DNA of 64,000 nucleotides, taken from Aestuariivirga sp. Lineage in GTDB: Bacteria > Pseudomonadota > Alphaproteobacteria > Rhizobiales > Aestuariivirgaceae. Positions within the stretch are counted from its first letter, which is position 1. Each line of letters begins with the position of its first letter. The notes beneath the pieces were generated by a model, which saw only the letters and a program-made list of their open reading frames with translations, was not told the origin of the DNA and searched no databases. The position numbers and the translations under genes are program-made. Below, in pieces: positions 1 through 64,000 of this stretch. The stretch spans positions 5,710 through 69,709 of the forward strand of contig NZ_JADCDB010000017.1 in NCBI RefSeq assembly GCF_020252395.1. Reading direction: 5' to 3'.

Positions 1-1406
1 GTGACGTCGAGGCCAAGCGCGACGACATGTTTGCGGGCGCCATCATCAACTCCACCGAATCTCGCGCCGTCCTTCACACCGCGCTCCGCAACCGCGCCAA
101 CACGCCGGTGAAGGTCAACGGCAAGGACGTGATGCCGGACGTCAACGCCGTGCTCGCCGCCATGACGGACTTCGCGGAGAGCGTACGCCGCTCGAAGATC
201 GCCGACGTCGTGAACATCGGCATCGGCGGCTCGGACTTGGGTCCCGCCATGACGACCCTCGCGCTGGCGCCCTATCACGACGGCCCGCGCCTTCACTATG
301 TCTCGAATGTCGACGGCGCCCACATCGCCGATACATTGAAGCTCCTGACGCCCGAGACGACGCTGTTCCTCATCGCGTCCAAGACCTTCACCACCATCGA
401 GACCATGACCAACGCGCAGACGGCGCGCAAATGGATCTCGGAGAAGCTGGGCGAACGACATGTGGGCGAGCATTTCGCTGCCATTTCCACCGCCAATCCC
501 AAGGTCAAGGCCTTCGGCATTGCGGAGGACCGCATCTTCGGCTTCTGGGACTGGGTGGGCGGCCGCTATTCGATCTGGTCGGCCATCGGCCTGCCGCTGA
601 TGATCGCCATCGGCCCCGAACGCTTCATCGAATTTCTTGACGGCGGTCATGCGATGGACCGCCACTTCCGCGAAGCGCCTGTGCTCGACAATCTGCCCAT
701 GCTCATGGGCCTTCTCGGCGTGTGGCACCGGAACATCTGCGGCTATCCCTCGCGCGCCATCATTCCCTATGACCAGCGCCTGTCGCGCTTTCCCGCCTAT
801 CTGCAGCAGCTCGACATGGAATCGAACGGCAAGCGCGTCACGAAATCGGGTAAGCCCGTGAAGGGCGGCACTGGCCCCATCGTCTGGGGCGAGCCCGGCA
901 CCAACGGCCAGCACGCATTCTTCCAGCTGCTGCACCAGGGCACCGGCATCATCCCCGTCGAATTCCTGATCGCCGCCGAACCGCATGAACCTGGCGGTAT
1001 GGCCGGGCACCACGCGCTGCTCGTCGCCAACTGCCTGGCTCAGTCACAGGCCCTCATGCTGGGCCGCACAGAGAGGGAAGCGGAGGCGCAGCTTCTCGCC
1101 ATGGGCAAGAGCAAGTCGGAGGCGAAGGCGCTCGCCCCGCACCGCGTCTTCACCGGCAACCGTCCTTCGGTGACTCTCGCTTACAAGCGGCTCGACCCCT
1201 TCACGCTCGGCCGCCTCATCGCGCTTTACGAACACCGCGTGTTCGTCGAGGCCGCCATCTGGAACATCAACGCCTTCGACCAATGGGGCGTGGAACTCGG
1301 CAAGGAACTGGCCACGGGGCTGCAGCCGGTGGTGGAAGGCAAGAAGAGCGCCGGGGGGCTGGATTCGTCCACTGCGGGGTTGGTGACGTTCCTGCGCGGT
1401 TTCTGA
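1..1406 (+). CDS. pgi: glucose-6-phosphate isomerase, 5' end cut by the window edge
   Basis: ORF 27..1406 stays open in frame back to nt 3 ([12 protein letters not shown]...). PGI-type motifs are visible: [41 protein letters not shown]. Confidence 0.93.
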
Positions 1407-1411
1407 CCGCG

Positions 1412-3181
1412 TCAGAACATCGCCTCATCCATCTCCATCGCGGGGCCCGCCCCGGCGAGAATCTTCGCATGCAGTGCTGCTGAGTCCGGCAAGACCCGTT
1501 GCATGAAGAAGCGCGCAGTGGCGAGCTTGGCGCGGTGGAAGCCGGCATTGCTCCTGGGCAGCGACACGTCCGCAGCGCGGGCGAAGAGATAGGCCACCGC
1601 AGTGAGTGCAAGAAGCCGTGTGTAATCGACTGCCGCGGCCCCCACCTCTTCCGGGTGCGTGCCCGCCCGTTCGCGGATCACGCGCGTCGCATCCTCCAGA
1701 AGATCGAAGCTCGCCGCCAGCGGCTCCACGAATTCGGCCAGCGCGTCATTGCCCTCGTGGCGCCCGACGAAAGCCTCGACCGGCGTGGCGAAACTGCCGA
1801 ACAGATCGAGATGCAACACCTTGCGGCCCAACAGGTCCATCGCCTGAATGCCGTTGGCGCCTTCGTAGATCGGCGTGATGCGCACGTCCCGCGCATATTG
1901 CTCCTGGCCATTGGCGCGGATGAAGCCATGCCCGCCCAGCACCTGCATGCCGATATTGGCCACCTCCACGCCGCTGTCGGTGAGGAAGGCCTTCACCACC
2001 GGCGTCATCAACGCCACCATGTCGCCGGCCTGCTTCCGAACCGCAGCATCGCCGTGCCGCTCGGACACATCCAGCGCCTGTGCCGTCCACAGCGCCAGCA
2101 TGCGGCAGCCTTCGGTGAGCGCGCGCTGCGTCATCAGCATGCGGCGCACGTCGGGGTGGACGATGATCGGGTCGGCGGGCTCTCCCGCATCCCGCGCGCC
2201 GCCCGGCGCGCGCCCCTGCAGCCGCTCGCGCGCATAGGCGGCCGCGTTCCGGTAGGAGGCTTCGGCAATGGCGAGGCCATGGATACCCACCGCGATGCGC
2301 TCGGTGTTCATCATTGCGAACATGGCCTTGAGGCCCTGGTGCGGTTCACCCACCAGCCAGCCGGTGGCGCCGTCGAAATTCATCACACAGGTGGGGCAGC
2401 CATGGATGCCCATCTTGTGCTCCACCGAGCCGCAGGCCACCGCATTGCGCGCACCGAGCGAGCCATCGTCCTTCACCAGCACCTTCGGGACAAGGAACAG
2501 GCTGATGCCCTTGGTGCCCTTCGGCGCATCCGGCATGCGGGCCAGCACGAGATAGATGATGTTCTCGGTCAGGTCATGCTCGCCCGCCGAGATGAAGATC
2601 TTTGTTCCGGTGAGCGCATGGGAGCCATCACCATTCGGCGCCGCCATCGTCCTCAGCAACCCGAGGTCGGTGCCGCAATGCGCCTCGGTGAGGCACATGG
2701 AGCCCGCCCATTCGCCGCTTGCGAGCTTCGGCGCATAAAGCGCCTTCTGCTCCGCGCTGCCATGCTGGGCCAAGGCCACATAGGCGCCGCGCGTCAGGCC
2801 GGGGAACAGGCCGAAAGACAGGTTCGCGCCGTTGATCATTTCCTCGAACAGGACATTCACCATATGCGGCATGCCCTGCCCGCCATGCTCCGGGCTTGCG
2901 GTCAGCGCGGGCCAGCCGCCGTCGACCAGCCGCCTGTATGCCTCCTTGAATCCCTTCGGCGTTGTCACCACGCCGGAGTCGAAATGCACGCCCTCCTCGT
3001 CGGCACTGCGATGGAGCGGATAGAGCACTTCCGAGGAGAACCGCGCCGACTGCTCCAGCACGGCCCCGATCACATCGCGCGTGCAATGCCCGAAGCCGGG
3101 CAGTTGCGCATGGGTCTCGAAATCGAGAAGGTCGTAAAGCGTATAGAGGTGGTCAGCGAGCGGCGGGGCGAACACGGGCAT
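1412..3181 (-). CDS. long-form acyl-CoA dehydrogenase (589 aa)
   Basis: ORF 1412..3181. ACAD-like segments are present: LTEAHCGTDLG, KIFISAGEHD, VLGGHGFIRANGQEQYARDVRITPIYEGANGIQA. It also has the extra C-terminal helical domain typical of roughly 590-aa alphaproteobacterial ACADs. Confidence 0.85.
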   Translation of the reverse strand: MPVFAPPLADHLYTLYDLLDFETHAQLPGFGHCTRDVIGAVLEQSARFSSEVLYPLHRSADEEGVHFDSGVVTTPKGFKEAYRRLVDGGWPALTASPEHGGQGMPHMVNVLFEEMINGANLSFGLFPGLTRGAYVALAQHGSAEQKALYAPKLASGEWAGSMCLTEAHCGTDLGLLRTMAAPNGDGSHALTGTKIFISAGEHDLTENIIYLVLARMPDAPKGTKGISLFLVPKVLVKDDGSLGARNAVACGSVEHKMGIHGCPTCVMNFDGATGWLVGEPHQGLKAMFAMMNTERIAVGIHGLAIAEASYRNAAAYARERLQGRAPGGARDAGEPADPIIVHPDVRRMLMTQRALTEGCRMLALWTAQALDVSERHGDAAVRKQAGDMVALMTPVVKAFLTDSGVEVANIGMQVLGGHGFIRANGQEQYARDVRITPIYEGANGIQAMDLLGRKVLHLDLFGSFATPVEAFVGRHEGNDALAEFVEPLAASFDLLEDATRVIRERAGTHPEEVGAAAVDYTRLLALTAVAYLFARAADVSLPRSNAGFHRAKLATARFFMQRVLPDSAALHAKILAGAGPAMEMDEAMF

Positions 3182-3191
3182 GACCCGGAGT

Positions 3192-4580
3192 TCAGCACTC
3201 CACCACGTTCACCGCAAGCCCGCCGGTGGAGGTTTCCTTATAGCGCTCGCTCATGTCGAGCCCCGTCTGGCGCATGGTTTCGACACAGGTGTCGAGCGGC
3301 ACGAAATGGGTGCCATCGCCGCGCAGCGCGAGGGAGGCCGCCGTCACCGCCTTCACCGCGCCGAAGGCGTTGCGCTCGATGCAGGGCACCTGAACGAGGC
3401 CACCCACGGGATCGCAAGTCATGCCGAGATGGTGTTCGAGCGCGATCTCGGCCGCATTCTCCACCTGCTCGTTCGTCCCACCCAGCGCCGCGCACAGGCC
3501 GGCAGAGGCCATGGCGGAGGCGGAGCCCACCTCGCCCTGGCAGCCCACTTCCGCGCCCGAGATCGAGGCATTGTGCTTGATGAGGCCGCCGATCGCCGCC
3601 GCGGCGAGCAGGAAGGTGCGGATGCCCTTCCCGTCGGCGCCCAGGCAATGGTCGAGGTAATAGCGGATGGTGGCGGGGATGACGCCCGCCGCCCCATTGG
3701 TGGGTGCGGTGACGACCTTGCCGCCCGCCGCATTCTCCTCGTTCACCGCCATGGCATAGACCGAGAGCCAGTCCATCAGCTGGTGCGGCTGGATGGCATT
3801 GTTGCCCTTCTCTTGGCTGAGCTTGGCATGGATCTCCGCCGCACGGCGCTTCACCTTCAACCCGCCCGGCAGCGTGCCGGTCTGGCGAAGCCCGCGGTTC
3901 ATGCAGTCGCGCATCGCATGCCAGATGCGGTCGAGATTGGCGTCGAGCTGGTCCGGCGTCTGCGCCACCTGCTCGTTCGCCCGCTTCATCTCGACAATCG
4001 AAAGGCCGGAGCGCTTGCCCATCTCCAGCATCTCGGCGGCAGTGCGGAACGGGTAGGGCACGTCAACCGCCGGCTTCTCGGCCTTGCCCGCGGCGATGCT
4101 CTGGGCGCGCTCGGCCTCGGTCTGCACGAAACCGCCGCCGATCGAGAAATAGGTTTCCTGCAGCAGCACGTTGTTGTCATCGTCGAGGATGCGGAACACC
4201 ATGCCATTGGCATGGCCCTTCAACGCCGGGCCGAAGTCGAAGATCACGTCGGTCGCCGGGTTGAAACCCACCGCGAAGTCATCGGCCACCTGAACGCACC
4301 CCCGCTCCGCCATCTGGCGCAGCACGTCGTCGACGCGATCGGGGTCCATGGTTTGCGGCTTTTCGCCGGCAAGCCCCAGGATCACCGCCCGGTCCGTGCC
4401 GTGGCCCTTGCCGGTGAAGGCCAGCGAGCCATGCAGCGTCACCGTCAGCCGCCCGGTGCGCGGCAGCGAGGCGGACGATGCAAGGCCGAGAAACCGCTCG
4501 GCCGCCACCATCGGCCCCACCGTGTGGGAGGAGGACGGCCCGATGCCGATCTTGAAAATGTCGAAGACGGAGAGGAACAT
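3192..4580 (-). CDS. sdaA: L-serine ammonia-lyase (L-serine dehydratase, single-chain Fe-S type)
   Basis: The N-terminus [24 protein letters not shown] and the segment [17 protein letters not shown] are characteristic of SdaA. Length is 462 aa. Confidence 0.93.
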
Positions 4581-4943
4581 GGCAACCAGAAATCATTGTT
4601 CGGAACCGGCAGCATAGCCGCTTCTGCCGCTTCTTGCGCCATAAACGTCTGGCTGGGGAGGGAAGCCAGTCGCAGCCGCCTGTGTCTCCCGTCCACCCCG
4701 GCGAAGCAGGAAACGGGAATCGCCATCCTCCGCCCTCCCGGCTCCGCCAGCCCGGCGCATGCTGGGGGCTGGCTTGATCCACGCCAGCACACCGGCCATA
4801 ATGGGAACTTGCTTGGATAATTCAGGAATCGGAAGGATTCGCGAGAATTCGAATTCAGATGCTTCCGAATCGCGTGACCGGCAATCATGACCGCCGGCGT
4901 TTCCTTGTGGCGAATTTCTCCGAAAGCACTAGATTAGCGGTTC

Positions 4944-7900
4944 GTGAGCGATCTTTTTCTGATCTCGGGGGTTGATCTCCCGCACAGCGGCGGTGGCCCG
5001 GGGCCAAGGCCCCCGATGCGAAGGCCTGCGCGTGTACCGCTTGTCACCCCCAGGGTTCTTGAGGGTGCGATCCAACGCACCGTGTTCAAGCCCTCCGAGG
5101 GCCAGCTCGCAGCCGCGAAGAAGTATGCGCGCATCGCCAGGAGCGCCAATTTCGCCAGGCAAAAGGAAGTCAGCGTCCGCGACATCTTTTACACGGACAT
5201 TCTCGGAACCATTCTCGGTTACTCGCGCTACGATCCCGAGAAGACCTACTCCCTGCATCTCGAGAAGGGCATCCGCACTGGTTCCGCGGATGCCGCGCTC
5301 GGGCGCTTCTCCGATGCCCAAGGCGATCGGCTCGTTGCGCCCCTGGAAATGAAGGGTCCTGCCTTCCGCGACCTGGATGCCATCATGCCAGGCCGGGGCA
5401 AAAGCCCGGTGCAGCAGGCGTGGGAATATGCCGTCGATTCTCCTGGCGTCTCCTGGGTGCTCGTCTCGAATTGCATCGAACTGCGGCTTTATCGCTTCGG
5501 CCGCGGGCGGGACGCCTATGAAAGCTTCGATCTCCGCCTGATCGATGACCCGGACCACCTCCGCCGCCTCATGCTGTTGCTCAGCGCGCAGCATCTGCTC
5601 GATGGCCACACGGAAGCGCTGCTCATCGAAACCGACAACGCGCTGCGGTCCGTCACGGACGAACTCTACAAGCAGTATCGAAAGCTGCGCGATGAAGTCC
5701 TCGCCTTCCTCACCTCGGCGGATGGCGGCCCCAGGCTCAACCGGCGCGCCGCCATCGAGCCGGTGCAGAAGCTGCTCGATCGCGTGCTGTTCATCGCCTT
5801 CGGCGGCGGAACGGGCCTGCTTCCGCAGCGCCTGCTTCAGAAGGCGGCGAAGGAACAAAGCTCGTGGCGTCCCGTGCCGGTGTGGGATAATTTTCAGCAG
5901 CTCTTCCGTTTCATCGACAAGGGCAGCGGCCCGCCCTTGCAGATCTGGGCCTATAATGGCGGGCTTTTTGCGCCCGATCCCGTGCTCGATGCCATCGTGC
6001 TGCCCGATCATCTGGCGCAGGCCGTGGCCGATATCGGCAATTGGGATTTCGGCAGCGAAATTCCGGTTACGGTTCTGGGCCGCATCTTCGAACAGTCCAT
6101 CACCGACCTCGAAAAGCTGCGCGCCGAGGCTGAAGGCCGCCCCGCGCCGGACGTCGGCAAGGTTAAGAAGGAAGGCGTCGTTTACACGCCGGATCACATT
6201 GCCCGCTTCCTGGTCGAACAGACGGCCGGCAAGACGTTGGCGGAGCGTTTCGCTGCGCTGCTCAAGCAGCACACCGGCCGCGATTCCCTTCCAAAGTCGG
6301 ATGACGATACACTGTGGCCAAGCCCCGGGGCCGAAGCCCGCTTCTGGCAGGATTATCTGGAGGTTCTTCGGTCGCTCAAGGTGCTGGACCCCGCCTGCGG
6401 GTCCGGCGCGTTCCTTGCCGCCGCATTCGATGTGCTGGCGGCGGACTATGCGCGGGTGCTCAACCGCCTCGACGAACTGAAGGTCCACACCGGCCTTGAC
6501 GCCTTCGACGAAATACTGGGCCGCAACCTCTTCGGCGTCGACCTCAACATCGAGTCGGTCGAAATCACCCGCCTGTCGCTGTGGCTCAAAACGGCGCGCC
6601 AGAAGCACCGGCTTGCCAGCCTGGATGAGACCATCAGGGACGGCAACAGCCTGATTGGCGAGAAGAACTATGCCGACCGTCCCTTCGCCTGGGATGGCCG
6701 CTTCGCCGATATCTTGAAGCAGGGGGGCTTCGACATTGTCATCGGCAACCCGCCCTATGTCCGGATGGAGCTACTCAAGGACCAGAAGCCCTATTTCAGC
6801 AAGCATTACGAAGTGGCGGACGAACGCACCGACCTCTACGCCTATTTCTTCGAAAAGGGCGTGGATGTGCTGAAGCCCGGCGGGCGGTTGGGCTATATCT
6901 CCTCGTCCAGTTTTTTCCGCACCGGCTCCGGCGTCAAGCTGCGCGCCCTCATGGCCGAAGAAACCGAAGTCGAAACCGTCATCGATTTCGGCGACGAGCA
7001 GATTTTCGAAGGCGTCACCACCTATCCCGCCATCATCACGGCGCGCAAACTCGCCAAGGACGAGCAGCCCGCGGGCGAGTTGCGCTTTTTCAACATCAGA
7101 AAACTGCCGCCGGACTTGGGCTCAGCCTTTCAGGCCCAGTCGCAAGCCATGCCGCGAAACCGGCTGGGCTCCGCCTCATGGCAATTCGAAAGCGATGCCC
7201 TGGCGCGGCTGCGGGACAAGATCGCCAAGGGCCGAAAGACATTGGGCGAGGTCTATGGCGCGCCTTTGCGGGGCATCATAACGGGCCTGAACGACGCTTT
7301 CATCATTAACACGCCAACGCGTGACCGGTTGATTGCCCGCGATCCGAAATCGGCCGATCTATTAAAGCCGTTCCTCAAGGGCGAACACATCAAGCGCTGG
7401 CGCGTGGAGCCGGAGGGCTTGTTCCTCATCAACATCCCAAAAGGCAAGATCAGCATCGATGATTATCCGGCTATTCGGGATCATCTGTTTCCATTCAAAG
7501 CGGAACTGGAGAGGCGCGCAACAAAGCAGGAGTGGTTTGAGCTTCAACAGGCGCAGCTTGCGTATCAGAAAAAATTCTTACTACCGAAGATATCTTATCC
7601 CCATTTTCAGAACAGCAGAATGTTCTGCCTAGAAATTGATGGTTCCTTTTCGAATGATAAGTCCTACTTTATCCCAACTGGCGACCTTGCGCTCCTTGCG
7701 TATCTGAATTCGAACGTTTCTTGGGTTTTCCTGTGTGGAGTTTCGCCTGCTGTTCGAAACGGGTGGCATGAAATGAGGGTTCAGTATGTTGAGAGTTTGC
7801 CGCTCGCCAATCTTACGGCGGCAACTGAAGCTGCTCTGATCGATCTCGCGCAAATCTGTACCGAACTCTCGCGCGAAAGCTTCCAGATTAGCCGAGCGGT

Positions 7901-8204
7901 ATATCTCCGTGTCGTCGCTGACCTGGCTAAAGGTAGAGCAGTTTCTGCAAAACTGCAGGAGTGGTATCAACTCGCTTTCGCTCAGTTCCGCTCCGAAGTG
8001 AAGCGAGTCTTTAGGGCGGATATTCCGGTCCGCGAGCGCGCCGAATGGGAGGCCTATCTCACGGAGGAAGGCACAAAGGTGAAGGCGCTTTCGGCTCAGA
8101 TCGCAGCCGCCGAAGCAGAGATCAACCGTCTCGTTTATGCTGCCTTCGATCTCACCGATCCGGAAATTTCTTTGCTGGAAGAGTCGCTCGCCGGTCAGTT
8201 GTAA
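4944..8204 (+). CDS. single-polypeptide Type IIG/IIL restriction-modification enzyme (MmeI-like: N-terminal nuclease, gamma-class N6-adenine methyltransferase, TaqI_C-like specificity domain)
   Basis: There is a D...ExK nuclease-like motif (ADAALGRF...VAPLEMKGPAFRDLD...QQAWEYA). The SAM motif I is VLDPACGSGAFL and the catalytic motif IV is IGNPPYVR. The TRD-like segment reads LRGIITGLNDAFIINTP...IKRW. The start is uncertain: GTG 4944 or ATG 5016. Confidence 0.85.
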   Translation: MSDLFLISGVDLPHSGGGPGPRPPMRRPARVPLVTPRVLEGAIQRTVFKPSEGQLAAAKKYARIARSANFARQKEVSVRDIFYTDILGTILGYSRYDPEKTYSLHLEKGIRTGSADAALGRFSDAQGDRLVAPLEMKGPAFRDLDAIMPGRGKSPVQQAWEYAVDSPGVSWVLVSNCIELRLYRFGRGRDAYESFDLRLIDDPDHLRRLMLLLSAQHLLDGHTEALLIETDNALRSVTDELYKQYRKLRDEVLAFLTSADGGPRLNRRAAIEPVQKLLDRVLFIAFGGGTGLLPQRLLQKAAKEQSSWRPVPVWDNFQQLFRFIDKGSGPPLQIWAYNGGLFAPDPVLDAIVLPDHLAQAVADIGNWDFGSEIPVTVLGRIFEQSITDLEKLRAEAEGRPAPDVGKVKKEGVVYTPDHIARFLVEQTAGKTLAERFAALLKQHTGRDSLPKSDDDTLWPSPGAEARFWQDYLEVLRSLKVLDPACGSGAFLAAAFDVLAADYARVLNRLDELKVHTGLDAFDEILGRNLFGVDLNIESVEITRLSLWLKTARQKHRLASLDETIRDGNSLIGEKNYADRPFAWDGRFADILKQGGFDIVIGNPPYVRMELLKDQKPYFSKHYEVADERTDLYAYFFEKGVDVLKPGGRLGYISSSSFFRTGSGVKLRALMAEETEVETVIDFGDEQIFEGVTTYPAIITARKLAKDEQPAGELRFFNIRKLPPDLGSAFQAQSQAMPRNRLGSASWQFESDALARLRDKIAKGRKTLGEVYGAPLRGIITGLNDAFIINTPTRDRLIARDPKSADLLKPFLKGEHIKRWRVEPEGLFLINIPKGKISIDDYPAIRDHLFPFKAELERRATKQEWFELQQAQLAYQKKFLLPKISYPHFQNSRMFCLEIDGSFSNDKSYFIPTGDLALLAYLNSNVSWVFLCGVSPAVRNGWHEMRVQYVESLPLANLTAATEAALIDLAQICTELSRESFQISRAVYLRVVADLAKGRAVSAKLQEWYQLAFAQFRSEVKRVFRADIPVRERAEWEAYLTEEGTKVKALSAQIAAAEAEINRLVYAAFDLTDPEISLLEESLAGQL

Positions 8205-8573
8205 CTTCGCCCGTGGAGCGTCAAACCCTCACTGCCAGAGCCCGCATCGGCTTCATCGCCGTCGACGACGGCGGCGCCCTTTTCGCGCTGCGCCGCACTG
8301 CGTGAACATGCATCAACCGCCCCGTCGTGAGCAGGGCAACCGCGCATGGCCTTCCCCACAAAGGGGATGAAAATCCTATCGCCAGCCGCTTGCGGGGGCG
8401 GGACGGCGAAGAGTTCCGTCGTCCCCTGTCGCCGCGCATGGGCGGCGGAAACGGGTGGTGCGGCGGGCGCGGGGGAGCGCCACCGCCGGTGGCCATTCCC
8501 GAATTGCAGTTCCCGCTTGCCGCGCCCCGTGCTCAAATGCCGGGCAAGGGAGCTGACGGGGATATCCGCTACC

Positions 8574-9440
8574 ATGTTTGCCGTGCTTTTCGGCGTGTTC
8601 GCCGCGCTGTGCTGGTCTGTCCATGACGTGATTGCGCGGTCGATTGTTGGCGCGGTGGGCGGCTTCCGCACCGCGGCCTGGGTGATGGTGTCGGGCTTCA
8701 TCCTGCTCTCGGCCTATGTGCTGTGGGAGGGCAGCGTCTGGCAGGCCTCCGGCCCCGCCATCTTCTCCGGCCTGGCTCTTGGCTTTGCCTATGGCTTCGG
8801 GGTGGGCGGGCTGTTCAAGGCCTTCAGCCTGGGGCCTGTGTCGCTGGTGGGGCCGATCACGGCGGGCTACCCAGTGCTCGCCGTGCTGTGGGGCGTGTTC
8901 AACGGTTTGGAGCCGACACCTTTGCAATGGGCTTGTGTCGGAGCGACACTGTTGGGCACCATTATCGTGGCACGATCCGGCGAGCCCGATGGCGGCATCA
9001 ATGCTGTGGCGCCCGGCAAGATGCCAGTGCTGCTGTTCTTCGCGGTCATGGCGGTGCTGGGCTATTCGTCCTCCATCGTGCTGGGCCAGCAGGCGGCGCT
9101 GACCGTGGGCGAGGTCGATGCCACCTGGCTGTCGCGGCCCGTCGCGCTGCTGGTGCTGCTGCCCTTCGCCTTTCTCGATGGCAGGCGTTCGGTATTGACC
9201 CGAAACCAATGGATCGGGATCTTCGTTATGGGCGGGCTCGATGTACTGGGCGTCATCGCCGTCAATGCCTCGGGCCATTTTCCCGGCAAGGAGTTCGCCG
9301 GCATCGGTATTTCGGCCTATGGCGCGCTCTCGGTCATCATGGCGATGATCTTCCTCAAGGAAAAAGTTTCGCCCGGGCAGTGGCTGGGACTGGCCATGAT
9401 CGTGCTCGGCGTGGCAACAATGTCGGTGACCCAGAATTGA
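8574..9440 (+). CDS. DMT/EamA-family membrane transporter
   Basis: The polytopic hydrophobic protein starts MFAVLFGVFAALCWSVHDV at ATG 8574. The upstream part of ORF 8346.. is non-membrane, R/A/G/C-rich, coding-unlike sequence and is treated as a spurious extension. Confidence 0.72.
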   Translation: MFAVLFGVFAALCWSVHDVIARSIVGAVGGFRTAAWVMVSGFILLSAYVLWEGSVWQASGPAIFSGLALGFAYGFGVGGLFKAFSLGPVSLVGPITAGYPVLAVLWGVFNGLEPTPLQWACVGATLLGTIIVARSGEPDGGINAVAPGKMPVLLFFAVMAVLGYSSSIVLGQQAALTVGEVDATWLSRPVALLVLLPFAFLDGRRSVLTRNQWIGIFVMGGLDVLGVIAVNASGHFPGKEFAGIGISAYGALSVIMAMIFLKEKVSPGQWLGLAMIVLGVATMSVTQN

Positions 9441-9505
9441 GGTGGATTAAGTCAGACCACCTGATTTATCTTCGCGGCGATGACGGCAGGACCCGAGACA
9501 TACCC

Positions 9506-11950
9506 ATGATCAAGCCAGCCCCGCGCGGCGCCGACCCCGAGACGATCCGCGCTGAAATCCTTGAAAAACTTGCCTATTCGGTGGGCAAAGACCCCGCGGT
9601 TGCCAAGCGCCATGACTGGCTCACCGCCACCATCCTGGCGCTCCGCGACCGCATCATCGACCGCTGGATGGAATCGACCAAGCGCGCTTATCAGACCAAG
9701 GCCAAGCGCGTCTATTACCTGTCGCTCGAGTTCCTCATCGGCCGCCTGCTTCGGGATGCGATGAGCAATCTTGAGCTCACCGGCGCCTTCACCAAGGCCT
9801 TGGCCGCGCTCAATGTCGATATCGACCTGATCGAGGCGCTGGAGCCTGACGCGGCGCTGGGCAACGGCGGGTTAGGCCGTCTCGCCGCCTGCTTCATGGA
9901 GAGCATGGCGAGCCTCGACATCCCGGCCTATGGCTATGGCATCCGCTACAATCACGGCCTGTTCCGCCAGAAGATCACCGACGGCTGGCAGGTGGAACTG
10001 CCCGAAAACTGGCTTGAGCACGGAAATCCCTGGGAATTTCCGCGCCGGGAGGCCGCCTACGAGATTGGCTTCGGCGGGCAGGTGATGCCCGGCATCGATG
10101 CCAACAACCGCCACCAGCGGCGCTGGAAGCCGGCCGAGAAGCTCATCGCCTCCGCATGCGACACGCCCATGGTGGGCTGGCGCGGCAGGCGGGTGAATAC
10201 GCTCCGCCTGTGGACGGCCCGCGCGCCGGACCCGATCCGCCTCGATGCCTTCAACAGCGGCGATTATGCGGCAGCCCTCTCCGGGAGCAACAAGGCGGAG
10301 ATCATCACCCGCGTGCTTTATCCTGCGGATTCAACGCCCGCGGGCCAGGAGCTGCGGCTCCGGCAGGAGTATTTCTTCACCTCCGCCTCGCTGCAGGACA
10401 TCATCCGCCGCCACATGCAGCAGTATGACGACATCCGGCTGCTGGCCGACAAGGTGGCCATCCAGCTCAATGACACGCACCCCGCCGGGGCGGTGGCGGA
10501 GCTCATGCGCATATTAGTGGATCATCATGGGCTGGACTGGGACGAGGCCTGGGAGATCACCAAGGCTGCGATCGGTTACACCAACCACACCTTGTTGCCG
10601 GAAGCGTTGGAAAGCTGGCCCGTGCACGTGTTCGAACATGTGCTCCCGCGGCACATGCAAATCATCTACGGCATCAACGCAAAACTCATCGGCGACGCGC
10701 AGAAAAGCAACTTTTGCAACGATGATTTTCTCGCTTCGGTGTCATTGATCGACGAGCACAATGGGCGCCGGGTGCGCATGGGGCAGCTGGCCTTCGTTGG
10801 CGCGCATTCGATCAACGGTGTTTCCGCCTTGCATACGGAACTGATGCAGCAAAGCGTGTTCCGAGACCTCAACAAACTCTACCCGGGCCGCATCAACAAC
10901 AAGACCAACGGCATCACGCCGCGGCGCTGGCTTCTCGAGGTAAATCCGCGGCTTACGTCGCTTCTCAACGAGGCCGCCGGCGCCAATGCGATGGACGATG
11001 CCGAAGTTCTGACACAAGCCAAAGCCTCCGCCACGGATGCCGCCTTCCAGCAGCGCTTCGCGGCTATCAAACGGCACAACAAGGAAGAGCTTGCCAATCT
11101 GATCGCCGCGCGGATGGGACTGAAAGTCGATCCCGCGGCGATGTTCGATGTGCATGTGAAGCGCATTCACGAATACAAGCGCCAACTGCTCAACATATTG
11201 GAAACAATAGCACTTTACAACGCGATCCGCGCCCATCCCGAGCGGCCCTGGGCGCCGCGCGTCAAAATTTTCGCAGGGAAAGCAGCGGCGAGCTATGCCC
11301 AGGCGAAGCTCATCATCAAGCTGATCAACGATGTGGCGCAGGTCGTCAACAACGACCCTGACGTGCGCGACCTCCTCAAGGTCGTGTTCATCCCCAACTA
11401 CAATGTGAGTTTGGCGGAAGTCATTGTTCCGGCTGCCGATTTGTCAGAACAAATTTCGACAGCGGGCATGGAGGCCTCGGGCACGGGCAACATGAAGTTC
11501 GCGCTCAACGGGGCGCTGACCATCGGCACGCTCGACGGCGCCAATGTCGAGATGCTGGAGCATGTGGGTGCGGACAACATCTTCATCTTCGGTCTGACGG
11601 CTGCGGAAGTTGATGAAAAGCGTCGCATTGGTGTTGACGCCGTTGCACTTCTGGATGCTGCCCCAGAGCTACGGAATGTCCTCGACCAACTGTCGTCCGG
11701 CGTGTTCTCGCCGGGTGACAACAACCGGTACCGGCCGATCGTCGACAGCATCACCCATGGCGACTGGTTCATGGTCGCCTCCGACTTCAAAGCCTATGCC
11801 GCGACCCAGCACGAAGTGGCCAAGCTCTGGCACCGGACCCGGGACTGGACGAAAAAGACGATCCTCAATACGGTGAACATGGGTTGGTTCTCGTCCGACC
11901 GGACGATCCGGGACTACGCCCGCGACATTTGGCACGTGCCCACCATTTGA
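9506..11950 (+). CDS. glgP: glycogen phosphorylase
   Basis: ATG at 9506 gives MIKPAPRG.... GT35 phosphorylase motifs are present: LGNGGLGRLAACF, EASGTGNMKFALNGALTIGTLDGANVE. The first 261 codons of ORF 8723.. overlap the EamA gene and are rejected. Confidence 0.93.
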   Translation: MIKPAPRGADPETIRAEILEKLAYSVGKDPAVAKRHDWLTATILALRDRIIDRWMESTKRAYQTKAKRVYYLSLEFLIGRLLRDAMSNLELTGAFTKALAALNVDIDLIEALEPDAALGNGGLGRLAACFMESMASLDIPAYGYGIRYNHGLFRQKITDGWQVELPENWLEHGNPWEFPRREAAYEIGFGGQVMPGIDANNRHQRRWKPAEKLIASACDTPMVGWRGRRVNTLRLWTARAPDPIRLDAFNSGDYAAALSGSNKAEIITRVLYPADSTPAGQELRLRQEYFFTSASLQDIIRRHMQQYDDIRLLADKVAIQLNDTHPAGAVAELMRILVDHHGLDWDEAWEITKAAIGYTNHTLLPEALESWPVHVFEHVLPRHMQIIYGINAKLIGDAQKSNFCNDDFLASVSLIDEHNGRRVRMGQLAFVGAHSINGVSALHTELMQQSVFRDLNKLYPGRINNKTNGITPRRWLLEVNPRLTSLLNEAAGANAMDDAEVLTQAKASATDAAFQQRFAAIKRHNKEELANLIAARMGLKVDPAAMFDVHVKRIHEYKRQLLNILETIALYNAIRAHPERPWAPRVKIFAGKAAASYAQAKLIIKLINDVAQVVNNDPDVRDLLKVVFIPNYNVSLAEVIVPAADLSEQISTAGMEASGTGNMKFALNGALTIGTLDGANVEMLEHVGADNIFIFGLTAAEVDEKRRIGVDAVALLDAAPELRNVLDQLSSGVFSPGDNNRYRPIVDSITHGDWFMVASDFKAYAATQHEVAKLWHRTRDWTKKTILNTVNMGWFSSDRTIRDYARDIWHVPTI

Positions 11951-11964
11951 GGAGCTGACGCCAC

Positions 11965-14160
11965 ATGGCCGACCCGGACTGGACACTGCCTGCACCTGAG
12001 GTCGAGGCAATCGTATCGGGTCGACACGGAGATCCCTTCGCCGTGCTGGGCTTGCACCAGGCTGGCGCGGAGTGGGTGGCCCGCGCCTTCGTGCCGGGGG
12101 CGGAGGAGCTCGAAGTCCTCGACACGGACGGCAGGCGTCTCGCCGCGCTGCCACGCCGGCACCAGGCCGGCTTCTTCGAGGGCTTGCTGCCAGTATCGTG
12201 TCGACAGGGGCTGGGCTATCTCGCGCGCAACCAGGGCGGCAGATGGACGGTGATCGACCCCTATTTACTGGGTCCGGTGCTGGGACCGCTCGACGATTAT
12301 TACATCGGCGAGGGAAACCACCTGCGGCTTTATGACCGGCTGGGCGCGCATCCGATGCGGCACGAGGGGCATGACGGCGTGCATTTCGCGGTGTGGGCGC
12401 CCAATGCCTCACGCGTCTCCGCCGTCGGCGACTTCAACGGCTGGGACGGGCGAGCCCACGTGATGCGGAAGCGCCGCGACACAGGCGTGTGGGAGATCTT
12501 CATCCCCGGCGCGCAGGAAGGGCAATGCTACAAGTATGAATTGCTCGACCCCACAGGCAAACTGCTGCCGCTGAAGAGCGACCCGTTCGGATTTTCCGCC
12601 GAGATGCGGCCCAAGACGGCCTCGCGCGTGGCGCGTACCGATAATTTCAATTGGGAAGACAAGGCCTATCTGGACCGCCGCCGCAAGATCGACCAGCGCC
12701 GCACACCGATGTCGATCTACGAGGTGCATCTGGGCTCCTGGCGGCGCTGGAACGATGGCCGCTTTCTCACTTATGACGAACTCGCCGACACGCTGATCCC
12801 CTATGTGGCCGAGATGGGCTACACGCATATCGAGCTCCTGCCGGTGAGCGAGCACCCTTTCGACCCGTCCTGGGGCTACCAACCGACAGGGCTTTATGCG
12901 CCGACCTCGCGCTTCGGCGATCCGGCGGGCTTCGCGCGCTTCGTGGACGGCGCGCATCGCGCGGGGATCGGCGTCATCCTCGACTGGGTGCCGGCACATT
13001 TCCCGACCGACGAGCATGGGCTGGCACGCTTCGACGGCACCGCACTCTACGAGCACGAGGACCCGCGGCAGGGCTTCCACCCGGACTGGAACACCGCAAT
13101 CTATAATTTCGGGCGGAGGGAGGTGGCAAGCTTCCTGCTCAACAACGCGCTCTACTGGCTGGAGCGCTATCACGTCGATGGACTGCGCGTCGATGCGGTG
13201 GCCTCGATGCTCTATCTCGATTACTCGCGCAGAGAGGGCGAGTGGATTCCCAACGAACATGGCGGGCGCGAGAACCTGGAGGCTATCGCCTTCCTGCAGC
13301 GCGTGAACCATGAGGCCTATGGCCAGAACCCCGGCATCGTGACCATTGCAGAGGAATCGACCGCGTTTCCCGGCGTGTCGAAGCCCACCAATGCAGGCGG
13401 CCTCGGCTTCGGCTTCAAGTGGAACATGGGCTTCATGCATGACACACTGTCCTACCTGAAGCGCGAGCCCATCCACCGCAAGCACCACCACAATGAGCTG
13501 ACCTTCGGCCTGCTCTATGCCTTCTCGGAAAACTTCGTGCTGCCGCTGTCCCACGACGAGGTGGTGCATGGCAAGGGTTCGCTCTTGAACAAGATGGCGG
13601 GCGATGCGTGGCAGAAATTCGCGACCTTGCGCGCCTATTACGCCTTCATGTGGGGATACCCGGGCAAGAAGCTGCTCTTCATGGGGCAGGAACTCGCACC
13701 CTGGGGCGAATGGTCGGAGGCCAAGAGCCTGGACTGGAACCTGCTGGACCATGCGCCGCACCGCGGCGTGCAATCCCTCATGCGCGACCTGAACCACGTC
13801 TACCGCGGCACGCCCGCGCTCCATGCGCGCGACTGCGAGCCGGAGGGCTTCGAGTGGCTGACGGCGGACGACAAGGAAAACTCCGTCTTCGCCTGGGCGC
13901 GCCATTCGGGCGAGGGACACCCGATCGTGGTGGTGGTGAGCAACTTCACGCCTGTGCCGCGGACGTGCTATGCGCTGCCCATGCCGGTGGCCGGACGCTG
14001 GCGGGAGCTGCTCAACACCGACGCCCATATCTATGGCGGAAGCGGCATGGGCAACATGGGGGCGGTGGTGGCGGAACCGGAGCCGCTGAACGGCAAGCCG
14101 GCCCAGGCAAGCGTGACCTTGCCACCGCTCGCAACCTTGTATTTCATGCAGGATGGCTAG
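11965..14160 (+). CDS. glgB: 1,4-alpha-glucan branching enzyme
   Basis: 731 aa. GH13 motifs are present: [48 protein letters not shown]. Confidence 0.95.
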
Positions 14161-14172
14161 GGACGTGGTTTT

Positions 14173-14221
14173 CCCTCCCCCTTGTGGGGAGGGGAGAAGG
14201 AAATGGACGGCTCCCCACAAG
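14173..14221. repeat. nested inverted repeats in the glgB-glgC spacer (REP-like, not a canonical terminator)
   Basis: CCCTCCCC (14173-14180) pairs with GGGGAGGG (14186-14193) across the loop CTTGT. In addition, CTTGTGGGGAG (14181-14191) is the exact reverse complement of CTCCCCACAAG (14211-14221), which allows an alternative pairing. No U-tract follows. Confidence 0.45.
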
Positions 14222-14240
14222 AGCGAGGGGAACTGGAAAC

Positions 14241-14327
14241 GGAGGAAGGCCCATGGCCGGACAGAGAAGGACCGGACCGCTGGCGCGCGATGCGATGGCC
14301 TATGTGCTGGCCGGCGGGCGCGGCAGC
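14241..14327 (+). repeat. direct repeat copy 1: duplicated glgC RBS plus codons 1-25
   Basis: 87 nt align with 15704..15790 at offset 1463 with 4 mismatches: ggaggaaggcccATGgcc...gtgctggc...cgcggcagc. Confidence 0.9.
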
Positions 14328-14351
14328 AGTGTCGCTGTGAGGTGGAGGTAA
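14253..14351 (+). pseudogene. glgC' 5' remnant (32 codons, [25 protein letters not shown] then out-of-context SVAVRWR*)
   Basis: The first 25 codons match glgC at 15716. The ORF leaves homology at 14328 and stops at TAA 14349-14351, 5 nt before the cassette ATG. Confidence 0.8.
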
Positions 14352-14356
14352 CGATC

Positions 14357-15163
14357 ATGCCTGACAGCAACCGGATAACGATGATCATCGAGGGTCTGCC
14401 CGAAGACGATGGCCGGGTCCGCTTTAAGACTTTCATCGATCAGCTCCAGAGTCTCAACGCAACAATCAATAGACTCGATCGAGAGCATTCCGAAGGTCGA
14501 GAGCACGTCGATTTTCAGATAGCCGAGCTTTCCTTCAACAGTCCTGTGCGCGTTGTTCTGGAACCAAAACCCACTGCGAATGCGCAAGGTATTGCGGCAG
14601 CCATCATCGATAGCTTCAAAAAAGTCGGGGATGCCATAGACGGCGATGATGATCTGAGCAGAATTGATAGCGATATTCTTGCTGATATGCGCGCCCTTGC
14701 CCGCCCGGTTGGTAAGCAGGTGAAATCCGCTTCTCTTCGATTCGATGGCGAAGAATTCAGATTGACCGAGCGTGTCTATAGCCGAGCTGATCAAGCTCTA
14801 GCCGTAACAGAAGAATGTGACGGAACCTTCGATGGAATGCTTGAGCAAATCAACATCCATCTTGGGGCGAACACCTTCCACATCTACCCGACTATCGGCC
14901 CCAGAAGGATCGCTTGCACCTTCCCAGCGACACTATACGACGATGCTGTCGCGGCCGTTGGTAGAAGAGTTGAAGTGTCCGGCTTACTCAGATACCGGTC
15001 GGGTGCAGACTTCCCCCATCAGATAATTGTGCGCGAAATCAGAGTGTTTCCCAACGAAGACAGCCTCCCAGATTGGGAGGACATCCGAGGAATAGCGCCA
15101 GATGCAACAGGTTCTTTAACGAGTGAGGCATTCGTAAGGGAGTTGCGTGATGCCTGGGTCTAG
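14357..15163 (+). CDS. hypothetical 268-aa protein, first gene of the cassette; putative partner or antitoxin of the PIN protein
   Basis: ATG 14357 is preceded by GGTGGAGG (14341-14348). I recognise no family motif. The gene overlaps the start of the downstream PIN gene by 14 nt. Confidence 0.65.
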   Translation: MPDSNRITMIIEGLPEDDGRVRFKTFIDQLQSLNATINRLDREHSEGREHVDFQIAELSFNSPVRVVLEPKPTANAQGIAAAIIDSFKKVGDAIDGDDDLSRIDSDILADMRALARPVGKQVKSASLRFDGEEFRLTERVYSRADQALAVTEECDGTFDGMLEQINIHLGANTFHIYPTIGPRRIACTFPATLYDDAVAAVGRRVEVSGLLRYRSGADFPHQIIVREIRVFPNEDSLPDWEDIRGIAPDATGSLTSEAFVRELRDAWV

Positions 15164-15668
15164 TCCTCTGTACTACTGGGATACATGCCTCTTCCTTGCT
15201 TGGCTGAAGGATGAAGAACGCCCAACGGGTGAAATGGCCGGGGTACGGGAAGTAATCGCCAAATGTAAGCGTCGCGACGCAGTCATGATGACTTCTGTTG
15301 TCACGTTGACGGAGGTCTTGAGCTCCCAATTGCCCGCTGGAACAGACAGACTCTTCACCGATCTAATGCAGAGAGTTCAACTCAAGTCCGTGGATACCAA
15401 AATAGCTCGCTTAGCTCATGACCTAAGAGACTGGTTTTGGCAAAGGCGAGCCGAGTACAACAATACCCCACTCTCTGTTCCTGATGCATTGCACTTAGCA
15501 ACTGCTGTTCTGTACAAGGCAAATGAGTTCCACACATTTGATCGTAAAAACAGTCGTAACTCGCTCGGACTATTGCCTCTGTCTGGAAATGTGGGCGGCC
15601 ACAAATTGGTTGTATGTAAACCAGAGGCAAAGCATCTGGAGCTTGATCTCCGAAGGCCGAAAAAATGA
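15150..15668 (+). CDS. PIN-domain (VapC-like) ribonuclease, 172 aa
   Basis: The acidic quartet has PIN-typical spacing and context: D11 (YYWDTCLF), E55 (TLTEVLS), D112 (VPDALHLATAV), D131 (FHTFD). The start is ATG 15150, with GTG 15147 as an alternative. Confidence 0.8.
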   Translation: MPGSSPLYYWDTCLFLAWLKDEERPTGEMAGVREVIAKCKRRDAVMMTSVVTLTEVLSSQLPAGTDRLFTDLMQRVQLKSVDTKIARLAHDLRDWFWQRRAEYNNTPLSVPDALHLATAVLYKANEFHTFDRKNSRNSLGLLPLSGNVGGHKLVVCKPEAKHLELDLRRPKK

Positions 15669-15703
15669 CGAATGAAACGACATTCGATAACATAGCCGAA
15701 TAG

Positions 15704-15790
15704 GGAGGAAGGCCCATGGCCGCACAGAGAAGGACCGGACCGCTGGCGCGCGATGCGATGGCCTATGTGCTGGCGGGGGGCCGCGGCAGC
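15704..15790 (+). repeat. direct repeat copy 2: functional glgC RBS plus codons 1-25
   Basis: See copy 1. This copy continues into the full-length glgC. Confidence 0.9.
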
Positions 15791-16977
15791 CGGCTGATGG
15801 AACTGACCGACCGGCGCGCCAAGCCCGCCGTGCCCTTCGGCTGCAAGTCGCGCATCATCGACTTCGCGCTGTCCAACGCGCTCAATTCCGGCATCCGGCG
15901 CATTGGGGTGGCCACGCAATACAAGGCGCACAGCCTGATCCGCCACATGCAACGCGGCTGGAACTTCTTTCGCCCCGAGCGCAACGAGAGCTTCGACATA
16001 TTGCCGGCCTCGCAGCGCGTGTCGGAAGACCAGTGGTATGCCGGGACGGCGGATGCAGTGTACCAGAACCTCGACATCATCCTGAGCTATGGCCCCAAAT
16101 ACATGGCGATCCTGGCGGGTGACCATATTTACAAGATGGATTACGAGCTGATGCTGCAGCAGCACGTCAACTCCGGCGCCGACGTGACCATTGGCTGCCT
16201 TGAGGTGCCGCGCATGGAGGCGACGGGCTTCGGCGTAATGGCCGTGGACGGACAAGACCGCATCACCGCTTTCGTGGAAAAGCCGAAGGACCCGCCGGGC
16301 ATTCCCGGCAACCCTGACATGGCGCTGGCCTCCATGGGCATCTATGTGTTCGAGACGGCGAAGCTGGCGCAGTGGCTGCGCGAGGATGCGGCGAACCCCC
16401 AGTCGAGCCGCGACTTCGGCAAGGACATCATTCCCTTCCTCGTCAATCACGGCAAGGCGGTGGCGCACCGCTTCACCGCGAGCTGCGTGCGATCGGAACA
16501 TGAAACGGAAGCCTACTGGCGCGACGTGGGGACCGTCGATGCCTATTGGGAAGCCAATATCGACCTGACCGAGACGCTGCCCGCACTCGACCTCTATGAC
16601 ACCGAGTGGCCGATCTGGACTTACTCCGAGGTGACGCCGCCCGCCAAATTCGTGCATGACCTCGAAGGCCGGCGCGGCTCGGCCGTGGCCTCGCTCGTCT
16701 CCGGCGGTTGCATCGTGTCCGGCGCTTCCATCAAGCGCACCATGCTGTCGCCCAATGTGCGGGTGAACTCCTTCTCCGCGCTCGAGGAGGCAGTGGTGCT
16801 GCCGTCGGTTTTCATCGAACGCAATGTGAGCCTGAAGAAAGTTGTGATCGACACCAGCGTGCGCATCCCTGAGGGCCTCGTCGTCGGCGAGGATCCGGAG
16901 CTCGACGCCAAGCGCTTCCGCCGCACGGCGAGCGGCATCTGCCTCATCACCCAGCCGATGATCGACCGCCTGGCATT

Positions 16978-16981
<4 letters not shown>
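15716..16981 (+). CDS. glgC: glucose-1-phosphate adenylyltransferase
   Basis: 421 aa. The sequence reads [27 protein letters not shown], then [13 protein letters not shown] and FVEKP. Confidence 0.95.
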
Positions 16982-20030
<3,049 letters not shown>

Positions 20031-20059
20031 CAGAGGCTGCCCAACCCTTTCCACTCGGC

Positions 20060-23000
20060 GTGACGCCCTCGGCCGGGGGGGCGAATGCCGCCGTGGTGTC
20101 GCGCCATGCGACGCGGATTTTCGTCTCGCTGTTCGAGGGCGGCACGGAGGTGGCGCGGGCGCAGCTCACGCAGCGGCTGGGCGATGTGCACTACGGTTTC
20201 GTGCCGGGGCTGGTGGCCGGTACGCTGTATGGCCTGCGTGCAGAGGGGCCTTGGGCGCCGGAGCGGGGCCTTCGCTTCGATGCGGAGAAGCTGCTGCTCG
20301 ACCCCTATGCGACGCGCATCAGCGCGCCGTTCCGTCATCTGCCGGAGCTGATGCAGCGGGGGGCGGAGACGCAGCACCTCGTGCCGAAGGCCATCGCCGG
20401 GCATGTGCCGGCCGATGCGGTGACGCTGCCGCCGCAGCGGCCGCAATTCATCTATGAAGTGCCGGTGCGGGCATTCACCATGCGGCATGCGCAAGTGCCG
20501 CAAGAGAAGCGCGGCACGGTGGCGGCGCTGGCCGAACCCGTCATCATCGGCCATCTGAAGCGTCTTGGCGCCGACACGGTGGAGCTGATGCCGCTCGCCG
20601 CCTTCATCGACGAGCGCCACCTGCCCGCCCTCGGGCTGTCCAATGCCTGGGGCTACAATCCCGTGAGCTTCCTCGCCCCCGATCCGCGGCTGGCGCCAGG
20701 CGGGCTCGCCGAGATCCGGGCCACGGTCGATGCGCTGCATGCGGCGGGGATCCGCGTGGTGCTGGACGTGGTTCTGAACCACACGGGCGAGAGCGACGCG
20801 CAGGGCGCCACCCTGTCGCTGCGCGGGCTCGACGAGGCGCTCTATTACCGGCGCGCAGGCGAGCAGCTCATCAACGACACCGGCTGCGGCAATACGCTGG
20901 CGCTCGATGAGCCCGCCGTGCTGCGGCTTGCGATGGATGCGCTCAGGAGCTGGGCCCAGCGCACGGGGCTCGACGGTTTCCGTTTCGACCTCGCAACCGT
21001 GATGGGGCGGACGGCCTCCGGTTTTTCCGCCGCTGCCCCATTGCTCGCCGCCATCGAGCAGGACCCGTTGCTCTCACGCCTCATCATGATCGCCGAGCCG
21101 TGGGACGTGGGTCCGGGCGGCTATCGGCTCGGGCACTTCCCGGCGCGCTGGCAGGAGTGGAACGACAGATACCGCGACGAGGTGCGGCGCTTCTGGCGCG
21201 GCGATGCCGGGGCCGGAGCCTTCGCCACGCGCATCGCGGGCTCGTCGGACGTGTTCGGCGGCCATCGCCCGCCCTCTGCCGGCATCAACTTCGTGGCGGC
21301 GCATGACGGCTTCACCCTGCGCGATTGCGTGACTTACGCCGCGAAGGACAACCATGCCAATGGCGAGGACAACCGCGACGGCAACTCCCACGAGCCAAGC
21401 TGGCCCGGCGGCGATGCCCGCGCACTGCTGGCGACACTGTTCCTCTCGCGCGGCACGCCGATGCTCACGGCCGGCGACGAGTTCGGCCGCAGCCAGCGCG
21501 GCAACAACAATGCCTATGCGCAGGACAACGCGATCACCTGGCTCGACTGGGCGAAGGCAGACCAGCGGCTCGTTGGTTTCACCACGGCACTCGTTCAGCT
21601 GCGCCGCACGCTGGCGCCGTTCTTCGCCGACCAGTTCCTGACGGCGGAGACGGCGCAGTGGTTCGGCGCCGATGGCGGGGCGATAGACTGGCAGGATGGC
21701 GGTGCGCCGGTTCTGGGCCTCCTGCTCACGGCGGGGACGCGGCGCATCGCGCTCGTCTTCAACCGCGGCGCTCCGCGTGCGGCGGCATTGCCGGTGCGCG
21801 GTGGCCGGCGCTGGGCGCGGCTGTTCTGCTCCGCCGAGGGGGACGAGCTTCCCGCACGTTCGGTCGCGGTCTTCGCGGAGGAGCGCATCGCGGCGGCGGG
21901 TGTTGCGGATGAGGAGGTCGCGGCGCTGGCGCGGGCGGCCGGCATTGAGCCTGAATGGTGGGAGGTCGATGGCACGCACCACCAGGTGAGCCTCGACACG
22001 CAGCGGGCGCTGCTCTCCGCAATGGGGCTCAGCTTCGCGACGGGAGACGACATCGAGCACGCGCAGGCGCTGCTGGCGCGGCCAAAGCCGGTGATCGCCA
22101 GCCCCGGCGCCTGTTTCGTGCCGGAGGACATTGCGCAGGGATGCCGCGTCTTCGGGTTGGCCTCGCACCTCTATGCGCTGCGGCATGGAAGGAGCGAGGG
22201 GATCGGGGATTTCGCGACGCTGGAGCGGTTTGCGGAGCTGACGGCGCGCATCGGCGGGCGCTATGCGGGGCTCAACCCACTGCACCACATGTTCCCCTCC
22301 GACCGCAGCCGGGCGAGCCCCTACCAGCCGTCGGACCGGCATTATGTCGACCCGATCTATATCTCCATCGCGCGACTGCTGGACACGCTCCCGCTGCCGC
22401 GCACGGCGGCGCTGGCGCAAGACGCGCGCGCGGGTTTCGCGCAGCTCGACCAGCTGCGCAATGTGGATTATCCGGCGGTGTGGGCGGCCAAGGCGCGGCT
22501 GCTGGAGAGCGCCTTTGCGGAATTCACCGGCAGCCCCGCCTTCGATGCCTTCGTGGCGGCGGGGGGCGACCAGCTGGCGGCGCATGGACGCTTCGAGGCG
22601 GAGCGGATGGGCGAGCAGCCTGCACCGCAGCGCATCGCCTATCGCGCCTTCCTGCAATGGGTGGCGGACGCCCAGCTGGCGGACGCGGCGCGGCGCCGGA
22701 ACCTTTATGGCGACCTCGCCCTTGGCTGTGCCTTCGACGGGGGCGAGCTGGCGGCGAACCGGGAGGCCTTCGCCTCGGGTGTATCCATCGGGGCTCCGCC
22801 CGATCCGTTTTCCGAAGCGGGCCAGGTGTGGAACCTGCCGCCCTTTTCGCCACTCGCGCTCGACGCCCTGGGGATGGAGCCGATGCGCCGGGTGATTGCC
22901 GCCAACATGCGCCATGCCACGGCGCTGCGCATCGATCATGTGCTGGGCTTCGCGCGGCAGTTCTGGGTGCCGCAAGGGGCGGAAGGCCGCTTCGGGGCCT

Positions 23001-23617
23001 ATGTGCGCTTCTCCCTCGACGCACTGATCGCGGTGACGGCCATCGAAAGCCAGCGAAACCGGTGCCTCGTCGTCGGCGAAGACCTCGGCACGGTGCCGGA
23101 GGGTTTGCGGGACAAGCTCGCGGCGGCGAAGATCTTCTCCTACCGCGTGCTGTGGTTCGAGCGCGAGGGGCTGGGCTTCAAGCCCGCCACTGCCTATCCG
23201 CCGCAGGCGCTCGCCTGCCTCGCCTCGCATGACCTGCCGACCTTCATGGGCTGGCGCGCGGGACGCGACATCGAGATTGCACAGGCCATCGGCCAGATCG
23301 ATGCGGCAGAGGTAGCCGCGCGCAAGGCGGCACGCCGCGAGGAAGTGCGGCTGCTGGGCGAGCGCACCGGATATACAGGCGCCGATGAGATTGAGGCCAG
23401 CGCGGCAACGCATCGCTTCGTGGCCGGCACGCCATCGCAGATCATGCTGGTGCAGGCGGATGATCTTGCGGGCGAGACCGGCCCCCTCAACCTGCCCGGC
23501 ACCGACACGGAATGGCCCAACTGGCGCCGCCGCGTGCAGGCGCCGGTGGAAGAACTGGCGGAGACCCCACTGGCAGAGGCAATCCTCACGGCTGTGAAAG
23601 AGGAGCGCGAGACATGA
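20060..23617 (+). CDS. glgX/malQ: fused glycogen debranching enzyme GlgX and 4-alpha-glucanotransferase MalQ (1185 aa)
   Basis: A single uninterrupted ORF. The N-terminal half is GlgX-like: GANAAVVSRHATRIFVSLF, LDGFRFDLATV, IAEPWD. From about nt 21890 it is MalQ-like: AGIEPEWWEVDG, GIGDF, YAGLNPLH, SPYQPSDRHYVDP, VVGEDLGTVP. Confidence 0.85.
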   Translation: MTPSAGGANAAVVSRHATRIFVSLFEGGTEVARAQLTQRLGDVHYGFVPGLVAGTLYGLRAEGPWAPERGLRFDAEKLLLDPYATRISAPFRHLPELMQRGAETQHLVPKAIAGHVPADAVTLPPQRPQFIYEVPVRAFTMRHAQVPQEKRGTVAALAEPVIIGHLKRLGADTVELMPLAAFIDERHLPALGLSNAWGYNPVSFLAPDPRLAPGGLAEIRATVDALHAAGIRVVLDVVLNHTGESDAQGATLSLRGLDEALYYRRAGEQLINDTGCGNTLALDEPAVLRLAMDALRSWAQRTGLDGFRFDLATVMGRTASGFSAAAPLLAAIEQDPLLSRLIMIAEPWDVGPGGYRLGHFPARWQEWNDRYRDEVRRFWRGDAGAGAFATRIAGSSDVFGGHRPPSAGINFVAAHDGFTLRDCVTYAAKDNHANGEDNRDGNSHEPSWPGGDARALLATLFLSRGTPMLTAGDEFGRSQRGNNNAYAQDNAITWLDWAKADQRLVGFTTALVQLRRTLAPFFADQFLTAETAQWFGADGGAIDWQDGGAPVLGLLLTAGTRRIALVFNRGAPRAAALPVRGGRRWARLFCSAEGDELPARSVAVFAEERIAAAGVADEEVAALARAAGIEPEWWEVDGTHHQVSLDTQRALLSAMGLSFATGDDIEHAQALLARPKPVIASPGACFVPEDIAQGCRVFGLASHLYALRHGRSEGIGDFATLERFAELTARIGGRYAGLNPLHHMFPSDRSRASPYQPSDRHYVDPIYISIARLLDTLPLPRTAALAQDARAGFAQLDQLRNVDYPAVWAAKARLLESAFAEFTGSPAFDAFVAAGGDQLAAHGRFEAERMGEQPAPQRIAYRAFLQWVADAQLADAARRRNLYGDLALGCAFDGGELAANREAFASGVSIGAPPDPFSEAGQVWNLPPFSPLALDALGMEPMRRVIAANMRHATALRIDHVLGFARQFWVPQGAEGRFGAYVRFSLDALIAVTAIESQRNRCLVVGEDLGTVPEGLRDKLAAAKIFSYRVLWFEREGLGFKPATAYPPQALACLASHDLPTFMGWRAGRDIEIAQAIGQIDAAEVAARKAARREEVRLLGERTGYTGADEIEASAATHRFVAGTPSQIMLVQADDLAGETGPLNLPGTDTEWPNWRRRVQAPVEELAETPLAEAILTAVKEERET

Positions 23618-24198
23618 AGCGCCGCGTGACGATCGAGACGGTGGAGCCGCTCTCCCACCGCTGGGCGAAGCTCGACCGCTATACCATCCGTTATACGCGG
23701 AGCGACGGCCGCGAGGACGTGCTGATGCGGGAGGTGCACGACCATGGGCATGGCGCGGCCGTGCTGCCCTATGACGCCAAGCGCGGCACGGTGCTGCTGG
23801 TGCGGCAATTTCGCGTTCCCGCTTTTCTGCACGATGGCGATGGCTTCATCATCGAAGCCTGCGCGGGCCTGCTCGATGGCGATGATCCCGCGCACTGCGC
23901 CAAGCGGGAGGCGGAAGAGGAGCTGGGCGTGCACCTCGCCAGCCTGCGCTTCATGACCACCGTGTACAGCTCGCCCGGCGCAGTGACCGAGCGCATCTCG
24001 CTGTTCATTGCGGATTATGACCACGACGCGCGCATTGGCGTGGGCGGTGGCCATGCCCACGAAGGCGAAGACATCGAGGTTCTGGAAATGCCCTTCGACG
24101 GGATGCGCCGCATGGTGCAGGAGGGGCGGATCGCCGATGCCAAGACGGTGCTGCTCAGCTTGTTCCTCGAGCGTGAACTTGGCCTTCCGCCGTTGTGA
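23614..24198 (+). CDS. Nudix hydrolase (ADP-sugar/GDP-sugar pyrophosphatase-like)
   Basis: The Nudix box is GLLDGDDPAHCAKREAEEELG. Its ATG overlaps the glgX/malQ stop (ATGA). Confidence 0.8.
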   Translation: MKRRVTIETVEPLSHRWAKLDRYTIRYTRSDGREDVLMREVHDHGHGAAVLPYDAKRGTVLLVRQFRVPAFLHDGDGFIIEACAGLLDGDDPAHCAKREAEEELGVHLASLRFMTTVYSSPGAVTERISLFIADYDHDARIGVGGGHAHEGEDIEVLEMPFDGMRRMVQEGRIADAKTVLLSLFLERELGLPPL

Positions 24199-24976
24199 CG
24201 CCATCGGGACGGATCACGCGCAGCGTTCCGGCATCCCAGCTGACGCCGAAGCGCGCACCGGCGAAGAGCGGGGCCAGGCAGCGATAGTCGAAGCGCTGCG
24301 GCACATCGCCCAGCTTCTCCGCCGCGAGATTGAGCATCAGAACCGCCTGCAGGGGCCCGTGCACCAGCAGGTCCGGATAGCCTTCTTCCCGCGCATGGCG
24401 CAGGTCATAGTGGATGCGATGGCCGTTGAAGGTGAAGGCCGAGAATCGGAAGAGAAGCAGCGGCGTTGCATCGACCTGCCAGTCGGCCTTGATGTTTACT
24501 GCCGGCCCCACGGGCGGCACGCCCTCGCGGGGCGGATCGCGGAAGACCAGGTCCTGCCGCTCACGTATGGCGGTGCCCTCGCCATCGGCAATGCCGTGCT
24601 CCACCGACACGAGATACATGCCGCCGCTGCTGCCCTGCTTGAAACTGACATCACTGATCGCCGAGGTGCGGATGACCGTTGCGCCCTGGCGCAAGGGGCG
24701 CAGCATCTCGATGGAGCCACCAGCCCACATGCGCCGCGGCTGCGGGATTGGCGGCAGGAAGAGTCCTTTAAGCTCCGCGCCGTCCGGCCCCGTTTCGTCC
24801 GCTTTGGGCAAGGCGGGTGCAAGACCGAAGTGCAGGCCGGGCGGCGCGATGCGGTCTCCCGGTTCGAAGAGGAAGGGCGCCAGGGTGGCGTCGAATTCGT
24901 CGAAGAGCCGCTGGGTGAGCGTGTCGGCACGCGTGACGCTGCGGCCGACCCAGTCGCGGAAATCATCAGCCATCAA
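24155..24976 (-). CDS. MaoC-like / hot-dog-fold (R)-hydratase family protein
   Basis: 273 aa with a double hot-dog-like organisation. The C-terminal HGPL motif region reads YPDLLVHGPLQAVL. The 3' end overlaps the convergent Nudix gene by 44 nt. Confidence 0.6.
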   Translation of the reverse strand: MMADDFRDWVGRSVTRADTLTQRLFDEFDATLAPFLFEPGDRIAPPGLHFGLAPALPKADETGPDGAELKGLFLPPIPQPRRMWAGGSIEMLRPLRQGATVIRTSAISDVSFKQGSSGGMYLVSVEHGIADGEGTAIRERQDLVFRDPPREGVPPVGPAVNIKADWQVDATPLLLFRFSAFTFNGHRIHYDLRHAREEGYPDLLVHGPLQAVLMLNLAAEKLGDVPQRFDYRCLAPLFAGARFGVSWDAGTLRVIRPDGVTTAEGQVHARGTS

Positions 24977-25097
24977 TGAGACCTCGGGCGGCGCGGGATG
25001 TCGTCATGCATCATCGGCGAAGGATAGGGCTTGGCGCCTGGCCGCTTCAAGTGGACATGCCCGCGTGTTATGCCACGGGAACACACGGGGGAAAGGG

Positions 25098-26102
25098 ATG
25101 AAGACGCCAAAGAAGATCCTGAACGATCCGCGCCGCGCCACCGCGGAGATGATGGAAGGCCTGGTGCTGGGCTATGACGGCAAGGTGGGCAAGGTGGAGG
25201 GGCATGGCGCCTTCTTCCTGAAGTGGATCCCCGGCGGCAAGGTGGCGCTGCTGGTGGGCGGCGGCAGCGGGCATGAGCCGATCTTCGGCGGCTTCCTCGG
25301 GCAGAACCTGGCGGATGGCGCGGCGGCGGGTGAGGTCTTCACCTCACCCTCGCCGCAGACGATCTGCGAGGCTGCGCGCGCCATCCACCGCGGCAAGGGC
25401 GTGGTCTTCGTCTATGGCAATTATTCCGGCGACAACATGAACTTCGACATGGCCGCCGAATTCCTGGCCGCCGAGGGCATCGAGACACGCACCATCAGGG
25501 TGCGTGACGACGTGGCGGTGGGCGCACCCGGCCGGCCGGACGAGCGGCGCGGCATCGCGGGCGATGTGTTCGTGATCAAGATCGCGGGCGGTGCGGCGGC
25601 GGAGTTGACTGATCTGGACGAGGTGGCGCGCGTGGCGGCGAAGGCGGAGGCCAATACGCGCTCGATGGGCGTTGCGGTGTCGCCCGGCTCCTTGCCGGAA
25701 TCCGGCAAGCCCACCTTCGAGCTCGGCGACGACGAGATCGAGATCGGCATGGGGGCGCATGGCGAGAAGGGTGTTGCGCGGCAGAAGCTGACTACGGCGG
25801 ATGACATCGTGGACCAGATGATGGCGCCAATCCTGCGCGACCTGCCTTACGCGCGCGGCGACGAGGTGGCGCTGCTCATCAACAACCTCGGCGCAACGAC
25901 CATGTTCGAACTGCTGATCGCCAACCGGCGGGTGCGGCAGATCCTGGCGCGCGAGGGAATTGCCGTGCACAAAAGCTTCGTGGGGTCGTGGCTCACGTCA
26001 CAGGAGATGGCGGGCTTCTCGATCTCGCTGATGAGGCTCGATGCGGAGCTGAAGCATTATCTCGATCTGCCGGCTTCGAGCTTCGGGTTCAGTTCACTCT
26101 GA
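25098..26102 (+). CDS. dhaK: dihydroxyacetone kinase DhaK-type subunit (DAK1 domain only)
   Basis: ATG 25098 gives MKTPKKILNDP... The sequence contains LLVGGGSGHEPIFGGFLG and VYGNYSGDNMNF. No DhaL/DAK2 part is encoded adjacent to it. Confidence 0.82.
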   Translation: MKTPKKILNDPRRATAEMMEGLVLGYDGKVGKVEGHGAFFLKWIPGGKVALLVGGGSGHEPIFGGFLGQNLADGAAAGEVFTSPSPQTICEAARAIHRGKGVVFVYGNYSGDNMNFDMAAEFLAAEGIETRTIRVRDDVAVGAPGRPDERRGIAGDVFVIKIAGGAAAELTDLDEVARVAAKAEANTRSMGVAVSPGSLPESGKPTFELGDDEIEIGMGAHGEKGVARQKLTTADDIVDQMMAPILRDLPYARGDEVALLINNLGATTMFELLIANRRVRQILAREGIAVHKSFVGSWLTSQEMAGFSISLMRLDAELKHYLDLPASSFGFSSL

Positions 26103-26104
26103 CG

Positions 26105-26157
26105 TCTTCTTGTCGCGTTTGCGTCTTCTCCCGCTTCAGCGGGAGAGGAACAAGAAG
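26105..26157. terminator. hairpin between convergent dhaK and rpiB (putative bidirectional terminator)
   Basis: TTCTCCCGC-TTCA-GCGGGAGAG forms the core (26126-26147). It is flanked by the complementary CTTCTTG (26105-26111) and CAAGAAG (26151-26157). Confidence 0.5.
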
Positions 26158-26158
26158 C

Positions 26159-26596
26159 TCAGCAGCTGCCATCCAGCTTGTTGATCGCCTCGACATTCGC
26201 CGCAGATGCGCCCTTGGGGTCGAACTCCGATGCGAGCCATGTATCCACGATGGCCTTCGCCAGTTCGGGGCCGATGACGCGGGCGCCCATGGTGATGATC
26301 TGAGCGTTGTTGGATTTCGCTGCGCGCTCGGCTGAATAGGTGTCATGTGTGAGGGCCGCGCGGATGCCCGGCACCTTGTTGGCGGAGATGCACACACCGA
26401 TGCCGGTGCCGCAGATCAGGATGCCGCGCTGATACTCCCCATCCTTCACCTTGTGGGCGAGGCTGGCGGAAAGATCGGCATAAAAGCCCTGCTGGCTGAG
26501 GTTGGTGACCTGGAGGTCGGGCTTCGACTTCAGATGCGCCTCGATGACGTCCAGGAGCGGCTTTCCGGCGCTATCGGCGCCCACGGCGATCTTCAT
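26159..26596 (-). CDS. rpiB: ribose-5-phosphate isomerase B family (RpiB/EryI-like)
   Basis: The sequence reads [14 protein letters not shown], then [21 protein letters not shown] and [15 protein letters not shown]. Confidence 0.9.
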
Positions 26597-27363
26597 GCTG
26601 TTTCTCCCAATCTCTGTGTGACGGCGTCGATGATGCCGATATAGCCCGCGGGGTCCCAGGCGGACCTTCCGATGAAGAGCCCATCAATATCCGGCATGCT
26701 CGCCAGATCGCAACAGTTCTGCCGGTTGACGCTGCCGCCATAGAGAATGGGGAGCGGCTGGCCCGTGATCTCCGCCGTGAGGGCTTTCAGCTTCGCGTGC
26801 TGGGCGTTGGCGAAGCCCGGGCCGGCGGGGATGCCGCCCTCGCCGATAGACCACACGGGCTCATAGGCGATGACGACATTGCCGGGTGCTGACTTGCCAA
26901 CGTCGCGGAGCGCGTAGCGCGTCTGCTTCGCCAGCACGTCAGCCGTGGCGCCAACTTCATACTCGCTGCGCGTGTCGCCGATGCAGACGAGGGCGATCAG
27001 GCCGTGCTTCACGGCAGCGGCAACCTTTTTCGAGACCGTCTCGTCCGTCTCGCCAAAATGCGTGCGGCGCTCGCTGTGGCCGAGCTCGACGAGCGTGGCG
27101 CCGCAGTCCTTCACCATCAAGGCCGAGACCTCGCCGGTCCACGCGCCCTGATCGGCCCAGTGCATGTTCTGCGCACCGGTAATGACGCGCGTGCTGGAGA
27201 GAATGTCCGCCACTTCGGCGATATAGGGGAAGGGCGGGATGACGAAGAGCTGGGCCTTCGTGGTGTTCGCAAAGGGCGATGCCTTCAGCGCTTCGGCAAA
27301 GGCGCGCGCTCCCGCGCGCGTCTTGTTCATTTTCCAGCTGGTGCCGATCCACGGCGTCTTCAT
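26593..27363 (-). CDS. tpiA: triosephosphate isomerase paralogue (TpiA2/EryH-like)
   Basis: Motifs are [29 protein letters not shown] and ILYGGSV. The start chosen is ATG 27363, which overlaps the upstream stop (TGATG). Confidence 0.85.
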
Positions 27364-28283
27364 CAGTTGTATCCCGTCTTGGTGTAGGGCGCCCAATAGG
27401 CAACGGACTCGCGGATCGCCGCCACTACGCTGCGGTCGGTGGGTTCGCGCTCGCGGAAGGCGAGCTCGAGGCAGAGCTCGTTGTCGGTGCCGCCGCCCGC
27501 CTTCACCGCGGCGATGAGCGTCTCCGGCGTGATGCGGCCGTTCTCGTTGTATTGCGCGGTGAAGGGCCAGTGGCCGCCCTTGTTCATGGTCGACTGCTTG
27601 ATGTGGATGATGGGCGACTGGGTGGCGAAATCCTTCGCCCAGGCGAAGGGATCGACGTCAGCTGGATTCGGCGAGGTGACGTCGCCGTGGTCGATGTCGA
27701 CCATGGGCTTCAACGGGATCGGCAGCTGCGCCGCATCGATCCAGTCCTGCAGCGCTTGCGTGTCCTTCAGCGTGTGGCCCAGTTCGCGGCCCACCGACAT
27801 GGGTTCCCAGAACAGCCAGGCGAGGCCGCGCGACTTCGCATGCTCCGCCACATCGCGCCAGCAGTCGAGCGCAATCTTCATCAGCTCATCGCGTCGGCCG
27901 AGGTCGTCGTAGTCCTTGAAGGTGAAGATGCCGAACTGCGTGCCGATGGCGGGTGCGCCGAGATCGGCGGCGATGTCCGCCATCCCCTTGAACCAGCCGG
28001 CATAGTATTGCCGAACCTCCGCGTCCGGATGGGCGAAGTGGTTTAGGCGGCCATAGGGGCCGGTCATGATCGAGGTGATCTGCGCCCGCTTGCTGGCACA
28101 GGCCTTCGCCATGCGGCCGGTGAGGCGCTTGACGGTCGCGGGTTTCCAGGACGGGTTGATGAACTCATGCACCAGCTGGATGTGGCCGATGCCCACCTCG
28201 TCAGCCAGCGTCGCAATCAGGTCCTCGGGTTCCGCGAAGCGGTTCACGAAGGGGTTGGTGTTGACCGAGAGTGAAAATCCCAT
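27363..28283 (-). CDS. sugar-phosphate isomerase/epimerase, xylose-isomerase-like TIM barrel (EryC-like)
   Basis: The sequence MGFSLSVNTNPFVNRF...IGHIQLVHEF...WFLWEPM is typical of AP-endonuclease-2/xylose-isomerase-like barrels. It is co-oriented and translationally coupled with the tpiA paralogue. Confidence 0.7.
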   Translation of the reverse strand: MGFSLSVNTNPFVNRFAEPEDLIATLADEVGIGHIQLVHEFINPSWKPATVKRLTGRMAKACASKRAQITSIMTGPYGRLNHFAHPDAEVRQYYAGWFKGMADIAADLGAPAIGTQFGIFTFKDYDDLGRRDELMKIALDCWRDVAEHAKSRGLAWLFWEPMSVGRELGHTLKDTQALQDWIDAAQLPIPLKPMVDIDHGDVTSPNPADVDPFAWAKDFATQSPIIHIKQSTMNKGGHWPFTAQYNENGRITPETLIAAVKAGGGTDNELCLELAFREREPTDRSVVAAIRESVAYWAPYTKTGYN

Positions 28284-28467
28284 GCCTGGAGGTCCATGCC
28301 TGCAAATCCATGCCCACAACCATGCGCCGGATCAGGCTGTCCTGCCAGCGCAACGCCCGCTTCTATCGCGGGCGGAGCTTATCTGGAAGATATCTTACCT
28401 AGAGAAGAACTTTTCACGAGCCAAAGCAAGCGGCGCGTGGCCGCCTGCCCTGGCCCGGCCTTCCAGG

Positions 28468-30593
28468 TTAGGGCCTGCGGAACTGGCCGAAGTTCCACAC
28501 GGGAGCGCCACCGATCACCAGGCGCATGTCTGAAACGTCAGGCAACTGCCGGAACTCCGCCTCGTCGAGGGAAAACACGATGCGGTTGGCGGCCCCCGCG
28601 ACGAAACGCGACCAACGGAATGCCCTGTCGCCGATATACAGGGTGGGAAGCGAATCCATCACTGGAAAGCGGCGCGTGGAGGCGAGTTCGATCTCCACCA
28701 CGCCGGCCTGACCGGCACCGCTGCGCGTGGCGGATTCTGGAACGGCCGGCCTGACCGCCACAACCTGGTTGTTTTCCCAGGCGGGAGGCAAAGCCCTGCT
28801 CGCCGCCGGGACGGAGCCTGCCGCGGTCCGCGGCGGCGCGGTGGAGAGCGGGGCCTCCGCCCGAACCAGCCTCACATTGCCCAGCGAGACGAGGCCGCTG
28901 GGAGTCTCGTCGAAGACGAACCGCACCCCGCGAAACTGGGACATGTCGGCTCCCCCAAAGGCCGAGAGGGGTATGCGCACCGTCTGGAAGACGGAGTTGT
29001 CCGGGGCCGGAATGGCGCTCACGGGACGGTAAACGAGGGCCACCGAGGAGAGCTTGACCGGAGCCGAAGGGTTTCCCGCTCCGGTCACCAGCCGCACAGA
29101 GAAATCGACGTCTCCGGCCGGGTTCATTTTCTGATCGCACAGCGAGTCATGGCATTCGAGCTTCACCCGGAACTCAAGGGCTTTGAAGGCGGCCGTGTTC
29201 ACGCGGAGCGGCATTCTGGAGGCATTGACCTGCAGATAGGCGTCCGGCGTAGACCAGCCTACGAGGGCGGCGCGCTGTGAGCGGTCATGGCTCGGGCCGG
29301 CGCCGCTATGCATATACTGCGTCAGGCGATAAGGGGTATTCGCCACGCCGCGACTGGATCTTCCGGTCTTCCCCCTGAAATCGTCGATCACGAAGTTTGC
29401 CACCCTCCGAAGATTGGCCGTGTGGCCGCGGGCATAGGCAGCAATCTCCGTAAGCTCCGGCGGCAGGGGCCGCGACGGATCGAAGCGATCGGCCAGCGCG
29501 CCCAGTTTTACCGCGCCCACATGAGCGCGGAAAAATGGAATGACGGTGTTCTCCGCCGTGCTGCGCTGCGGAGCCGAGCCGGGATAGGGCGGGAACAGCG
29601 GTGTATGGCCGGCGCACTCGCCGGCATCCGACACCTGCCATTCGGTGTTGTAAAAATTATGGTTCGCGCCGAACACCTCGAAGCTAGACTTCGGCAAGAC
29701 CTGCTTTTCGGCGCTGCGCATGATCATGCGGTCGAAGGGTCTCACGCCCTGAAGATCGTAAACATCGCCGTCGCACCCGGGCAGCAGCACATTCCACGCC
29801 ACCCCCTCGGCATCGAGCGTGCGCGCGGTCTGGCCGTCGACCGGGCCGATCTCGAACAGCGCCTCGAAATTGACCGGTCCGATGCGCTTCGGCCATGGGC
29901 TTTTCAAATCGCGATACCGCGCGAGGGCGGCGCGCATGCCCTCGCCGCCGCGCGAATGCCCGAGGAGCCCGACGTGACCGAAGTCGATCAGGCCCTGCAA
30001 GCTGAAACCCAGACCTGCCGGCGTGGCGGCGCGGCCCGCGTTCCAGTCGGCAAGCTGCTGCAGATGGCGGAGCACGAGGCGCCCACGCCGCAGGTTCAGG
30101 CCAAAGTCGCCTCGCAAACCATCGGCGCCGGTGACACCGCGATTGGCATTGATCGACACAACGACGTAGCCCTGCGCCGCAAGCTTGGCGGCGAGGTAGT
30201 CATAGCCGCGATGGTTTGGCGTGGGCACGTAACCCTCGGGGCAGGTGCCCGAAAAAGTGTAGTCGATGCGGTCGTCGATGCGGATTCCCAGCTCTGGATC
30301 GACTCTGCCGCAGGTGCCGTGGTTGCCGTGCAGAAAACCAGAAGCGGATAGCGCCCGCTGGCGCTGGGGCGAAACACCGCGGCCCAGAGCTCCGTCTTCA
30401 CATTGACAGCTACTGAAGAATCGAAAGCGGCTGGCAACTTGTATTCGCCCACGAGAAAGGCCGGGTTATCTTCAGCCGTCCGCGCGCCTGCGGCGGCGGA
30501 GCCGGACAAGAGGGCAGCCAGACACAGGAGAACCCAGCAAAGGCGCGTGGCCGTGTTCGGGGCGGAACACGTTGAAAAAGACGGATCGCGCAT
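28468..30593 (-). pseudogene. secreted alpha/beta hydrolase (about 709 codons) interrupted by a 1-nt frameshift
   Basis: The signal-peptide part (MRDPSF...CLAALLSGSAAAGA...GRYPLLVF, frame of ORF 30096..30773) continues as LHGNHGTCGRVDPE...YVPTPNHRGYDY only after a +1 shift. The shift lies at the A4/T4 run 30334-30337. The nucleophile elbow GHSRGG is in the downstream frame. Confidence 0.75.
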
Positions 30594-30809
30594 CGGGAAC
30601 TCCGAGAACAGTGGGAAACAATATCGAATAAACATATCTCTCCGAGGTGTAGAAGGACAAGGCTTTTCTCTACGTCTCGATTTTCCGGCGGCCCTCCAAT
30701 CGGCCCTAACACCGCCCGGCCGGATCCTGGGCCGTCCGTGCTGCACTGCACCACCGAATTCGGTTGACGCCACGCCGCATCTGAAAAATATTGCACCTCA
30801 AGAAAAAAT

Positions 30810-31844
30810 TTGCACACGCCAAATGGGAAGACGTTGACGCTGTACCAGCCAGCCCCTCAGGTGGATGAGGAGGCCGCACTCGCGGCCCGCGCCGCGTGGC
30901 TGCATTTCGCAGGCGGCAAGACGCAAGGCGAAGTCGCCGAGCTGCTGGGCGTTCAGAGCACCAAGGCGCACCGGCTGATCGCGCGGGCGCGTGCCGATGG
31001 CCTCATCCGCGTCTTCGTCGAGGGCCCGATCTCCGGCTGCATCGCGCTCGAAGAAAAGCTCAAGGCCGATTACGGCCTCGCCTTCTGCGAGGTGGTGCCC
31101 AACATCGATGAAGGTTCACTGCCGCTGCGGACGCTGGGCATGGCGGGCGCGCGCTATCTGCGCAACCTCATTGAGGCGGGCAAGTACCGCATGATCGGCA
31201 TGGGGCATGGGCGCACCCTGGCGGCCGCCGTCGATCTGATGCCGGGCGTTGCCGCGCACAAGACGAAATTCGTGTCGCTCCTGGGCGGCCTCACCCGGCG
31301 CTTCGCGGCGAGTCCCTTCGACGTGATCCACCGCCTGGCCGAGCGCACCGCGGCGGAAGCCTATGTGATGCCGGTGCCGTTCTTCGCCAACAGCGAGAAG
31401 GACCGCCAGGTTCTGGAGGCGCAATATGGCGTCTCCGGCGTCATCGCCATGGCCAGGGAGGCGGAACTCTACATCGCCGGTATCGGCGAGGTGGACGCCA
31501 AGAGCTTCATCGCCACCGCCGGCATGGTGGACGAGGAGGACGTCGACGAGGTGATGAAGACCGGCGCCTGCGCCGAGCTCCTCGGCCACTTCTTCAACGA
31601 ACATGGCGAGCACCTGCCAAACTCGGTGTCCGCGCGCGCCATGGCGCCGCGCTTCGCCGGCCTGAAGAGCCACCGGATCGTCGCCCTTGCCGGCGGCACA
31701 TCGAAAACTCGGGCCATCCGCGCCATTCTGGCGCACGGACTTCTTTTCGGCCTGATCACCGACGAGGCGACCGCCAAGCGCCTCGTCTCCCTGAAACCGG
31801 GACGTGAGCCCGGCAAGAAGAACGGAAAACCCGCGCCGGGCTAA
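30810..31844 (+). CDS. SorC/DeoR-type sugar-binding transcriptional regulator (EryD-like)
   Basis: The N-terminal HTH reads AAWLHFAGGKTQGEVAELLGVQSTKAHRLIARARADGLIRVFV, followed by a SorC sugar-binding domain. The start is uncertain: TTG 30810, TTG 30834 or GTG 30861. Confidence 0.8.
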   Translation: MHTPNGKTLTLYQPAPQVDEEAALAARAAWLHFAGGKTQGEVAELLGVQSTKAHRLIARARADGLIRVFVEGPISGCIALEEKLKADYGLAFCEVVPNIDEGSLPLRTLGMAGARYLRNLIEAGKYRMIGMGHGRTLAAAVDLMPGVAAHKTKFVSLLGGLTRRFAASPFDVIHRLAERTAAEAYVMPVPFFANSEKDRQVLEAQYGVSGVIAMAREAELYIAGIGEVDAKSFIATAGMVDEEDVDEVMKTGACAELLGHFFNEHGEHLPNSVSARAMAPRFAGLKSHRIVALAGGTSKTRAIRAILAHGLLFGLITDEATAKRLVSLKPGREPGKKNGKPAPG

Positions 31845-31873
31845 CAAAGAAGACCCACAACCAAAACGGAGGA

Positions 31874-33319
31874 ATGGGAATGTTCGAGAAAGAAAAGGGC
31901 CTCTTCGACGCCTTCGTGGCGAAGAAGATCAGCCGCCGCGAAGTGATCAATGGTGCAGGCAAGCTGGGCCTTTCGGCCTCGATGGCCGGCATGTTCCTGA
32001 CCCAGGCGCAGACCCGCGCCATGGCCGCCGACTTCGACTGGATGAAGCACAAGGGCACGAAGCTCAAGCTTCTGCTCAACAAGCATCCTTATGCCGATGC
32101 CATGATCGCCAATATCCAGGCCTTCAAGGACATGACCGGCATGGACGTCTCGTGGGACATCTTCCCCGAGGACGTCTATTTCGACAAGGTGACGGCGGCG
32201 CTGTCCTCGGGCTCGACCGAGTATGACGCCTTCATGACCGGCGCCTACATGACCTGGACCTATGGTCCGGCCGGCTGGATCACCGACTTGAACGAGTTCA
32301 TCAAGGACCCGGCCAAGACCAATCCCAACTATAATTGGGAAGACGTGCTGCCAGGCCTGCGGGCTTCCACCTCGTGGAACGGCGTGCCAGGCGGCGAGCT
32401 GGGCTCCGCAGATGCCAAGCAGTGGTGCATCCCGTGGGGCTTCGAGCTCAACAACATCGCCTACAACAAGACGATGTTCGACAAGGCGGGCGTGCAGCCG
32501 CCGAAGAACATCGGCGAGATGATCGAAGTCTCGGCCAAGCTCACGAAGGACCTCGGCGGGCCTTATGGCATCGGCGTGCGCGGCTCGCGCAGCTGGGCCA
32601 CCATCCACCCGGGCTTCCTCTCCGGCTATGCCAACTTCGGGGAGAGGGACTTCAACGTCACCGGCGGCAAGCTGAAGGCGGCGATGAACTCGGCGGGATC
32701 CAAGTCCTATCACAAGGACTGGGTCAAGATGATCCAGGACTCAGGGCCGAAGAACTGGTCGACCTACACCTGGTACCAGGTCGGCACGGACCTGGGCGCC
32801 GGCGCCTCCGCCATGATCTTCGATGCCGACATTCTCGGCTACTTCATGAACGGCGGCGACAACAAGGAGAAGGGCAATCTCGGCTTTGCGCCGTTCGCGG
32901 CCAACCCGGCGGCGGCGGCCCCGACGCCCAATGTGTGGATCTGGTCGCTGGCCATGAACAATGCCGGCGCCCAGAAGGACGCCACATGGTATTTCCTGCA
33001 GTGGGCAACCTCCGTCGAGCACGACCTGTTCGGCGCCCGCAAGATGGACTTCGTCAACCCCGTCCGCGCCTCCGTCTGGAAAGACGAGGAGTTCCGCGCC
33101 CGCATCGACAAGTCCTATCCGGGCTACCTCAACCAGTACGAAGTCTCCGCGCCGGGCGCGAAGATCTACTTCACCGCCCAGCCGCTGTTCTTCGACCTCA
33201 CCACGCTGTGGGCGGAAAACCTGCAGAAGATGGTGGCCAAGGAAATCGCGGTCGACGAAGGCCTCGACGCGATGGCCGCCGAAATGGACAAGAAGCTGGT
33301 TGAAGCCGGCCTCGGTTAA
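31874..33319 (+). CDS. ABC transporter substrate-binding protein (family 1, carbohydrate/polyol), Tat-type signal
   Basis: A twin-arginine-like leader (ISRREVINGAGKLGLSASMAGMFLTQAQTRAMA) precedes a roughly 450-aa periplasmic domain. GGAGGA lies upstream of the ATG. Confidence 0.85.
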   Translation: MGMFEKEKGLFDAFVAKKISRREVINGAGKLGLSASMAGMFLTQAQTRAMAADFDWMKHKGTKLKLLLNKHPYADAMIANIQAFKDMTGMDVSWDIFPEDVYFDKVTAALSSGSTEYDAFMTGAYMTWTYGPAGWITDLNEFIKDPAKTNPNYNWEDVLPGLRASTSWNGVPGGELGSADAKQWCIPWGFELNNIAYNKTMFDKAGVQPPKNIGEMIEVSAKLTKDLGGPYGIGVRGSRSWATIHPGFLSGYANFGERDFNVTGGKLKAAMNSAGSKSYHKDWVKMIQDSGPKNWSTYTWYQVGTDLGAGASAMIFDADILGYFMNGGDNKEKGNLGFAPFAANPAAAAPTPNVWIWSLAMNNAGAQKDATWYFLQWATSVEHDLFGARKMDFVNPVRASVWKDEEFRARIDKSYPGYLNQYEVSAPGAKIYFTAQPLFFDLTTLWAENLQKMVAKEIAVDEGLDAMAAEMDKKLVEAGLG

Positions 33320-33413
33320 GTAACTGACTGGCGCGCGGGGCAGCCGTCTCCCTGCGGAACCCCGCGCGCTTTTCCGTCTCCACCGTCCCACCGCCGAATT
33401 CCGGGTCCCCCGA

Positions 33414-34340
33414 ATGACAGCCGCCGCCACAGAGATGCAGAGCCCCGTAAAGCAGAGCCGCTTCATGCGCCGGGCGCTTCCCTACATCCTGTCGCTCCCT
33501 GCACTGCTGATGTGCATCGGGATCCTCATTCCGTTCTTCACCGCCGTCTATTATTCGATGCTGCGCTACCGGATGAACCTGCCCGCCATGAAGGGCTTCA
33601 TCTGGTTCCAGAACTACATCAACTTCTTCACCGACCCGAAATTCTGGAACACCGTCTACATCTCGCTCACCTATGCCTTCCTAACCGTGAGCCTCGAACT
33701 GCTGCTCGGCCTCGCCATTGCACTGCTCCTGCAGCGGCCGTCGCGCTTCAACAACATCGCCTCGATCCTGCTGTTGCTGCCGCTGATGACGGCGCCGGCG
33801 CTGGCCGCGCTGATGTGGAAGCTGATGACGAATCCGGGCTTCGGCGTGCTGAGCTATCTGCTCTCGGTGATCGGCATCCAAGACTTCAAGTGGGCGTCGG
33901 ACCCTGACACCGCCCTCTTCACCGTCGTGCTCGTCGACATGTGGGTCTACACACCCTTCATCATGATCCTGCTGCTGGCAGGCCTGCGCTCGCTGCCCAA
34001 GGCTCCCTTCGAGGCCGCCGCACTCGACGGCGTGCCGCGGAGCTTCGTATTCTTCCGCATCACGCTGCCCATGCTCATGCCCTATATCATCACGGCCACA
34101 CTCTTCCGCCTGCTCGACTCGATCCAGCAATTCGACATCATCTATGCGATGACGCAGGGCGGGCCCGGCGACAAGCTCCTCGTATTCCAGGTGCAAGCCT
34201 ATCTCGACTTCTTTCAGGCCACCAATGTCGGCCGGTCGGCGGCGCTCATGATCATCCTCTGGGCGATCACCTATGCGCTGTCGAATGTCTTCATCAAACA
34301 GTGGCTGAAACTGCGCGAACGCGCCCACGGAGCGCATTGA
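33414..34340 (+). CDS. carbohydrate ABC transporter permease (MalF/UgpA-like)
   Basis: Six-TM protein with the EAA loop region EAAALDGVPRSFVFFRITLPML. Confidence 0.88.
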   Translation: MTAAATEMQSPVKQSRFMRRALPYILSLPALLMCIGILIPFFTAVYYSMLRYRMNLPAMKGFIWFQNYINFFTDPKFWNTVYISLTYAFLTVSLELLLGLAIALLLQRPSRFNNIASILLLLPLMTAPALAALMWKLMTNPGFGVLSYLLSVIGIQDFKWASDPDTALFTVVLVDMWVYTPFIMILLLAGLRSLPKAPFEAAALDGVPRSFVFFRITLPMLMPYIITATLFRLLDSIQQFDIIYAMTQGGPGDKLLVFQVQAYLDFFQATNVGRSAALMIILWAITYALSNVFIKQWLKLRERAHGAH

Positions 34341-34345
34341 CACCC

Positions 34346-35203
34346 ATGGACCATTCATCAAGCCTCGAGAAAATCCTGCGCAGCGTGGCGATCACGCTGG
34401 TGCTCATTTTCTTCCTCTTCCCCATCGCCTGGATCTTCCTCATGTCGCTCCAGACCAATGAGACGATCCTGCGCATTCCGCCGTCGCTGGCTTTCACGCC
34501 GATCATCGACAATTACACGGCCCTCATCACCGGCCAGCTCAGGACCGCGGCGGGCAGCCTGCAGCTGAACTTCATGCAAAACATGTTCAACTCTGTGCTG
34601 CTCTCCGTCTGCTCGGTGGCGCTCTCGCTGGTGCTGGGCGTGCCGGCGGCCTATGCCTTTGCGCGCTTCAAGTTCCGGCTGGGCGAGGACATCGCCTTCA
34701 CGCTGCTGTCCTTCCGCTTCGCGCCGGCGCTTCTCGTGCTGCTTCCTCTGAGCCTCTATTTCAAGACGCTGGGGCTGACCAACACCTATATCGGGCTCAT
34801 CTGGGTCTATCAGCTGATCTGCCTGCCGCTTATTCTGTGGATCGTGCGCGGCTATTTCGAGGACATCAGCCCCGATATAGAGCATGCCTATCGCATTGCC
34901 GGCAACAGCTGGTGGAAGACCTTCACGAGGATATCGATCCCGCTGGCCAAGCCCGGCATCGCGGCGGCGGGCTTGCTCGCCTTCATCTTCGCCTGGAACA
35001 ATTTCGTCTTCGCGCTGATCCTGGCCTCCGCCGACAAGCAGCCGGTGACGGTGGGCGCACTTGCCTTCGTCACCGCATCGGGCATCCAGTATGGCCAGAT
35101 CGCGGCGGCCATCATCATCTCCATCACGCCCACGCTGGCGCTGGCACTCTATGCGCAGCGCTATCTCGTCGAGGGGCTTTCCATGGGTGCGGTGAAGGGA
35201 TGA
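34346..35203 (+). CDS. carbohydrate ABC transporter permease (MalG/UgpE-like)
   Basis: ATG 34346 gives MDHSSSLEKILRSVAITLVL.... The EAA loop reads EHAYRIAGNSWWKTFTRISIPLAKPG. The upstream 135 codons of ORF 33941.. overlap the previous permease in another frame and are rejected. Confidence 0.88.
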   Translation: MDHSSSLEKILRSVAITLVLIFFLFPIAWIFLMSLQTNETILRIPPSLAFTPIIDNYTALITGQLRTAAGSLQLNFMQNMFNSVLLSVCSVALSLVLGVPAAYAFARFKFRLGEDIAFTLLSFRFAPALLVLLPLSLYFKTLGLTNTYIGLIWVYQLICLPLILWIVRGYFEDISPDIEHAYRIAGNSWWKTFTRISIPLAKPGIAAAGLLAFIFAWNNFVFALILASADKQPVTVGALAFVTASGIQYGQIAAAIIISITPTLALALYAQRYLVEGLSMGAVKG

Positions 35204-36273
35204 GCCAGCTTGCCATCACGTCGCTCGCCAAGTCCTACGGCGCCCTCAAGGTCTTCGATGGCTTGAACCTCGAAGCCGATGCCGGCGAGATTGTCGTGAT
35301 CTTCGGCGGCTCCGGCGCCGGCAAGACCATCCTGCTGCGGCTGATCGCAGGCGTGGAGGAGCCGACGGCGGGTTCAATCGAGATCGGCGGGCATGACGTG
35401 GCCGACATTGCGCCTGAGCACCGCGGCGTGGGCATGGCCTTCCAGAACTTCGCGCTGTTCCCGCACATGAATGCATCGGACAACATCGCGACGCCGCTGC
35501 GCGCCGCGGGGGCGGATGAGAGCAAGGTTGCTGTGGGCGTTGCCAAGGTGGCGAAGCTCCTCAAGATCGACCATGTGCTGAACCATTCCCCGCGCGAGCT
35601 TTCCAACGGCCAGAAGCAGCGCACGGCGCTGGCCCGCGCGCTGGCGGCGAGCCCCAAGATCCTGCTGCTGGACGACCCGCTGCGCAATGTCGACGCCAAG
35701 CTGCGCTTCGAAATGCGGCTGGAGCTGCCGCGCCTCCTGCGCCAGTCGGGCGCCACGGTTCTCTACGTGACGCAGGACTACAAGGAGGCCATGGCGCTGG
35801 CCGACCGCATCGCGGTTCTGGCCAATGGCCAGTTCGTGCAGACGGCCACACCAGAAGACATCTACATGCGCCCGGCGACGCTCGGCGTGGCCCGGCTGTT
35901 CGGCGACCCCTCGATTAACACCGCCGATACGGTGATCGAAACTGAAGGCGGTACCCATGTGATGCTGGGCGGCACGCGGGTTCCGCTGGCCGATGGCTAT
36001 CGCGGCTTCGCCGGCCGCGAGGTGATCTTCGGTGTCAGGCCCGAATCGGTCGAGATCGGTTCGACCGGCGTCGAGGCTGAGGTGATCGCCGTGACGCCGC
36101 TCAACGAGCGCACGGTGCTGCTGCTGCAGAATCCCAATGGCTGGGAGTTCCTCGCATCGCTGCCCTCCACCGCCAGCAACATTCCGGAGGCCGGCGCGAA
36201 AGTGAAGGCCAGCTTCGCTGCCGCCGGCACCCATATCTTTGACCGCCAGACGGGTGAGCGCCTCCATGGCTGA
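35200..36273 (+). CDS. ABC transporter ATP-binding protein (MalK/UgpC-like)
   Basis: Walker A is GGSGAGKT, the signature is LSNGQKQRTALARAL and Walker B is ILLLDDP. ATGA overlap with the permease stop. Confidence 0.9.
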   Translation: MSQLAITSLAKSYGALKVFDGLNLEADAGEIVVIFGGSGAGKTILLRLIAGVEEPTAGSIEIGGHDVADIAPEHRGVGMAFQNFALFPHMNASDNIATPLRAAGADESKVAVGVAKVAKLLKIDHVLNHSPRELSNGQKQRTALARALAASPKILLLDDPLRNVDAKLRFEMRLELPRLLRQSGATVLYVTQDYKEAMALADRIAVLANGQFVQTATPEDIYMRPATLGVARLFGDPSINTADTVIETEGGTHVMLGGTRVPLADGYRGFAGREVIFGVRPESVEIGSTGVEAEVIAVTPLNERTVLLLQNPNGWEFLASLPSTASNIPEAGAKVKASFAAAGTHIFDRQTGERLHG

Positions 36274-37384
36274 GCTCGGCATCGCGAAGGTCGACAAGAT
36301 CTACCATTCCCGCAAAGGCGACGTGCATGCCGTGAGGGCGCTGGACCTGGTCGTGAAGCCGGGCGAGATCGTGGCGCTGCTGGGGTCCTCCGGCTGTGGC
36401 AAAACTTCGACGCTGCGCATGATCGCGGGCTTCGAGGAAGTGTCCAACGGCTCGATCACGCTGGGAGGCAAGCCGATCCACACGCTGCCCCCCGCGGCGC
36501 GCGGGGTGGCCATGGCCTTCGAGGCCTATTCGCTCTACCCGCCGCTCACCATCGGCGAGAACATGTCCTTCGCACTCAAGTCCTCGAAGCTGCCGCAGGC
36601 GGAGCAGGACAAGCGCGTGAAGGCCATGGCCGGGATGTTGGAGATCGCGGATATCCTGAACAAGTATCCCACCTCCGTGTCGGGCGGGCAGCAGCAGCGC
36701 GCCAGCCTGGGCCGCGCGCTGGTGCGCGATGCGGGGCTCTATCTGCTCGACGAGCCGATGGGGCAGCTCGAGCCGCAGCTGCGCGCCGTGCTGCGCGGGC
36801 GCATCAAGCATTACCTGCGCGAACACAAATGCACGACCATCCTGGTGACCCACGACCAAACAGAGGCCAATGCGCTGGCCGACCGCATCGCGGTGATGGA
36901 AGGCGGCGTGCTGCAGCAATACGCAACGCCCGCCGAGCTCAAGGCGCGGCCCGCCAACCTGTTCACCGGCACATTCATCGGCGAGCCGCCAATGAATGTG
37001 TTCACGGCTGATGCGAAGGTGTCCAGCGATACCGTGGCCTTCGGCGTCGAGGGTGGCGCGACACTGACCTATCCCGCGGCGGATTTCTCGCAGAGCCTGC
37101 GCGAGATGCTTGCGCGCACACCCAGGATTGCGCTGGGCATTCGCCCGCATGCGCTGCACCTGGGCGACGGGCCGGTGAAGGGCAAGGTCATGGCCTGCCA
37201 GTGGCTGGGCGACCAGACGCATGTGGCCGTGGACGTCGCTGGACGCACCGTCGTCTCCGTGTCGCAAGAGCGCGTGTCACGTGCGCCGGGCAGCGACGTG
37301 GCGCTCACCGTCGCGGCGGGAGACCTGCATCTGTTCGAGACCTCCTCCGGCAAGGCCATCGCCCATGGAGGTACGCTGGCATGA
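36266..37384 (+). CDS. second ABC transporter ATP-binding protein (MalK/UgpC-like)
   Basis: Walker A is GSSGCGKTS, the signature is VSGGQQQRASLGRAL and Walker B is LYLLDEP. The start overlaps the previous stop. Confidence 0.9.
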   Translation: MAELGIAKVDKIYHSRKGDVHAVRALDLVVKPGEIVALLGSSGCGKTSTLRMIAGFEEVSNGSITLGGKPIHTLPPAARGVAMAFEAYSLYPPLTIGENMSFALKSSKLPQAEQDKRVKAMAGMLEIADILNKYPTSVSGGQQQRASLGRALVRDAGLYLLDEPMGQLEPQLRAVLRGRIKHYLREHKCTTILVTHDQTEANALADRIAVMEGGVLQQYATPAELKARPANLFTGTFIGEPPMNVFTADAKVSSDTVAFGVEGGATLTYPAADFSQSLREMLARTPRIALGIRPHALHLGDGPVKGKVMACQWLGDQTHVAVDVAGRTVVSVSQERVSRAPGSDVALTVAAGDLHLFETSSGKAIAHGGTLA

Positions 37385-38937
37385 CGGACGGCGTGCTGAT
37401 CGGCATCGATGCCGGCACCTCGGTCATCAAGTCCGTGGCCTTCACGGTGACGGGCGAGCAGATTGCCGCCGCCGCGATCCCGAACCGCTACCAGACCTTC
37501 CCCGATGGCGGCGCGGAACAGGACATGGCGCGCACCTGGACCGATACCGCCGCGACGCTAAAAGAACTTTCCGGCAAGGTGCCGAACCTGCGCGAGCGCC
37601 TCATCGCCATTTCGGTTACGGGCCAGGGCGACGGCATGTGGCTGATCGACAAGGCGGGCGACCCCGTGGCGCCGGCCTGGCTGTGGCTTGACGCGCGCTC
37701 CGCCGCCATCACCGAAGACTTCGTCGCTGGCCCGCATCATGCCGCTCATTACCGGCGCACGGGCACGGGCGTGAATGCCTGCCAGATGAGCATGCAGCTG
37801 GTGTGGATGACGCGCAACCGGCCGGACCTGCTGGCGCGCGCCGCCACCGCCTTCCACTGCAAGGACTGGCTCTATTTCAAACTGACGGGCGACCGCCGCA
37901 CAGACCCGTCGGAAGCGAACTTCACCTTCGGCCAATATGCGACGCGCAATTACCAGCCAGACGTGCTGGACGTGCTCGGCGCGCCGGATGCGAAGTCGCT
38001 GCTGCCGGAGATCGTGGATGGCGTGCAGGTGGCGGGCGCGCTCACGGCAGACGCCGCTGCACTCACCGGGTTGAAAGCAGGAACGCCGATCACGCTCGGC
38101 TATGTGGACGTGCTGTGCACCGGGCTCGGCGGCGGGCTCTATGACCCGAAGGGCGAGACCGGCTGCACCATCGTCGGCTCCACCGGCATGCACATGAAGA
38201 TCGCGCCGGGCGCCCAGCACGTGAAGCTCAATGCCGAACTTTCCGGCTACACCATGTGTTTCCCGGTACCGGGCATGTATGCGCAGATCCAGTCCAACAT
38301 GGCGTCGACCCTCAACATCGACTGGCTGCTGGATGTGGGGCGCGATGTGCTGGCCATGCAAGGCGTGGAGCGCTCGCGCGGCGACCTGCTCGAGGGCCTC
38401 GACGGGCGCATCATGAAGGCGAAGCCGGCGCGGGCGATCTATCATCCTTACATTTCGCAGGCGGGCGAGCGCGGGCCGGTGATGGAACCCGCCGCGCGCG
38501 CCATGTTCACCGGGCTCGAGCTCGGCATGGGCTTTGCCGGCCTGATGCGCAGCGTGTTCGAGGGCCTGTGCTTCGCCTCGCGCGATTGCTATTCGGCGAT
38601 GGGCGATATTCCGCGCGAGGTGCGTGTCACCGGCGGCGCCGCACGCTCCCAGGCGTTGCGCGTGATCCTCGCCAGTGTCCTCAAAGCGCCGGTGCGCAGC
38701 GTGCAGCGCGAGGAGGCCGGAGCCGCCGGCGCCGCCATGATGGCCGCTGTGCAGCAGAAGCTTTACCCCGGCATGGATGCCTGTGTCGCGCAATGGGTGA
38801 ACCCGCTCTTGGGCGCCGTGACCGCGCCCGATCCGTCGCTGACCGCCCGCTATGACGGGGCCTTCGGCCTCTACAAGGAAACCCGTGAAAGAATGCGCCC
38901 CATCTGGCGCGCCATGGCGGCCAATCGTGCTTCGTAA
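37381..38937 (+). CDS. FGGY-family carbohydrate/polyol kinase (EryA-like)
   Basis: The sequence MTDGVLIGIDAGTSVIKSVAF...VTGQGDGMWLID...VRVTGGAARS is typical of FGGY kinases. ATGA overlap with the upstream stop. Confidence 0.85.
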   Translation: MTDGVLIGIDAGTSVIKSVAFTVTGEQIAAAAIPNRYQTFPDGGAEQDMARTWTDTAATLKELSGKVPNLRERLIAISVTGQGDGMWLIDKAGDPVAPAWLWLDARSAAITEDFVAGPHHAAHYRRTGTGVNACQMSMQLVWMTRNRPDLLARAATAFHCKDWLYFKLTGDRRTDPSEANFTFGQYATRNYQPDVLDVLGAPDAKSLLPEIVDGVQVAGALTADAAALTGLKAGTPITLGYVDVLCTGLGGGLYDPKGETGCTIVGSTGMHMKIAPGAQHVKLNAELSGYTMCFPVPGMYAQIQSNMASTLNIDWLLDVGRDVLAMQGVERSRGDLLEGLDGRIMKAKPARAIYHPYISQAGERGPVMEPAARAMFTGLELGMGFAGLMRSVFEGLCFASRDCYSAMGDIPREVRVTGGAARSQALRVILASVLKAPVRSVQREEAGAAGAAMMAAVQQKLYPGMDACVAQWVNPLLGAVTAPDPSLTARYDGAFGLYKETRERMRPIWRAMAANRAS

Positions 38938-39970
38938 GATCTCCGTCATCGGCGACCGCTTCATGCTCTCCTCCATGTTCGAGGAGGCGCTGCGCGAACG
39001 CTGCCGCCTGTTCGATCTCGATATCCGCACCCACGACATGCCCTGGCCCGACGAGCCGATGGAGCATGGCTATGCGGTGAAGGGCATGGACGGGCTGAAG
39101 GAATATATGGGCAGTGCCGACGAGGTGGTGGCGTTGACGGGCGATGCCGAGATCCTGGTGACGCAGCTGGCGCCGCTGTCCGCCTCCATCATGGACCGGC
39201 TGCCGAACCTCAAATTCGTCGCGGTGTCGCGCGGCGGCCCTGTCAACATCGACATGGCGGCGGCGCGGGAGCGTGGCATCACGGTTGTCAACACGCCGGG
39301 GCGCAATGCCTCCGCCGTTGCCGAATTCACCATCGGCGCCATCCTCAACGAGACGCGCAAGATCACCCAGGGCCATGACGCGCTGCGCCGCGGCGAGTGG
39401 CGCGGCGACCTCTACCGCGCCGACCTCACCGGCCAGGAGCTTTCCGAGATGACGGTGGGACTCATCGGCTATGGCGAGGTGGGACGGCGCGTCGTCAAGT
39501 TTCTGAAGGTCTTCGGCTGCCGCATCCTGGTGAGCGACCCTTACGTGCAGTTGACAGCGGATGACCTGAACGATGGCGTGATCCAGTGTTCGCTGGATCG
39601 TGTTCTGGCCGAGTCTGACGTGGTGTCGCTCCACCCGCGCGTGACGGCGGAGACGGCGAAGATGATCAACAAGGACACGCTGGCGCAAATGAAGGACGGC
39701 GCCTATCTCATCAACACGGCGCGCGGGCCCTTGATGAATTATGACGACGTCTACGAGGCGCTGGTCTCTGGCAAGCTCAAGGGCGCGATGCTGGAGACTT
39801 TCGACGTCGAACCCGTGCCGCCGGACAACCGCTTCCTGAAGCTCCCCAACGTGACGCTGACGCCGCATATCGCCGGGGCGTCGGTCAAGACGGTGAGCTA
39901 TGCCGCGGGCCTCACGGCGGAAGAAGTGCGCCGCTATCTGGCGGGAGAGCCCGCTCTCAACAGGTGCTGA
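38927..39970 (+). CDS. D-isomer-specific 2-hydroxyacid dehydrogenase (NAD-binding)
   Basis: The Rossmann motif is VGLIGYGEVGRRV and the catalytic region is NTARGPLM...LETFDVEP...TPHIAGAS. The start is taken as GTG 38927 (VLRKISVIGDRF) and is uncertain. Confidence 0.8.
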   Translation: MLRKISVIGDRFMLSSMFEEALRERCRLFDLDIRTHDMPWPDEPMEHGYAVKGMDGLKEYMGSADEVVALTGDAEILVTQLAPLSASIMDRLPNLKFVAVSRGGPVNIDMAAARERGITVVNTPGRNASAVAEFTIGAILNETRKITQGHDALRRGEWRGDLYRADLTGQELSEMTVGLIGYGEVGRRVVKFLKVFGCRILVSDPYVQLTADDLNDGVIQCSLDRVLAESDVVSLHPRVTAETAKMINKDTLAQMKDGAYLINTARGPLMNYDDVYEALVSGKLKGAMLETFDVEPVPPDNRFLKLPNVTLTPHIAGASVKTVSYAAGLTAEEVRRYLAGEPALNRC

Positions 39971-39983
39971 CGGGTTCCGGGCC

Positions 39984-41468
39984 ATGCAGGAGCTGAAGCC
40001 GGTGGATCTGGTCGTCATCGGGGGCGGTGTCAACGGGGCCGGCATCGCACGCGATGCCGCGGGCCGGGGATTATCGGTCATCCTGTGCGAGAAGGACGAC
40101 CTGGCGCAGGGCACCTCCTCGCGTTCCGGCAAGCTGATCCACGGCGGCTTGCGCTATCTCGAATACTATGAATTCCGCCTGGTGCGCGAGGCGCTGATCG
40201 AGCGCGAGGTGCTGCTCAATGCGGCCCCCCACATCGTTTGGCCCATGCGGTTCGTGCTGCCGCATTCGCCGGAGCAGCGGCCGGCCTGGCTCGTGCGGCT
40301 CGGCCTGTTCCTTTACGACCATCTGGGCGGCCGCAGGAAGCTTCCCGGCTGCCGCAACATCGATTTGCGGCGCGGCCCCGAGGGCAAGCCGATTCGCCCG
40401 GAATTCACCCGCGCCTTCGAATATTCGGACTGCTGGGTGGATGATGCGCGGCTCGTGTCGCTCAACGCGCTCGACGCGAAGGAGCGTGGCGCCATGGTGA
40501 TGACGCGCACCGCGGCCACCGCGGCGCGCCGCGAGGATGGTGCGTGGGAGGTGGAATTCACCGCCTCCGATGGCACGCAGTCGAAGGTGCGCGCCAAGGC
40601 CATCGCCAATGCGGCGGGGCCGTGGGTTGAGACTGTGATCAACGGCGTCGCCGGTTCCAACTCGCCGCGCCGCGTGCGCCTCGTCAAGGGCAGCCACATC
40701 ATTGTCCGCAAATTCTGGGAAGGCCCGCAGGCTTATCTGTTCCAGAACGACGACAAGCGCGTGATCTTCGTCAACCCTTACGAAGGCGGCATGGCGCTGA
40801 TCGGCACCACCGACATTCCTTACGAGGGGCGGGCGGAAGACGTGGCGATCGACGAGAAGGAGACGGACTACCTTCTCGCCGCCATCAACCGCTATCTCAA
40901 GGCGCCGGTCACGAGGGACCAAGTGATCCATGCCATCTCCGGCGTGCGCCCGCTCTATGACGACAATGCCGAGAACCCCTCCGCGGTGACGCGCGACTAT
41001 GTGTTCGACGTGACGGGCGAGCCACCCATGCTGTCGGTGTTCGGCGGCAAGATCACCACCTACCGCAAGCTTGCCGAGCATGCGTTGGAGAAGCTGAAGC
41101 CTTTCTTCCCCGCCATGAAGGATGCGTGGACCGCAACAGCACCGCTGCCGGGCGGCGATATGCCGGATGCGGATTTCGAGCGCTTCCTCGGCGACCTGCG
41201 AAAGGCCAATCCATGGTTGCCGGAGAAAGTCGCGCATCACTATGCGCGGCTCTACGGCACGCGGACGAAGGAGCTGCTGAACGGCGCGCGCGGCATGCCC
41301 GGCCTCGGCCAGCATTTCGGCGGGCTGCTGTACAAGGCGGAGATCGACTACCTCCGCAGGGCGGAGTGGGCGCGGACGGCGGACGACGTTTTGGACCGGC
41401 GCACCAAGCATGGGCTGCACATCACGGCGGAGCAGCGCGCTGCGGTGCAGAGCTACATGGGTGGCTGA
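39984..41468 (+). CDS. glpD: FAD-dependent glycerol-3-phosphate dehydrogenase family (GlpD/EryB-like)
   Basis: ATG 39984 gives MQELKPVDLVVIGGGVNGAGIARDAAGRGLSV, followed by SSRSGKLIHGGLRYLE. Confidence 0.88.
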   Translation: MQELKPVDLVVIGGGVNGAGIARDAAGRGLSVILCEKDDLAQGTSSRSGKLIHGGLRYLEYYEFRLVREALIEREVLLNAAPHIVWPMRFVLPHSPEQRPAWLVRLGLFLYDHLGGRRKLPGCRNIDLRRGPEGKPIRPEFTRAFEYSDCWVDDARLVSLNALDAKERGAMVMTRTAATAARREDGAWEVEFTASDGTQSKVRAKAIANAAGPWVETVINGVAGSNSPRRVRLVKGSHIIVRKFWEGPQAYLFQNDDKRVIFVNPYEGGMALIGTTDIPYEGRAEDVAIDEKETDYLLAAINRYLKAPVTRDQVIHAISGVRPLYDDNAENPSAVTRDYVFDVTGEPPMLSVFGGKITTYRKLAEHALEKLKPFFPAMKDAWTATAPLPGGDMPDADFERFLGDLRKANPWLPEKVAHHYARLYGTRTKELLNGARGMPGLGQHFGGLLYKAEIDYLRRAEWARTADDVLDRRTKHGLHITAEQRAAVQSYMGG

Positions 41469-41495
41469 ATTTCCCCTCGCGCGTGACGGTGGTTT

Positions 41496-42101
41496 GTGGA
41501 ACCATGCCCGGCCATGAGCAGTGACGACGAAGGCAGCGGCGGCGGCCGCATGATCGCCTGGCGGCTGGAACGGCTGGCCCGCGTGATGCGCGCGCGTGAG
41601 CATGAGGGCGGGATGACGCCCGCCCAACGCGAGGCGCTGCGTTATCTCGTACGCGCCAACCGCTTCTCCAACACTCCCGGCGCGCTGACGCGCTATCTCG
41701 GCGCCACCAAGGGAACGGTGTCGCAGACGGTGATGGCGCTGGAGCGCAAAGGCTACGTAGCCAAGGCGGAGCGCAATGCGCGCAAGGCGGTTCACCTGTC
41801 GCTGACGGAGAAGGGACTCAGCGCCCTCGGCAACGACCCCTGGACCGAACTCGCGGCAGAGGCCGAGGAGCTGGGCGGCAAGACCAAGCGCCGCATGCAG
41901 CGTGGGCTCGAGCAGCTGCTGGAGCGTGAGTTGACGCGCGCCGGGTTGGCGGGCTTCGGCGTGTGCGCGAGCTGCCGCTTTTTCCGCGAGAAGGGCCGGG
42001 AGGGAGATGCAAAGGGCCCGCATCTCTGCATGCTGTTCGAGGATGCGCTCTCGGACGAAGACGCCTGCCGCATCTGCATCGAGCACGCAGCGGCGATCTA
42101 G
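41496..42101 (+). CDS. MarR-family transcriptional regulator with a Cys-rich C-terminal extension
   Basis: The winged-helix core reads PAQREALRYLVRANRFSNTPGALTRYLGATKGTVSQTVMALERKGYV. The tail is CASCRFF...HLCMLF...DACRICIEH. The start may instead be ATG 41514. Confidence 0.75.
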   Translation: MEPCPAMSSDDEGSGGGRMIAWRLERLARVMRAREHEGGMTPAQREALRYLVRANRFSNTPGALTRYLGATKGTVSQTVMALERKGYVAKAERNARKAVHLSLTEKGLSALGNDPWTELAAEAEELGGKTKRRMQRGLEQLLERELTRAGLAGFGVCASCRFFREKGREGDAKGPHLCMLFEDALSDEDACRICIEHAAAI

Positions 42102-42859
42102 CGCCAGACGGGCAGGCTCGTGAGCACCGAGGCGGCGATCAGGGCGAAGCAGAGGCGGCGGAAGATTTCGGGGCTGGCGAAATGGAAGGCGCGGGAGCCG
42201 GTGAAGAGGCCCAGCGCATAGGCTGGCGCCACGAGAGCGGCGAGCCAGAGGGCTTGCGCGGTGATGATGCCGGAGACGAGATAGCTGATGAAGGTGAAAA
42301 CAGTGGTGGCGCCGAAGAACAGGATGATGGAGGCGCGGATGGTGCCATGCGCCTCCTTGCCGGAAAGCCAGTAGGCAACGGCGGGCGGTCCGGTCATCTG
42401 CGCGAGGCCGCCGAAGAGCCCGGCCACAGCGCCCACCGCAGCCGTGACCGGTGCGCGCGGCGTGCCGTGGTAGCGCCAGCCGGAGACGAGGAGCAGGAGC
42501 ATCGATGAGGCGAGGCCGCAGATCACCCAGCGCAGGAGAAGGGGATCGGCATGGCGCAGTATCAGGGCGCCGAGCGGCACGCCGATGATGGCGCCGGACG
42601 CCATCAACGTGACGTCGCGCCGCCTGGCCAGCATCCAGGCGCGTGGCAGGAATGCCAATGCGAGAACACCATCGGCCATCAGCAGAACGGGTGCGGCGAC
42701 CGCAGGGCCCACCAACGCGCTGCCGGCTGGCATGAAGATCAAGGCCGCGCCGAAGCCCGAAAATCCGCGCGCCAGGCCCGCGATGCAGGCCACGAGCACG
42801 GTGAGGGTGAGGGTCAGGAGGCTGAAGTGATCGAAAGACGAAGGCACGGGACCCTTCAT
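42098..42859 (-). CDS. TauE/SafE-family anion (sulfite/sulfonate) exporter
   Basis: Polytopic protein with ...LARGFSGFGAALIFMP... and repeated G-rich TM segments. The start is ATG 42859, with 42904 as the longer alternative. There is a 4-nt CTAG overlap with the convergent marR stop. Confidence 0.72.
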   Translation of the reverse strand: MKGPVPSSFDHFSLLTLTLTVLVACIAGLARGFSGFGAALIFMPAGSALVGPAVAAPVLLMADGVLALAFLPRAWMLARRRDVTLMASGAIIGVPLGALILRHADPLLLRWVICGLASSMLLLLVSGWRYHGTPRAPVTAAVGAVAGLFGGLAQMTGPPAVAYWLSGKEAHGTIRASIILFFGATTVFTFISYLVSGIITAQALWLAALVAPAYALGLFTGSRAFHFASPEIFRRLCFALIAASVLTSLPVWR

Positions 42860-43050
42860 GAGCCCGTGCCCCCGAATCTGCAAGCCGGGCTCGGGTAAGG
42901 GCATCGGCGGCTGTGTGCATGGCGTGCCCCTGTGAACCGTGAAGAAAAGTGTTAAGACTGCCCACGGGGGTCCTGCAGGAATAAATGATGAAAAAGCAAA
43001 TTACACATCATTGAAATGCGGTATGATTCACCATTTTCTGAAAAGAGCCC

Positions 43051-43767
43051 TTAGCCTTTGGTATGCTCCCCCAGCTTCGCAAGAAGGGACCGCAGGGCCC
43101 CGCCGGAATAGACCGGGGTGCTGAAGGGCAGGCGGAGAACCTCCTCGCCGCGCCGAAGATCCGCCCCGTCCGGGTCAATGGCCGCGATTTTCCAGCCCCC
43201 GGGTTCCGCCCCGAGCAGTTTCCGGGCGTAGCGCTGGATGGCGTCCTCATGGTCGTCATTCATATGCTGCACGGCACCCTCCTCCAGCGCGATCATCTCA
43301 TCGGCCGAGGGGAACATCTCACCGGCGGGAATGGTTTCGATCCGGCCGAAGCCCGCCACGGCATGGGCCCGCTCGGGCTCGAGCCGCCAGAAGGCGAAAT
43401 CGCCGAAGCCGGCATACATCTCCGCCGCCGGGTGGCGGGCGAGGTAGCGGCGCGATACCCGGGCGGCCTCCGCCTTGGAAAACCGGCCCATGACCGTGAC
43501 GCGGGTTCCGGTCAGCGCATCGCCCGCGGACGGGAGTTCTGCCACCATGACGCTGGCGCGGGGGTCTGCCAGCAGGTTGCGGGTGTGCCAGGCGAGCGTC
43601 GAAACCAGGATGACCGGGCAACCCTGCACGTCGGTGGCGATGTTGACAAGCGAGGCATAGGGGGCGCCATCATCGGCATTAAGGGTGCCGAGCGTGGCCG
43701 CGCGGGCCCGGCGGAGCAGGTTGCGGGCCTCTTCTGCACTGAAACTTCTGCTGTTATTCATCAACAT
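43051..43767 (-). CDS. HugZ-like / pyridoxamine-5'-phosphate-oxidase-fold protein with a DUF2470-type C-terminus (putative heme utilisation)
   Basis: The sequence contains ARNLLRRARAATLGTLNADDGAPYASLV, then GDFAFWRLEPERAHAVAGFGR and VQHMNDDHEDAI. Confidence 0.7.
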   Translation of the reverse strand: MLMNNSRSFSAEEARNLLRRARAATLGTLNADDGAPYASLVNIATDVQGCPVILVSTLAWHTRNLLADPRASVMVAELPSAGDALTGTRVTVMGRFSKAEAARVSRRYLARHPAAEMYAGFGDFAFWRLEPERAHAVAGFGRIETIPAGEMFPSADEMIALEEGAVQHMNDDHEDAIQRYARKLLGAEPGGWKIAAIDPDGADLRRGEEVLRLPFSTPVYSGGALRSLLAKLGEHTKG

Positions 43768-43871
43768 ACCTCGCAATTGCGGCCGGAAGCACTTATCATG
43801 ACCGCCACATTTTGTTCCAGTTCCACCCCTAGTGCCGAAGGAAGGACATCGTTGAAGGGATGAACAAGAGA

Positions 43872-44570
43872 ATGCCCACCATTGCGCTGGTCGACGACGA
43901 CCGCAACATCCTGACATCCGTTGGCATGGCGCTCGAAAACGAGGGCTACGCGGTGCAGAAATACAACGACGGCGCGGCAGCCCTGCAGGGCCTGCAGGAT
44001 AATCCCCCCGACATGGCGATCTTCGACATCAAGATGCCGCGCATGGACGGGATGGAGCTGCTCCGCCGCATCCGCCAGAAGTCCGACCTGCCCGTCATCT
44101 TCCTCACCTCCAAGGACGACGAGATCGACGAGCTTTTCGGCCTCAAGATGGGGGCCGACGACTTCATCAAGAAGCCCTTCTCGCAGCGCCTGCTTGTGGA
44201 GCGCGTGAAAGCGGTGATGCGCCGTGCGGTGAACCGCGACGTGACCACTGCCCCCACCGAGGCCGCCAAGGTCATCGAACGCGGCAAGCTGGCCATGGAC
44301 CCGGACCGCCATTCCTGCACCTGGGACGGAAAGCCGGTGACGCTGACGGTGACGGAATTCCTGATCCTGCAATCGCTGGCGCAGCGCCCCGGCATCGTGA
44401 AGAGCCGCGACGCGCTGATGGACGCGGCCTATGACGACCAGGTTTATGTCGACGACCGCACCATCGACAGCCACATCAAGCGGCTGCGCAAGAAATTCAA
44501 CGCGGTCGATGCCGAGTTCGACGCCATCGAGACCCTCTATGGCGTGGGCTACCGCTTCAAGGAACAATAG
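43872..44570 (+). CDS. chvI: OmpR-family response regulator ChvI
   Basis: The sequence [17 protein letters not shown]...[58 protein letters not shown] is near-identical in pattern to rhizobial ChvI. ATG 43860 is the alternative start. Confidence 0.92.
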
Positions 44571-44599
44571 GACCGGACCTCCGGGGCCGGTGACCGCCG

Positions 44600-46390
44600 A
44601 TGCTTGACAAGGTGATGCCGCCCGAGACCGCGGAGCGCGCCGAAGCCGACGAGGCCGAGAACGTGGAACGCGAGGCCGCGCCAAATCAGGGCTTCGTGCG
44701 GCGCATCTGGCCGCACCGGCTGACCAGCCGCATCGTGCTGCTGAACCTTCTGGGCCTCATCGTTCTCGTCTCCGGCATTCTCTATTTCAACCAGTTCCGC
44801 CAGGGCCTGATCGACGCGCGGGTGCAGAGCCTGACGACACAGGCGCAAATCATCGCCGCGGCGGTGGCGGGTTCGGCCACCGTCGACACCGGCTCGATCG
44901 TCATCGACCCCGACTCGCTCGCCGACACCAACGACGAGGTGCTGCCCGACTCGGATCAGATGTCGAGCCTCGACTTCCCGATCGACCCGGAAGCCGCGGG
45001 CCCCGTGCTGAAGCGGCTGCTGGCAAACACCACCGTCCGCGCACGGATCATCGACAAGGACGGAAACCTCGTGGTCGACAGCCGCTTTCTCTATTCGCGG
45101 GGCGACATCGTGCAATCCGACTTGCCGCCGCTCAACGGCGAGCAGGAGGGCTTCAGTCTCCGGTCGCAGTGGAACCGCTTCGTCACTTGGACCTTCAGCT
45201 ACGATTATCCGAAGCAGATCGAATACGGCATCGACAATGGCAAGGAATTCGGCGAGGTTGCCGCGGCGCTCAGGGGCGCCAAGGTGGCCATCGTGCGCCT
45301 CAACGACCGCGGCCAGATCATCGTGCTTGTGGCGGTGCCGATCCAGCGTTTCCGCGCCGTGCTGGGAGCGCTCGTTCTCTCCACAACCGGCGGCGAGATC
45401 GACAATGTGCTCAAGGCCGAGCGCCAGGTGGTGCTGATGACCTTCGGCTTCGTGGCGCTCGTCACCATTCTGCTGTCGGTCCTGCTCGCATCCACCATCG
45501 CGCTACCCCTGCGAAAGCTGGCGGCCGCCGCCGAACGGGTGCGCCGCGGCATCAACAAGCGGGTGGAAATCCCCGATTTTTCCGGCCGCGGCGACGAGAT
45601 CGGCGATCTCTCCGGCGCGGTGCGCGACATGACCAATGCGCTCTATAACCGCATTGCCGCCATTGAGGCCTTCGCGGCGGATGTGTCCCATGAGCTCAAG
45701 AACCCGCTCACCTCGCTCCGCAGCGCCGTCGAGACGCTGGCCTATGCCAAGACGCCGGAGCAGCGCGAGCGGCTGGTGGAGATCGTGAACCATGACGTGA
45801 AGCGGCTGGACCGCCTGATCACCGACATTTCCGATGCATCCCGTCTCGACGCCGAGCTGGCGCGCGGCGAGGCGCAGGCCTTCGACCTGTCGCAGCTGCT
45901 CGAATCGATCGCCAGCTTCGCCAACGACACGCGCAAGGAAGGACAGGCGGAGGTCGAGTTCGAGGTGGCCAAGCCACCGCTAGGCATGGACCGCGCAAAA
46001 GCCTACACCGTGATGGGGCACGACTCGCGGCTGGGCCAGGTGGTCAGGAACCTCATCGACAACGCGCGCTCCTTCACCAGGCCCGGCACCAAGCTTCAAA
46101 TGCGGGTGCGCCGCGTGGGGCCCGACGTCGAATTCCGCGTCGATGACTTAGGCCCCGGCATTCCGCCCGACAATCTGCAGCGCGTGTTCGAGCGCTTCTA
46201 CACCGACCGGCCAGAAGGGAGCTTCGGCTCGAACTCCGGCCTCGGCCTGTCGATCTCGCAGCAGATCGTCGATGCGCACAAGGGCCACATCTGGGCCGAG
46301 AACCGCTATGGGAAGCCCGACGAGTCCGGCGGGAAGCCGGTGCTCGGCGCACGCTTCACCGTGCGCATACCGGCCGCACTCCATGCATGA
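44600..46390 (+). CDS. chvG: sensor histidine kinase ChvG/ExoS
   Basis: Two TM segments flank a periplasmic domain, followed by a HAMP domain. The H-box is FAADVSHELKNPLTSL and the ATPase G-boxes read DDLGPGIP...GLGLSI. It lies directly downstream of chvI. Confidence 0.9.
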   Translation: MLDKVMPPETAERAEADEAENVEREAAPNQGFVRRIWPHRLTSRIVLLNLLGLIVLVSGILYFNQFRQGLIDARVQSLTTQAQIIAAAVAGSATVDTGSIVIDPDSLADTNDEVLPDSDQMSSLDFPIDPEAAGPVLKRLLANTTVRARIIDKDGNLVVDSRFLYSRGDIVQSDLPPLNGEQEGFSLRSQWNRFVTWTFSYDYPKQIEYGIDNGKEFGEVAAALRGAKVAIVRLNDRGQIIVLVAVPIQRFRAVLGALVLSTTGGEIDNVLKAERQVVLMTFGFVALVTILLSVLLASTIALPLRKLAAAAERVRRGINKRVEIPDFSGRGDEIGDLSGAVRDMTNALYNRIAAIEAFAADVSHELKNPLTSLRSAVETLAYAKTPEQRERLVEIVNHDVKRLDRLITDISDASRLDAELARGEAQAFDLSQLLESIASFANDTRKEGQAEVEFEVAKPPLGMDRAKAYTVMGHDSRLGQVVRNLIDNARSFTRPGTKLQMRVRRVGPDVEFRVDDLGPGIPPDNLQRVFERFYTDRPEGSFGSNSGLGLSISQQIVDAHKGHIWAENRYGKPDESGGKPVLGARFTVRIPAALHA

Positions 46391-46847
46391 GGAAGCCCTC
46401 ATCCACGGCACCTGCCTCGCCATCGGAACTGACGGCGTGCTGCTGGTGGGAAAGCCCGGCAGCGGCAAGTCGGATCTCGCGCTGCGGCTGATCGACCAGC
46501 AGGGACTGGGCCTTTCCGGCAAGGCGCGCTCTGCGCTGCTCGTCGCCGATGACCAGGTTGTGATCCGCAAGATCAAGAGCGCGCTTATCGCCTCCGCGCC
46601 AGCTTCCCTGAAGGGCAAGCTGGAGATCCGCGGCCTCGGCATTGCGGAACTTGCGGTTGCCGCCGAAACCCGTTTGCGGCTTGCCGTCAGGCTCACGCCC
46701 GCCGGCGAAATCGAGCGCCTGCCGGACCTGGGCGCCGCGCGCATGGACGTGCTCGGAATCGGCCTGCCGCTGATCCTCCTGGACCCCGGATCCGCATCGG
46801 CGCCAGCACGGCTGCGGGCCGCGCTGGACCAGTTCGTGCAGGGCTGA
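46383..46847 (+). CDS. hprK: short HPr kinase/phosphorylase (C-terminal domain only, alphaproteobacterial type)
   Basis: The sequence MHEEALIHGTCLAIGTDGVLLVGKPGSGKSDLALRLI carries the P-loop, followed by LEIRGLGI. The start overlaps the 3' end of chvG by 8 nt (46383-46390; ATGCATGA). Confidence 0.88.
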   Translation: MHEEALIHGTCLAIGTDGVLLVGKPGSGKSDLALRLIDQQGLGLSGKARSALLVADDQVVIRKIKSALIASAPASLKGKLEIRGLGIAELAVAAETRLRLAVRLTPAGEIERLPDLGAARMDVLGIGLPLILLDPGSASAPARLRAALDQFVQG

Positions 46848-46925
46848 AACAATGTTGCATCGCGGGGGCGTTAGAGGCATTGTGCGCCACCCTGAGCGGG
46901 AAAAGCGCGGAGTTTCACCACCATC

Positions 46926-47324
46926 ATGATCGGACTCGTCCTGGTCACCCATGGCCGCCTGGCGGAGGAATTCCGGTCTGCACTGGAACATGTGGTGGGG
47001 CCGCAAAGTGCGATCGAGACCGTGGCCATAGGTCCGGACGACCGCATGGAAGCGCGCCGCGCCGACATCGCCGCGGCGGTGGCGCGCGCCGACACCGGGG
47101 TCGGCGTCATCATCCTCACCGATATGTTCGGCGGCACGCCGTCGAATCTCGCCATCTCGCTGCTCGAGATCGGCAAGGTGGAGGTGGTGGCCGGGCTGAA
47201 CCTGCCGATGCTCGTCAAGCTCGCGCGCATTCGCAAGGACTATGCGCTCGACAAGGCGGCCACCGCGGCCCAGGACGCGGGGCGGAAATACATCAACGTC
47301 GCCAGCCAGATCCTGGGAGACTGA
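46926..47324 (+). CDS. manX: PTS EIIA component, mannose/fructose family
   Basis: MIGLVLVTHGRLAEEF contains the phosphorylatable His region, followed by ILTDMFGGTPSN. Confidence 0.88.
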   Translation: MIGLVLVTHGRLAEEFRSALEHVVGPQSAIETVAIGPDDRMEARRADIAAAVARADTGVGVIILTDMFGGTPSNLAISLLEIGKVEVVAGLNLPMLVKLARIRKDYALDKAATAAQDAGRKYINVASQILGD

Positions 47325-47326
47325 CG

Positions 47327-47605
47327 ATGCCGGAAACGGTCGCCGCCCGCGAGCTCGCCATCGCCAACCAGCGGGGCCTCCACGCCCGCGCATCGGCCAA
47401 GTTCGTCAAATGCGCCGAAGGCTTCGATGCCGAGATCACGGTGACGCGCGACGGCATGTCGGTGCCCGCCACCTCGATCATGGGCCTGATGATGCTGGGC
47501 GCGGCCATGGGCACATCGATCATGGTGGAAGCCAGAGGCAGGCAGGCCGAGGAAGCCCTTGAGGCGCTGGCGCAGCTCGTCGAGAGCAAGTTCGACGAAG
47601 AGTGA
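47327..47605 (+). CDS. ptsH: HPr-family phosphocarrier protein
   Basis: 92 aa. NQRGLHARASAKFV contains the active-site His, and the Ser region is PATSIMGLMMLGA. Confidence 0.88.
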   Translation: MPETVAARELAIANQRGLHARASAKFVKCAEGFDAEITVTRDGMSVPATSIMGLMMLGAAMGTSIMVEARGRQAEEALEALAQLVESKFDEE

Positions 47606-47680
47606 GGGCCTCGTCCCACACACTCTCACTCATCATCGCCGGGACAAGCCCGCGTATGATGAACGTGGGGAACGGTTGAT

Positions 47681-49369
47681 CTAAATCGGATCCTTCGTGA
47701 ACAGCTGGTTCTGGATCACCGCCTCGGCGGGCCGCACCATTGGGTCTTCAGCGCCGCGGCAGCTGGCGTCGAGATAGTTGAGATAGGTCTCGTTCACCGG
47801 CTGGCCGATCCAGTCCAGCACCAAAGGCGACAGGCAGTAGAGCGGGCGGCCGTGAATCGCCTCCGCCAGCTCCTGCGGCTTCTCCGCGTTGCTGGCGATC
47901 AGCACCGGGACCTGGTGGAGGCGCGGGTCCTGCTCGGACACCATGCCGTTATGGAACTGATGCATGCGCAGCCCCGGCAGGTGATCGCCGAACAGGACGA
48001 GCGCATAGGGGCGGCCCTTCGCATCGAGCGCCTTCTTGAAGGCGGCGAGCGACCGGGCAGCGCCATCGAGACGCGTGCGATAATCGTGGACGCCTTCATG
48101 GCCCCTGGGGTCGGCGCCGTCCGCTTCATAGGGGCCGTGGGTCTGCACGGTGACGATGAAATGGAACCCGGGGCGATTGCCGCCGATGCGCGCGAGCACG
48201 CTGCGGTACAGGCCCTCGTCCGTTGGCCAGTCATTGGGCTGGATGGTCAGCGTCATCTGGTCCATCGACACAAAGTCATCGAAGCCGAGCTTGGGGTATA
48301 TCTGGTCCCTGAGCCAGAAGCGGCGGGTGAAATTGTGATAAGCGGTGGTGGCGTAGCCCTTCTCGACCAAGATGCGGGGCAGGCTGCGGGCACTGGCGGT
48401 GAAGTACTGCACATAATGCTGGTAGGGGATGATGCCGTCCTGGAAGGTCTTGATCGGAATGCCGGTCAGCACTTCGAATTCGGAATTGGGCGTCGTGCCG
48501 CCATAGACGGGAGAGACGGCCATCGATTCGGTGAAGCCCGCGTCCTTCAGCTGGTTCAGCGGCGATAAGGCGTCATCGGGGTCATGCCACCACGCTTCGC
48601 CAAGGATGATGTAGACATCGGGGGCCGGCGTGCTCGCGGCAGCAGCCGCCGGCGGCTTCGGCGCCGCAAGCGCGTCCATTGCCTGCTTCACCTCGGCCTG
48701 CGTATAGGTCTTGAGGCGAAGGCCCGCCATGGAAAAATAGAGATGCGTGCCGAGCCCGTTCATCCGCTCGCTCTCGGCCTGGCTGAAGGTGAGGTTCTCC
48801 ACGCCCACCCAGTAGGAATTATCGTGGATCCAGTTGGCCACGGCCTCGATGCGGTAGGTCGAGAGAAGGCCGGCGAAGCACAGCGCCAGCGGCAGGCTCC
48901 ACCAGCGGAGGCGCAGGTTGCGGAGATACCAGATGCCGGCCGGAATGATCAGTGCGCCGAGAAACCAATGATACCAATGCACGTAATGCAAGAGATGCAC
49001 CGACTGGCCGGCGAGGAAGAGATCGCTGATCTGGAACGGCTCGCCGGTCGAATCCTTCTTGATCTGCGACAGCGTGCCGACGAAGAGGAGGCCCGCCCCC
49101 AGCATGGCCCCCGCCGGCAGCAGCCGGGCAAGAGCGGCGAAGAAACCCAGCATGACCATGGGAACGATCATGCGCGGGAACCAGAAGTGCCACAGGCTGC
49201 GGCCGTGCAGATAGCCGGGGGACCACCAGCCGAGATAGGCCTGGATCGCAAGCAGCACCAGGTATACGGCGAACAGCCGCAGGGCCAGTGGGCCCGCAAT
49301 GGTCATCCAGTTCGGCAAGACCCAGCCACGGTCCGGCACGGGCCGGGCACTCGCCTCAGCGATCGTCAA
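47681..49369 (-). CDS. membrane-anchored sulfatase-fold / LTA-synthase-family (phosphoglycerol-transferase-like) protein
   Basis: An N-terminal block of about 5 TM segments precedes a periplasmic alkaline-phosphatase-superfamily domain: VYIILGEAWW, VSPVYGGTTPNSEFEVLTG, TVQTHGPY. Confidence 0.7.
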   Translation of the reverse strand: MTIAEASARPVPDRGWVLPNWMTIAGPLALRLFAVYLVLLAIQAYLGWWSPGYLHGRSLWHFWFPRMIVPMVMLGFFAALARLLPAGAMLGAGLLFVGTLSQIKKDSTGEPFQISDLFLAGQSVHLLHYVHWYHWFLGALIIPAGIWYLRNLRLRWWSLPLALCFAGLLSTYRIEAVANWIHDNSYWVGVENLTFSQAESERMNGLGTHLYFSMAGLRLKTYTQAEVKQAMDALAAPKPPAAAAASTPAPDVYIILGEAWWHDPDDALSPLNQLKDAGFTESMAVSPVYGGTTPNSEFEVLTGIPIKTFQDGIIPYQHYVQYFTASARSLPRILVEKGYATTAYHNFTRRFWLRDQIYPKLGFDDFVSMDQMTLTIQPNDWPTDEGLYRSVLARIGGNRPGFHFIVTVQTHGPYEADGADPRGHEGVHDYRTRLDGAARSLAAFKKALDAKGRPYALVLFGDHLPGLRMHQFHNGMVSEQDPRLHQVPVLIASNAEKPQELAEAIHGRPLYCLSPLVLDWIGQPVNETYLNYLDASCRGAEDPMVRPAEAVIQNQLFTKDPI

Positions 49370-49522
49370 TTGGTCGTCCTCCCGGCGGGCAGCCTACCCA
49401 ACCGACAAATTCATGACAACCGTATGAAGATCAATGCATGGCAGTATCAAGGCAGTGTGCTGCCGCAAATAGGAATGGCCGCCCCATGGGTGGCCACGAG
49501 GACATGAGGACAGCCGGACCGG

Positions 49523-49843
49523 TCAGATCGACTGTTCGATCCAGCTCTGGAGCTGGTTCTTCGGCGCCGCGCCCACTTTGGTGGCCGCCACCTGGCCGCC
49601 CTTGAACACCATCAGCGTGGGGATGCCGCGCACCCCGTACCGGGAGGGCACCGAGGGGTTCTCGTCGATGTTGATCTTCACGATCTTGGCTTTGGGGCCA
49701 AGGCTCTGGGCGATTTCCTCCAGCGCCGGGGCGATCATCTTGCAGGGGCCGCACCACTCCGCCCAGAAATCGACGACGACGGGCGTGCCGGACTGCAGGA
49801 CGTCCTTTTCGAAGGACGCGTCGGAGACCTTGTGGGTGGCCAT
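49523..49843 (-). CDS. trxA: thioredoxin
   Basis: 106 aa with the [13 protein letters not shown] active site. Confidence 0.95.
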
Positions 49844-49916
49844 GGGAACCTCTTTCGGGCTGTGGCGGGGATTCGCCGTTGCGGACGACGGAAGGTAGGA
49901 GCCCCCCTGCCGGGGG

Positions 49917-52900
49917 TCAAGGCCGGGCGGCCCGCAGGGCGGCCATGCGGTCCAGAAGCGCGTCCGGCACCATGATCAGCTTCGGCGCCTCGGTGTAGAG
50001 GAGGCAGAAGCGCAGCGGCAGCCCGGGGGCCGTGCGCCGCAGCGCGTCACGGTAAGTGGCGAGTTGGGTAAGATAATCTGGGTTGCAGTCGGACGCCTGC
50101 TCCGGCACAGCGCGGTCCGTTTTGTAATCGGCGATGAGGATCCCCTCACCCGTCATCACCAGCCGGTCGATGCGGCGGCGCTCCCGGCTGCCATCTACCC
50201 GCTGGGCGATGATCGAGGCCTCCGAGTGGCCGTCGGCCGACAGGAGTTCGGCCACCACCGGCTCGGCGATGAGTGCCTTGAGCTGCGCGGCAAGCGCCCC
50301 GTCATGCCCGGCGCGGCGCACCGCGAAGTCGATGTGGCCGGCACGCCCGGCCTCGGGCAGATCGGCCAGGTTCTGGAGGATGCGGTGAATGAGGATGCCG
50401 CGCGCCACCCGCGCCTCCGCCCGCTTGCGCATGGCCGGCGCCGCCGCCACCGGCACGGCCTCCGCCTGCCGTGCGATCCAGCCGGGCAAGGCGAGGGCTT
50501 CCATGGGCGCCGCCGCTGGCGGCTCCGCCATGACAGGGTCCGCGCCGAGGCGCCAGCCTTCGCCAGCATCGAGCGGGGTCATCTTCGGCGTCAGCGCGGC
50601 GGAGATGGTGTTGTACCAGCAGTTCTCCGAGGGCTCCTGCACGCCGCGATAGCCGCAGACATAGAGCGCGTCGCAAGCCCTGGTCATGGCGACATAGAGC
50701 AAGCGCCGGTACTCCGCCGTGGCCACATCCTTCTGGGCCGCCTTCAGCGCCTTCACCGCCTTGGAGGCGCCGAGCCCGGGCACCACCCAGAGCGGCACGC
50801 GGGCATGGGGATCGCCGCCTTCCAGCATCAGCAGCGATTCGCCGCCGCGCGGCTGCTCGTCGCTGGTGGTGTCCGGCAGGATGACGATGGGCGCTTCGAG
50901 GCCTTTGGCGCCATGCACCGTCATCACCCGCACTTCGCCTGCCCACTGCTCCATGTTGCGCTTGATCTCGATCTCACCGGCCTCAAACCAGTTGACGAAG
51001 CCGCTCAGCGAGGCGCCATGCGCCTCCTCGTAGTCCAGAGCGCGGTCGAGGAACGCGTCAATGGCATCATTCGCCTCGCTGCCGAGCCGCGATACGATTC
51101 TGAGCCGGGCCTTGCCGAGGATGGCGGAAAAGAACTCGAAGGGCCGGACGGAAGGCGCCGCGTCAATCAGTGGACGGAGGAACGCGGCGGCGGCGCGGCA
51201 GGCTTCGGTGTCCTGCGCGGCGAGGCTGTGCCAGAGCGAGAGCGCGTTGCGCCCGGCAGCGGCCGCAATCAGCTCGTCCTCCGTCAGCGCGCGCTCCAGC
51301 AGCGGGCTCTTGAGCAGGCAGGCCAGCGCATGATCGTCCTCCGGCATGATGGCGAATTGCGCCAGCGCCACGAGATCCAGCACCGCGATGTTGTCGCCCA
51401 GCTTCAGCCGGTCGGCGCCGGCCACCGGCACCTGCTCGTTCCACAAGGCGCGGATCATCGCATCGAAGAAGCTGTTGCGCTGCCTGACCAGAATCAGGAT
51501 GTCGCCCGCCTGCACCGTGCGATTGCGGCCCGGCAACATGCGGGCGCCGATCCAGCCCCGGATGGTTTTTGCCAGCTTCCGCGCCAGGAGGCGGCGCGGC
51601 GACTGCGCGGGCTCGCGATCGACCGGCGCCTGCCACGGCTCGGGGTCTTCCTTCTCGACCGGTTCGACCAGCGGCCAGAGCTCGACGGTGCCGGACGCAT
51701 TGCGGCGGTTGGGCACATGCTCCCATTCGCGCGGCGATTCGCCATCGAGCCCGGTGCGCGCGGCGGAGCCCGGCGGGAACACGCCATCGACGGCCTGCAG
51801 GATCTCGCCCAGCGAGCGGAAGGAGACGCTGAAATCCACCTCGCGGAACTCCTGCCCCACGCCCTCGACCTGCGACTTCACCCTCGCGAGCACCTGCTCG
51901 AAGACATTGGGATCGGCTCCCTGGAAGGAATAGATCGACTGCTTCCTGTCGCCCACCACGAAGAGGGTGCGTGTCTTCCGGCCGTGGCGGCCCTCGCCCG
52001 CGAAGAACTCGCCCGTCAGCGCCTGCACGATCTGCCACTGCATCGGGCTCGTGTCCTGCGCCTCGTCGACGAGCAGATGCTCGATGCCGCCATCAAGCTT
52101 GAACAGGACCCAGGCGGCATCCGGCCTTTCCTGCAGCAATTCGCCGGTCTTGATGATGAGGTCGTCGAAGTCATAGGCGCCGCGCGCGCGCTTCGCCGCT
52201 TCGAAGCGCCGGGTGATGGCGCTGCCGAGCCGCAAGAGCGACAGCGAGGCGCCGAGGCAGTCGAGATCGCCCATCTTGCCCAGCGCGTCGAGAAGGCGCC
52301 CCTGATCGGCCTTCACAAAGTCTTCGATCCAATTGTGCCTTGCCAGCGTGGGCTTGTTGGCGACGGCCTTGCGCGGCTCGTTCTCACCCGTGAGGAGAAT
52401 GGCCTGCAGGCCGATAAGCGTCGGATCCTTCGCGGTGCAGGCGGCACGAATCTGCGCGGCGCGCTTCTTCTCGGAATCGCTGCCGCCAGCCAGCGCATCG
52501 GCGAGGTCACGATAGCGGGCCACGTCGCAGGCGAGACCGGAGACGATGCTCTCCTGCGTGACACCCTGCTGCAGCGACAGATGGAACCGCAGCAGGGCCT
52601 CCGCGCGCTCCAGCCCATGCTCCTCGTCGAAGAGCGCGCGCAGGCTGGCGCGCCTGGCGAGGAGGCCGGTGAGCAGCTTGTCGAAGTCATCGGCATTCAC
52701 CCGGTTCGCCACGTCGCGAAGCGCCGCGCCGGTCTCCGCCGTCTCGTCCCCGGCGGAAGACAGCACGGCGTTGCGGGCCTCCTGCAGCAGCGACAGCTGC
52801 TCGCGGCCGTCCAGCATGGCAAAGTGCGGCACGATGCCGGCCTCGACGGGGAAGAGCTGCAGCACGCGTTCGCAGAAGGCGTGGATGGTCTGGATCTTGA

Positions 52901-53252
52901 GCCCGCCCGGCGTTTCGAGCGCGCGGGTGAAGAGCTGGCGGGCGCGCTCCAGCAGCGCAGGATCGGCTTCGGGCGCGCCGAGCGTGCCCAGCACCTTGCG
53001 CAGGGCATCGTCATCCAGCGCGATCCACTTGCTCAGGCGGTCGAAGAGGCGGTTGGCCATTTCGGCGGCGGCCGCCTTGGTAAAGGTGAGGCACATGATG
53101 CGCGACGGCTCGGTGCCGCCCAGCATGAGGCGCACCACGCGATCGACCAGCACATGGGTCTTGCCCGCCCCCGCATTGGCATTGACCCAGACGGTGGCCG
53201 CGGGATCGGAGGCCTTGAGCTGGGCGAGGCTGGCGGCGGGATTGAGGCTCAT
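49917..53252 (-). CDS. addA: double-strand break repair helicase AddA (UvrD-like helicase plus C-terminal PD-(D/E)xK nuclease)
   Basis: ATG 53252 gives MSLNPAAS...[13 protein letters not shown] (Walker A). DEAQDTSP is present, and the C-terminal nuclease region reads [22 protein letters not shown] overlap with the addB stop. The 186 upstream codons of the ORF track lie inside addB and are rejected. Confidence 0.9.
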
Positions 53253-56251
53253 GTGCCGCCCCCCGACAGAGTCCATTCCCGATAGCGCGAGAGGTGATCG
53301 TAATCGCCCGGATCCTCCTCCTTCTTCATGATGGTGCGCGGGTAATAGGGCTGCTCGACGCTGGCATAGTTCGCCAGCAGCTTCTGCAGTTCGGCGAAGT
53401 GCATCTCCGCCAGTTCCATGACCGGATGCGCCAGTTTGGGAAAGTCTTTGACTTCGCCTGCCGGGCTGCCGCCACTCAGATGCACGTACCAGAGCGCGTG
53501 CGTCTGTCTTGGGGCCACATCGGAGAAGCCGCCGCGCGCGAGGATGGCGGCCTGAAGTGTGAGCTGGGGGGCAAGACCGGTTTCCACCTGCTTTTTGGTC
53601 GGTACATCGCCCGTCTTGTAATCGACAATGCGGGCCGCGCCATCGGCCATCAGGTCGATGCGGTCGACGCGGGCTGAGAGCGTGAAATCCGCTCCCGCCA
53701 CGGGGAAGGTGACCGCACCATTGCGCTCCGCCACCACGCACTCCACGCCATCGCGCCATGCCGGTTCTTGCTCCGCCATCCACGCCGCGATGCGGCGGAA
53801 GCGCGGCCACCAGAAACTGACCACGCCGGGATAATCCGCGATCTGCTGGAAGTGGCGGCTGCCATCCTTCTCGAGTTCGCCCGCGGCATCGGCCGGCAGG
53901 TGTTTCGGGAAACGATTCAGGAAATCGCCGATCGCGGCATGGACGATGGTGCCGCGCCGCGCCAGGTCAGGCACGGAGGAAACGGGCTTCACGGGCTCCA
54001 CGTTGAGGATGAAGCGCGCGTAGATTGCGTAAGGATCGCGGATCAATTTCTCGATGCGGGTGACACTGAGCGCCTTGGGGCGCAGCGCCACTGGCGGCCG
54101 CGGCTTCGGCTTGGCGACGGGTGTGACGGCGGCCGGCTCCGACAGCTGGCGGGCATAGAGCGGCCAGTTGCTCGGGCGTCGTTCCAGCTTCGCCGTTTCG
54201 AGGATCATCAACAGCCGGTGCAGCCAGCGCGACGGCGTGCCCGGCGCATCGCCGATGCGGCGCGACCACAGGAGCTTGACCTCTGCGTTGCCGAAGGCCT
54301 GCGCGAAGTCATGCGCGGTCTGGCCGATCTGCGCCTCAGGCTGCTTCATCGCCAGCACGTCGCGCATCGGGCGGTTGAGCCAGGGGCCGCAATCCGTGGC
54401 GCCGGGCCATGTGCCCTCGTTGAGGCCTGCGAGCACCATCACATCCGCACGGATAAGGCGGGCTTCGAGCAGGCCGAGAATCGACAGCGGCGTGGGGTTG
54501 TGCTGCTGGTTGCGCACCGGGAGACCATGAAGCCAATGGCGCAGAATGGCGGCAGTTCGACGGAGGTCGCAGCGCCTGAGGAAGCGGGACTCGTCCCGCA
54601 GCAGGGCGAAGGCGCCGGTCAGCACATCGCCGCCCTCACCTGCCCAGAAGGCTTCGCCCGCCATCGCCTCGCAGGCCTTGGCCAGCCGGTCGAGATGTTC
54701 GGCGAGCGTGTGGGGCGGGTTGAGGGCGAGCGGGGCCAGAACATCCGATATCCGGCTGGCCTGCGCGATGGCCTGTTGCCACTGCTCGCCGGTGACGTGC
54801 TTCACCGCGAGCGGAAGCGCACGGCGATTGTCCGTCTCGGTGGCGATACGCAGCGCATGGGAGAGCTTGCCGATTTCAGGAGCGCCCGTGCCGGTGCGCA
54901 GCAGCGCGAGTTCGATCAGGCTGGCGAGGTGGCGCGCTTCGTCCGGCGGCAGGCCGAAGGTGGCGAGGCCGTGGCGCAGGAGTGCTGCCAGCGGTTCCGC
55001 CGCGAAGCCCTGCAGCAGGGCTTCGAGCAGCAGGTTGAGGAGTGCCGCGCCGCCGAAGCGGATCAGCGGTTCGCCACCTGAATCATCGATGGCGATGTTC
55101 CAGCGCCGGAGCTCTGCCTTGACGCGCCGGGCCAGCTGCCGGTCCGGCGTGACCAGGCAGGCGTTGCGGCCGGGTGTTTCGAGGCATTCGCGCAGGATCA
55201 GCGCCGCGGCGAGGGCCTGCTCGGGAACCGAGCGCGACTCGACCAGTTCCACGCCCTGCATGGCTTCGGCCACGCGCGCCTCCTGGCCTTTCAGCGCATC
55301 ATGCCAGAGATGCGAGGTCTCCGCCGGGCGCATCAGCTCGCTCGCCAGCCAAGCGCGGGGGCCGGGGGCGCCGCCCAGTTCCGCCACCAGACTGCGCGTG
55401 GCATCGAGGCGGGTCAGCAACTGCTTGATGGCATGCTGCGGATGGGTGGGGCCGACGGCGGTCCAGCTGGCTTCGTCCATGAACTGGTCGAGGCCGGGCA
55501 GCACCACCGCGCCATTGGGCAGGCCCGCGATGGCCTTGAGCAGCGTGCAGGTGGCGGGGATCGAGCCCGTGGAACCCGCCACGATGAAGGGGCGCCCGGT
55601 GCGGGTGAATTCCAGCCGCCGCGCCTCGCGCTTCAGGATGGCGGAGCGGCGGGCCTGCGGGCCCATGGCGTTTTCCTGCGCCAGGCGCTGGGGATATGTC
55701 TCGCGCGCGATCGCCAGGAATTCGAGGATCGCCTCACGGTGGCGCGCCGATTCGAGGCCATAAAGCTCGGCGATCCTGGTGACGTCCACGTCCTCGGTCT
55801 CGAGTGCGTCGAGGAGTTCAGCCAAGGACTGGGCGAGGCCACCGGCCTGGTGGGGCGCTGCGGCGATCTCCTGCGCGAGCCGTGTGGTGGGGTTGGCCGC
55901 CGCCCACTCGTCGATCAGGTCCATGAGCAGGAGGAGCTGGCCGGGCGCACTCACCGGCGTTCCCAGCTCCTCCACGCCATGTTCGGGCTGCAGCAGGTCC
56001 TCGTCGATGTCGCCGATGGGGCGGATGCGGGGGAGCAGCACGCCGGAGCCGCCGGTGAGGCGGAAGAAGATCTCCTCCAGCTCGCGCACCGCGCGGCGGG
56101 TGGGAAGCAGGATGGTCCAGCGCGCGAGGCCGAGTGTGCCGGGGACCGTTCCGTCCGTACACGGAAAGCCTTTCAGGACTTGCGCCGCGAGAACCTCGAG
56201 GAAGGGCTTGTCAGGCGCGATGGTGAAGAGGCGCGGGATATCTCCTGACAT
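53249..56251 (-). CDS. addB: double-strand break repair protein AddB (alphaproteobacterial type)
   Basis: 1000 aa. The C-terminal RecB-like nuclease motif is RVDRIDLMADGAARIVDYKTG. The conserved position is immediately upstream of addA. Confidence 0.88.
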   Translation of the reverse strand: MSGDIPRLFTIAPDKPFLEVLAAQVLKGFPCTDGTVPGTLGLARWTILLPTRRAVRELEEIFFRLTGGSGVLLPRIRPIGDIDEDLLQPEHGVEELGTPVSAPGQLLLLMDLIDEWAAANPTTRLAQEIAAAPHQAGGLAQSLAELLDALETEDVDVTRIAELYGLESARHREAILEFLAIARETYPQRLAQENAMGPQARRSAILKREARRLEFTRTGRPFIVAGSTGSIPATCTLLKAIAGLPNGAVVLPGLDQFMDEASWTAVGPTHPQHAIKQLLTRLDATRSLVAELGGAPGPRAWLASELMRPAETSHLWHDALKGQEARVAEAMQGVELVESRSVPEQALAAALILRECLETPGRNACLVTPDRQLARRVKAELRRWNIAIDDSGGEPLIRFGGAALLNLLLEALLQGFAAEPLAALLRHGLATFGLPPDEARHLASLIELALLRTGTGAPEIGKLSHALRIATETDNRRALPLAVKHVTGEQWQQAIAQASRISDVLAPLALNPPHTLAEHLDRLAKACEAMAGEAFWAGEGGDVLTGAFALLRDESRFLRRCDLRRTAAILRHWLHGLPVRNQQHNPTPLSILGLLEARLIRADVMVLAGLNEGTWPGATDCGPWLNRPMRDVLAMKQPEAQIGQTAHDFAQAFGNAEVKLLWSRRIGDAPGTPSRWLHRLLMILETAKLERRPSNWPLYARQLSEPAAVTPVAKPKPRPPVALRPKALSVTRIEKLIRDPYAIYARFILNVEPVKPVSSVPDLARRGTIVHAAIGDFLNRFPKHLPADAAGELEKDGSRHFQQIADYPGVVSFWWPRFRRIAAWMAEQEPAWRDGVECVVAERNGAVTFPVAGADFTLSARVDRIDLMADGAARIVDYKTGDVPTKKQVETGLAPQLTLQAAILARGGFSDVAPRQTHALWYVHLSGGSPAGEVKDFPKLAHPVMELAEMHFAELQKLLANYASVEQPYYPRTIMKKEEDPGDYDHLSRYREWTLSGGGT

Positions 56252-56257
56252 GGATCA

Positions 56258-56974
56258 TCATGCCTTCAGCGCCGCTTCGGCAAGGCCGATCGCCTCGGGG
56301 GTTCCCACATGCAGCCAGCGCCCGGTGTGGGCGATGCCGAAGAGGCGGCCCGCGGCAATCGCCCGGTCCCACAGCAGGTTCATCGAGAAGGCGCCCCGCG
56401 GGGCGCCGGAGAAGATGCGGGGCGAGACGAGATAGCTGCCGATATAGGCAAGCGGCGCTCCCGTGCTGTCGGCACGCCTTGCGAGCCGGCCATCCACCCC
56501 GCGCACGAAATCGCCCTTGCCGTCATAACCCACGGTGCGATCCAGCGGCGACAGGAGGAGGAGGCAATCCATCGTCTCATCGTCCCACGCGGCGCGCAGG
56601 CGATCAAGCGCGGGGGCGCCGTCATCCACCCAGAAGCTGTCGCTGTTGATGACGAAGAAGGGAGCCTCGCCCAGAAGGGGCAGGGCCCTGGCGACGCCGC
56701 CGCCGGTGTCGAGGATTTCCGCGCGCTCGTCCGAGATCACGATGCGGGGCGAGGATTGCCGCTTGGCCCAGGCTTCGATCTGGCCGGCCAAATAGTGCAC
56801 ATTCACCACCGCCGTCTCGACGCCCGCGGCGCGCAAGCGGTCGAAGCCATAGCCGATGAGCGGCTTGCCCGCGACTTCCACCAGCGGCTTGGGCCTGGCC
56901 AGCGTGAGCGGGCGCATGCGCTGGCCGAAGCCTGCGGCAAGCACCATGGCGCGGGAGCCGAGATCGCCCATCAT
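56258..56974 (-). CDS. nucleotidyltransferase family protein (MurU-like sugar-1-phosphate nucleotidylyltransferase)
   Basis: AMVLAAGFGQRMRPLTLARPKPLV is the G-rich NTP-transferase signature. ATGA overlap with the upstream kinase-fusion gene. Confidence 0.75.
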   Translation of the reverse strand: MMGDLGSRAMVLAAGFGQRMRPLTLARPKPLVEVAGKPLIGYGFDRLRAAGVETAVVNVHYLAGQIEAWAKRQSSPRIVISDERAEILDTGGGVARALPLLGEAPFFVINSDSFWVDDGAPALDRLRAAWDDETMDCLLLLSPLDRTVGYDGKGDFVRGVDGRLARRADSTGAPLAYIGSYLVSPRIFSGAPRGAFSMNLLWDRAIAAGRLFGIAHTGRWLHVGTPEAIGLAEAALKA

Positions 56975-58479
56975 AACGTCTCGCGGCGGGCCGCGGGGAG
57001 ATGGCTGTCGAACCACTGCTTCAGCTTCGACAGCCGCGGGTGCGCGAGGTTGCGCCCGAGATAGCGCGACACACGCGGGATGTGGCGGAGGTAGCCGTGC
57101 TTGCCGTCGCGCATGGACAATCTTGCGAAGATGCCGAGGATCTTGGTCGCCCGCTGCGCGCCGAGGATGGCATAGGCCACGTCGAATTCCGCGCGGTCGA
57201 AGTTGGGATCGTCCTTCCGCAGCGCGCAGTAGTGCGCGTAGAGATCATCAGCGAAAGCGAAGTCCACGTCCACACGCGCATCCTGCAGCATCGAGGCGAG
57301 GTCATAGGCGGGGTGGCCCATCAGCGCATCCTGCGTGTCAATGAGCCCCACGCGGGCGAGACCTTCGCGCTCCGGCATCCACAGCAGGTTGGGCGAGTGA
57401 TAGTCACGCAGCGCCCAGACGCGATGGCCCACTTGCGTAAGCGGCAGCAGCTCCATCCACAGCGCCTCGAATTCGGCGCGTGCCGCCGCCGGAATGCCGC
57501 TGCCGTTGAGATGCGGCCAGAACCACGATGGAAGGAGGTCGACCTCGATGAGCTGCGCCTCGACATCATAGGGCGGCACGCGATAGGTCTGGCCATCGAG
57601 CGGCACGTCCTTTGGCCAGTCGCGCCGCGCCATGTCGGCGAGCACGGCGACGGCGGCCTGCATGGGTTCGCGCATGTCCTCGCCCGCCCGCATCATGCCG
57701 CCATAGACGCGGCGGCCCAGGTCCTCCATCACCGCGAAGCCCTGTGCGAGGTCATAGGCTTCGGCTTTCGGTGCGCTGTAGCCGCGTTCGCACAGCACGC
57801 GGTTGATGGCGATCACCGCGCGGATATCCTCCGCCAGATGCGCGATGGCGCTGTAGGGCTTGCCGTATTTGACCGGTGGGCCATCGGGCCTGGCCGGCAT
57901 GTCCATCAGGATCGCGGCCTCGCCGGGCAGGTGCAGTGTCTCGTAACGGCGGAAGGACGCGTCGCCCTCGAGGAAGCGGCGTTCGGCCGCGGACCAGCGC
58001 GTGGTGGCGAGGAATGCATTGATCGCATCGTTGCGGGCAAGCGCCTGTTGCCACGCACCCGAGGCGGCGATCGCCGCGTCACGATGATTGCCGGAGCCGG
58101 AGAGTGCGATCAGCAGCCGGTCCTGATGCTTTGCGTCGAGCATCTTCTCCGGCCATTCGACGGCAAGCACGTGGGTCTTGATCAGCTCGTCGAAGCCCAG
58201 TTCGTCGAGCTCGTGGACGGAGCCGATGCGGTGGAGATCGGCATGGGCCAAGGGCACGCGCGTCTCGTTATAGGTCTGCACCAGCGTGAATGTGGGGCTC
58301 GGCACGTCGAACGCCGCGCCACCCGCCAGGGCGCGGATGAAGGCGCGGGCGAAGGTGGACTTGCCAGCGCCGATCTCACCCTGCAGCAGCAGCACCATGC
58401 CCGGCCGGGCGAAGAGCGAGAGCTCGGCGGCGAAGCCCTCCAGCGCGGCAGCAGACTCGAAGCGGCGGAAGACGTTCAT
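56971..58479 (-). CDS. tsaE: fusion of TsaE (t6A ATPase subunit) with an aminoglycoside-phosphotransferase-fold kinase (AmgK-like)
   Basis: The N-terminus has the TsaE P-loop region LLLQGEIGAGKSTFARAFIRAL...SPTFTLVQTY...HADLHRI. The C-terminal roughly 340 aa form an APH-like kinase (LRDYHSPNLLWMP...GLIDTQDA). Confidence 0.82.
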   Translation of the reverse strand: MNVFRRFESAAALEGFAAELSLFARPGMVLLLQGEIGAGKSTFARAFIRALAGGAAFDVPSPTFTLVQTYNETRVPLAHADLHRIGSVHELDELGFDELIKTHVLAVEWPEKMLDAKHQDRLLIALSGSGNHRDAAIAASGAWQQALARNDAINAFLATTRWSAAERRFLEGDASFRRYETLHLPGEAAILMDMPARPDGPPVKYGKPYSAIAHLAEDIRAVIAINRVLCERGYSAPKAEAYDLAQGFAVMEDLGRRVYGGMMRAGEDMREPMQAAVAVLADMARRDWPKDVPLDGQTYRVPPYDVEAQLIEVDLLPSWFWPHLNGSGIPAAARAEFEALWMELLPLTQVGHRVWALRDYHSPNLLWMPEREGLARVGLIDTQDALMGHPAYDLASMLQDARVDVDFAFADDLYAHYCALRKDDPNFDRAEFDVAYAILGAQRATKILGIFARLSMRDGKHGYLRHIPRVSRYLGRNLAHPRLSKLKQWFDSHLPAARRETL

Positions 58480-58484
58480 TCCGG

Positions 58485-60851
58485 TCAGGCCGACTTGCGC
58501 ACATCCGTCCGCTGGGCCGCGCCCGGGCCATCGAGCGGGAAGGTGCAGAGGACGGTGGTGCCCTGGTTGATCTTGGAGAGGAGCGACACCTGCCCCTCAT
58601 GCAGCTCGACCAAGCTCTTGACGATAGCCAGACCAAGGCCAGGGCCGCGGTGGCCGCCGGGCACGGGGCGCGACTGGAAGCGGTCGAAGGCCTGTTTCTG
58701 GAACTCGGGCTCAATGCCGCGGCCCTGGTCGGAGACCCAGAGCTGCAGTGCCCCCCGCGTCTTCTTCGCGCCCATGCGGATCGTCGCCCCGCGGCCGGAG
58801 AAGCCGATGGCGTTGGAGAGGAGGTTGGAGAGAATCTGCTCGACGCGCTTTGGGTCGGCCACGAAGCTGTTGACGTCCGCGCCCACCTCGATGTTGAGCG
58901 TCAGATCGCGCTCGTCGATCTGGTTCGCGAGCTTCTCCGCCACTGCCTCGAGCAGGTCCGTCACGTCCACATGCTCAAGCTTCAGTTCGAGGGCTCCGGC
59001 ATCGATGGCGGTCAGGTCGATGATGGCGTCGATGATGGTCTTGAGGTCGGTGGAGGAGCGGCGGATATCGCGGACATAGTCCTGCTGCTTCGGGTTCAAG
59101 GGTCCCGCGAGCCCGATCTGCAGGCCCTCCGCAAAACCGAGGATGGAGGTGAGCGGTGTCCTGATCTCGTAGGAGACGTTGGAGAGGAACATGTTCTTGA
59201 GGCGGTCGGCAGCCTCCAGCGCGTCGGCACGGTCACGCAGCGCGCGCTCCATGCGGGCGGAGTCGGAGATATCGGCGAAGGTCAGGAGCGTATTGCCGTC
59301 GGGCAGCGGCACGGCGACGAACTGCAGCACGCGTCCGGCGACGTCGATGTTGCCGGTCACGGGCTTCCTCTCGGAATCGAGTCTGGTCACGCTGTAGCGC
59401 ACTTCGTCCCAGGTGCTGGAGTCCGCCGCGAGCTGGCTGCCGTGCTGGGCGAGCTCCTCGATGTGGGGCTGGGCATCCAGCGCCTCCGGGTCAAGCTGCC
59501 AGAACTGCGCGAAGGCGGGGTTGTAGAGCTTGAGGCGGCCATCGGAACCCAGCAGCGCGATGCCTTCCTCGAGATTGTCCAGCGTCTCGCGCTGCACGCC
59601 GATCAGCTCGTTGTAGCGGCTTTCCAGCGCCAGCTCGTCAGTGACGTTCTCGTAGAGATAGGTGAGGCCGCCGAAGGGATGCTGCTCGCACACCACATGC
59701 AGCGTTCGGCCGTCGGGCAGATGCCACCAGTCCTCGCGCGGTTCGATGGTGGTGTAGGCGGTGAGCTGCTTCGCCCGCCACTCGCGGTAATTGGCCTGTT
59801 CCGGAATGCAGCGCTGGTTCCTGAGCCGGTCGAGGATCTCGGCATCGGGCGGATTGGTGGCCAGCCATTCGGGGTCGAGCGGCCAGAGCCCGGCATAGGC
59901 GGCATTGTGGAACCTGAGGCGCTGGTCGGGGCCGAAGATGGCGATCGCGGTGTCGAGCTTGTTCAGCGTCGAGGTATGGGCCTTGATGTGGCGGTCGAGT
60001 TCCTTCTCGGCCTTCTCCAGCGCCGTCATGTCGATGGCGAAGCCGGCGGCGCCGCCGGTGACGGGCGCTTCGAAGACATCGAGCGCGCGCATCGAGCCGG
60101 AGACCACCGCATGGATGCGGCCGAGGCAGCCCGCCGTCGCGCCCGCTGCCGTGCGGTCCATGGCGGCGCGGCCGGCGAGTTCGGTGCCTTGCGACACGAC
60201 AAGATCGGGGTCCGGCGCATCGACCGCCGCAGCATAGCACTGGTTGACCCAGAGGAGCTTTCCTTCCGCGCCGCGCAGCCAGACGGGCAAGGGGGCTGCG
60301 TCGAGCACGGCGCTCAAGCGTTCCACCTGCTTGCCGAGGCGATGGGCCTCGTGCGCGAGATCGGCGATCTTGCGGCGCTCGCCGGCGAGCGGGCGGAAGC
60401 GCAGGGTGGCGAGGCCACCGGCAGTGCGGCCGTCGGCTTCCAGCAGCTCGTCCGCAAGGCTCTTGATGGCGATGTTGAAGGGCGTGCCGTCCTTGCGGAG
60501 GTCGTACAGGCAGCCGGAAAGGGCCGAGGCGGAATCGCGGTCGAGCCAGGAAGCGAAGTCGATGAGGCCCTCAGGAGCCTCGGGCAGCGTGGCGGCGCCG
60601 TGCATGGAGCCCATCACACGGTCCGGCAGTGCCTGCTTGCCGCGCCAGATCACCAGCACATGAGCCTCGGCCGCGATGGCGGTTTCGGCCTCGTTCAGCC
60701 GCGCTTCAAGATCGGCGATACGCTGCCCGGTTGACGTTCCGCCCCAGCGGCGCAGCAGACGGCGGGTGAGCAAGAAAAAGCCGGAAGCGGCCAAAACGGC
60801 AATGAGGGCGACCCCATCGCCCGCCAAGCTGTTGCCGAAACCGGCGTCCAT
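58485..60851 (-). CDS. membrane-anchored multi-PAS sensor histidine kinase
   Basis: One N-terminal TM segment, a coiled region and several PAS-like repeats. The H-box is FLSNVSYEIRTPLTSILGF and the HATPase region reads DQGRGIEPE...GPGLGLAIV. Confidence 0.85.
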   Translation of the reverse strand: MDAGFGNSLAGDGVALIAVLAASGFFLLTRRLLRRWGGTSTGQRIADLEARLNEAETAIAAEAHVLVIWRGKQALPDRVMGSMHGAATLPEAPEGLIDFASWLDRDSASALSGCLYDLRKDGTPFNIAIKSLADELLEADGRTAGGLATLRFRPLAGERRKIADLAHEAHRLGKQVERLSAVLDAAPLPVWLRGAEGKLLWVNQCYAAAVDAPDPDLVVSQGTELAGRAAMDRTAAGATAGCLGRIHAVVSGSMRALDVFEAPVTGGAAGFAIDMTALEKAEKELDRHIKAHTSTLNKLDTAIAIFGPDQRLRFHNAAYAGLWPLDPEWLATNPPDAEILDRLRNQRCIPEQANYREWRAKQLTAYTTIEPREDWWHLPDGRTLHVVCEQHPFGGLTYLYENVTDELALESRYNELIGVQRETLDNLEEGIALLGSDGRLKLYNPAFAQFWQLDPEALDAQPHIEELAQHGSQLAADSSTWDEVRYSVTRLDSERKPVTGNIDVAGRVLQFVAVPLPDGNTLLTFADISDSARMERALRDRADALEAADRLKNMFLSNVSYEIRTPLTSILGFAEGLQIGLAGPLNPKQQDYVRDIRRSSTDLKTIIDAIIDLTAIDAGALELKLEHVDVTDLLEAVAEKLANQIDERDLTLNIEVGADVNSFVADPKRVEQILSNLLSNAIGFSGRGATIRMGAKKTRGALQLWVSDQGRGIEPEFQKQAFDRFQSRPVPGGHRGPGLGLAIVKSLVELHEGQVSLLSKINQGTTVLCTFPLDGPGAAQRTDVRKSA

Positions 60852-60944
60852 GTCTTCTCCGGTCCAAGTGCCGGGATGGCCTGCGAATCAGCAGGCGCAT
60901 CCGCCCCGGCCCGGTATAACCAAAAGCGGGGCGGGCCGGAATCC

Positions 60945-62351
60945 TCAGTAGCGGTAATATTCCGGCTTGAACGGACCCTGCGGGGTGACGCCGATATAGG
61001 CGGCCTGGTCGTCCCGGAGCTTCGTCAGCTTCACGCCCAGCTTTTCGAGGTGCAGGCGGGCCACCTTCTCGTCCAGGTGCTTCGGCAGCACATAGACCTC
61101 GTTCTTGTATTTGCCCGTTCCGGCCGAGGTGAAGAGCTCGATCTGGGCGAGCGTCTGGTTGGTAAAGGAGGCCGACATCACGAAGCTGGGGTGGCCCGTG
61201 GCGTTGCCGAGGTTCACGAGCCGGCCCTGCGAGAGCAGGATGACGCGCGCGCCCGAGGGCATGTGGACCATGTCCACCTGCGGCTTGATGTTGGTGGATT
61301 TGAAGTTGCGGAGCTCGGAGACCTGGATCTCGTTATCGAAGTGGCCGATGTTGCAGACGATGGCCATGTCCTTCATCTGCTTCATGTGATCGACCGTGAT
61401 CACGTCCTTGTTGCCGGTGGCGGTGACGAAGATATCGGCGGTCGAGACCACGTCTTCCATGGTCTGCACCGCGAAGCCGTCCATCGCGGCCTGGAGCGCG
61501 CAGATCGGGTCCACTTCCGTGACGATGACGCGGGCACCGGAACCTTTCAGCGAGGCCGCCGAACCCTTGCCCACGTCGCCATAGCCGGCGACGACTGCCA
61601 CCTTGCCGGCCATCATCACGTCGGTGCCGCGGCGGATCGCATCGACGAGCGACTCACGGCAGCCGTACTTGTTGTCGAACTTCGACTTGGTGACGGAGTC
61701 GTTGACGTTGATCGCCGGGAAGGGCAGCTCGCCCTTCTTCTGCAGCTCATAGAGGCGGTGGACGCCGGTGGTGGTCTCTTCCGAGACGCCCTTGATCGCG
61801 GCCTTGACCTTGTCGAACCAGCCCGGCTGTTCCTTGATGCGCTTCTTGATGGCGGCGAAGAGGCACTCCTCCTCCTCGCTCTTCGGGTGGGCGATGAGGC
61901 TCGCGTCCTTCTCGGCCTTGGAGCCCAGGAGGATGTAGAGTGTCGCGTCGCCGCCGTCGTCAAGGATCATGTTGGAGGGCTGGCCGTCCGGCCAGTCGAA
62001 GATCTTGGCGGTGTAGTCCCAGTAATCCTTCAGCGTCTCGCCCTTGAAGGCGAAGACGGGGATGCCCGCGGCGGCAATGGCCGCGGCGGCATGATCCTGC
62101 GTCGAATAGATGTTGCAGGAGGCCCAGCGCACCTCCGCACCCAGCGCCACCAGCGTCTCGATCAGCACCGCAGTCTGAATCGTCATGTGCAGCGAGCCCG
62201 AGATGCGCGCACCCCGCAGCGGCTGCAGCGACTTGTATTCGGCGCGCGTGGCCATCAGGCCCGGCATCTCGACCTCGGCCATATCGATTTCCTTGCGGCC
62301 CCAGTCGGCCAGCTTGATGTCGGCAACGTGATAGTCGTGCGCGCGGGTCAT
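60945..62351 (-). CDS. ahcY: adenosylhomocysteinase
   Basis: 468 aa. The sequence reads [17 protein letters not shown], then [13 protein letters not shown] and GYGDVGKG (NAD site). Confidence 0.96.
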
Positions 62352-62392
62352 GAGTCTTGTCCTCTGTCCTGAATTTGAGCGGCTCTATAGCA

Positions 62393-62464
62393 GCGGGGCG
62401 GGGGTCTGTCCATGAAGACATAAAGAATTCTTTATGTCCTCTTAATGAGGACCTTCCGCCCCGC
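62393..62464. promoter_or_regulatory. composite quasi-palindrome in the divergent ahcY-selO promoter region
   Basis: A perfect 22-bp palindrome, GACATAAAGAATTCTTTATGTC, lies at 62417-62438. It is nested between GCGGGGCGG (62393-62401) and its exact complement CCGCCCCGC (62456-62464). Confidence 0.55.
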
Positions 62465-62483
62465 CTGCCCTATATTACCGGTC

Positions 62484-63905
62484 ATGAATGCCATTCCCTT
62501 CGACAACAGCTATGCCCGCCTGCCCGGCTCCATGCATGTGGCGGTGGCGCCCACCCCGGTTTCCGCCCCCCGTCTGATCAAAGTTAACGAGCCGCTCGCC
62601 CGCGAGCTTGGGATTAACCCCGCCCTGCTGACGGCGGAGGTGGCGGTGGGGAACGCCATTCCTGAGGGCGCGAGCCCGCTGGCCCAGGCCTATGCCGGGC
62701 ATCAGTTCGGCAATTTCGTGCCACAACTGGGCGACGGGCGGGCGATCCTGCTGGGCGAGGTCGTCGACGTGACCGGCAAGCGCCGGGACATCCAGCTGAA
62801 AGGCTCCGGCCGCACCCCCTTCTCGCGCGGCGGCGACGGGCGGGCGGCACTTGGGCCGGTCTTACGCGAATATCTGGTGAGCGAGGCGATGAACGCGCTG
62901 GGGATTCCGACGACGCGGGCCCTGATGGCCGCCACCACCGGCGAGCGCGTCTACCGTGATGCGGTGCTGCCGGGGGCGGTGCTGACGCGGGTGGCGGCAA
63001 GCCACATCCGGGTGGGCACCTTCCAGTTCTTCGCCGTGCGGCAGGATTTCGAAGCGCTGAAGCTGCTGGTCGATCATGTGAGCGGCCGGCACTACCCACA
63101 CTTGAAAGGCGCCGGGAACCCGGCGCTGGCGCTTCTCGATGCGGTGATGGACGCCCAAGCCGCGCTCGTTGCCCGCTGGGTGCAGGTGGGCTTCATCCAT
63201 GGCGTGATGAACACCGACAATTGCTCGATCTCCGGCGAAACCATCGATTATGGCCCCTGCGCCTTCATGGATGCCTACGACCCCGGCACGGTGTTCAGTT
63301 CCATCGACACCTATGGCCGCTATGCCTATGGGAACCAAGCGCCGATCGCGCAGTGGAACATGGCCAGGCTGGCCGAGACGCTGCTGGCCTTCATCGACAA
63401 GGACCGCGAGGAGGCGATCCGCATCGCCACGGAGCGGATCGAGGGCTTCCCGGCGATCTACACGAAATACTGGCTAGCAGGCTTCCGCAAGAAACTCGGG
63501 CTCGTGTCCGAGGAGGATGGCGACCTCGAGCTGATCCAGGCGATGCTGGATAGCCTGCAGATGGCGCGGGCGGACTTCACGGTGACATTCCGTTCACTGA
63601 GCAATGGCGAGGCGCCGGACGCGCTGAAGGACTGGCTGCCGGCATGGCGCGCGCGGCTGGCGCGGGACCCGCAGACGGCGGAAGAGCGGCGGGCACTGAT
63701 GCAGGCGGCGAACCCGGTCTATATCCCGCGCAATCACCTGGTGGAGGAGACGATCGGCGCCGCGGTGGAGCGGCAGGACTACCGGCCGTTCGAGGTGATG
63801 CTCTGTGTACTGATGACTCCTTACGTGGAGCAGGCTGGCGCGGAGCGGTATGCTGCGCCGCCGGCGGAGGTCGACGGGGCTTACCGGACTTTCTGCGGGA
63901 CTTAG
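62484..63905 (+). CDS. selO: protein adenylyltransferase SelO (YdiU/UPF0061 family)
   Basis: ATG 62484 gives MNAIPFDNSYARLP.... The sequence contains AYAGHQFGNFVPQLGDGRAILLGE, then LKGSGRTPFSRGGDGRA and HGVMNTDNCSISGETIDYGPCAFMD. Confidence 0.92.
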   Translation: MNAIPFDNSYARLPGSMHVAVAPTPVSAPRLIKVNEPLARELGINPALLTAEVAVGNAIPEGASPLAQAYAGHQFGNFVPQLGDGRAILLGEVVDVTGKRRDIQLKGSGRTPFSRGGDGRAALGPVLREYLVSEAMNALGIPTTRALMAATTGERVYRDAVLPGAVLTRVAASHIRVGTFQFFAVRQDFEALKLLVDHVSGRHYPHLKGAGNPALALLDAVMDAQAALVARWVQVGFIHGVMNTDNCSISGETIDYGPCAFMDAYDPGTVFSSIDTYGRYAYGNQAPIAQWNMARLAETLLAFIDKDREEAIRIATERIEGFPAIYTKYWLAGFRKKLGLVSEEDGDLELIQAMLDSLQMARADFTVTFRSLSNGEAPDALKDWLPAWRARLARDPQTAEERRALMQAANPVYIPRNHLVEETIGAAVERQDYRPFEVMLCVLMTPYVEQAGAERYAAPPAEVDGAYRTFCGT

Positions 63906-64000
63906 AGCATCGTGCGAGCGAGTGGAATCGCTTGCGAAGCGAAAGATGCTCCAGAGTCAAAAGCTGGCGCATGTCCCTGCCGATCAGGCGATTCCACCTG
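63906..64000. repeat. intergenic inverted-repeat element, truncated by the window end
   Basis: GAGCATC (63905-63911) is complementary to GATGCTC (63943-63949). GTGGAATCGC (63922-63931) is complementary to GCGATTCCAC (63988-63997). An inner CGCTT-GCG-AAGCG hairpin is also present. Confidence 0.35.

Follow-up and report, generated by a model that had tools for sequence, protein, structure and literature searches.

An IS1595-family fragment carrying a putative toxin-antitoxin-like PIN gene pair between duplicated glgC starts in an Aestuariivirga glycogen operon

The window examined here, a 64,000-nucleotide stretch of DNA from Aestuariivirga sp., contains a two-gene cassette positioned between glgB and glgC of the glycogen operon and bracketed by a direct duplication of the 5' end of glgC (Table 1). 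The cassette is a stranded and immobile fragment of an IS1595-family insertion sequence (IS), probably captured in a single non-transpositional event and carrying a putative toxin-antitoxin-like gene pair that would be expressed from the glg operon.

Table 1. Coordinates of the genes, repeat copies and element remnants at the glgB–glgC locus of the window.
Feature	Position	Strand	Remarks
glgB (1,4-alpha-glucan branching enzyme)	11965..14160	+	ORF; orthologue in relatives annotated GlgB_N/CBM_48/Alpha-amylase_C
REP/MITE-like hairpin insert, 77 nt	14164..14240	.	3-nt GGA repeat at its flanks
Left copy, glgC 5' region	14241..14327	+	Shine-Dalgarno, ATG at 14253, codons 1–25; reference copy
glgC' leader ORF	14253..14351	+	25 GlgC codons and 7 element-derived codons (SVAVRWR); TAA at 14349–14351
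tnp-ORF1 spacer remnant, 29 nt	14328..14356	+	GGAGG Shine-Dalgarno for ORF1
ORF1, 268 aa, uncharacterised family	14357..15163	+	Candidate partner/antitoxin of the PIN protein
PIN-domain protein, 172 aa, VapC-like	15150..15668	+	PF01850, E 1.2e-8; overlaps ORF1 by 14 nt
orf3 remnant, dead	15614..15703	+	Third small cargo gene of the IS
Right copy	15701..15790	+	TAG, Shine-Dalgarno, ATG at 15716, codons 1–25; functional glgC start
glgC (glucose-1-phosphate adenylyltransferase)	15716..16981	+	ORF, intact, 421 aa; followed by glgA and pgm

The duplication was identified by a repeat search as a single direct repeat of 87 nt (14241–14327 and 15704–15790) with a spacing of 1463, and gave a BLAST self-match with an E value of 3.5e-36 within the 12.8-kb neighbourhood. 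The two copies are identical at 83 of 87 positions, with three of the four mismatches located within the last 16 nt, and comprise GGAGGAAGGCCC, the ATG and glgC codons 1–25, including the glgC ribosome-binding site. Alignment of the junctions moved the left boundary of this segment to the TAG that ends glgB (14158–14160); as the duplication begins there, reading TAGGGAGGAAGGCCCATG, its length is about 90 nt. Between the TAG and the Shine-Dalgarno sequence the left copy is interrupted by a 77-nt hairpin insert that is present neither in the right copy nor in the relatives; the spacer between glgB and glgC' is 92 nt. When this insert is taken out the left copy is restored to TAGGGAGGAAGGCCCATGG, the sequence of the right copy, which matches the native glgB-stop/glgC-start junction of the relatives (TAGGGAGGACGCCATG in L051). 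In 13 contigs of Aestuariivirga-like relatives, whose GlgC is 94–95% identical at the amino acid level, the glgB stop codon is followed after 10–11 nt by the glgC ATG, and the cassette of the window is therefore an insertion. An earlier note on this DNA had proposed an insertion between glgB and glgC, bracketed by a direct duplication of the glgC start that leaves the gene intact. These empty sites establish the first point, the repeat search confirms the second with an extension from 87 to about 90 nt, and the third holds since the right copy supplies the start of an uninterrupted glgC.

It is next to impossible that the duplication or the insert arose as an artefact of assembly. Short-read contigs do break inside the repeat, but the four mismatches distinguish its copies, and independent Logan assemblies of two runs reproduced positions 14282–15753 and 14345–15753 of the window at 100%. 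Both of these assemblies cross the right junction, and the one that starts at 14282 crosses the left junction too. Two further runs contained a cassette of 84–85% identity with homologous junctions, and one of their contigs continues into unique glgC sequence. The independent assemblies and the junctions of this second lineage essentially refute an artefact, the outcome against which the note had advised a check, and the structure is real.

The 1,376 bp between the repeat copies contain exactly two genes, ORF1 and the PIN gene, which overlap and are both on the + strand, as had been described before. The G+C content within the insert ranges from 0.45 to 0.565 in 200-nt windows and is 0.51 over ORF1 and PIN, compared to 0.64–0.65 for the flanks of 2.7–2.8 kb. 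The earlier claim of an AT-richer insert is thus upheld, whereas the accompanying value of 74% G+C for glgC is not, the gene giving 0.59–0.70 in 200-nt windows. The low G+C content and the carriage of related cassettes as cargo of an IS1595-family element together support the foreign origin that had been proposed. A search of the whole 64-kb window against Rfam gave no family.

A search of other genomes for the gene pair and its contexts, a step suggested in the note, revealed roughly 75 related loci, and at about 32 of these the pair lies downstream of a full-length ORF that contains PF12762 (E 1e-22 to 1e-40) and PF12760 and is named IS1595 family transposase by NCBI. Members of the IS1595 family have a Zn-ribbon and an ISXO2-like DDE transposase, terminal inverted repeats and an 8-bp target duplication. 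The intact units found here are 2.55–2.65 kb long and are bounded by terminal inverted repeats of 23–27 bp, which are present at 13 loci, with a clear 8-bp target duplication in two units, L002 (CTTTTTTT) and L038 (CTTGTGGG). The order of the complete unit is IRL, Zn-ribbon/DDE transposase, ORF1, PIN, small orf3 and IRR. The third gene, orf3, is intact at ten loci, L009 and L038 among them, where it encodes about 55–70 aa (..RF.EAARE.G.DEDEA.F...KIAK.KP..) with no match in Pfam. Outside the glgC-linked copies, the closest relatives of the window ORF1 (84% and 69% amino acid identity) are encoded directly 3' of an IS1595 transposase gene; the 69% relative is that of L038, the unit with both inverted repeats and target duplication. 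A scan of metagenomes for a close intact relative of the window cassette returned nothing above 63% amino acid identity. Truncation on the 5' side has left the 3' end of tnp in place at 13 or more other loci, and ORF1 and PIN are intact in about 80% of the loci that have no transposase. IS1595-family elements with passenger genes are called 'transporter IS' (Siguier, Gagnevin & Chandler 2009, as cited in PMC3129680). The related loci resemble these in combining PF12760 and PF12762, inverted repeats of 23–27 bp, 8-bp duplications and additional non-transposition genes inside the element, while the window copy differs by having no mobility part at all. Literature searches found no description of an OB-fold/PIN/orf3 cargo of IS1595 elements.

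Judged from these alignments, the insert in the window is an internal fragment of a tnp-ORF1-PIN-orf3 unit of the IS1595 family, and is a derivative of such an IS rather than an IS itself. Searching the 64-kb window by tblastn with three transposases containing PF12760/PF12762 revealed no transposase-like sequence, no inverted repeat brackets positions 14328–15703, and the only two ORFs between the repeat copies include no recombinase gene; the reported lack of transposase, integrase and terminal inverted repeats is accordingly correct. Aligned with its counterparts at 28 related loci, the DNA upstream of ORF1 gave a left junction at 14327/14328, and homology to the conserved IS spacer ..TCGCATTGTGGTGCGGTTT-ATG starts a few nt beyond it. 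Most truncated copies retain the tnp 3' end (GKRLMYRDS and stop), of which there is no trace upstream of ORF1 in the window. On the other side orf3 begins with ATG-TAA at 15614–15619, where ATG-CAA is usual, and a stub of 12 codons (MTNETTFDNIAE) extends from 15665, in an ATGA overlap with the PIN stop codon, to the TAG at 15701–15703, with the right junction at about 15700/15701. Outside the two genes, the element-derived DNA is limited to 29 nt ahead of ORF1 and 35 nt behind PIN, and neither junction is an IS end. In place of an 8-bp target duplication the window shows the imperfect duplication of 87–90 nt, and since the window copy is an internal fragment with a dead orf3 and neither transposase nor inverted repeats, this long repeat does not represent a footprint of transposition. 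The view that the architecture corresponds to no standard element type therefore has to be divided: the element is recognisable as a fragment of a well-defined transposon, and only the manner in which that fragment was inserted is odd.

Several known types of mobile DNA were compared with this arrangement. The window copy is a transposase-less IS derivative, as are MICs and MITEs, and L009, with both inverted repeats and an internally deleted tnp, looks like a true example of the MIC type. The window copy has neither inverted repeat, so it cannot be moved by a transposase acting in trans, and assignment to a MIC or MITE was rejected. An integron cassette was also rejected, as only a 6-bp hairpin follows PIN and there is no attC-like inverted repeat; the flanks are the duplicated start of a host gene. 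Some integrative islands, for example elements with dusA-specific integrases, insert at gene starts and bring a replacement 5' end. The window insert likewise lies between direct repeats of the 5' end of a gene that stays functional, but a 1.4-kb IS fragment without an integrase is enclosed, the repeats, with 87–90 bp and 95% identity, differ from a short exact core, and other copies of the cassette are without such a site. No flanking repeat was found at any of 26 other cassette loci by Smith-Waterman comparison of the ±500-bp flanks, and this, with the lack of a recombinase gene between the repeats, speaks against a site-specific integrative element. Whole-flank BLAST of about 58 cassette loci detected a long flanking repeat only in L006 and L062. 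Across the loci compared, the long flanking repeat is thus no general property of the cassette.

The second lineage, represented by L037 and L095, has homologous junctions and a cassette with 84–85% nucleotide identity to that of the window. Between the window and L037, dS is 0.93 for the cassette and 0.39–0.61 for the host genes, a difference that is compatible with simple co-divergence although it is not predicted by it. Within each genome the two repeat copies share lineage-specific bases (GAT in the window, GAC in L037), and one variable site groups by side across the lineages, being GGG in both left copies and GGC in both right copies. The shared lineage bases require gene conversion if there was a single ancient event; repeated homology-driven insertion could explain them instead. 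In the favoured origin the fragment was captured once, by an Aestuariivirga-like lineage and without transposition, and the segment of about 90 bp that begins with the glgB stop codon and ends with glgC codon 25 would have been doubled in the process. This event might be imagined as an illegitimate capture at a staggered break, as template switching or as the trimming of a larger duplication.

There is a small chance that the cassette is instead an actively mobile, homology-guided unit, in which a 1.46-kb circle containing one glgC 5' copy is set free by recombination between the two repeat copies of about 90 bp and integrates at the conserved glgC start of related genomes by a single, Campbell-type crossover. 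The architecture is exactly as expected from single-crossover insertion of such a circle, but no circle junction was seen, and 87–90 bp is close to the lower limit of efficient RecA recombination. Two lineages carry the cassette, and each of them has close relatives with an empty site, a pattern of gain and loss that is explained as well by scarless loss. Both copies in each genome bear the bases of their own lineage and the cassette dS exceeds the host dS, as homology-guided insertion would allow, while the GGG/GGC site groups by side as one old duplication predicts. L006 and possibly L062 are truncated units between long direct host repeats, with the L006 left copy resembling an uninterrupted empty site and its right copy abutting the IRR; however the L006 contig, from a MAG, ends inside the repeat and may be a strain chimera, and the 26 other loci are without such repeats. 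Each integration of such a circle would recreate the bracket and never disrupt the target gene. Slimmer still is the prospect of a second, transposase-independent mode of spread for the OB-fold/PIN module, through excision of a circle via the repeats and short-homology re-insertion at the start of a housekeeping gene. The target would then never be inactivated because a spare ribosome-binding site and N-terminus are carried, and the long host repeats of L006 and L062 would be further examples.

An RNA intermediate, in which a reverse-transcribed ORF1-PIN transcript was inserted, would account for the clean boundaries of the gene pair and the long target duplication without IS ends, much as in retroposed copies that are truncated at the 5' side, the fragment extending from about 29 nt before ORF1 to 35 nt after PIN, just past a hairpin at 15669–15686. 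This origin is extremely improbable: trimming by deletion under selection explains the boundaries equally well, neither a poly(A)-like nor a primer signature is present, and no reverse transcriptase was noticed in the window, the ORFs of which were systematically annotated at this locus only. Retroprocessed genes are, to our knowledge, essentially unheard of in bacteria.

The right copy keeps the Shine-Dalgarno sequence and N-terminus of glgC, and the left copy has become a leader ORF of 32 codons. The leader stop codon TAA lies 5 nt ahead of the ORF1 ATG, and in L037 the leader keeps its frame and the position of its stop codon (TGA), though the 29-nt spacer is altered over roughly half its length. 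From glgC' onwards the reading frames succeed one another almost without gaps: glgC' is followed after 5 nt by ORF1, ORF1 overlaps PIN, PIN overlaps the 12-codon stub through ATGA, and the stub is followed after 12 nt by glgC. No + strand terminator and no convincing promoter was found in the insert, the promoter and terminator scans giving counts near the shuffled expectation. The absence of a + strand terminator and the tight chain of reading frames make it plausible that the cassette is co-transcribed with the glg operon, and this chain should allow its transcription and translation with the operon without polarity on glgC-glgA-pgm. With its leader ORF, its duplicated translation start and reading frames that follow without gaps, the locus amounts to a natural design for a non-polar insertion. 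A selfish cargo that has outlived its vehicle appears to have become wired into a core metabolic operon. Recombination between the repeat copies would remove the cassette scarlessly, and its persistence suggests that the gene pair is selected or addictive.

Both genes of the pair are under strong purifying selection, as indicated by dN/dS values of 0.04–0.06 at a dS of 0.93 (window vs L037; dN/dS 0.038/0.926 for ORF1 and 0.055/0.928 for PIN). The acidic tetrad of the PIN protein, D11, E55, D112 and D131, is invariant or nearly so among 22 homologues. The AF2 model of the PIN protein (pLDDT 74) was compared with the PDB using Foldseek and the best matches were VapC toxins, such as 5ecw with a target-normalised TM of 0.75; NCBI gives one homologue the name 'type II toxin-antitoxin system VapC family toxin'. 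Wherever a contig shows both genes, ORF1 lies next to PIN and overlaps it by the same short stretch, the exceptions being a few copies truncated within the contig. ORF1 gave no match against Pfam, NCBIfam, PADLOC or PHROGs, nothing by PDB sequence profile and no match in the plasmid search. A total of 381 ORF1 homologues were found, and the family comprises 2,461 clusters at 50% identity (E<=1e-3), nearly all of 260–280 aa, with a mean column identity of 72% among 21 homologues. The AF2 model of ORF1 (pLDDT 82.8) predicts an N-terminal alpha/beta domain, an OB fold at about residues 150–235 and a tail of low-confidence C-terminal helices; the OB fold has structural matches to SSB, the LysRS N-domain and ExoVII. 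The ORF1 model is matched over its full length by two proteins from phages or prophages. A distant clade of ORF1 (37–41% amino acid identity) is without any transposase and adjoins an integrase, a DNA methylase and an HNH gene. A role of ORF1 and PIN as transposition accessory genes was rejected, on account of this clade and of the transposase-less copies that are still under selection.

The most likely reading of ORF1-PIN is a toxin-antitoxin-like module that serves addiction or defence, and the addiction or defence role suggested in the note fits the predicted VapC-like fold of the PIN protein and the purifying selection. The PIN protein would act as a VapC-type RNase, while its partner encoded upstream, ORF1, has a predicted OB fold and flexible C-terminal tail and may bind nucleic acid, holding the nuclease in check or directing it to its target. 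The pair resembles VapBC modules in its PIN acidic tetrad, VapC-like fold, overlapping upstream partner gene, mobile carriage and retention after decay of the vehicle. Of the features of VapBC, two co-oriented overlapping or adjacent genes are present (14-nt overlap), as is a PIN-domain toxin with conserved acidic active-site residues (PF01850, tetrad, Foldseek). One difference is that there is no small DNA-binding antitoxin of the AbrB, RHH, PHD or HTH type, the partner having 268 aa. Compared to canonical VapB, ORF1 is far larger and better conserved, as much as the toxin, contains an OB fold in place of the DNA-binding folds of VapB and belongs to no Pfam or NCBIfam family; any likeness to an antitoxin tail would be limited to its low-confidence C-terminal helices. 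Tn3-family transposons contain built-in toxin-antitoxin pairs, including those with PIN-type toxins, which have been proposed to aid stable invasion (Lima-Mendez et al. 2020, PMC7157771). Here too a toxin-antitoxin-like pair with a PIN-type protein is an integral part of a transposon, but the transposon is a 2.6-kb DDE IS without resolvase or res site, and the pair is 3' of tnp and has outlived it.

A rather unlikely, yet not negligible, alternative is that ORF1 and PIN form a two-subunit nuclease of benefit to the host, acting in anti-phage or anti-plasmid defence or in RNA processing, with the OB fold recognising the substrate. The size, conservation and OB fold of ORF1, unlike those of small and fast-evolving antitoxins, would suit such an enzyme, as would the strong selection on both genes, the phage and prophage matches to the entire ORF1 model and the transposase-free neighbourhoods of the distant clade. 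However, the neighbourhoods are heterogeneous and not clear defence islands, the structures closest to PIN are all VapC toxins, and an overlapping upstream partner and transposon carriage are classic toxin-antitoxin traits. Neither protein matched a family of PADLOC-DB v2 at E<=1 and PHROGs gave no match; as PADLOC has no model for ORF1 or PIN, a defence role is unsupported.

ORF1 represents a large unstudied family, an obligate upstream partner of a VapC-like PIN protein and a regular cargo of IS1595-family elements across Alphaproteobacteria. The size of the family, its partnership with PIN and its IS1595 carriage make the pair a candidate for a new type of toxin-antitoxin or defence system, and the element an example of an 'addictive' insertion sequence. 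Should the pair prove to be a nuclease that arrests growth, its expression would be coupled to the regulation of glycogen synthesis, and the long repeat, as a route of scarless excision, would make the locus convenient for measuring addiction against loss.

The 77-nt hairpin insert in the left copy contains an inverted repeat (14170–14191 and 14211–14232) that is 86% complementary, with a predicted folding energy of -45.9 kcal/mol (z -1.4). In L038 the intact IS is inserted at a site that likewise contains the core of this hairpin, CCCTTGTGGGGAGGGG.

Two foreign genes derived from an IS lie between glgB and glgC. A repeat search revealed a single direct repeat of 87 nt, with 83 of 87 positions identical and a spacing of 1463 nt (BLAST E 3.5e-36 within the local 12.8 kb), which contained the glgC Shine-Dalgarno, the ATG and codons 1–25. 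The duplication of the glgC 5' end claimed in an earlier note was therefore confirmed, as were the two overlapping genes, ORF1 and a PIN gene, within the 1,376 bp separating the copies. The insert was also AT-richer as described, with a G+C content of 0.45–0.565 in 200-nt windows compared to 0.64–0.65 in flanks of 2.7–2.8 kb, although the 74% quoted for glgC was too high (0.59–0.70 in 200-nt windows). No transposase-like sequence was found anywhere in the 64-kb window and the repeat search gave no inverted repeat bracketing the insert, in agreement with what the same note says of the insert.

Coordinates of features in the window
Feature	Position	Strand or location	Description
Type IIG restriction-modification-like gene	4944-8204	+	1,086 aa
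REP/MITE-like hairpin insert	14164-14240	between glgB stop and left Shine-Dalgarno copy	77 nt; 3-nt GGA flank
Left repeat copy	14241-14327		87 nt
ORF1	14357-15163	+	268 aa
PIN-domain protein	15150-15668	+	172 aa; PF01850, E 1.2e-8
Right repeat copy	15704-15790		87 nt

The nearest GlgC homologues (92–95% amino acid identity) included proteins named Aestuariivirga sp. The proposed insertion was confirmed by 13 contigs encoding 94–95% GlgC homologues, in which the gene order was glgP-glgB-glgC-glgA-pgm and only 10–11 nt separated the glgB stop from the glgC ATG; these contigs have empty sites. An assembly artefact was ruled out because Logan assemblies, made independently from two sequencing runs, exactly reproduced window positions 14282–15753 and 14345–15753, both spanning the right junction and the former also the left. 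The Logan contigs ended within the repeat, as expected given its 51-nt identical core. Alignment with the empty sites revealed that the right copy, which starts with TAG (TAGGGAGGAAGGCCCATG), is the native glgB-stop/glgC-start junction followed by codons 1–25, so that glgC is left whole as had been claimed. On the left side the glgB stop reads TAGGGA and is separated by the hairpin from GGAGGAAGGCCCATG, showing that the true duplication is approximately 90 nt long and runs from the stop codon of glgB through codon 25 of glgC. The right copy and all relatives lack the hairpin, which landed in the left copy after the duplication.

A search of other genomes for the two genes, as had been proposed, gave 381 ORF1 homologues by indexed search and 2,461 clusters at 50% identity by exhaustive profile search, nearly all of 260–280 aa and with no family annotation found, together with 506 PIN homologues. 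At the 34 genome and 43 metagenome loci fetched for comparison, ORF1 lay next to PIN, sharing the same short overlap, on every contig long enough to show both genes, except in a small number of copies that are cut short inside the contig, and the G+C of the pair was almost always below that of its surroundings. At approximately 32 loci a gene of 305–315 aa ended 20–50 nt before ORF1; it matched the ISXO2-like DDE domain (E 1e-22 to 1e-40) and the IS1595 zinc ribbon, and is named IS1595 family transposase by NCBI. Units bearing this gene had terminal inverted repeats of 23–27 bp and a length of 2.55–2.65 kb (four units measured), with 8-bp target duplications at loci L002 (CTTTTTTT) and L038 (CTTGTGGG). 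Between PIN and the right inverted repeat there is a third small gene, orf3, of approximately 55–70 aa with the conserved pattern ..RF.EAARE.G.DEDEA.F..KIAK.KP... GlgC-linked copies aside, the closest ORF1 relatives of the window (84% and 69% amino acid identity) each had an IS1595 transposase gene immediately upstream. On the combined basis of transposase, inverted repeats, target duplications, orf3 and the context of these relatives, the cassette is cargo that comes from an IS1595-family 'transporter IS', a class known in general (Siguier et al. 2009, as cited in PMC3129680). No description of this ORF1/PIN cargo was found in the literature.

The element-derived sequence in the window begins approximately 29 nt before the ORF1 ATG, within the tnp-ORF1 spacer, and stops 35 nt past the PIN stop, within orf3, of which only a 12-codon stub is left; the alternative upstream start of orf3 now reads ATG-TAA. 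The window copy is not itself an IS1595 element, having no transposase, inverted repeats or 8-bp duplication, yet it is clearly derived from one. At least 13 other loci carried 5'-truncated copies retaining the last transposase codons (GKRLMYRDS and stop) just upstream of ORF1, and the window copy is a more extreme truncation than these. Neither window junction is an IS end, which excludes transposition as the source of the 87–90-nt repeat.

The cassette is not generally flanked by long direct repeats. In 26 other loci no such repeat was found within 500 bp of it, and whole-flank comparison gave similar repeats only at L006 and L062. At L006 (5223–5648 and 7941–8400) host repeats of at least 420 nt, 92–97% identical, surround a 5'-truncated tnp-ORF1-PIN-orf3-IRR unit; the right copy begins immediately after IRR and the left resembles an uninterrupted empty site. 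The contig ends within the right copy, and these repeats possibly reflect a strain-chimeric MAG assembly. At L062 (451–550 and 2411–2508) 100-nt repeats of 84% identity surround another truncated unit, and may represent either duplicated host sequence or a small repeat element that is present twice.

The intact elements at L002 (4978–7624) and L038 (2647–5223) both lie within intergenic hairpins, suggesting that intergenic stem-loops are the preferred target. The former is in the T-run of a terminator-like hairpin and the latter in a REP hairpin that follows sdhA and precedes a DUF559 (Vsr-like) gene; the L038 target sequence is the core of the 77-nt window hairpin, CCCTTGTGGGGAGGGG. A short unit at L009 has both terminal inverted repeats (319–343 and 2185–2209) and transposase residues 238–306 only, and is an internally deleted MIC-like derivative that could still be moved by transposase in trans.

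Two Logan contigs from unrelated runs, L037 and L095, contained a cassette 84–85% identical in nucleotides to that of the window. Both junctions were as in the window, with glgC codon 25, the 29-nt spacer and a leader stop 5 nt before ORF1 on the left, and the 12-codon stub, TAG, Shine-Dalgarno and glgC ATG on the right, L095 continuing into glgC. Filled and empty sites alternate among close relatives, since the glgC start of this host is approximately 96% identical to the empty-site group L039–L050. Comparison of the two cassettes gave dN/dS of 0.038/0.926 for ORF1 and 0.055/0.928 for PIN, and both genes have thus been under strong purifying selection throughout; dS of host genes between the window and L039 was 0.39–0.61.

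How the duplication arose is the weakest and least certain step of the explanation. We favour a single non-transpositional capture that duplicated approximately 90 bp; partial gene conversion would have come later, together with scarless losses on several occasions. The capture could have occurred by filling in a staggered break that took up an IS fragment, by template switching, or by a larger duplication being trimmed down. In the main rival explanation, a 1.46-kb circle entered repeatedly via the shared glgC start by Campbell-type insertion. Mismatches between the repeat copies of both lineages are concentrated in the last 20 nt or so, the central 50 nt or so being identical. One site, GAT or GAC according to lineage, is common to both copies within a genome and points to gene conversion or homology-driven re-insertion; another, GGG in left copies and GGC in right copies, unites the left copies of the two lineages, and likewise the right ones, and points instead to one old duplication. 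These sites are too few for a choice between the two. As with the window insert, the target gene stays whole in known islands that restore its 5' end, but those islands depend on an integrase and a short core site.

The left copy gives rise to a leader ORF of 32 codons that stops 5 nt short of ORF1. PIN overlaps the 12-codon stub (ATGA), and 12 nt separate the stop of the stub from the glgC ATG. No plus-strand terminator or convincing internal promoter was detected in the insert. ORF1 and PIN would be transcribed and translated within the glg operon, where reading frames that follow one another with almost no gaps would presumably avoid polarity on glgC-glgA-pgm.

The acidic tetrad of PIN (D11, E55, D112, D131) is kept across homologues, the closest structures to its AlphaFold model (pLDDT 74) were VapC toxins of VapBC systems, and one homologue is labelled VapC family toxin by NCBI. 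The ORF1 model (pLDDT 82.8) consists of an alpha/beta domain at the N-terminus, an OB fold spanning approximately residues 150–235 and C-terminal helices of low confidence; the OB fold gave many SSB, LysRS-N and ExoVII matches with probability of approximately 1.0 but weak E-values of approximately 1e-3. Two uncharacterised phage/prophage proteins (BFVD A0A8S5QA00 and A0A8S5T657) matched the whole ORF1 model (E 2e-9), one of them annotated DUF6575, a domain that Pfam did not detect in ORF1. Neither ORF1 nor PIN had a PADLOC match. In a distant clade of metagenome loci (L079–L085) the pair is present at 37–41% amino acid identity with a shorter PIN of approximately 160 aa, next to a phage-type integrase, N6/N4 DNA methylase, HNH endonuclease or PolX-PHP gene and never with an IS1595 transposase, which makes the pair an autonomous module and not an accessory of transposition. 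Both genes were intact in approximately 80% of transposase-less loci. The pair is probably made up of a VapC-type nuclease and a large partner of a novel kind, acting in addiction or defence; such a role would explain its survival although recombination between the repeat copies would delete it without a scar. A PIN protein of the VapC toxin type and the operon arrangement of VapBC are found here, but not a VapB-type antitoxin. Tn3-family transposons are known to harbour toxin-antitoxin pairs (PMC7157771), and none was found in the literature for IS1595 elements. The finding is solid and moderately interesting, and the most valuable leads from it are the ORF1 family, which is large and uncharacterised, and the unusual architecture of an insertion that leaves its target gene undisrupted.

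The type IIG-like gene lies a short way upstream of glgP and a gene for an EamA transporter, with Eco57I methylase (E 1e-43), N6_Mtase, MmeI_Mtase and TaqI_C domains and a 3' half of low G+C (approximately 54%); it is probably another accessory gene.

Follow-up and report, generated by a model that had tools for sequence, protein, structure and literature searches.

In the window, as we call the whole 64,000-nt stretch of Aestuariivirga sp. DNA analysed here, two overlapping genes lie between glgB and glgC. The upstream gene (gene A) encodes an acidic protein of an unannotated family and the downstream gene a PIN-domain protein of the VapC type (Table 1). From 5' to 3' come the glgC' leader, A, PIN, the orf4 stub and glgC, with every stop codon beside the next start. 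The 14-nt overlap between A and the PIN gene, described in the initial annotation together with the 268-aa length of the upstream product, is confirmed and is kept in relatives: in the 33 loci with both ORFs readable end to end it measures 14 nt or, sometimes, 11, 17 or 4 nt. Between the leader stop and the A start there is a 5-nt gap, and the layout is the same in L047, a locus 84% identical in DNA that has the glg layout of the window copy in common with it. At the other end, the stop of the 12-codon stub (equivalent in L047: MTKKTKIDKVGE*) directly adjoins the glgC Shine-Dalgarno sequence; the stub is probably the truncated 5' end of the insertion sequence-borne orf4 described below. A longer ORF of 336 aa, starting at 14153, was rejected as the true gene, since all homologues begin at the MxxxxRIT motif, which corresponds to the ATG at 14357.

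Table 1. Features of the glgB–glgC interval, in coordinates of the window
Feature	Coordinates	Strand	Description
REP-like palindrome (TTTCCCTCCCCCTTGTGGGGAG / CTCCCCACAAGAGCGAGGGGAA)	14170..14232	.	inverted repeat I1, between the glgB stop and the insert; context only
87-nt direct repeat, left copy	14241..14327	+	glgC ribosome-binding site and first 25 codons, duplicated
Leader ORF, 32 codons	14253..14351	+	glgC' codons 1-25 plus 7 new codons
Gene A	14357..15163	+	268 aa, acidic, pI 4.8, unannotated family; ATG 14357, TAG 15161-15163
PIN gene, VapC-type	15150..15668	+	172 aa, pI 9.4; ATG 15150, TGA 15666-15668
12-codon stub (MTNETTFDNIAE*)	15665..15703	+	ATG overlaps the PIN stop as ATGA
87-nt direct repeat, right copy	15704..15790	+	genuine glgC ribosome-binding site and 5' end
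glgC	15716-16981	+	downstream of PIN and stub

Two features of the interval bear on how the pair came to lie there. The copies of the 87-nt repeat (family D1) are 95% identical, their four differences comprising one non-synonymous and three synonymous third-position changes, and they lie just 29 nt upstream and 35 nt downstream of the A–PIN pair. In addition, G+C falls from ~0.65 to ~0.50 across the pair, which marks it as an insert; the cassette is ~10 points under its flanks in almost every locus. The A–PIN core is inserted in glgC at codon 25, with the 87-nt duplication regenerating glgC. Neither the direct repeat nor the drop in G+C had been picked up in the initial annotation. Scans around the insert identified no promoter-like site between glgB and A, no terminator-like site on the coding strand except within the PIN ORF, and no match to an RNA family in Rfam. 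An insert that has no promoter-like or terminator-like site of its own would place expression of a putative RNase toxin with that of the glycogen synthesis genes, and the glgB-A-PIN-glgC arrangement is conserved between two diverged lineages, those of the window and of L047.

The assignment of the downstream protein rests on both sequence and predicted fold. It matches the Pfam PIN family PF01850 with E = 1.2e-8 and 36 bits (cut-off 23.6 bits). The acidic quartet that had led to its being described as a probable VapC-like RNase (D11, E55, D112 and D131) is intact and conserved: among 21 homologues, E55, D112 and D131 never vary and D11 occurs in at least 90%. When the AF2 model of the protein (pLDDT 76.5) was used as a Foldseek query, the first 16 matches were all VapC chains of toxin–antitoxin complexes, with E from 7e-6 to 1e-4 and target-normalised TM up to 0.76. 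The best of these was Shigella VapC (5ecw; E = 7e-6, TM 0.75), with Rickettsia VapC2, F-plasmid VapC and M. tuberculosis VapC11, 15 and 20 among the others. These matches came from the fold search alone, as sequence and profile searches of the PDB found none, solved VapC proteins included. Unlike solved VapC proteins, to which it has no detectable sequence similarity, the PIN protein possesses a conserved C-terminal extension of ~40 aa.

The partner had been judged not to be a canonical VapB, a view that our searches uphold: at 268 aa it is three times larger, and no RHH, AbrB, PHD/YefM or HTH domain is detectable in it with Pfam or NCBIfam at E <= 1. Nor does it match any other family in Pfam, NCBIfam, PADLOC or PHROGs at that threshold. 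A search against PDB sequences gave no match at E <= 10, and profile searches, including one with a deep 54-member profile, returned nothing meaningful. The family itself is large: 381 homologues were found, almost constant in length, and clustering at 50% identity gives 2,452 representatives. Plasmids gave no tblastn match among 72,556 records and viral contigs only two among 2.9 million. The present account gives a first structural and genomic description of this family, which is unannotated in the libraries searched despite its size (>2,400 clusters at 50% identity).

In the AF2 model, protein A comprises an alpha/beta region (residues 1-148), an OB fold (~150-230) and a helical C-terminal tail (~232-268). 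The initial annotation had pointed to several beta-rich segments; of these, RRVEVSGLLRYRSGADFPHQIIVREIRVF corresponds to strands 4-5 of the predicted OB fold, although the protein overall is mixed alpha/beta. The OB region (pLDDT ~85-91) is modelled as a five-stranded barrel with a helix between strands 3 and 4 (strands 150-164, 173-178 and 185-188, helix 191-200, strands 204-214 and 220-230). In Foldseek searches this domain matched OBody, YgiW, SSB and the N-terminal domains of LysRS and AspRS with probability ~1.0 and target-normalised TM of 0.5-0.68, but with E of only ~5e-3. An OB-fold domain is thus predicted in A. Within its loops, a deep alignment finds N166 in at least 90% of members and H168 and C187 in all; these near-invariant residues suggest a ligand site in the OB domain and, with the predicted fold, fit the ligand-binding body proposed in the initial annotation. 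The domain is mildly acidic (net charge -1.9). The acidic tail that had been noted at the C-terminus is borne out: with a net charge of -6 it is the most conserved segment of A and contains the near-invariant residues G245 and R264. When A is folded alone the tail is modelled with low confidence; its acidity and conservation make it a plausible PIN-binding element.

Several lines of evidence tie the two genes to one another. The PIN gene adjoins A in 42/42 public loci where the contig allows this to be seen; the A family is the obligate partner of a divergent VapC-type nuclease. Pairwise identities of the two proteins are correlated (r = 0.87, Mantel p = 2e-4), with means of ~54% for A and ~60% for PIN, and their pI values (4.8 and 9.4) indicate complementary charges. 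Comparison with L047 gives dN/dS of 0.041 for A and 0.059 for PIN at a dS of ~0.93; judged by these ratios, both genes are under strong purifying selection in the transposase-less copy of the window. Disruptions are found on both sides. A is intact and PIN broken at four loci (L026, L038, L039 and L043), while PIN is intact and A broken at L004, L028 and L029 alone, all with the MAG name prefix MFD and all of which we take to be long-read assemblies. At L004 there is an in-frame stop within A and the PIN gene is intact which, if real, argues against A as an essential antidote.

Related loci reveal the genetic context from which the pair derives. DDE_Tnp_IS1595 was detected in 17 of the 22 ORFs upstream of A, most of them also with an IS1595 zinc ribbon, and the upstream transposases score 185-198 bits against NCBIfam NF033547 (cut-off 75). 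The transposase is full-length directly 5' of A in 17 loci, including one Myxococcota and one Opitutales genome, and decayed in at least 15 (10 truncated and at least five more retaining just the last ~30 nt). Transposase, A and PIN are bounded together by terminal inverted repeats of 21-34 nt, and 8-bp target duplications are present at L001, L015, L016, L022, L024 and L046. The full element consists of a left inverted repeat, the DDE transposase, 36 nt, A, PIN, a small orf4 and a right inverted repeat. A small conserved third ORF follows PIN in ~23 loci, starting at the PIN stop in complete elements; searches of Pfam and NCBIfam gave no match for orf4. The proteins nearest to that of the window (84% and 69% identity) are encoded within complete four-gene elements of this type, and the arrangement is found in Alpha-, Beta- and Zetaproteobacteria, Myxococcota and Opitutales. 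Related elements have a transposase of ~310 aa, a total length of 2.5-2.8 kb and internal non-transposase genes; the complete element of L046 measures 2.58 kb. In the clade of the window the A–PIN pair is cargo of an IS1595-family insertion sequence, and an insertion-sequence lineage has carried it across bacterial phyla.

Passenger genes are not foreign to the IS1595 family, which in ISfinder has subgroups that carry them, such as ISNwi1. The related loci resemble IS1595 elements in their NF033547 transposase, zinc ribbon plus DDE domains, inverted repeats of ~24 nt and 8-bp duplications. The window copy differs from such elements on each count: a search of the whole window revealed nothing similar to a transposase, no inverted repeats were found around the pair, and in place of an 8-bp duplication there is the 87-nt direct repeat. 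It was therefore rejected as an active IS and is a derivative of the cargo. Other transposase-less copies likewise lie in long target duplications, of 46 nt at a tRNA-Lys gene (L040) and of at least 400 nt (L010). Both the IS1595 context of the pair and the transposase-less state of the window copy had been missed in the initial annotation. The literature searched, covering PIN proteins with OB-fold antitoxins, IS1595 passenger genes, ISNwi1 and ISNha5, does not describe this module.

How, then, might the pair function? On balance we lean towards a conserved IS1595-family cargo that constitutes a toxin–antitoxin-like module with a new, large partner, the core of which survives here without the transposase. 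The basic VapC-type PIN protein would be an RNase toxin, and acidic A, translated first from the coupled upstream ORF, would bind and neutralise it. The likely contact would be the conserved acidic helical tail with its near-invariant G245 and R264, while the OB-fold body (N166, H168, C187) may bind a ligand, either nucleic acid or the RNA-binding face of PIN, which would make inhibition conditional. A module of this kind would stabilise its mobile carrier, and it persists after decay of the transposase.

This interpretation draws on a series of likenesses to VapBC systems (Shigella/F-plasmid VapBC/MvpAT, Rickettsia felis VapBC2 and M. tuberculosis VapBC11/15/20). The PIN toxin with its four acidic residues is common to all; the gene for the partner precedes that for the toxin and overlaps it (by 4-17 nt in 33 loci); the partner is acidic and the toxin basic; and A ends in a conserved C-terminal segment with an arginine. 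The active site is reached by a C-terminal arginine in FitAB and in some VapBC complexes. VapBC antitoxins, however, are ~70-90 aa long with an N-terminal DNA-binding domain, whereas A is a 268-aa protein with none detected and with a predicted OB fold, and, unlike VapBC antitoxins, A is about as conserved as its toxin. Toxin–antitoxin pairs are also reportedly integral passengers of Tn3-family transposons. There, as here, a toxin–antitoxin-like pair, PIN types included, sits beside transposition genes and would have a stabilising effect on its carrier. The present carrier belongs to another transposon family, being a small IS that encodes a DDE transposase of the IS1595 type but no resolvase, and its antitoxin candidate is a new and large protein.

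The observations in favour of a toxin–antitoxin module are the VapC-like fold, acidic quartet, partner-first order, charges, conserved tail and low G+C, together with the imbalance of disruptions, A being intact beside a broken PIN in four loci and the reverse being confined to the three MFD loci. Others speak against it, the in-frame stop at L004 among them. Type II antitoxins have a DNA-binding domain for autoregulation, and none is detectable in A. An ordinary antitoxin usually diverges faster than its toxin, so that the similar conservation of A and PIN suggests a function beyond plugging the active site. The toxin is under strong purifying selection although the transposase was lost long ago, which exceeds what simple addiction predicts, and an OB-domain net charge of -1.9 is atypical of nucleic-acid binders. 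If A is an antitoxin, it would widen the range of antitoxin architectures by one that combines an OB fold with a tail and lacks a DNA-binding domain; if it is instead a sensor or an IS helper, control of a toxin would be linked to ligand sensing or to transposon biology.

The logic of a defence system, put forward in the initial annotation, did not find the backing it called for. In this scheme, which we consider unlikely and which is compatible with the toxin–antitoxin interpretation rather than exclusive of it, the OB body of A would sense a phage or foreign nucleic-acid cue and release the PIN RNase in an abortive-infection response protecting the host or the carrier element. Strong purifying selection on both genes without a transposase suggests a benefit beyond addiction, as this scheme would have it, and near-invariant polar residues in the OB loop region are what would be expected of a ligand site. 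However, neither A nor PIN matches a PADLOC-DB 2.0.0 family at E <= 1, and the family is nearly absent from viral contigs and absent from the plasmid records searched, as noted above. Enrichment beside defence genes was likewise not found: 160 Pfam families, most of them housekeeping, are represented among the 120 proteins encoded next to 40 loci, no defence gene recurs, and there were only sporadic matches to methyltransferases, DarG and QatD-like proteins. A few of the distant members do have a patatin gene, a Gp49/HTH pair or a restriction-modification gene of the MmeI type in their vicinity.

A structural lead also speaks for a defence role. The model of A matches three phage proteins over its full length (E ~1e-9, TM 0.39-0.45, rmsd 11-13 A), one of which is annotated DUF6575, a domain that occurs in one E. 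coli anti-phage system obtained by experimental selection (PMC9519451). In phage LE1, the gene taken to encode the structural match is LE1-0037 (381 aa), the sole gene of the length of the matched protein in the first 50 kb of the 73.6-kb record. It adjoins a gene for DUF4365, which is described as a nuclease domain partnered with short Argonautes (PMC10810196). The likeness to DUF6575-type proteins nonetheless has clear bounds, given the high rmsd, a DUF4365 rather than a PIN gene beside the LE1 gene, the lack of a PADLOC match and the lack of sequence similarity; alignment of the A profile with the LE1 protein using hhalign gave a probability of 0.25%, and we therefore keep the link to LE1 as a structural lead only.

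A further group of explanations looks to the element itself. A, PIN and orf4 could form a dedicated accessory system that serves a clade of IS1595 elements across phyla, a new class of IS-encoded helper rather than an ordinary toxin–antitoxin passenger. It might act by punishing loss of the element, by controlling transposase RNA or by processing the intermediates of transposition. In its logic it would resemble the accessory nucleases favouring retention of IS200/IS605 elements, and the long target duplications could then reflect a second, transposase-independent route by which the pair moves. We regard such a system as very unlikely. The proposal that PIN and A (with orf4) act on the DNA or RNA of the element and not as a host-directed toxin, perhaps in the processing of transposition intermediates, in the regulation of transposase mRNA or in keeping the element in place, strikes us as about equally unlikely. 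The genes do lie within the inverted repeats, in the orientation of the transposase gene and often exactly 36 nt 3' of it across phyla, and the small ORF after PIN in ~23 loci adds a third conserved component. Yet intact pairs persist, under strong purifying selection, at loci whose transposase is decayed or missing, distant family members keep the pair without any IS1595 transposase, and identities of transposase and A are only weakly correlated (r = 0.39, p = 0.06) whereas those of A and PIN give 0.87; the PIN fold, moreover, resembles RNase-type VapC toxins and not FEN-like DNA nucleases.

Also very unlikely is a two-subunit RNA-processing enzyme, in which A would be no inhibitor but an RNA-binding specificity subunit whose OB fold recruits substrate to PIN: the OB domain does resemble the anticodon-binding OB of LysRS/AspRS, SSB and the RecG wedge, A is conserved as strongly as the nuclease, and PIN and OB-like RNA-binding domains co-occur in known proteins (PIN-TRAM YacL, Rrp44/Dis3), but A is strongly acidic overall (pI 4.8) and its OB domain has a net charge of -1.9, A can persist in loci where PIN is broken, and the pair bears the marks of a selfish or accessory module (low G+C, carriage by an IS, insertion at scattered sites) and not those of a housekeeping enzyme.

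Finally, palindromes of the kind found beside the glgB stop recur at two of the related loci. At L046, a related complete IS is inserted into a palindrome like that at 14170..14232, and at L027 a 21-nt inverted-repeat pair of the REP-like kind lies outside the IS ends.

The initial annotation described a PIN toxin with a full acidic quartet, overlapped by an upstream partner gene without a recognisable antitoxin fold, and these points held up. The two ORFs (here A and PIN; see table) share 14 nt, and the second matches Pfam PIN with E = 1.2e-8. An alignment of 21 PIN homologues shows no variation at E55, D112 or D131 and keeps D11 in at least 90%. Partner A belongs to a large family that is unannotated in every library searched: it has no match in Pfam, NCBIfam, PADLOC or PHROGs (E <= 1) or among PDB sequences (E <= 10), and profiles built from 21 or 54 members of the family also returned nothing. 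A word-indexed search found 381 homologues, almost all of 267-272 aa and, where named, all 'hypothetical protein'; an exhaustive search with a profile yielded 2,452 representative clusters (50% identity), of which 368 lie below 1e-30.

A-PIN is a conserved unit. Co-occurrence was checked in 42 loci from one scan of species-representative genomes plus three further loci, and a homologue of the window PIN directly adjoins A downstream in 42 of the 42 loci whose contig reaches far enough. These come from Alpha-, Beta-, Gamma- and Zetaproteobacteria, Myxococcota, Opitutales and one Candidatus Oxydemutator genome. In most loci the two ORFs overlap by 14 nt, a few having 11, 17 or 4 nt instead; the junction ...DGW-stop/ATGGCTGG... 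also recurs in most loci, and the overlapping pair is retained in remoter A members (~30% identity) and in a Bradyrhizobium diazoefficiens genome. Pairwise identities of A and PIN are correlated across loci (r = 0.87, Mantel p = 2e-4).

The PIN protein is VapC-like, and its catalytic residues are all in place. It matches no PDB chain at the sequence level, and the closest folds to its model (pLDDT 76.5) are VapC toxins from solved VapBC complexes, namely those of Shigella, the F plasmid, Salmonella and Rickettsia and M. tuberculosis VapC11, 15 and 20 (E down to 7e-6, target-normalised TM up to 0.76). For A, AlphaFold2 with a family alignment gave a usable model (pLDDT 82.5, pTM 0.72) that predicts a three-part protein: an N-terminal alpha/beta region (residues 1-148), an OB topology (strands 150-164, 173-178 and 185-188, helix 191-200, strands 204-214 and 220-230) and a C-terminal helical tail of lower confidence (240-267). 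Foldseek searches of the PDB returned only OB-fold matches over ~85-100 residues (probability ~1, E ~5e-3), including engineered OBodies, YgiW, SSBs, the RecG wedge, ExoVII and the anticodon-binding domains of LysRS and AspRS. At least 95% of 133 representatives, which share only 27-43% identity with the window protein, retain each of 11 residues (G13, S62, G160, N166, H168, P178, C187, F189, G209, G245 and R264), and the tail is the most conserved segment, as it was in a second conservation analysis; conservation is thus centred on OB strands 1 to 3 and the tail. A is acidic (pI 4.8, tail net charge -6) and PIN basic (pI 9.4).

In this clade A-PIN is the cargo of an insertion sequence. In about half of the loci the nearest upstream ORF is on the same strand, encodes ~305-320 aa and often ends exactly 36 nt before A. 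DDE_Tnp_IS1595 was found in 17 of 22 such ORFs (15 with the IS1595 zinc ribbon too), and they score 185-198 bits against NCBIfam NF033547, 'IS1595 family transposase' (cut-off 75). By tblastn, a full-length transposase gene lies directly upstream in 17 distinct loci, Myxococcota and Opitutales genomes included, and truncated remnants in 10 further loci; at least five others keep just the final ~30 nt of this gene (...YRDS...stop). Transposase, A and PIN lie between terminal inverted repeats (21-34 nt, often starting GGCGATGTT), outside which are 8-bp target duplications (see table). Complete elements are ~2.5-2.8 kb long, and the nearest relatives of the window A (84% and 69% identity) lie in complete elements comprising transposase, A, PIN and a small ORF. 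This ORF, orf4, encodes ~45-65 aa with the motif RFxEAARELxCDEDE..F...L.KIA and a basic C-terminus, has no Pfam or NCBIfam family and follows PIN in ~23 loci, inside the IS and nowhere else in those loci. The G+C content of the cassette is ~10 points below its flanks in nearly every locus.

REP-like palindromes of the type TTTCCCCTCCCCCTTGTGGGG occur just upstream of the window insert, in locus L046, where one is interrupted by the complete IS, and, as a 21-nt inverted-repeat pair, outside the IS ends of locus L027; such palindromes may be preferred targets of this IS. In a gammaproteobacterial MAG (L040) A-PIN lies in a 1.8-kb islet between two perfect copies of the 46 nt that end a tRNA-Lys gene at its 3' side, an arrangement that resembles an att-type duplication but encloses no integrase. 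Locus L010 provides a second long duplication around a stripped cassette: its A-PIN-orf4 cassette lacks a transposase and is flanked by directly duplicated DNA, at least 400 nt long and 92-98% identical, which continues as far as the contig end.

The window pair is itself an insert, which the initial annotation missed. G+C drops across it from ~0.65 to ~0.50, the only low-G+C segment in the profiled part (12000-18000), and on either side of it stands a copy of an 87-nt direct repeat (95% identical) consisting of the ribosome-binding site of glgC with its first 25 codons. Just 29 nt separate the left copy from A and 35 nt separate PIN from the right copy. No transposase similarity was found anywhere in the window, and terminal inverted repeats and orf4 are absent around the pair. 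The left repeat supplies the glgC Shine-Dalgarno and ATG, opening a leader ORF before A; the stub ORF after PIN is probably the 5' end of orf4, and its stop abuts the Shine-Dalgarno of the real glgC. There is no promoter-like site between glgB and A, and terminator-like matches on the coding strand are at background level (the sole one lies inside the PIN ORF), so the pair most likely depends on the glg operon for its expression.

A contig from an unrelated sample (L047) is 84% identical to the window at the DNA level over 1.5 kb and shares its junctions, the leader with its 5-nt gap and the stub. At dS ~0.93 between the two, A has a dN/dS of 0.041 and PIN one of 0.059. The insertion is therefore old, and was inherited or exchanged between diverged lineages; the same values indicate that both genes stayed functional without a transposase. 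Of the four differences between the repeat copies, one is non-synonymous and three are synonymous changes at third positions, a hint that one of the copies derives from another lineage's glgC. The 87-nt duplication differs from the 8-bp duplication that IS1595 transposition leaves.

The surrounding ORFs (8723-20030) look, on reading the sequence, like a glycogen operon. In loci L055 and L056 a distant A-PIN pair (~32% identity) follows an NTP_transferase (PF00483) gene by 27 nt. GlgC, glucose-1-phosphate adenylyltransferase, is presumably a PF00483 member too, and the resemblance to the glgC neighbour in the window is probably a coincidence.

Coordinates of features in the window and in compared loci (window ORF names ending in -like come from sequence reading only)
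Record	Feature	Position	Strand	Remark
Window	phosphorylase-like ORF	ends 11950		
Window	glgB	11965-14160		flanking gene, left of pair
Window	REP-like palindrome	14170-14232		type TTTCCCCTCCCCCTTGTGGGG
Window	87-nt repeat, left	14241-14327		
Window	leader ORF	14253-14351		32 codons; stop 5 nt before ATG of A
Window	A	14357 (ATG) to 15163 (TAG)	+	268 aa
Window	PIN gene	15150 (ATG) to 15668 (TGA)	+	172 aa
Window	stub ORF	15665-15703		12 codons; opened by ATGA overlap with PIN
Window	87-nt repeat, right	15704-15790		
Window	glgC	15716-16981		flanking gene, right of pair
Window	glgA-like ORF	16978-18408		
Window	phosphoglucomutase-like ORF	18288-20030		
L001	8-bp target duplication			CTTTTTTT
L015	8-bp target duplication			GTTTGCCG
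L016	8-bp target duplication			AATTATTG
L022	8-bp target duplication			TTTATTGG
L024	8-bp target duplication			GAAAGTTA
L046	8-bp target duplication			CTTGTGGG
L046	REP-like palindrome	2628-2648, 5330-5350		encloses complete IS
L046	orf4	4984-5184		directly after PIN
L014	orf4	1878-2100		directly after PIN
L025, L030, L044, ~18 further loci	orf4			directly after PIN
L027	REP-like inverted repeats	2057-2077, 4709-4729		
L040	tRNA-Lys gene	5597-5673		
L040	46-nt repeats	5628-5673, 7432-7477		
L010	direct duplication	5223-5648, 7941-8400		
L055, L056	distant A-PIN pair	3228-4807		
L050	DUF4365 gene and LE1-0037	38735-40413	-	phage LE1

We propose that A-PIN is a toxin-antitoxin-like module in which A, translated first, would neutralise the PIN RNase through its conserved acidic tail, while the OB body would bind a ligand that could modulate neutralisation. 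Gene order and translational coupling argue for this, as do the charge complementarity of the two proteins, the presence of the pair, as mobile DNA of low G+C, in unrelated housekeeping settings and its persistence past transposase decay. Decay is also asymmetric: PIN is broken and A intact in four loci (L026, L038, L039 and L043), the reverse being seen only in L004, L028 and L029, which share a MAG name prefix (MFD) and are taken for long-read assemblies, a type in which indel errors are common. That A is a plain antitoxin is disfavoured by its lack of a DNA-binding domain, by conservation equal to that of the toxin, by strong purifying selection on the toxin and by an apparent nonsense codon in A of L004. 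The mechanism is offered as a proposal, for a large family without annotation in the libraries searched and with an IS link spanning phyla.

The proposed module would work most like VapBC, but the small DNA-binding antitoxin that defines VapBC has no counterpart, and A-PIN is therefore not a canonical VapBC. The Tn3 family provides a precedent for transposons with internal toxin-antitoxin pairs, and IS1595 subgroups carrying passenger genes are listed in ISfinder; the relatives of the window copy belong to the IS1595 family with passenger genes, whereas the window copy fails the defining features of an IS. No description of the A family or of this IS cargo was found in the searchable literature. 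A-PIN is therefore placed as an IS-borne module of VapC type, its partner being a new and large OB-fold protein, that has here been domesticated into the glycogen operon. The IS linkage across phyla also raises the less likely possibility that the pair serves the transposon.

The suggestion of the initial annotation that the pair is a defence system, possible as it is, was not borne out. Purifying selection on both genes and the conserved OB loop residues would fit it, but PADLOC has no match for the pair, the A family is nearly absent from viral contigs and none was found on the plasmids searched. Nor was enrichment beside defence genes found: in 40 loci, 120 neighbour proteins gave matches to 160 Pfam families, none seen more than three times, with only sporadic defence-like matches. 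A structural lead does favour defence: over its full length the A model resembles three phage proteins (E ~1e-9). One of these is annotated DUF6575, a domain that also occurs in one E. coli anti-phage system selected by experiment (PMC9519451). In Leptospira phage LE1 (L050) the match is to the fold of the 381-aa protein Q6NE06, with no sequence similarity behind it. Within the 50 kb covered, from the start of the 73.6-kb record, LE1-0037 alone has the right length and is taken to be its gene. A gene for a 176-aa DUF4365 protein lies 2 nt upstream of it; DUF4365 is listed with nuclease domains partnering short Argonautes (PMC10810196), and phage LE1 may thus hold a similar pairing of partner and nuclease, with a different nuclease.
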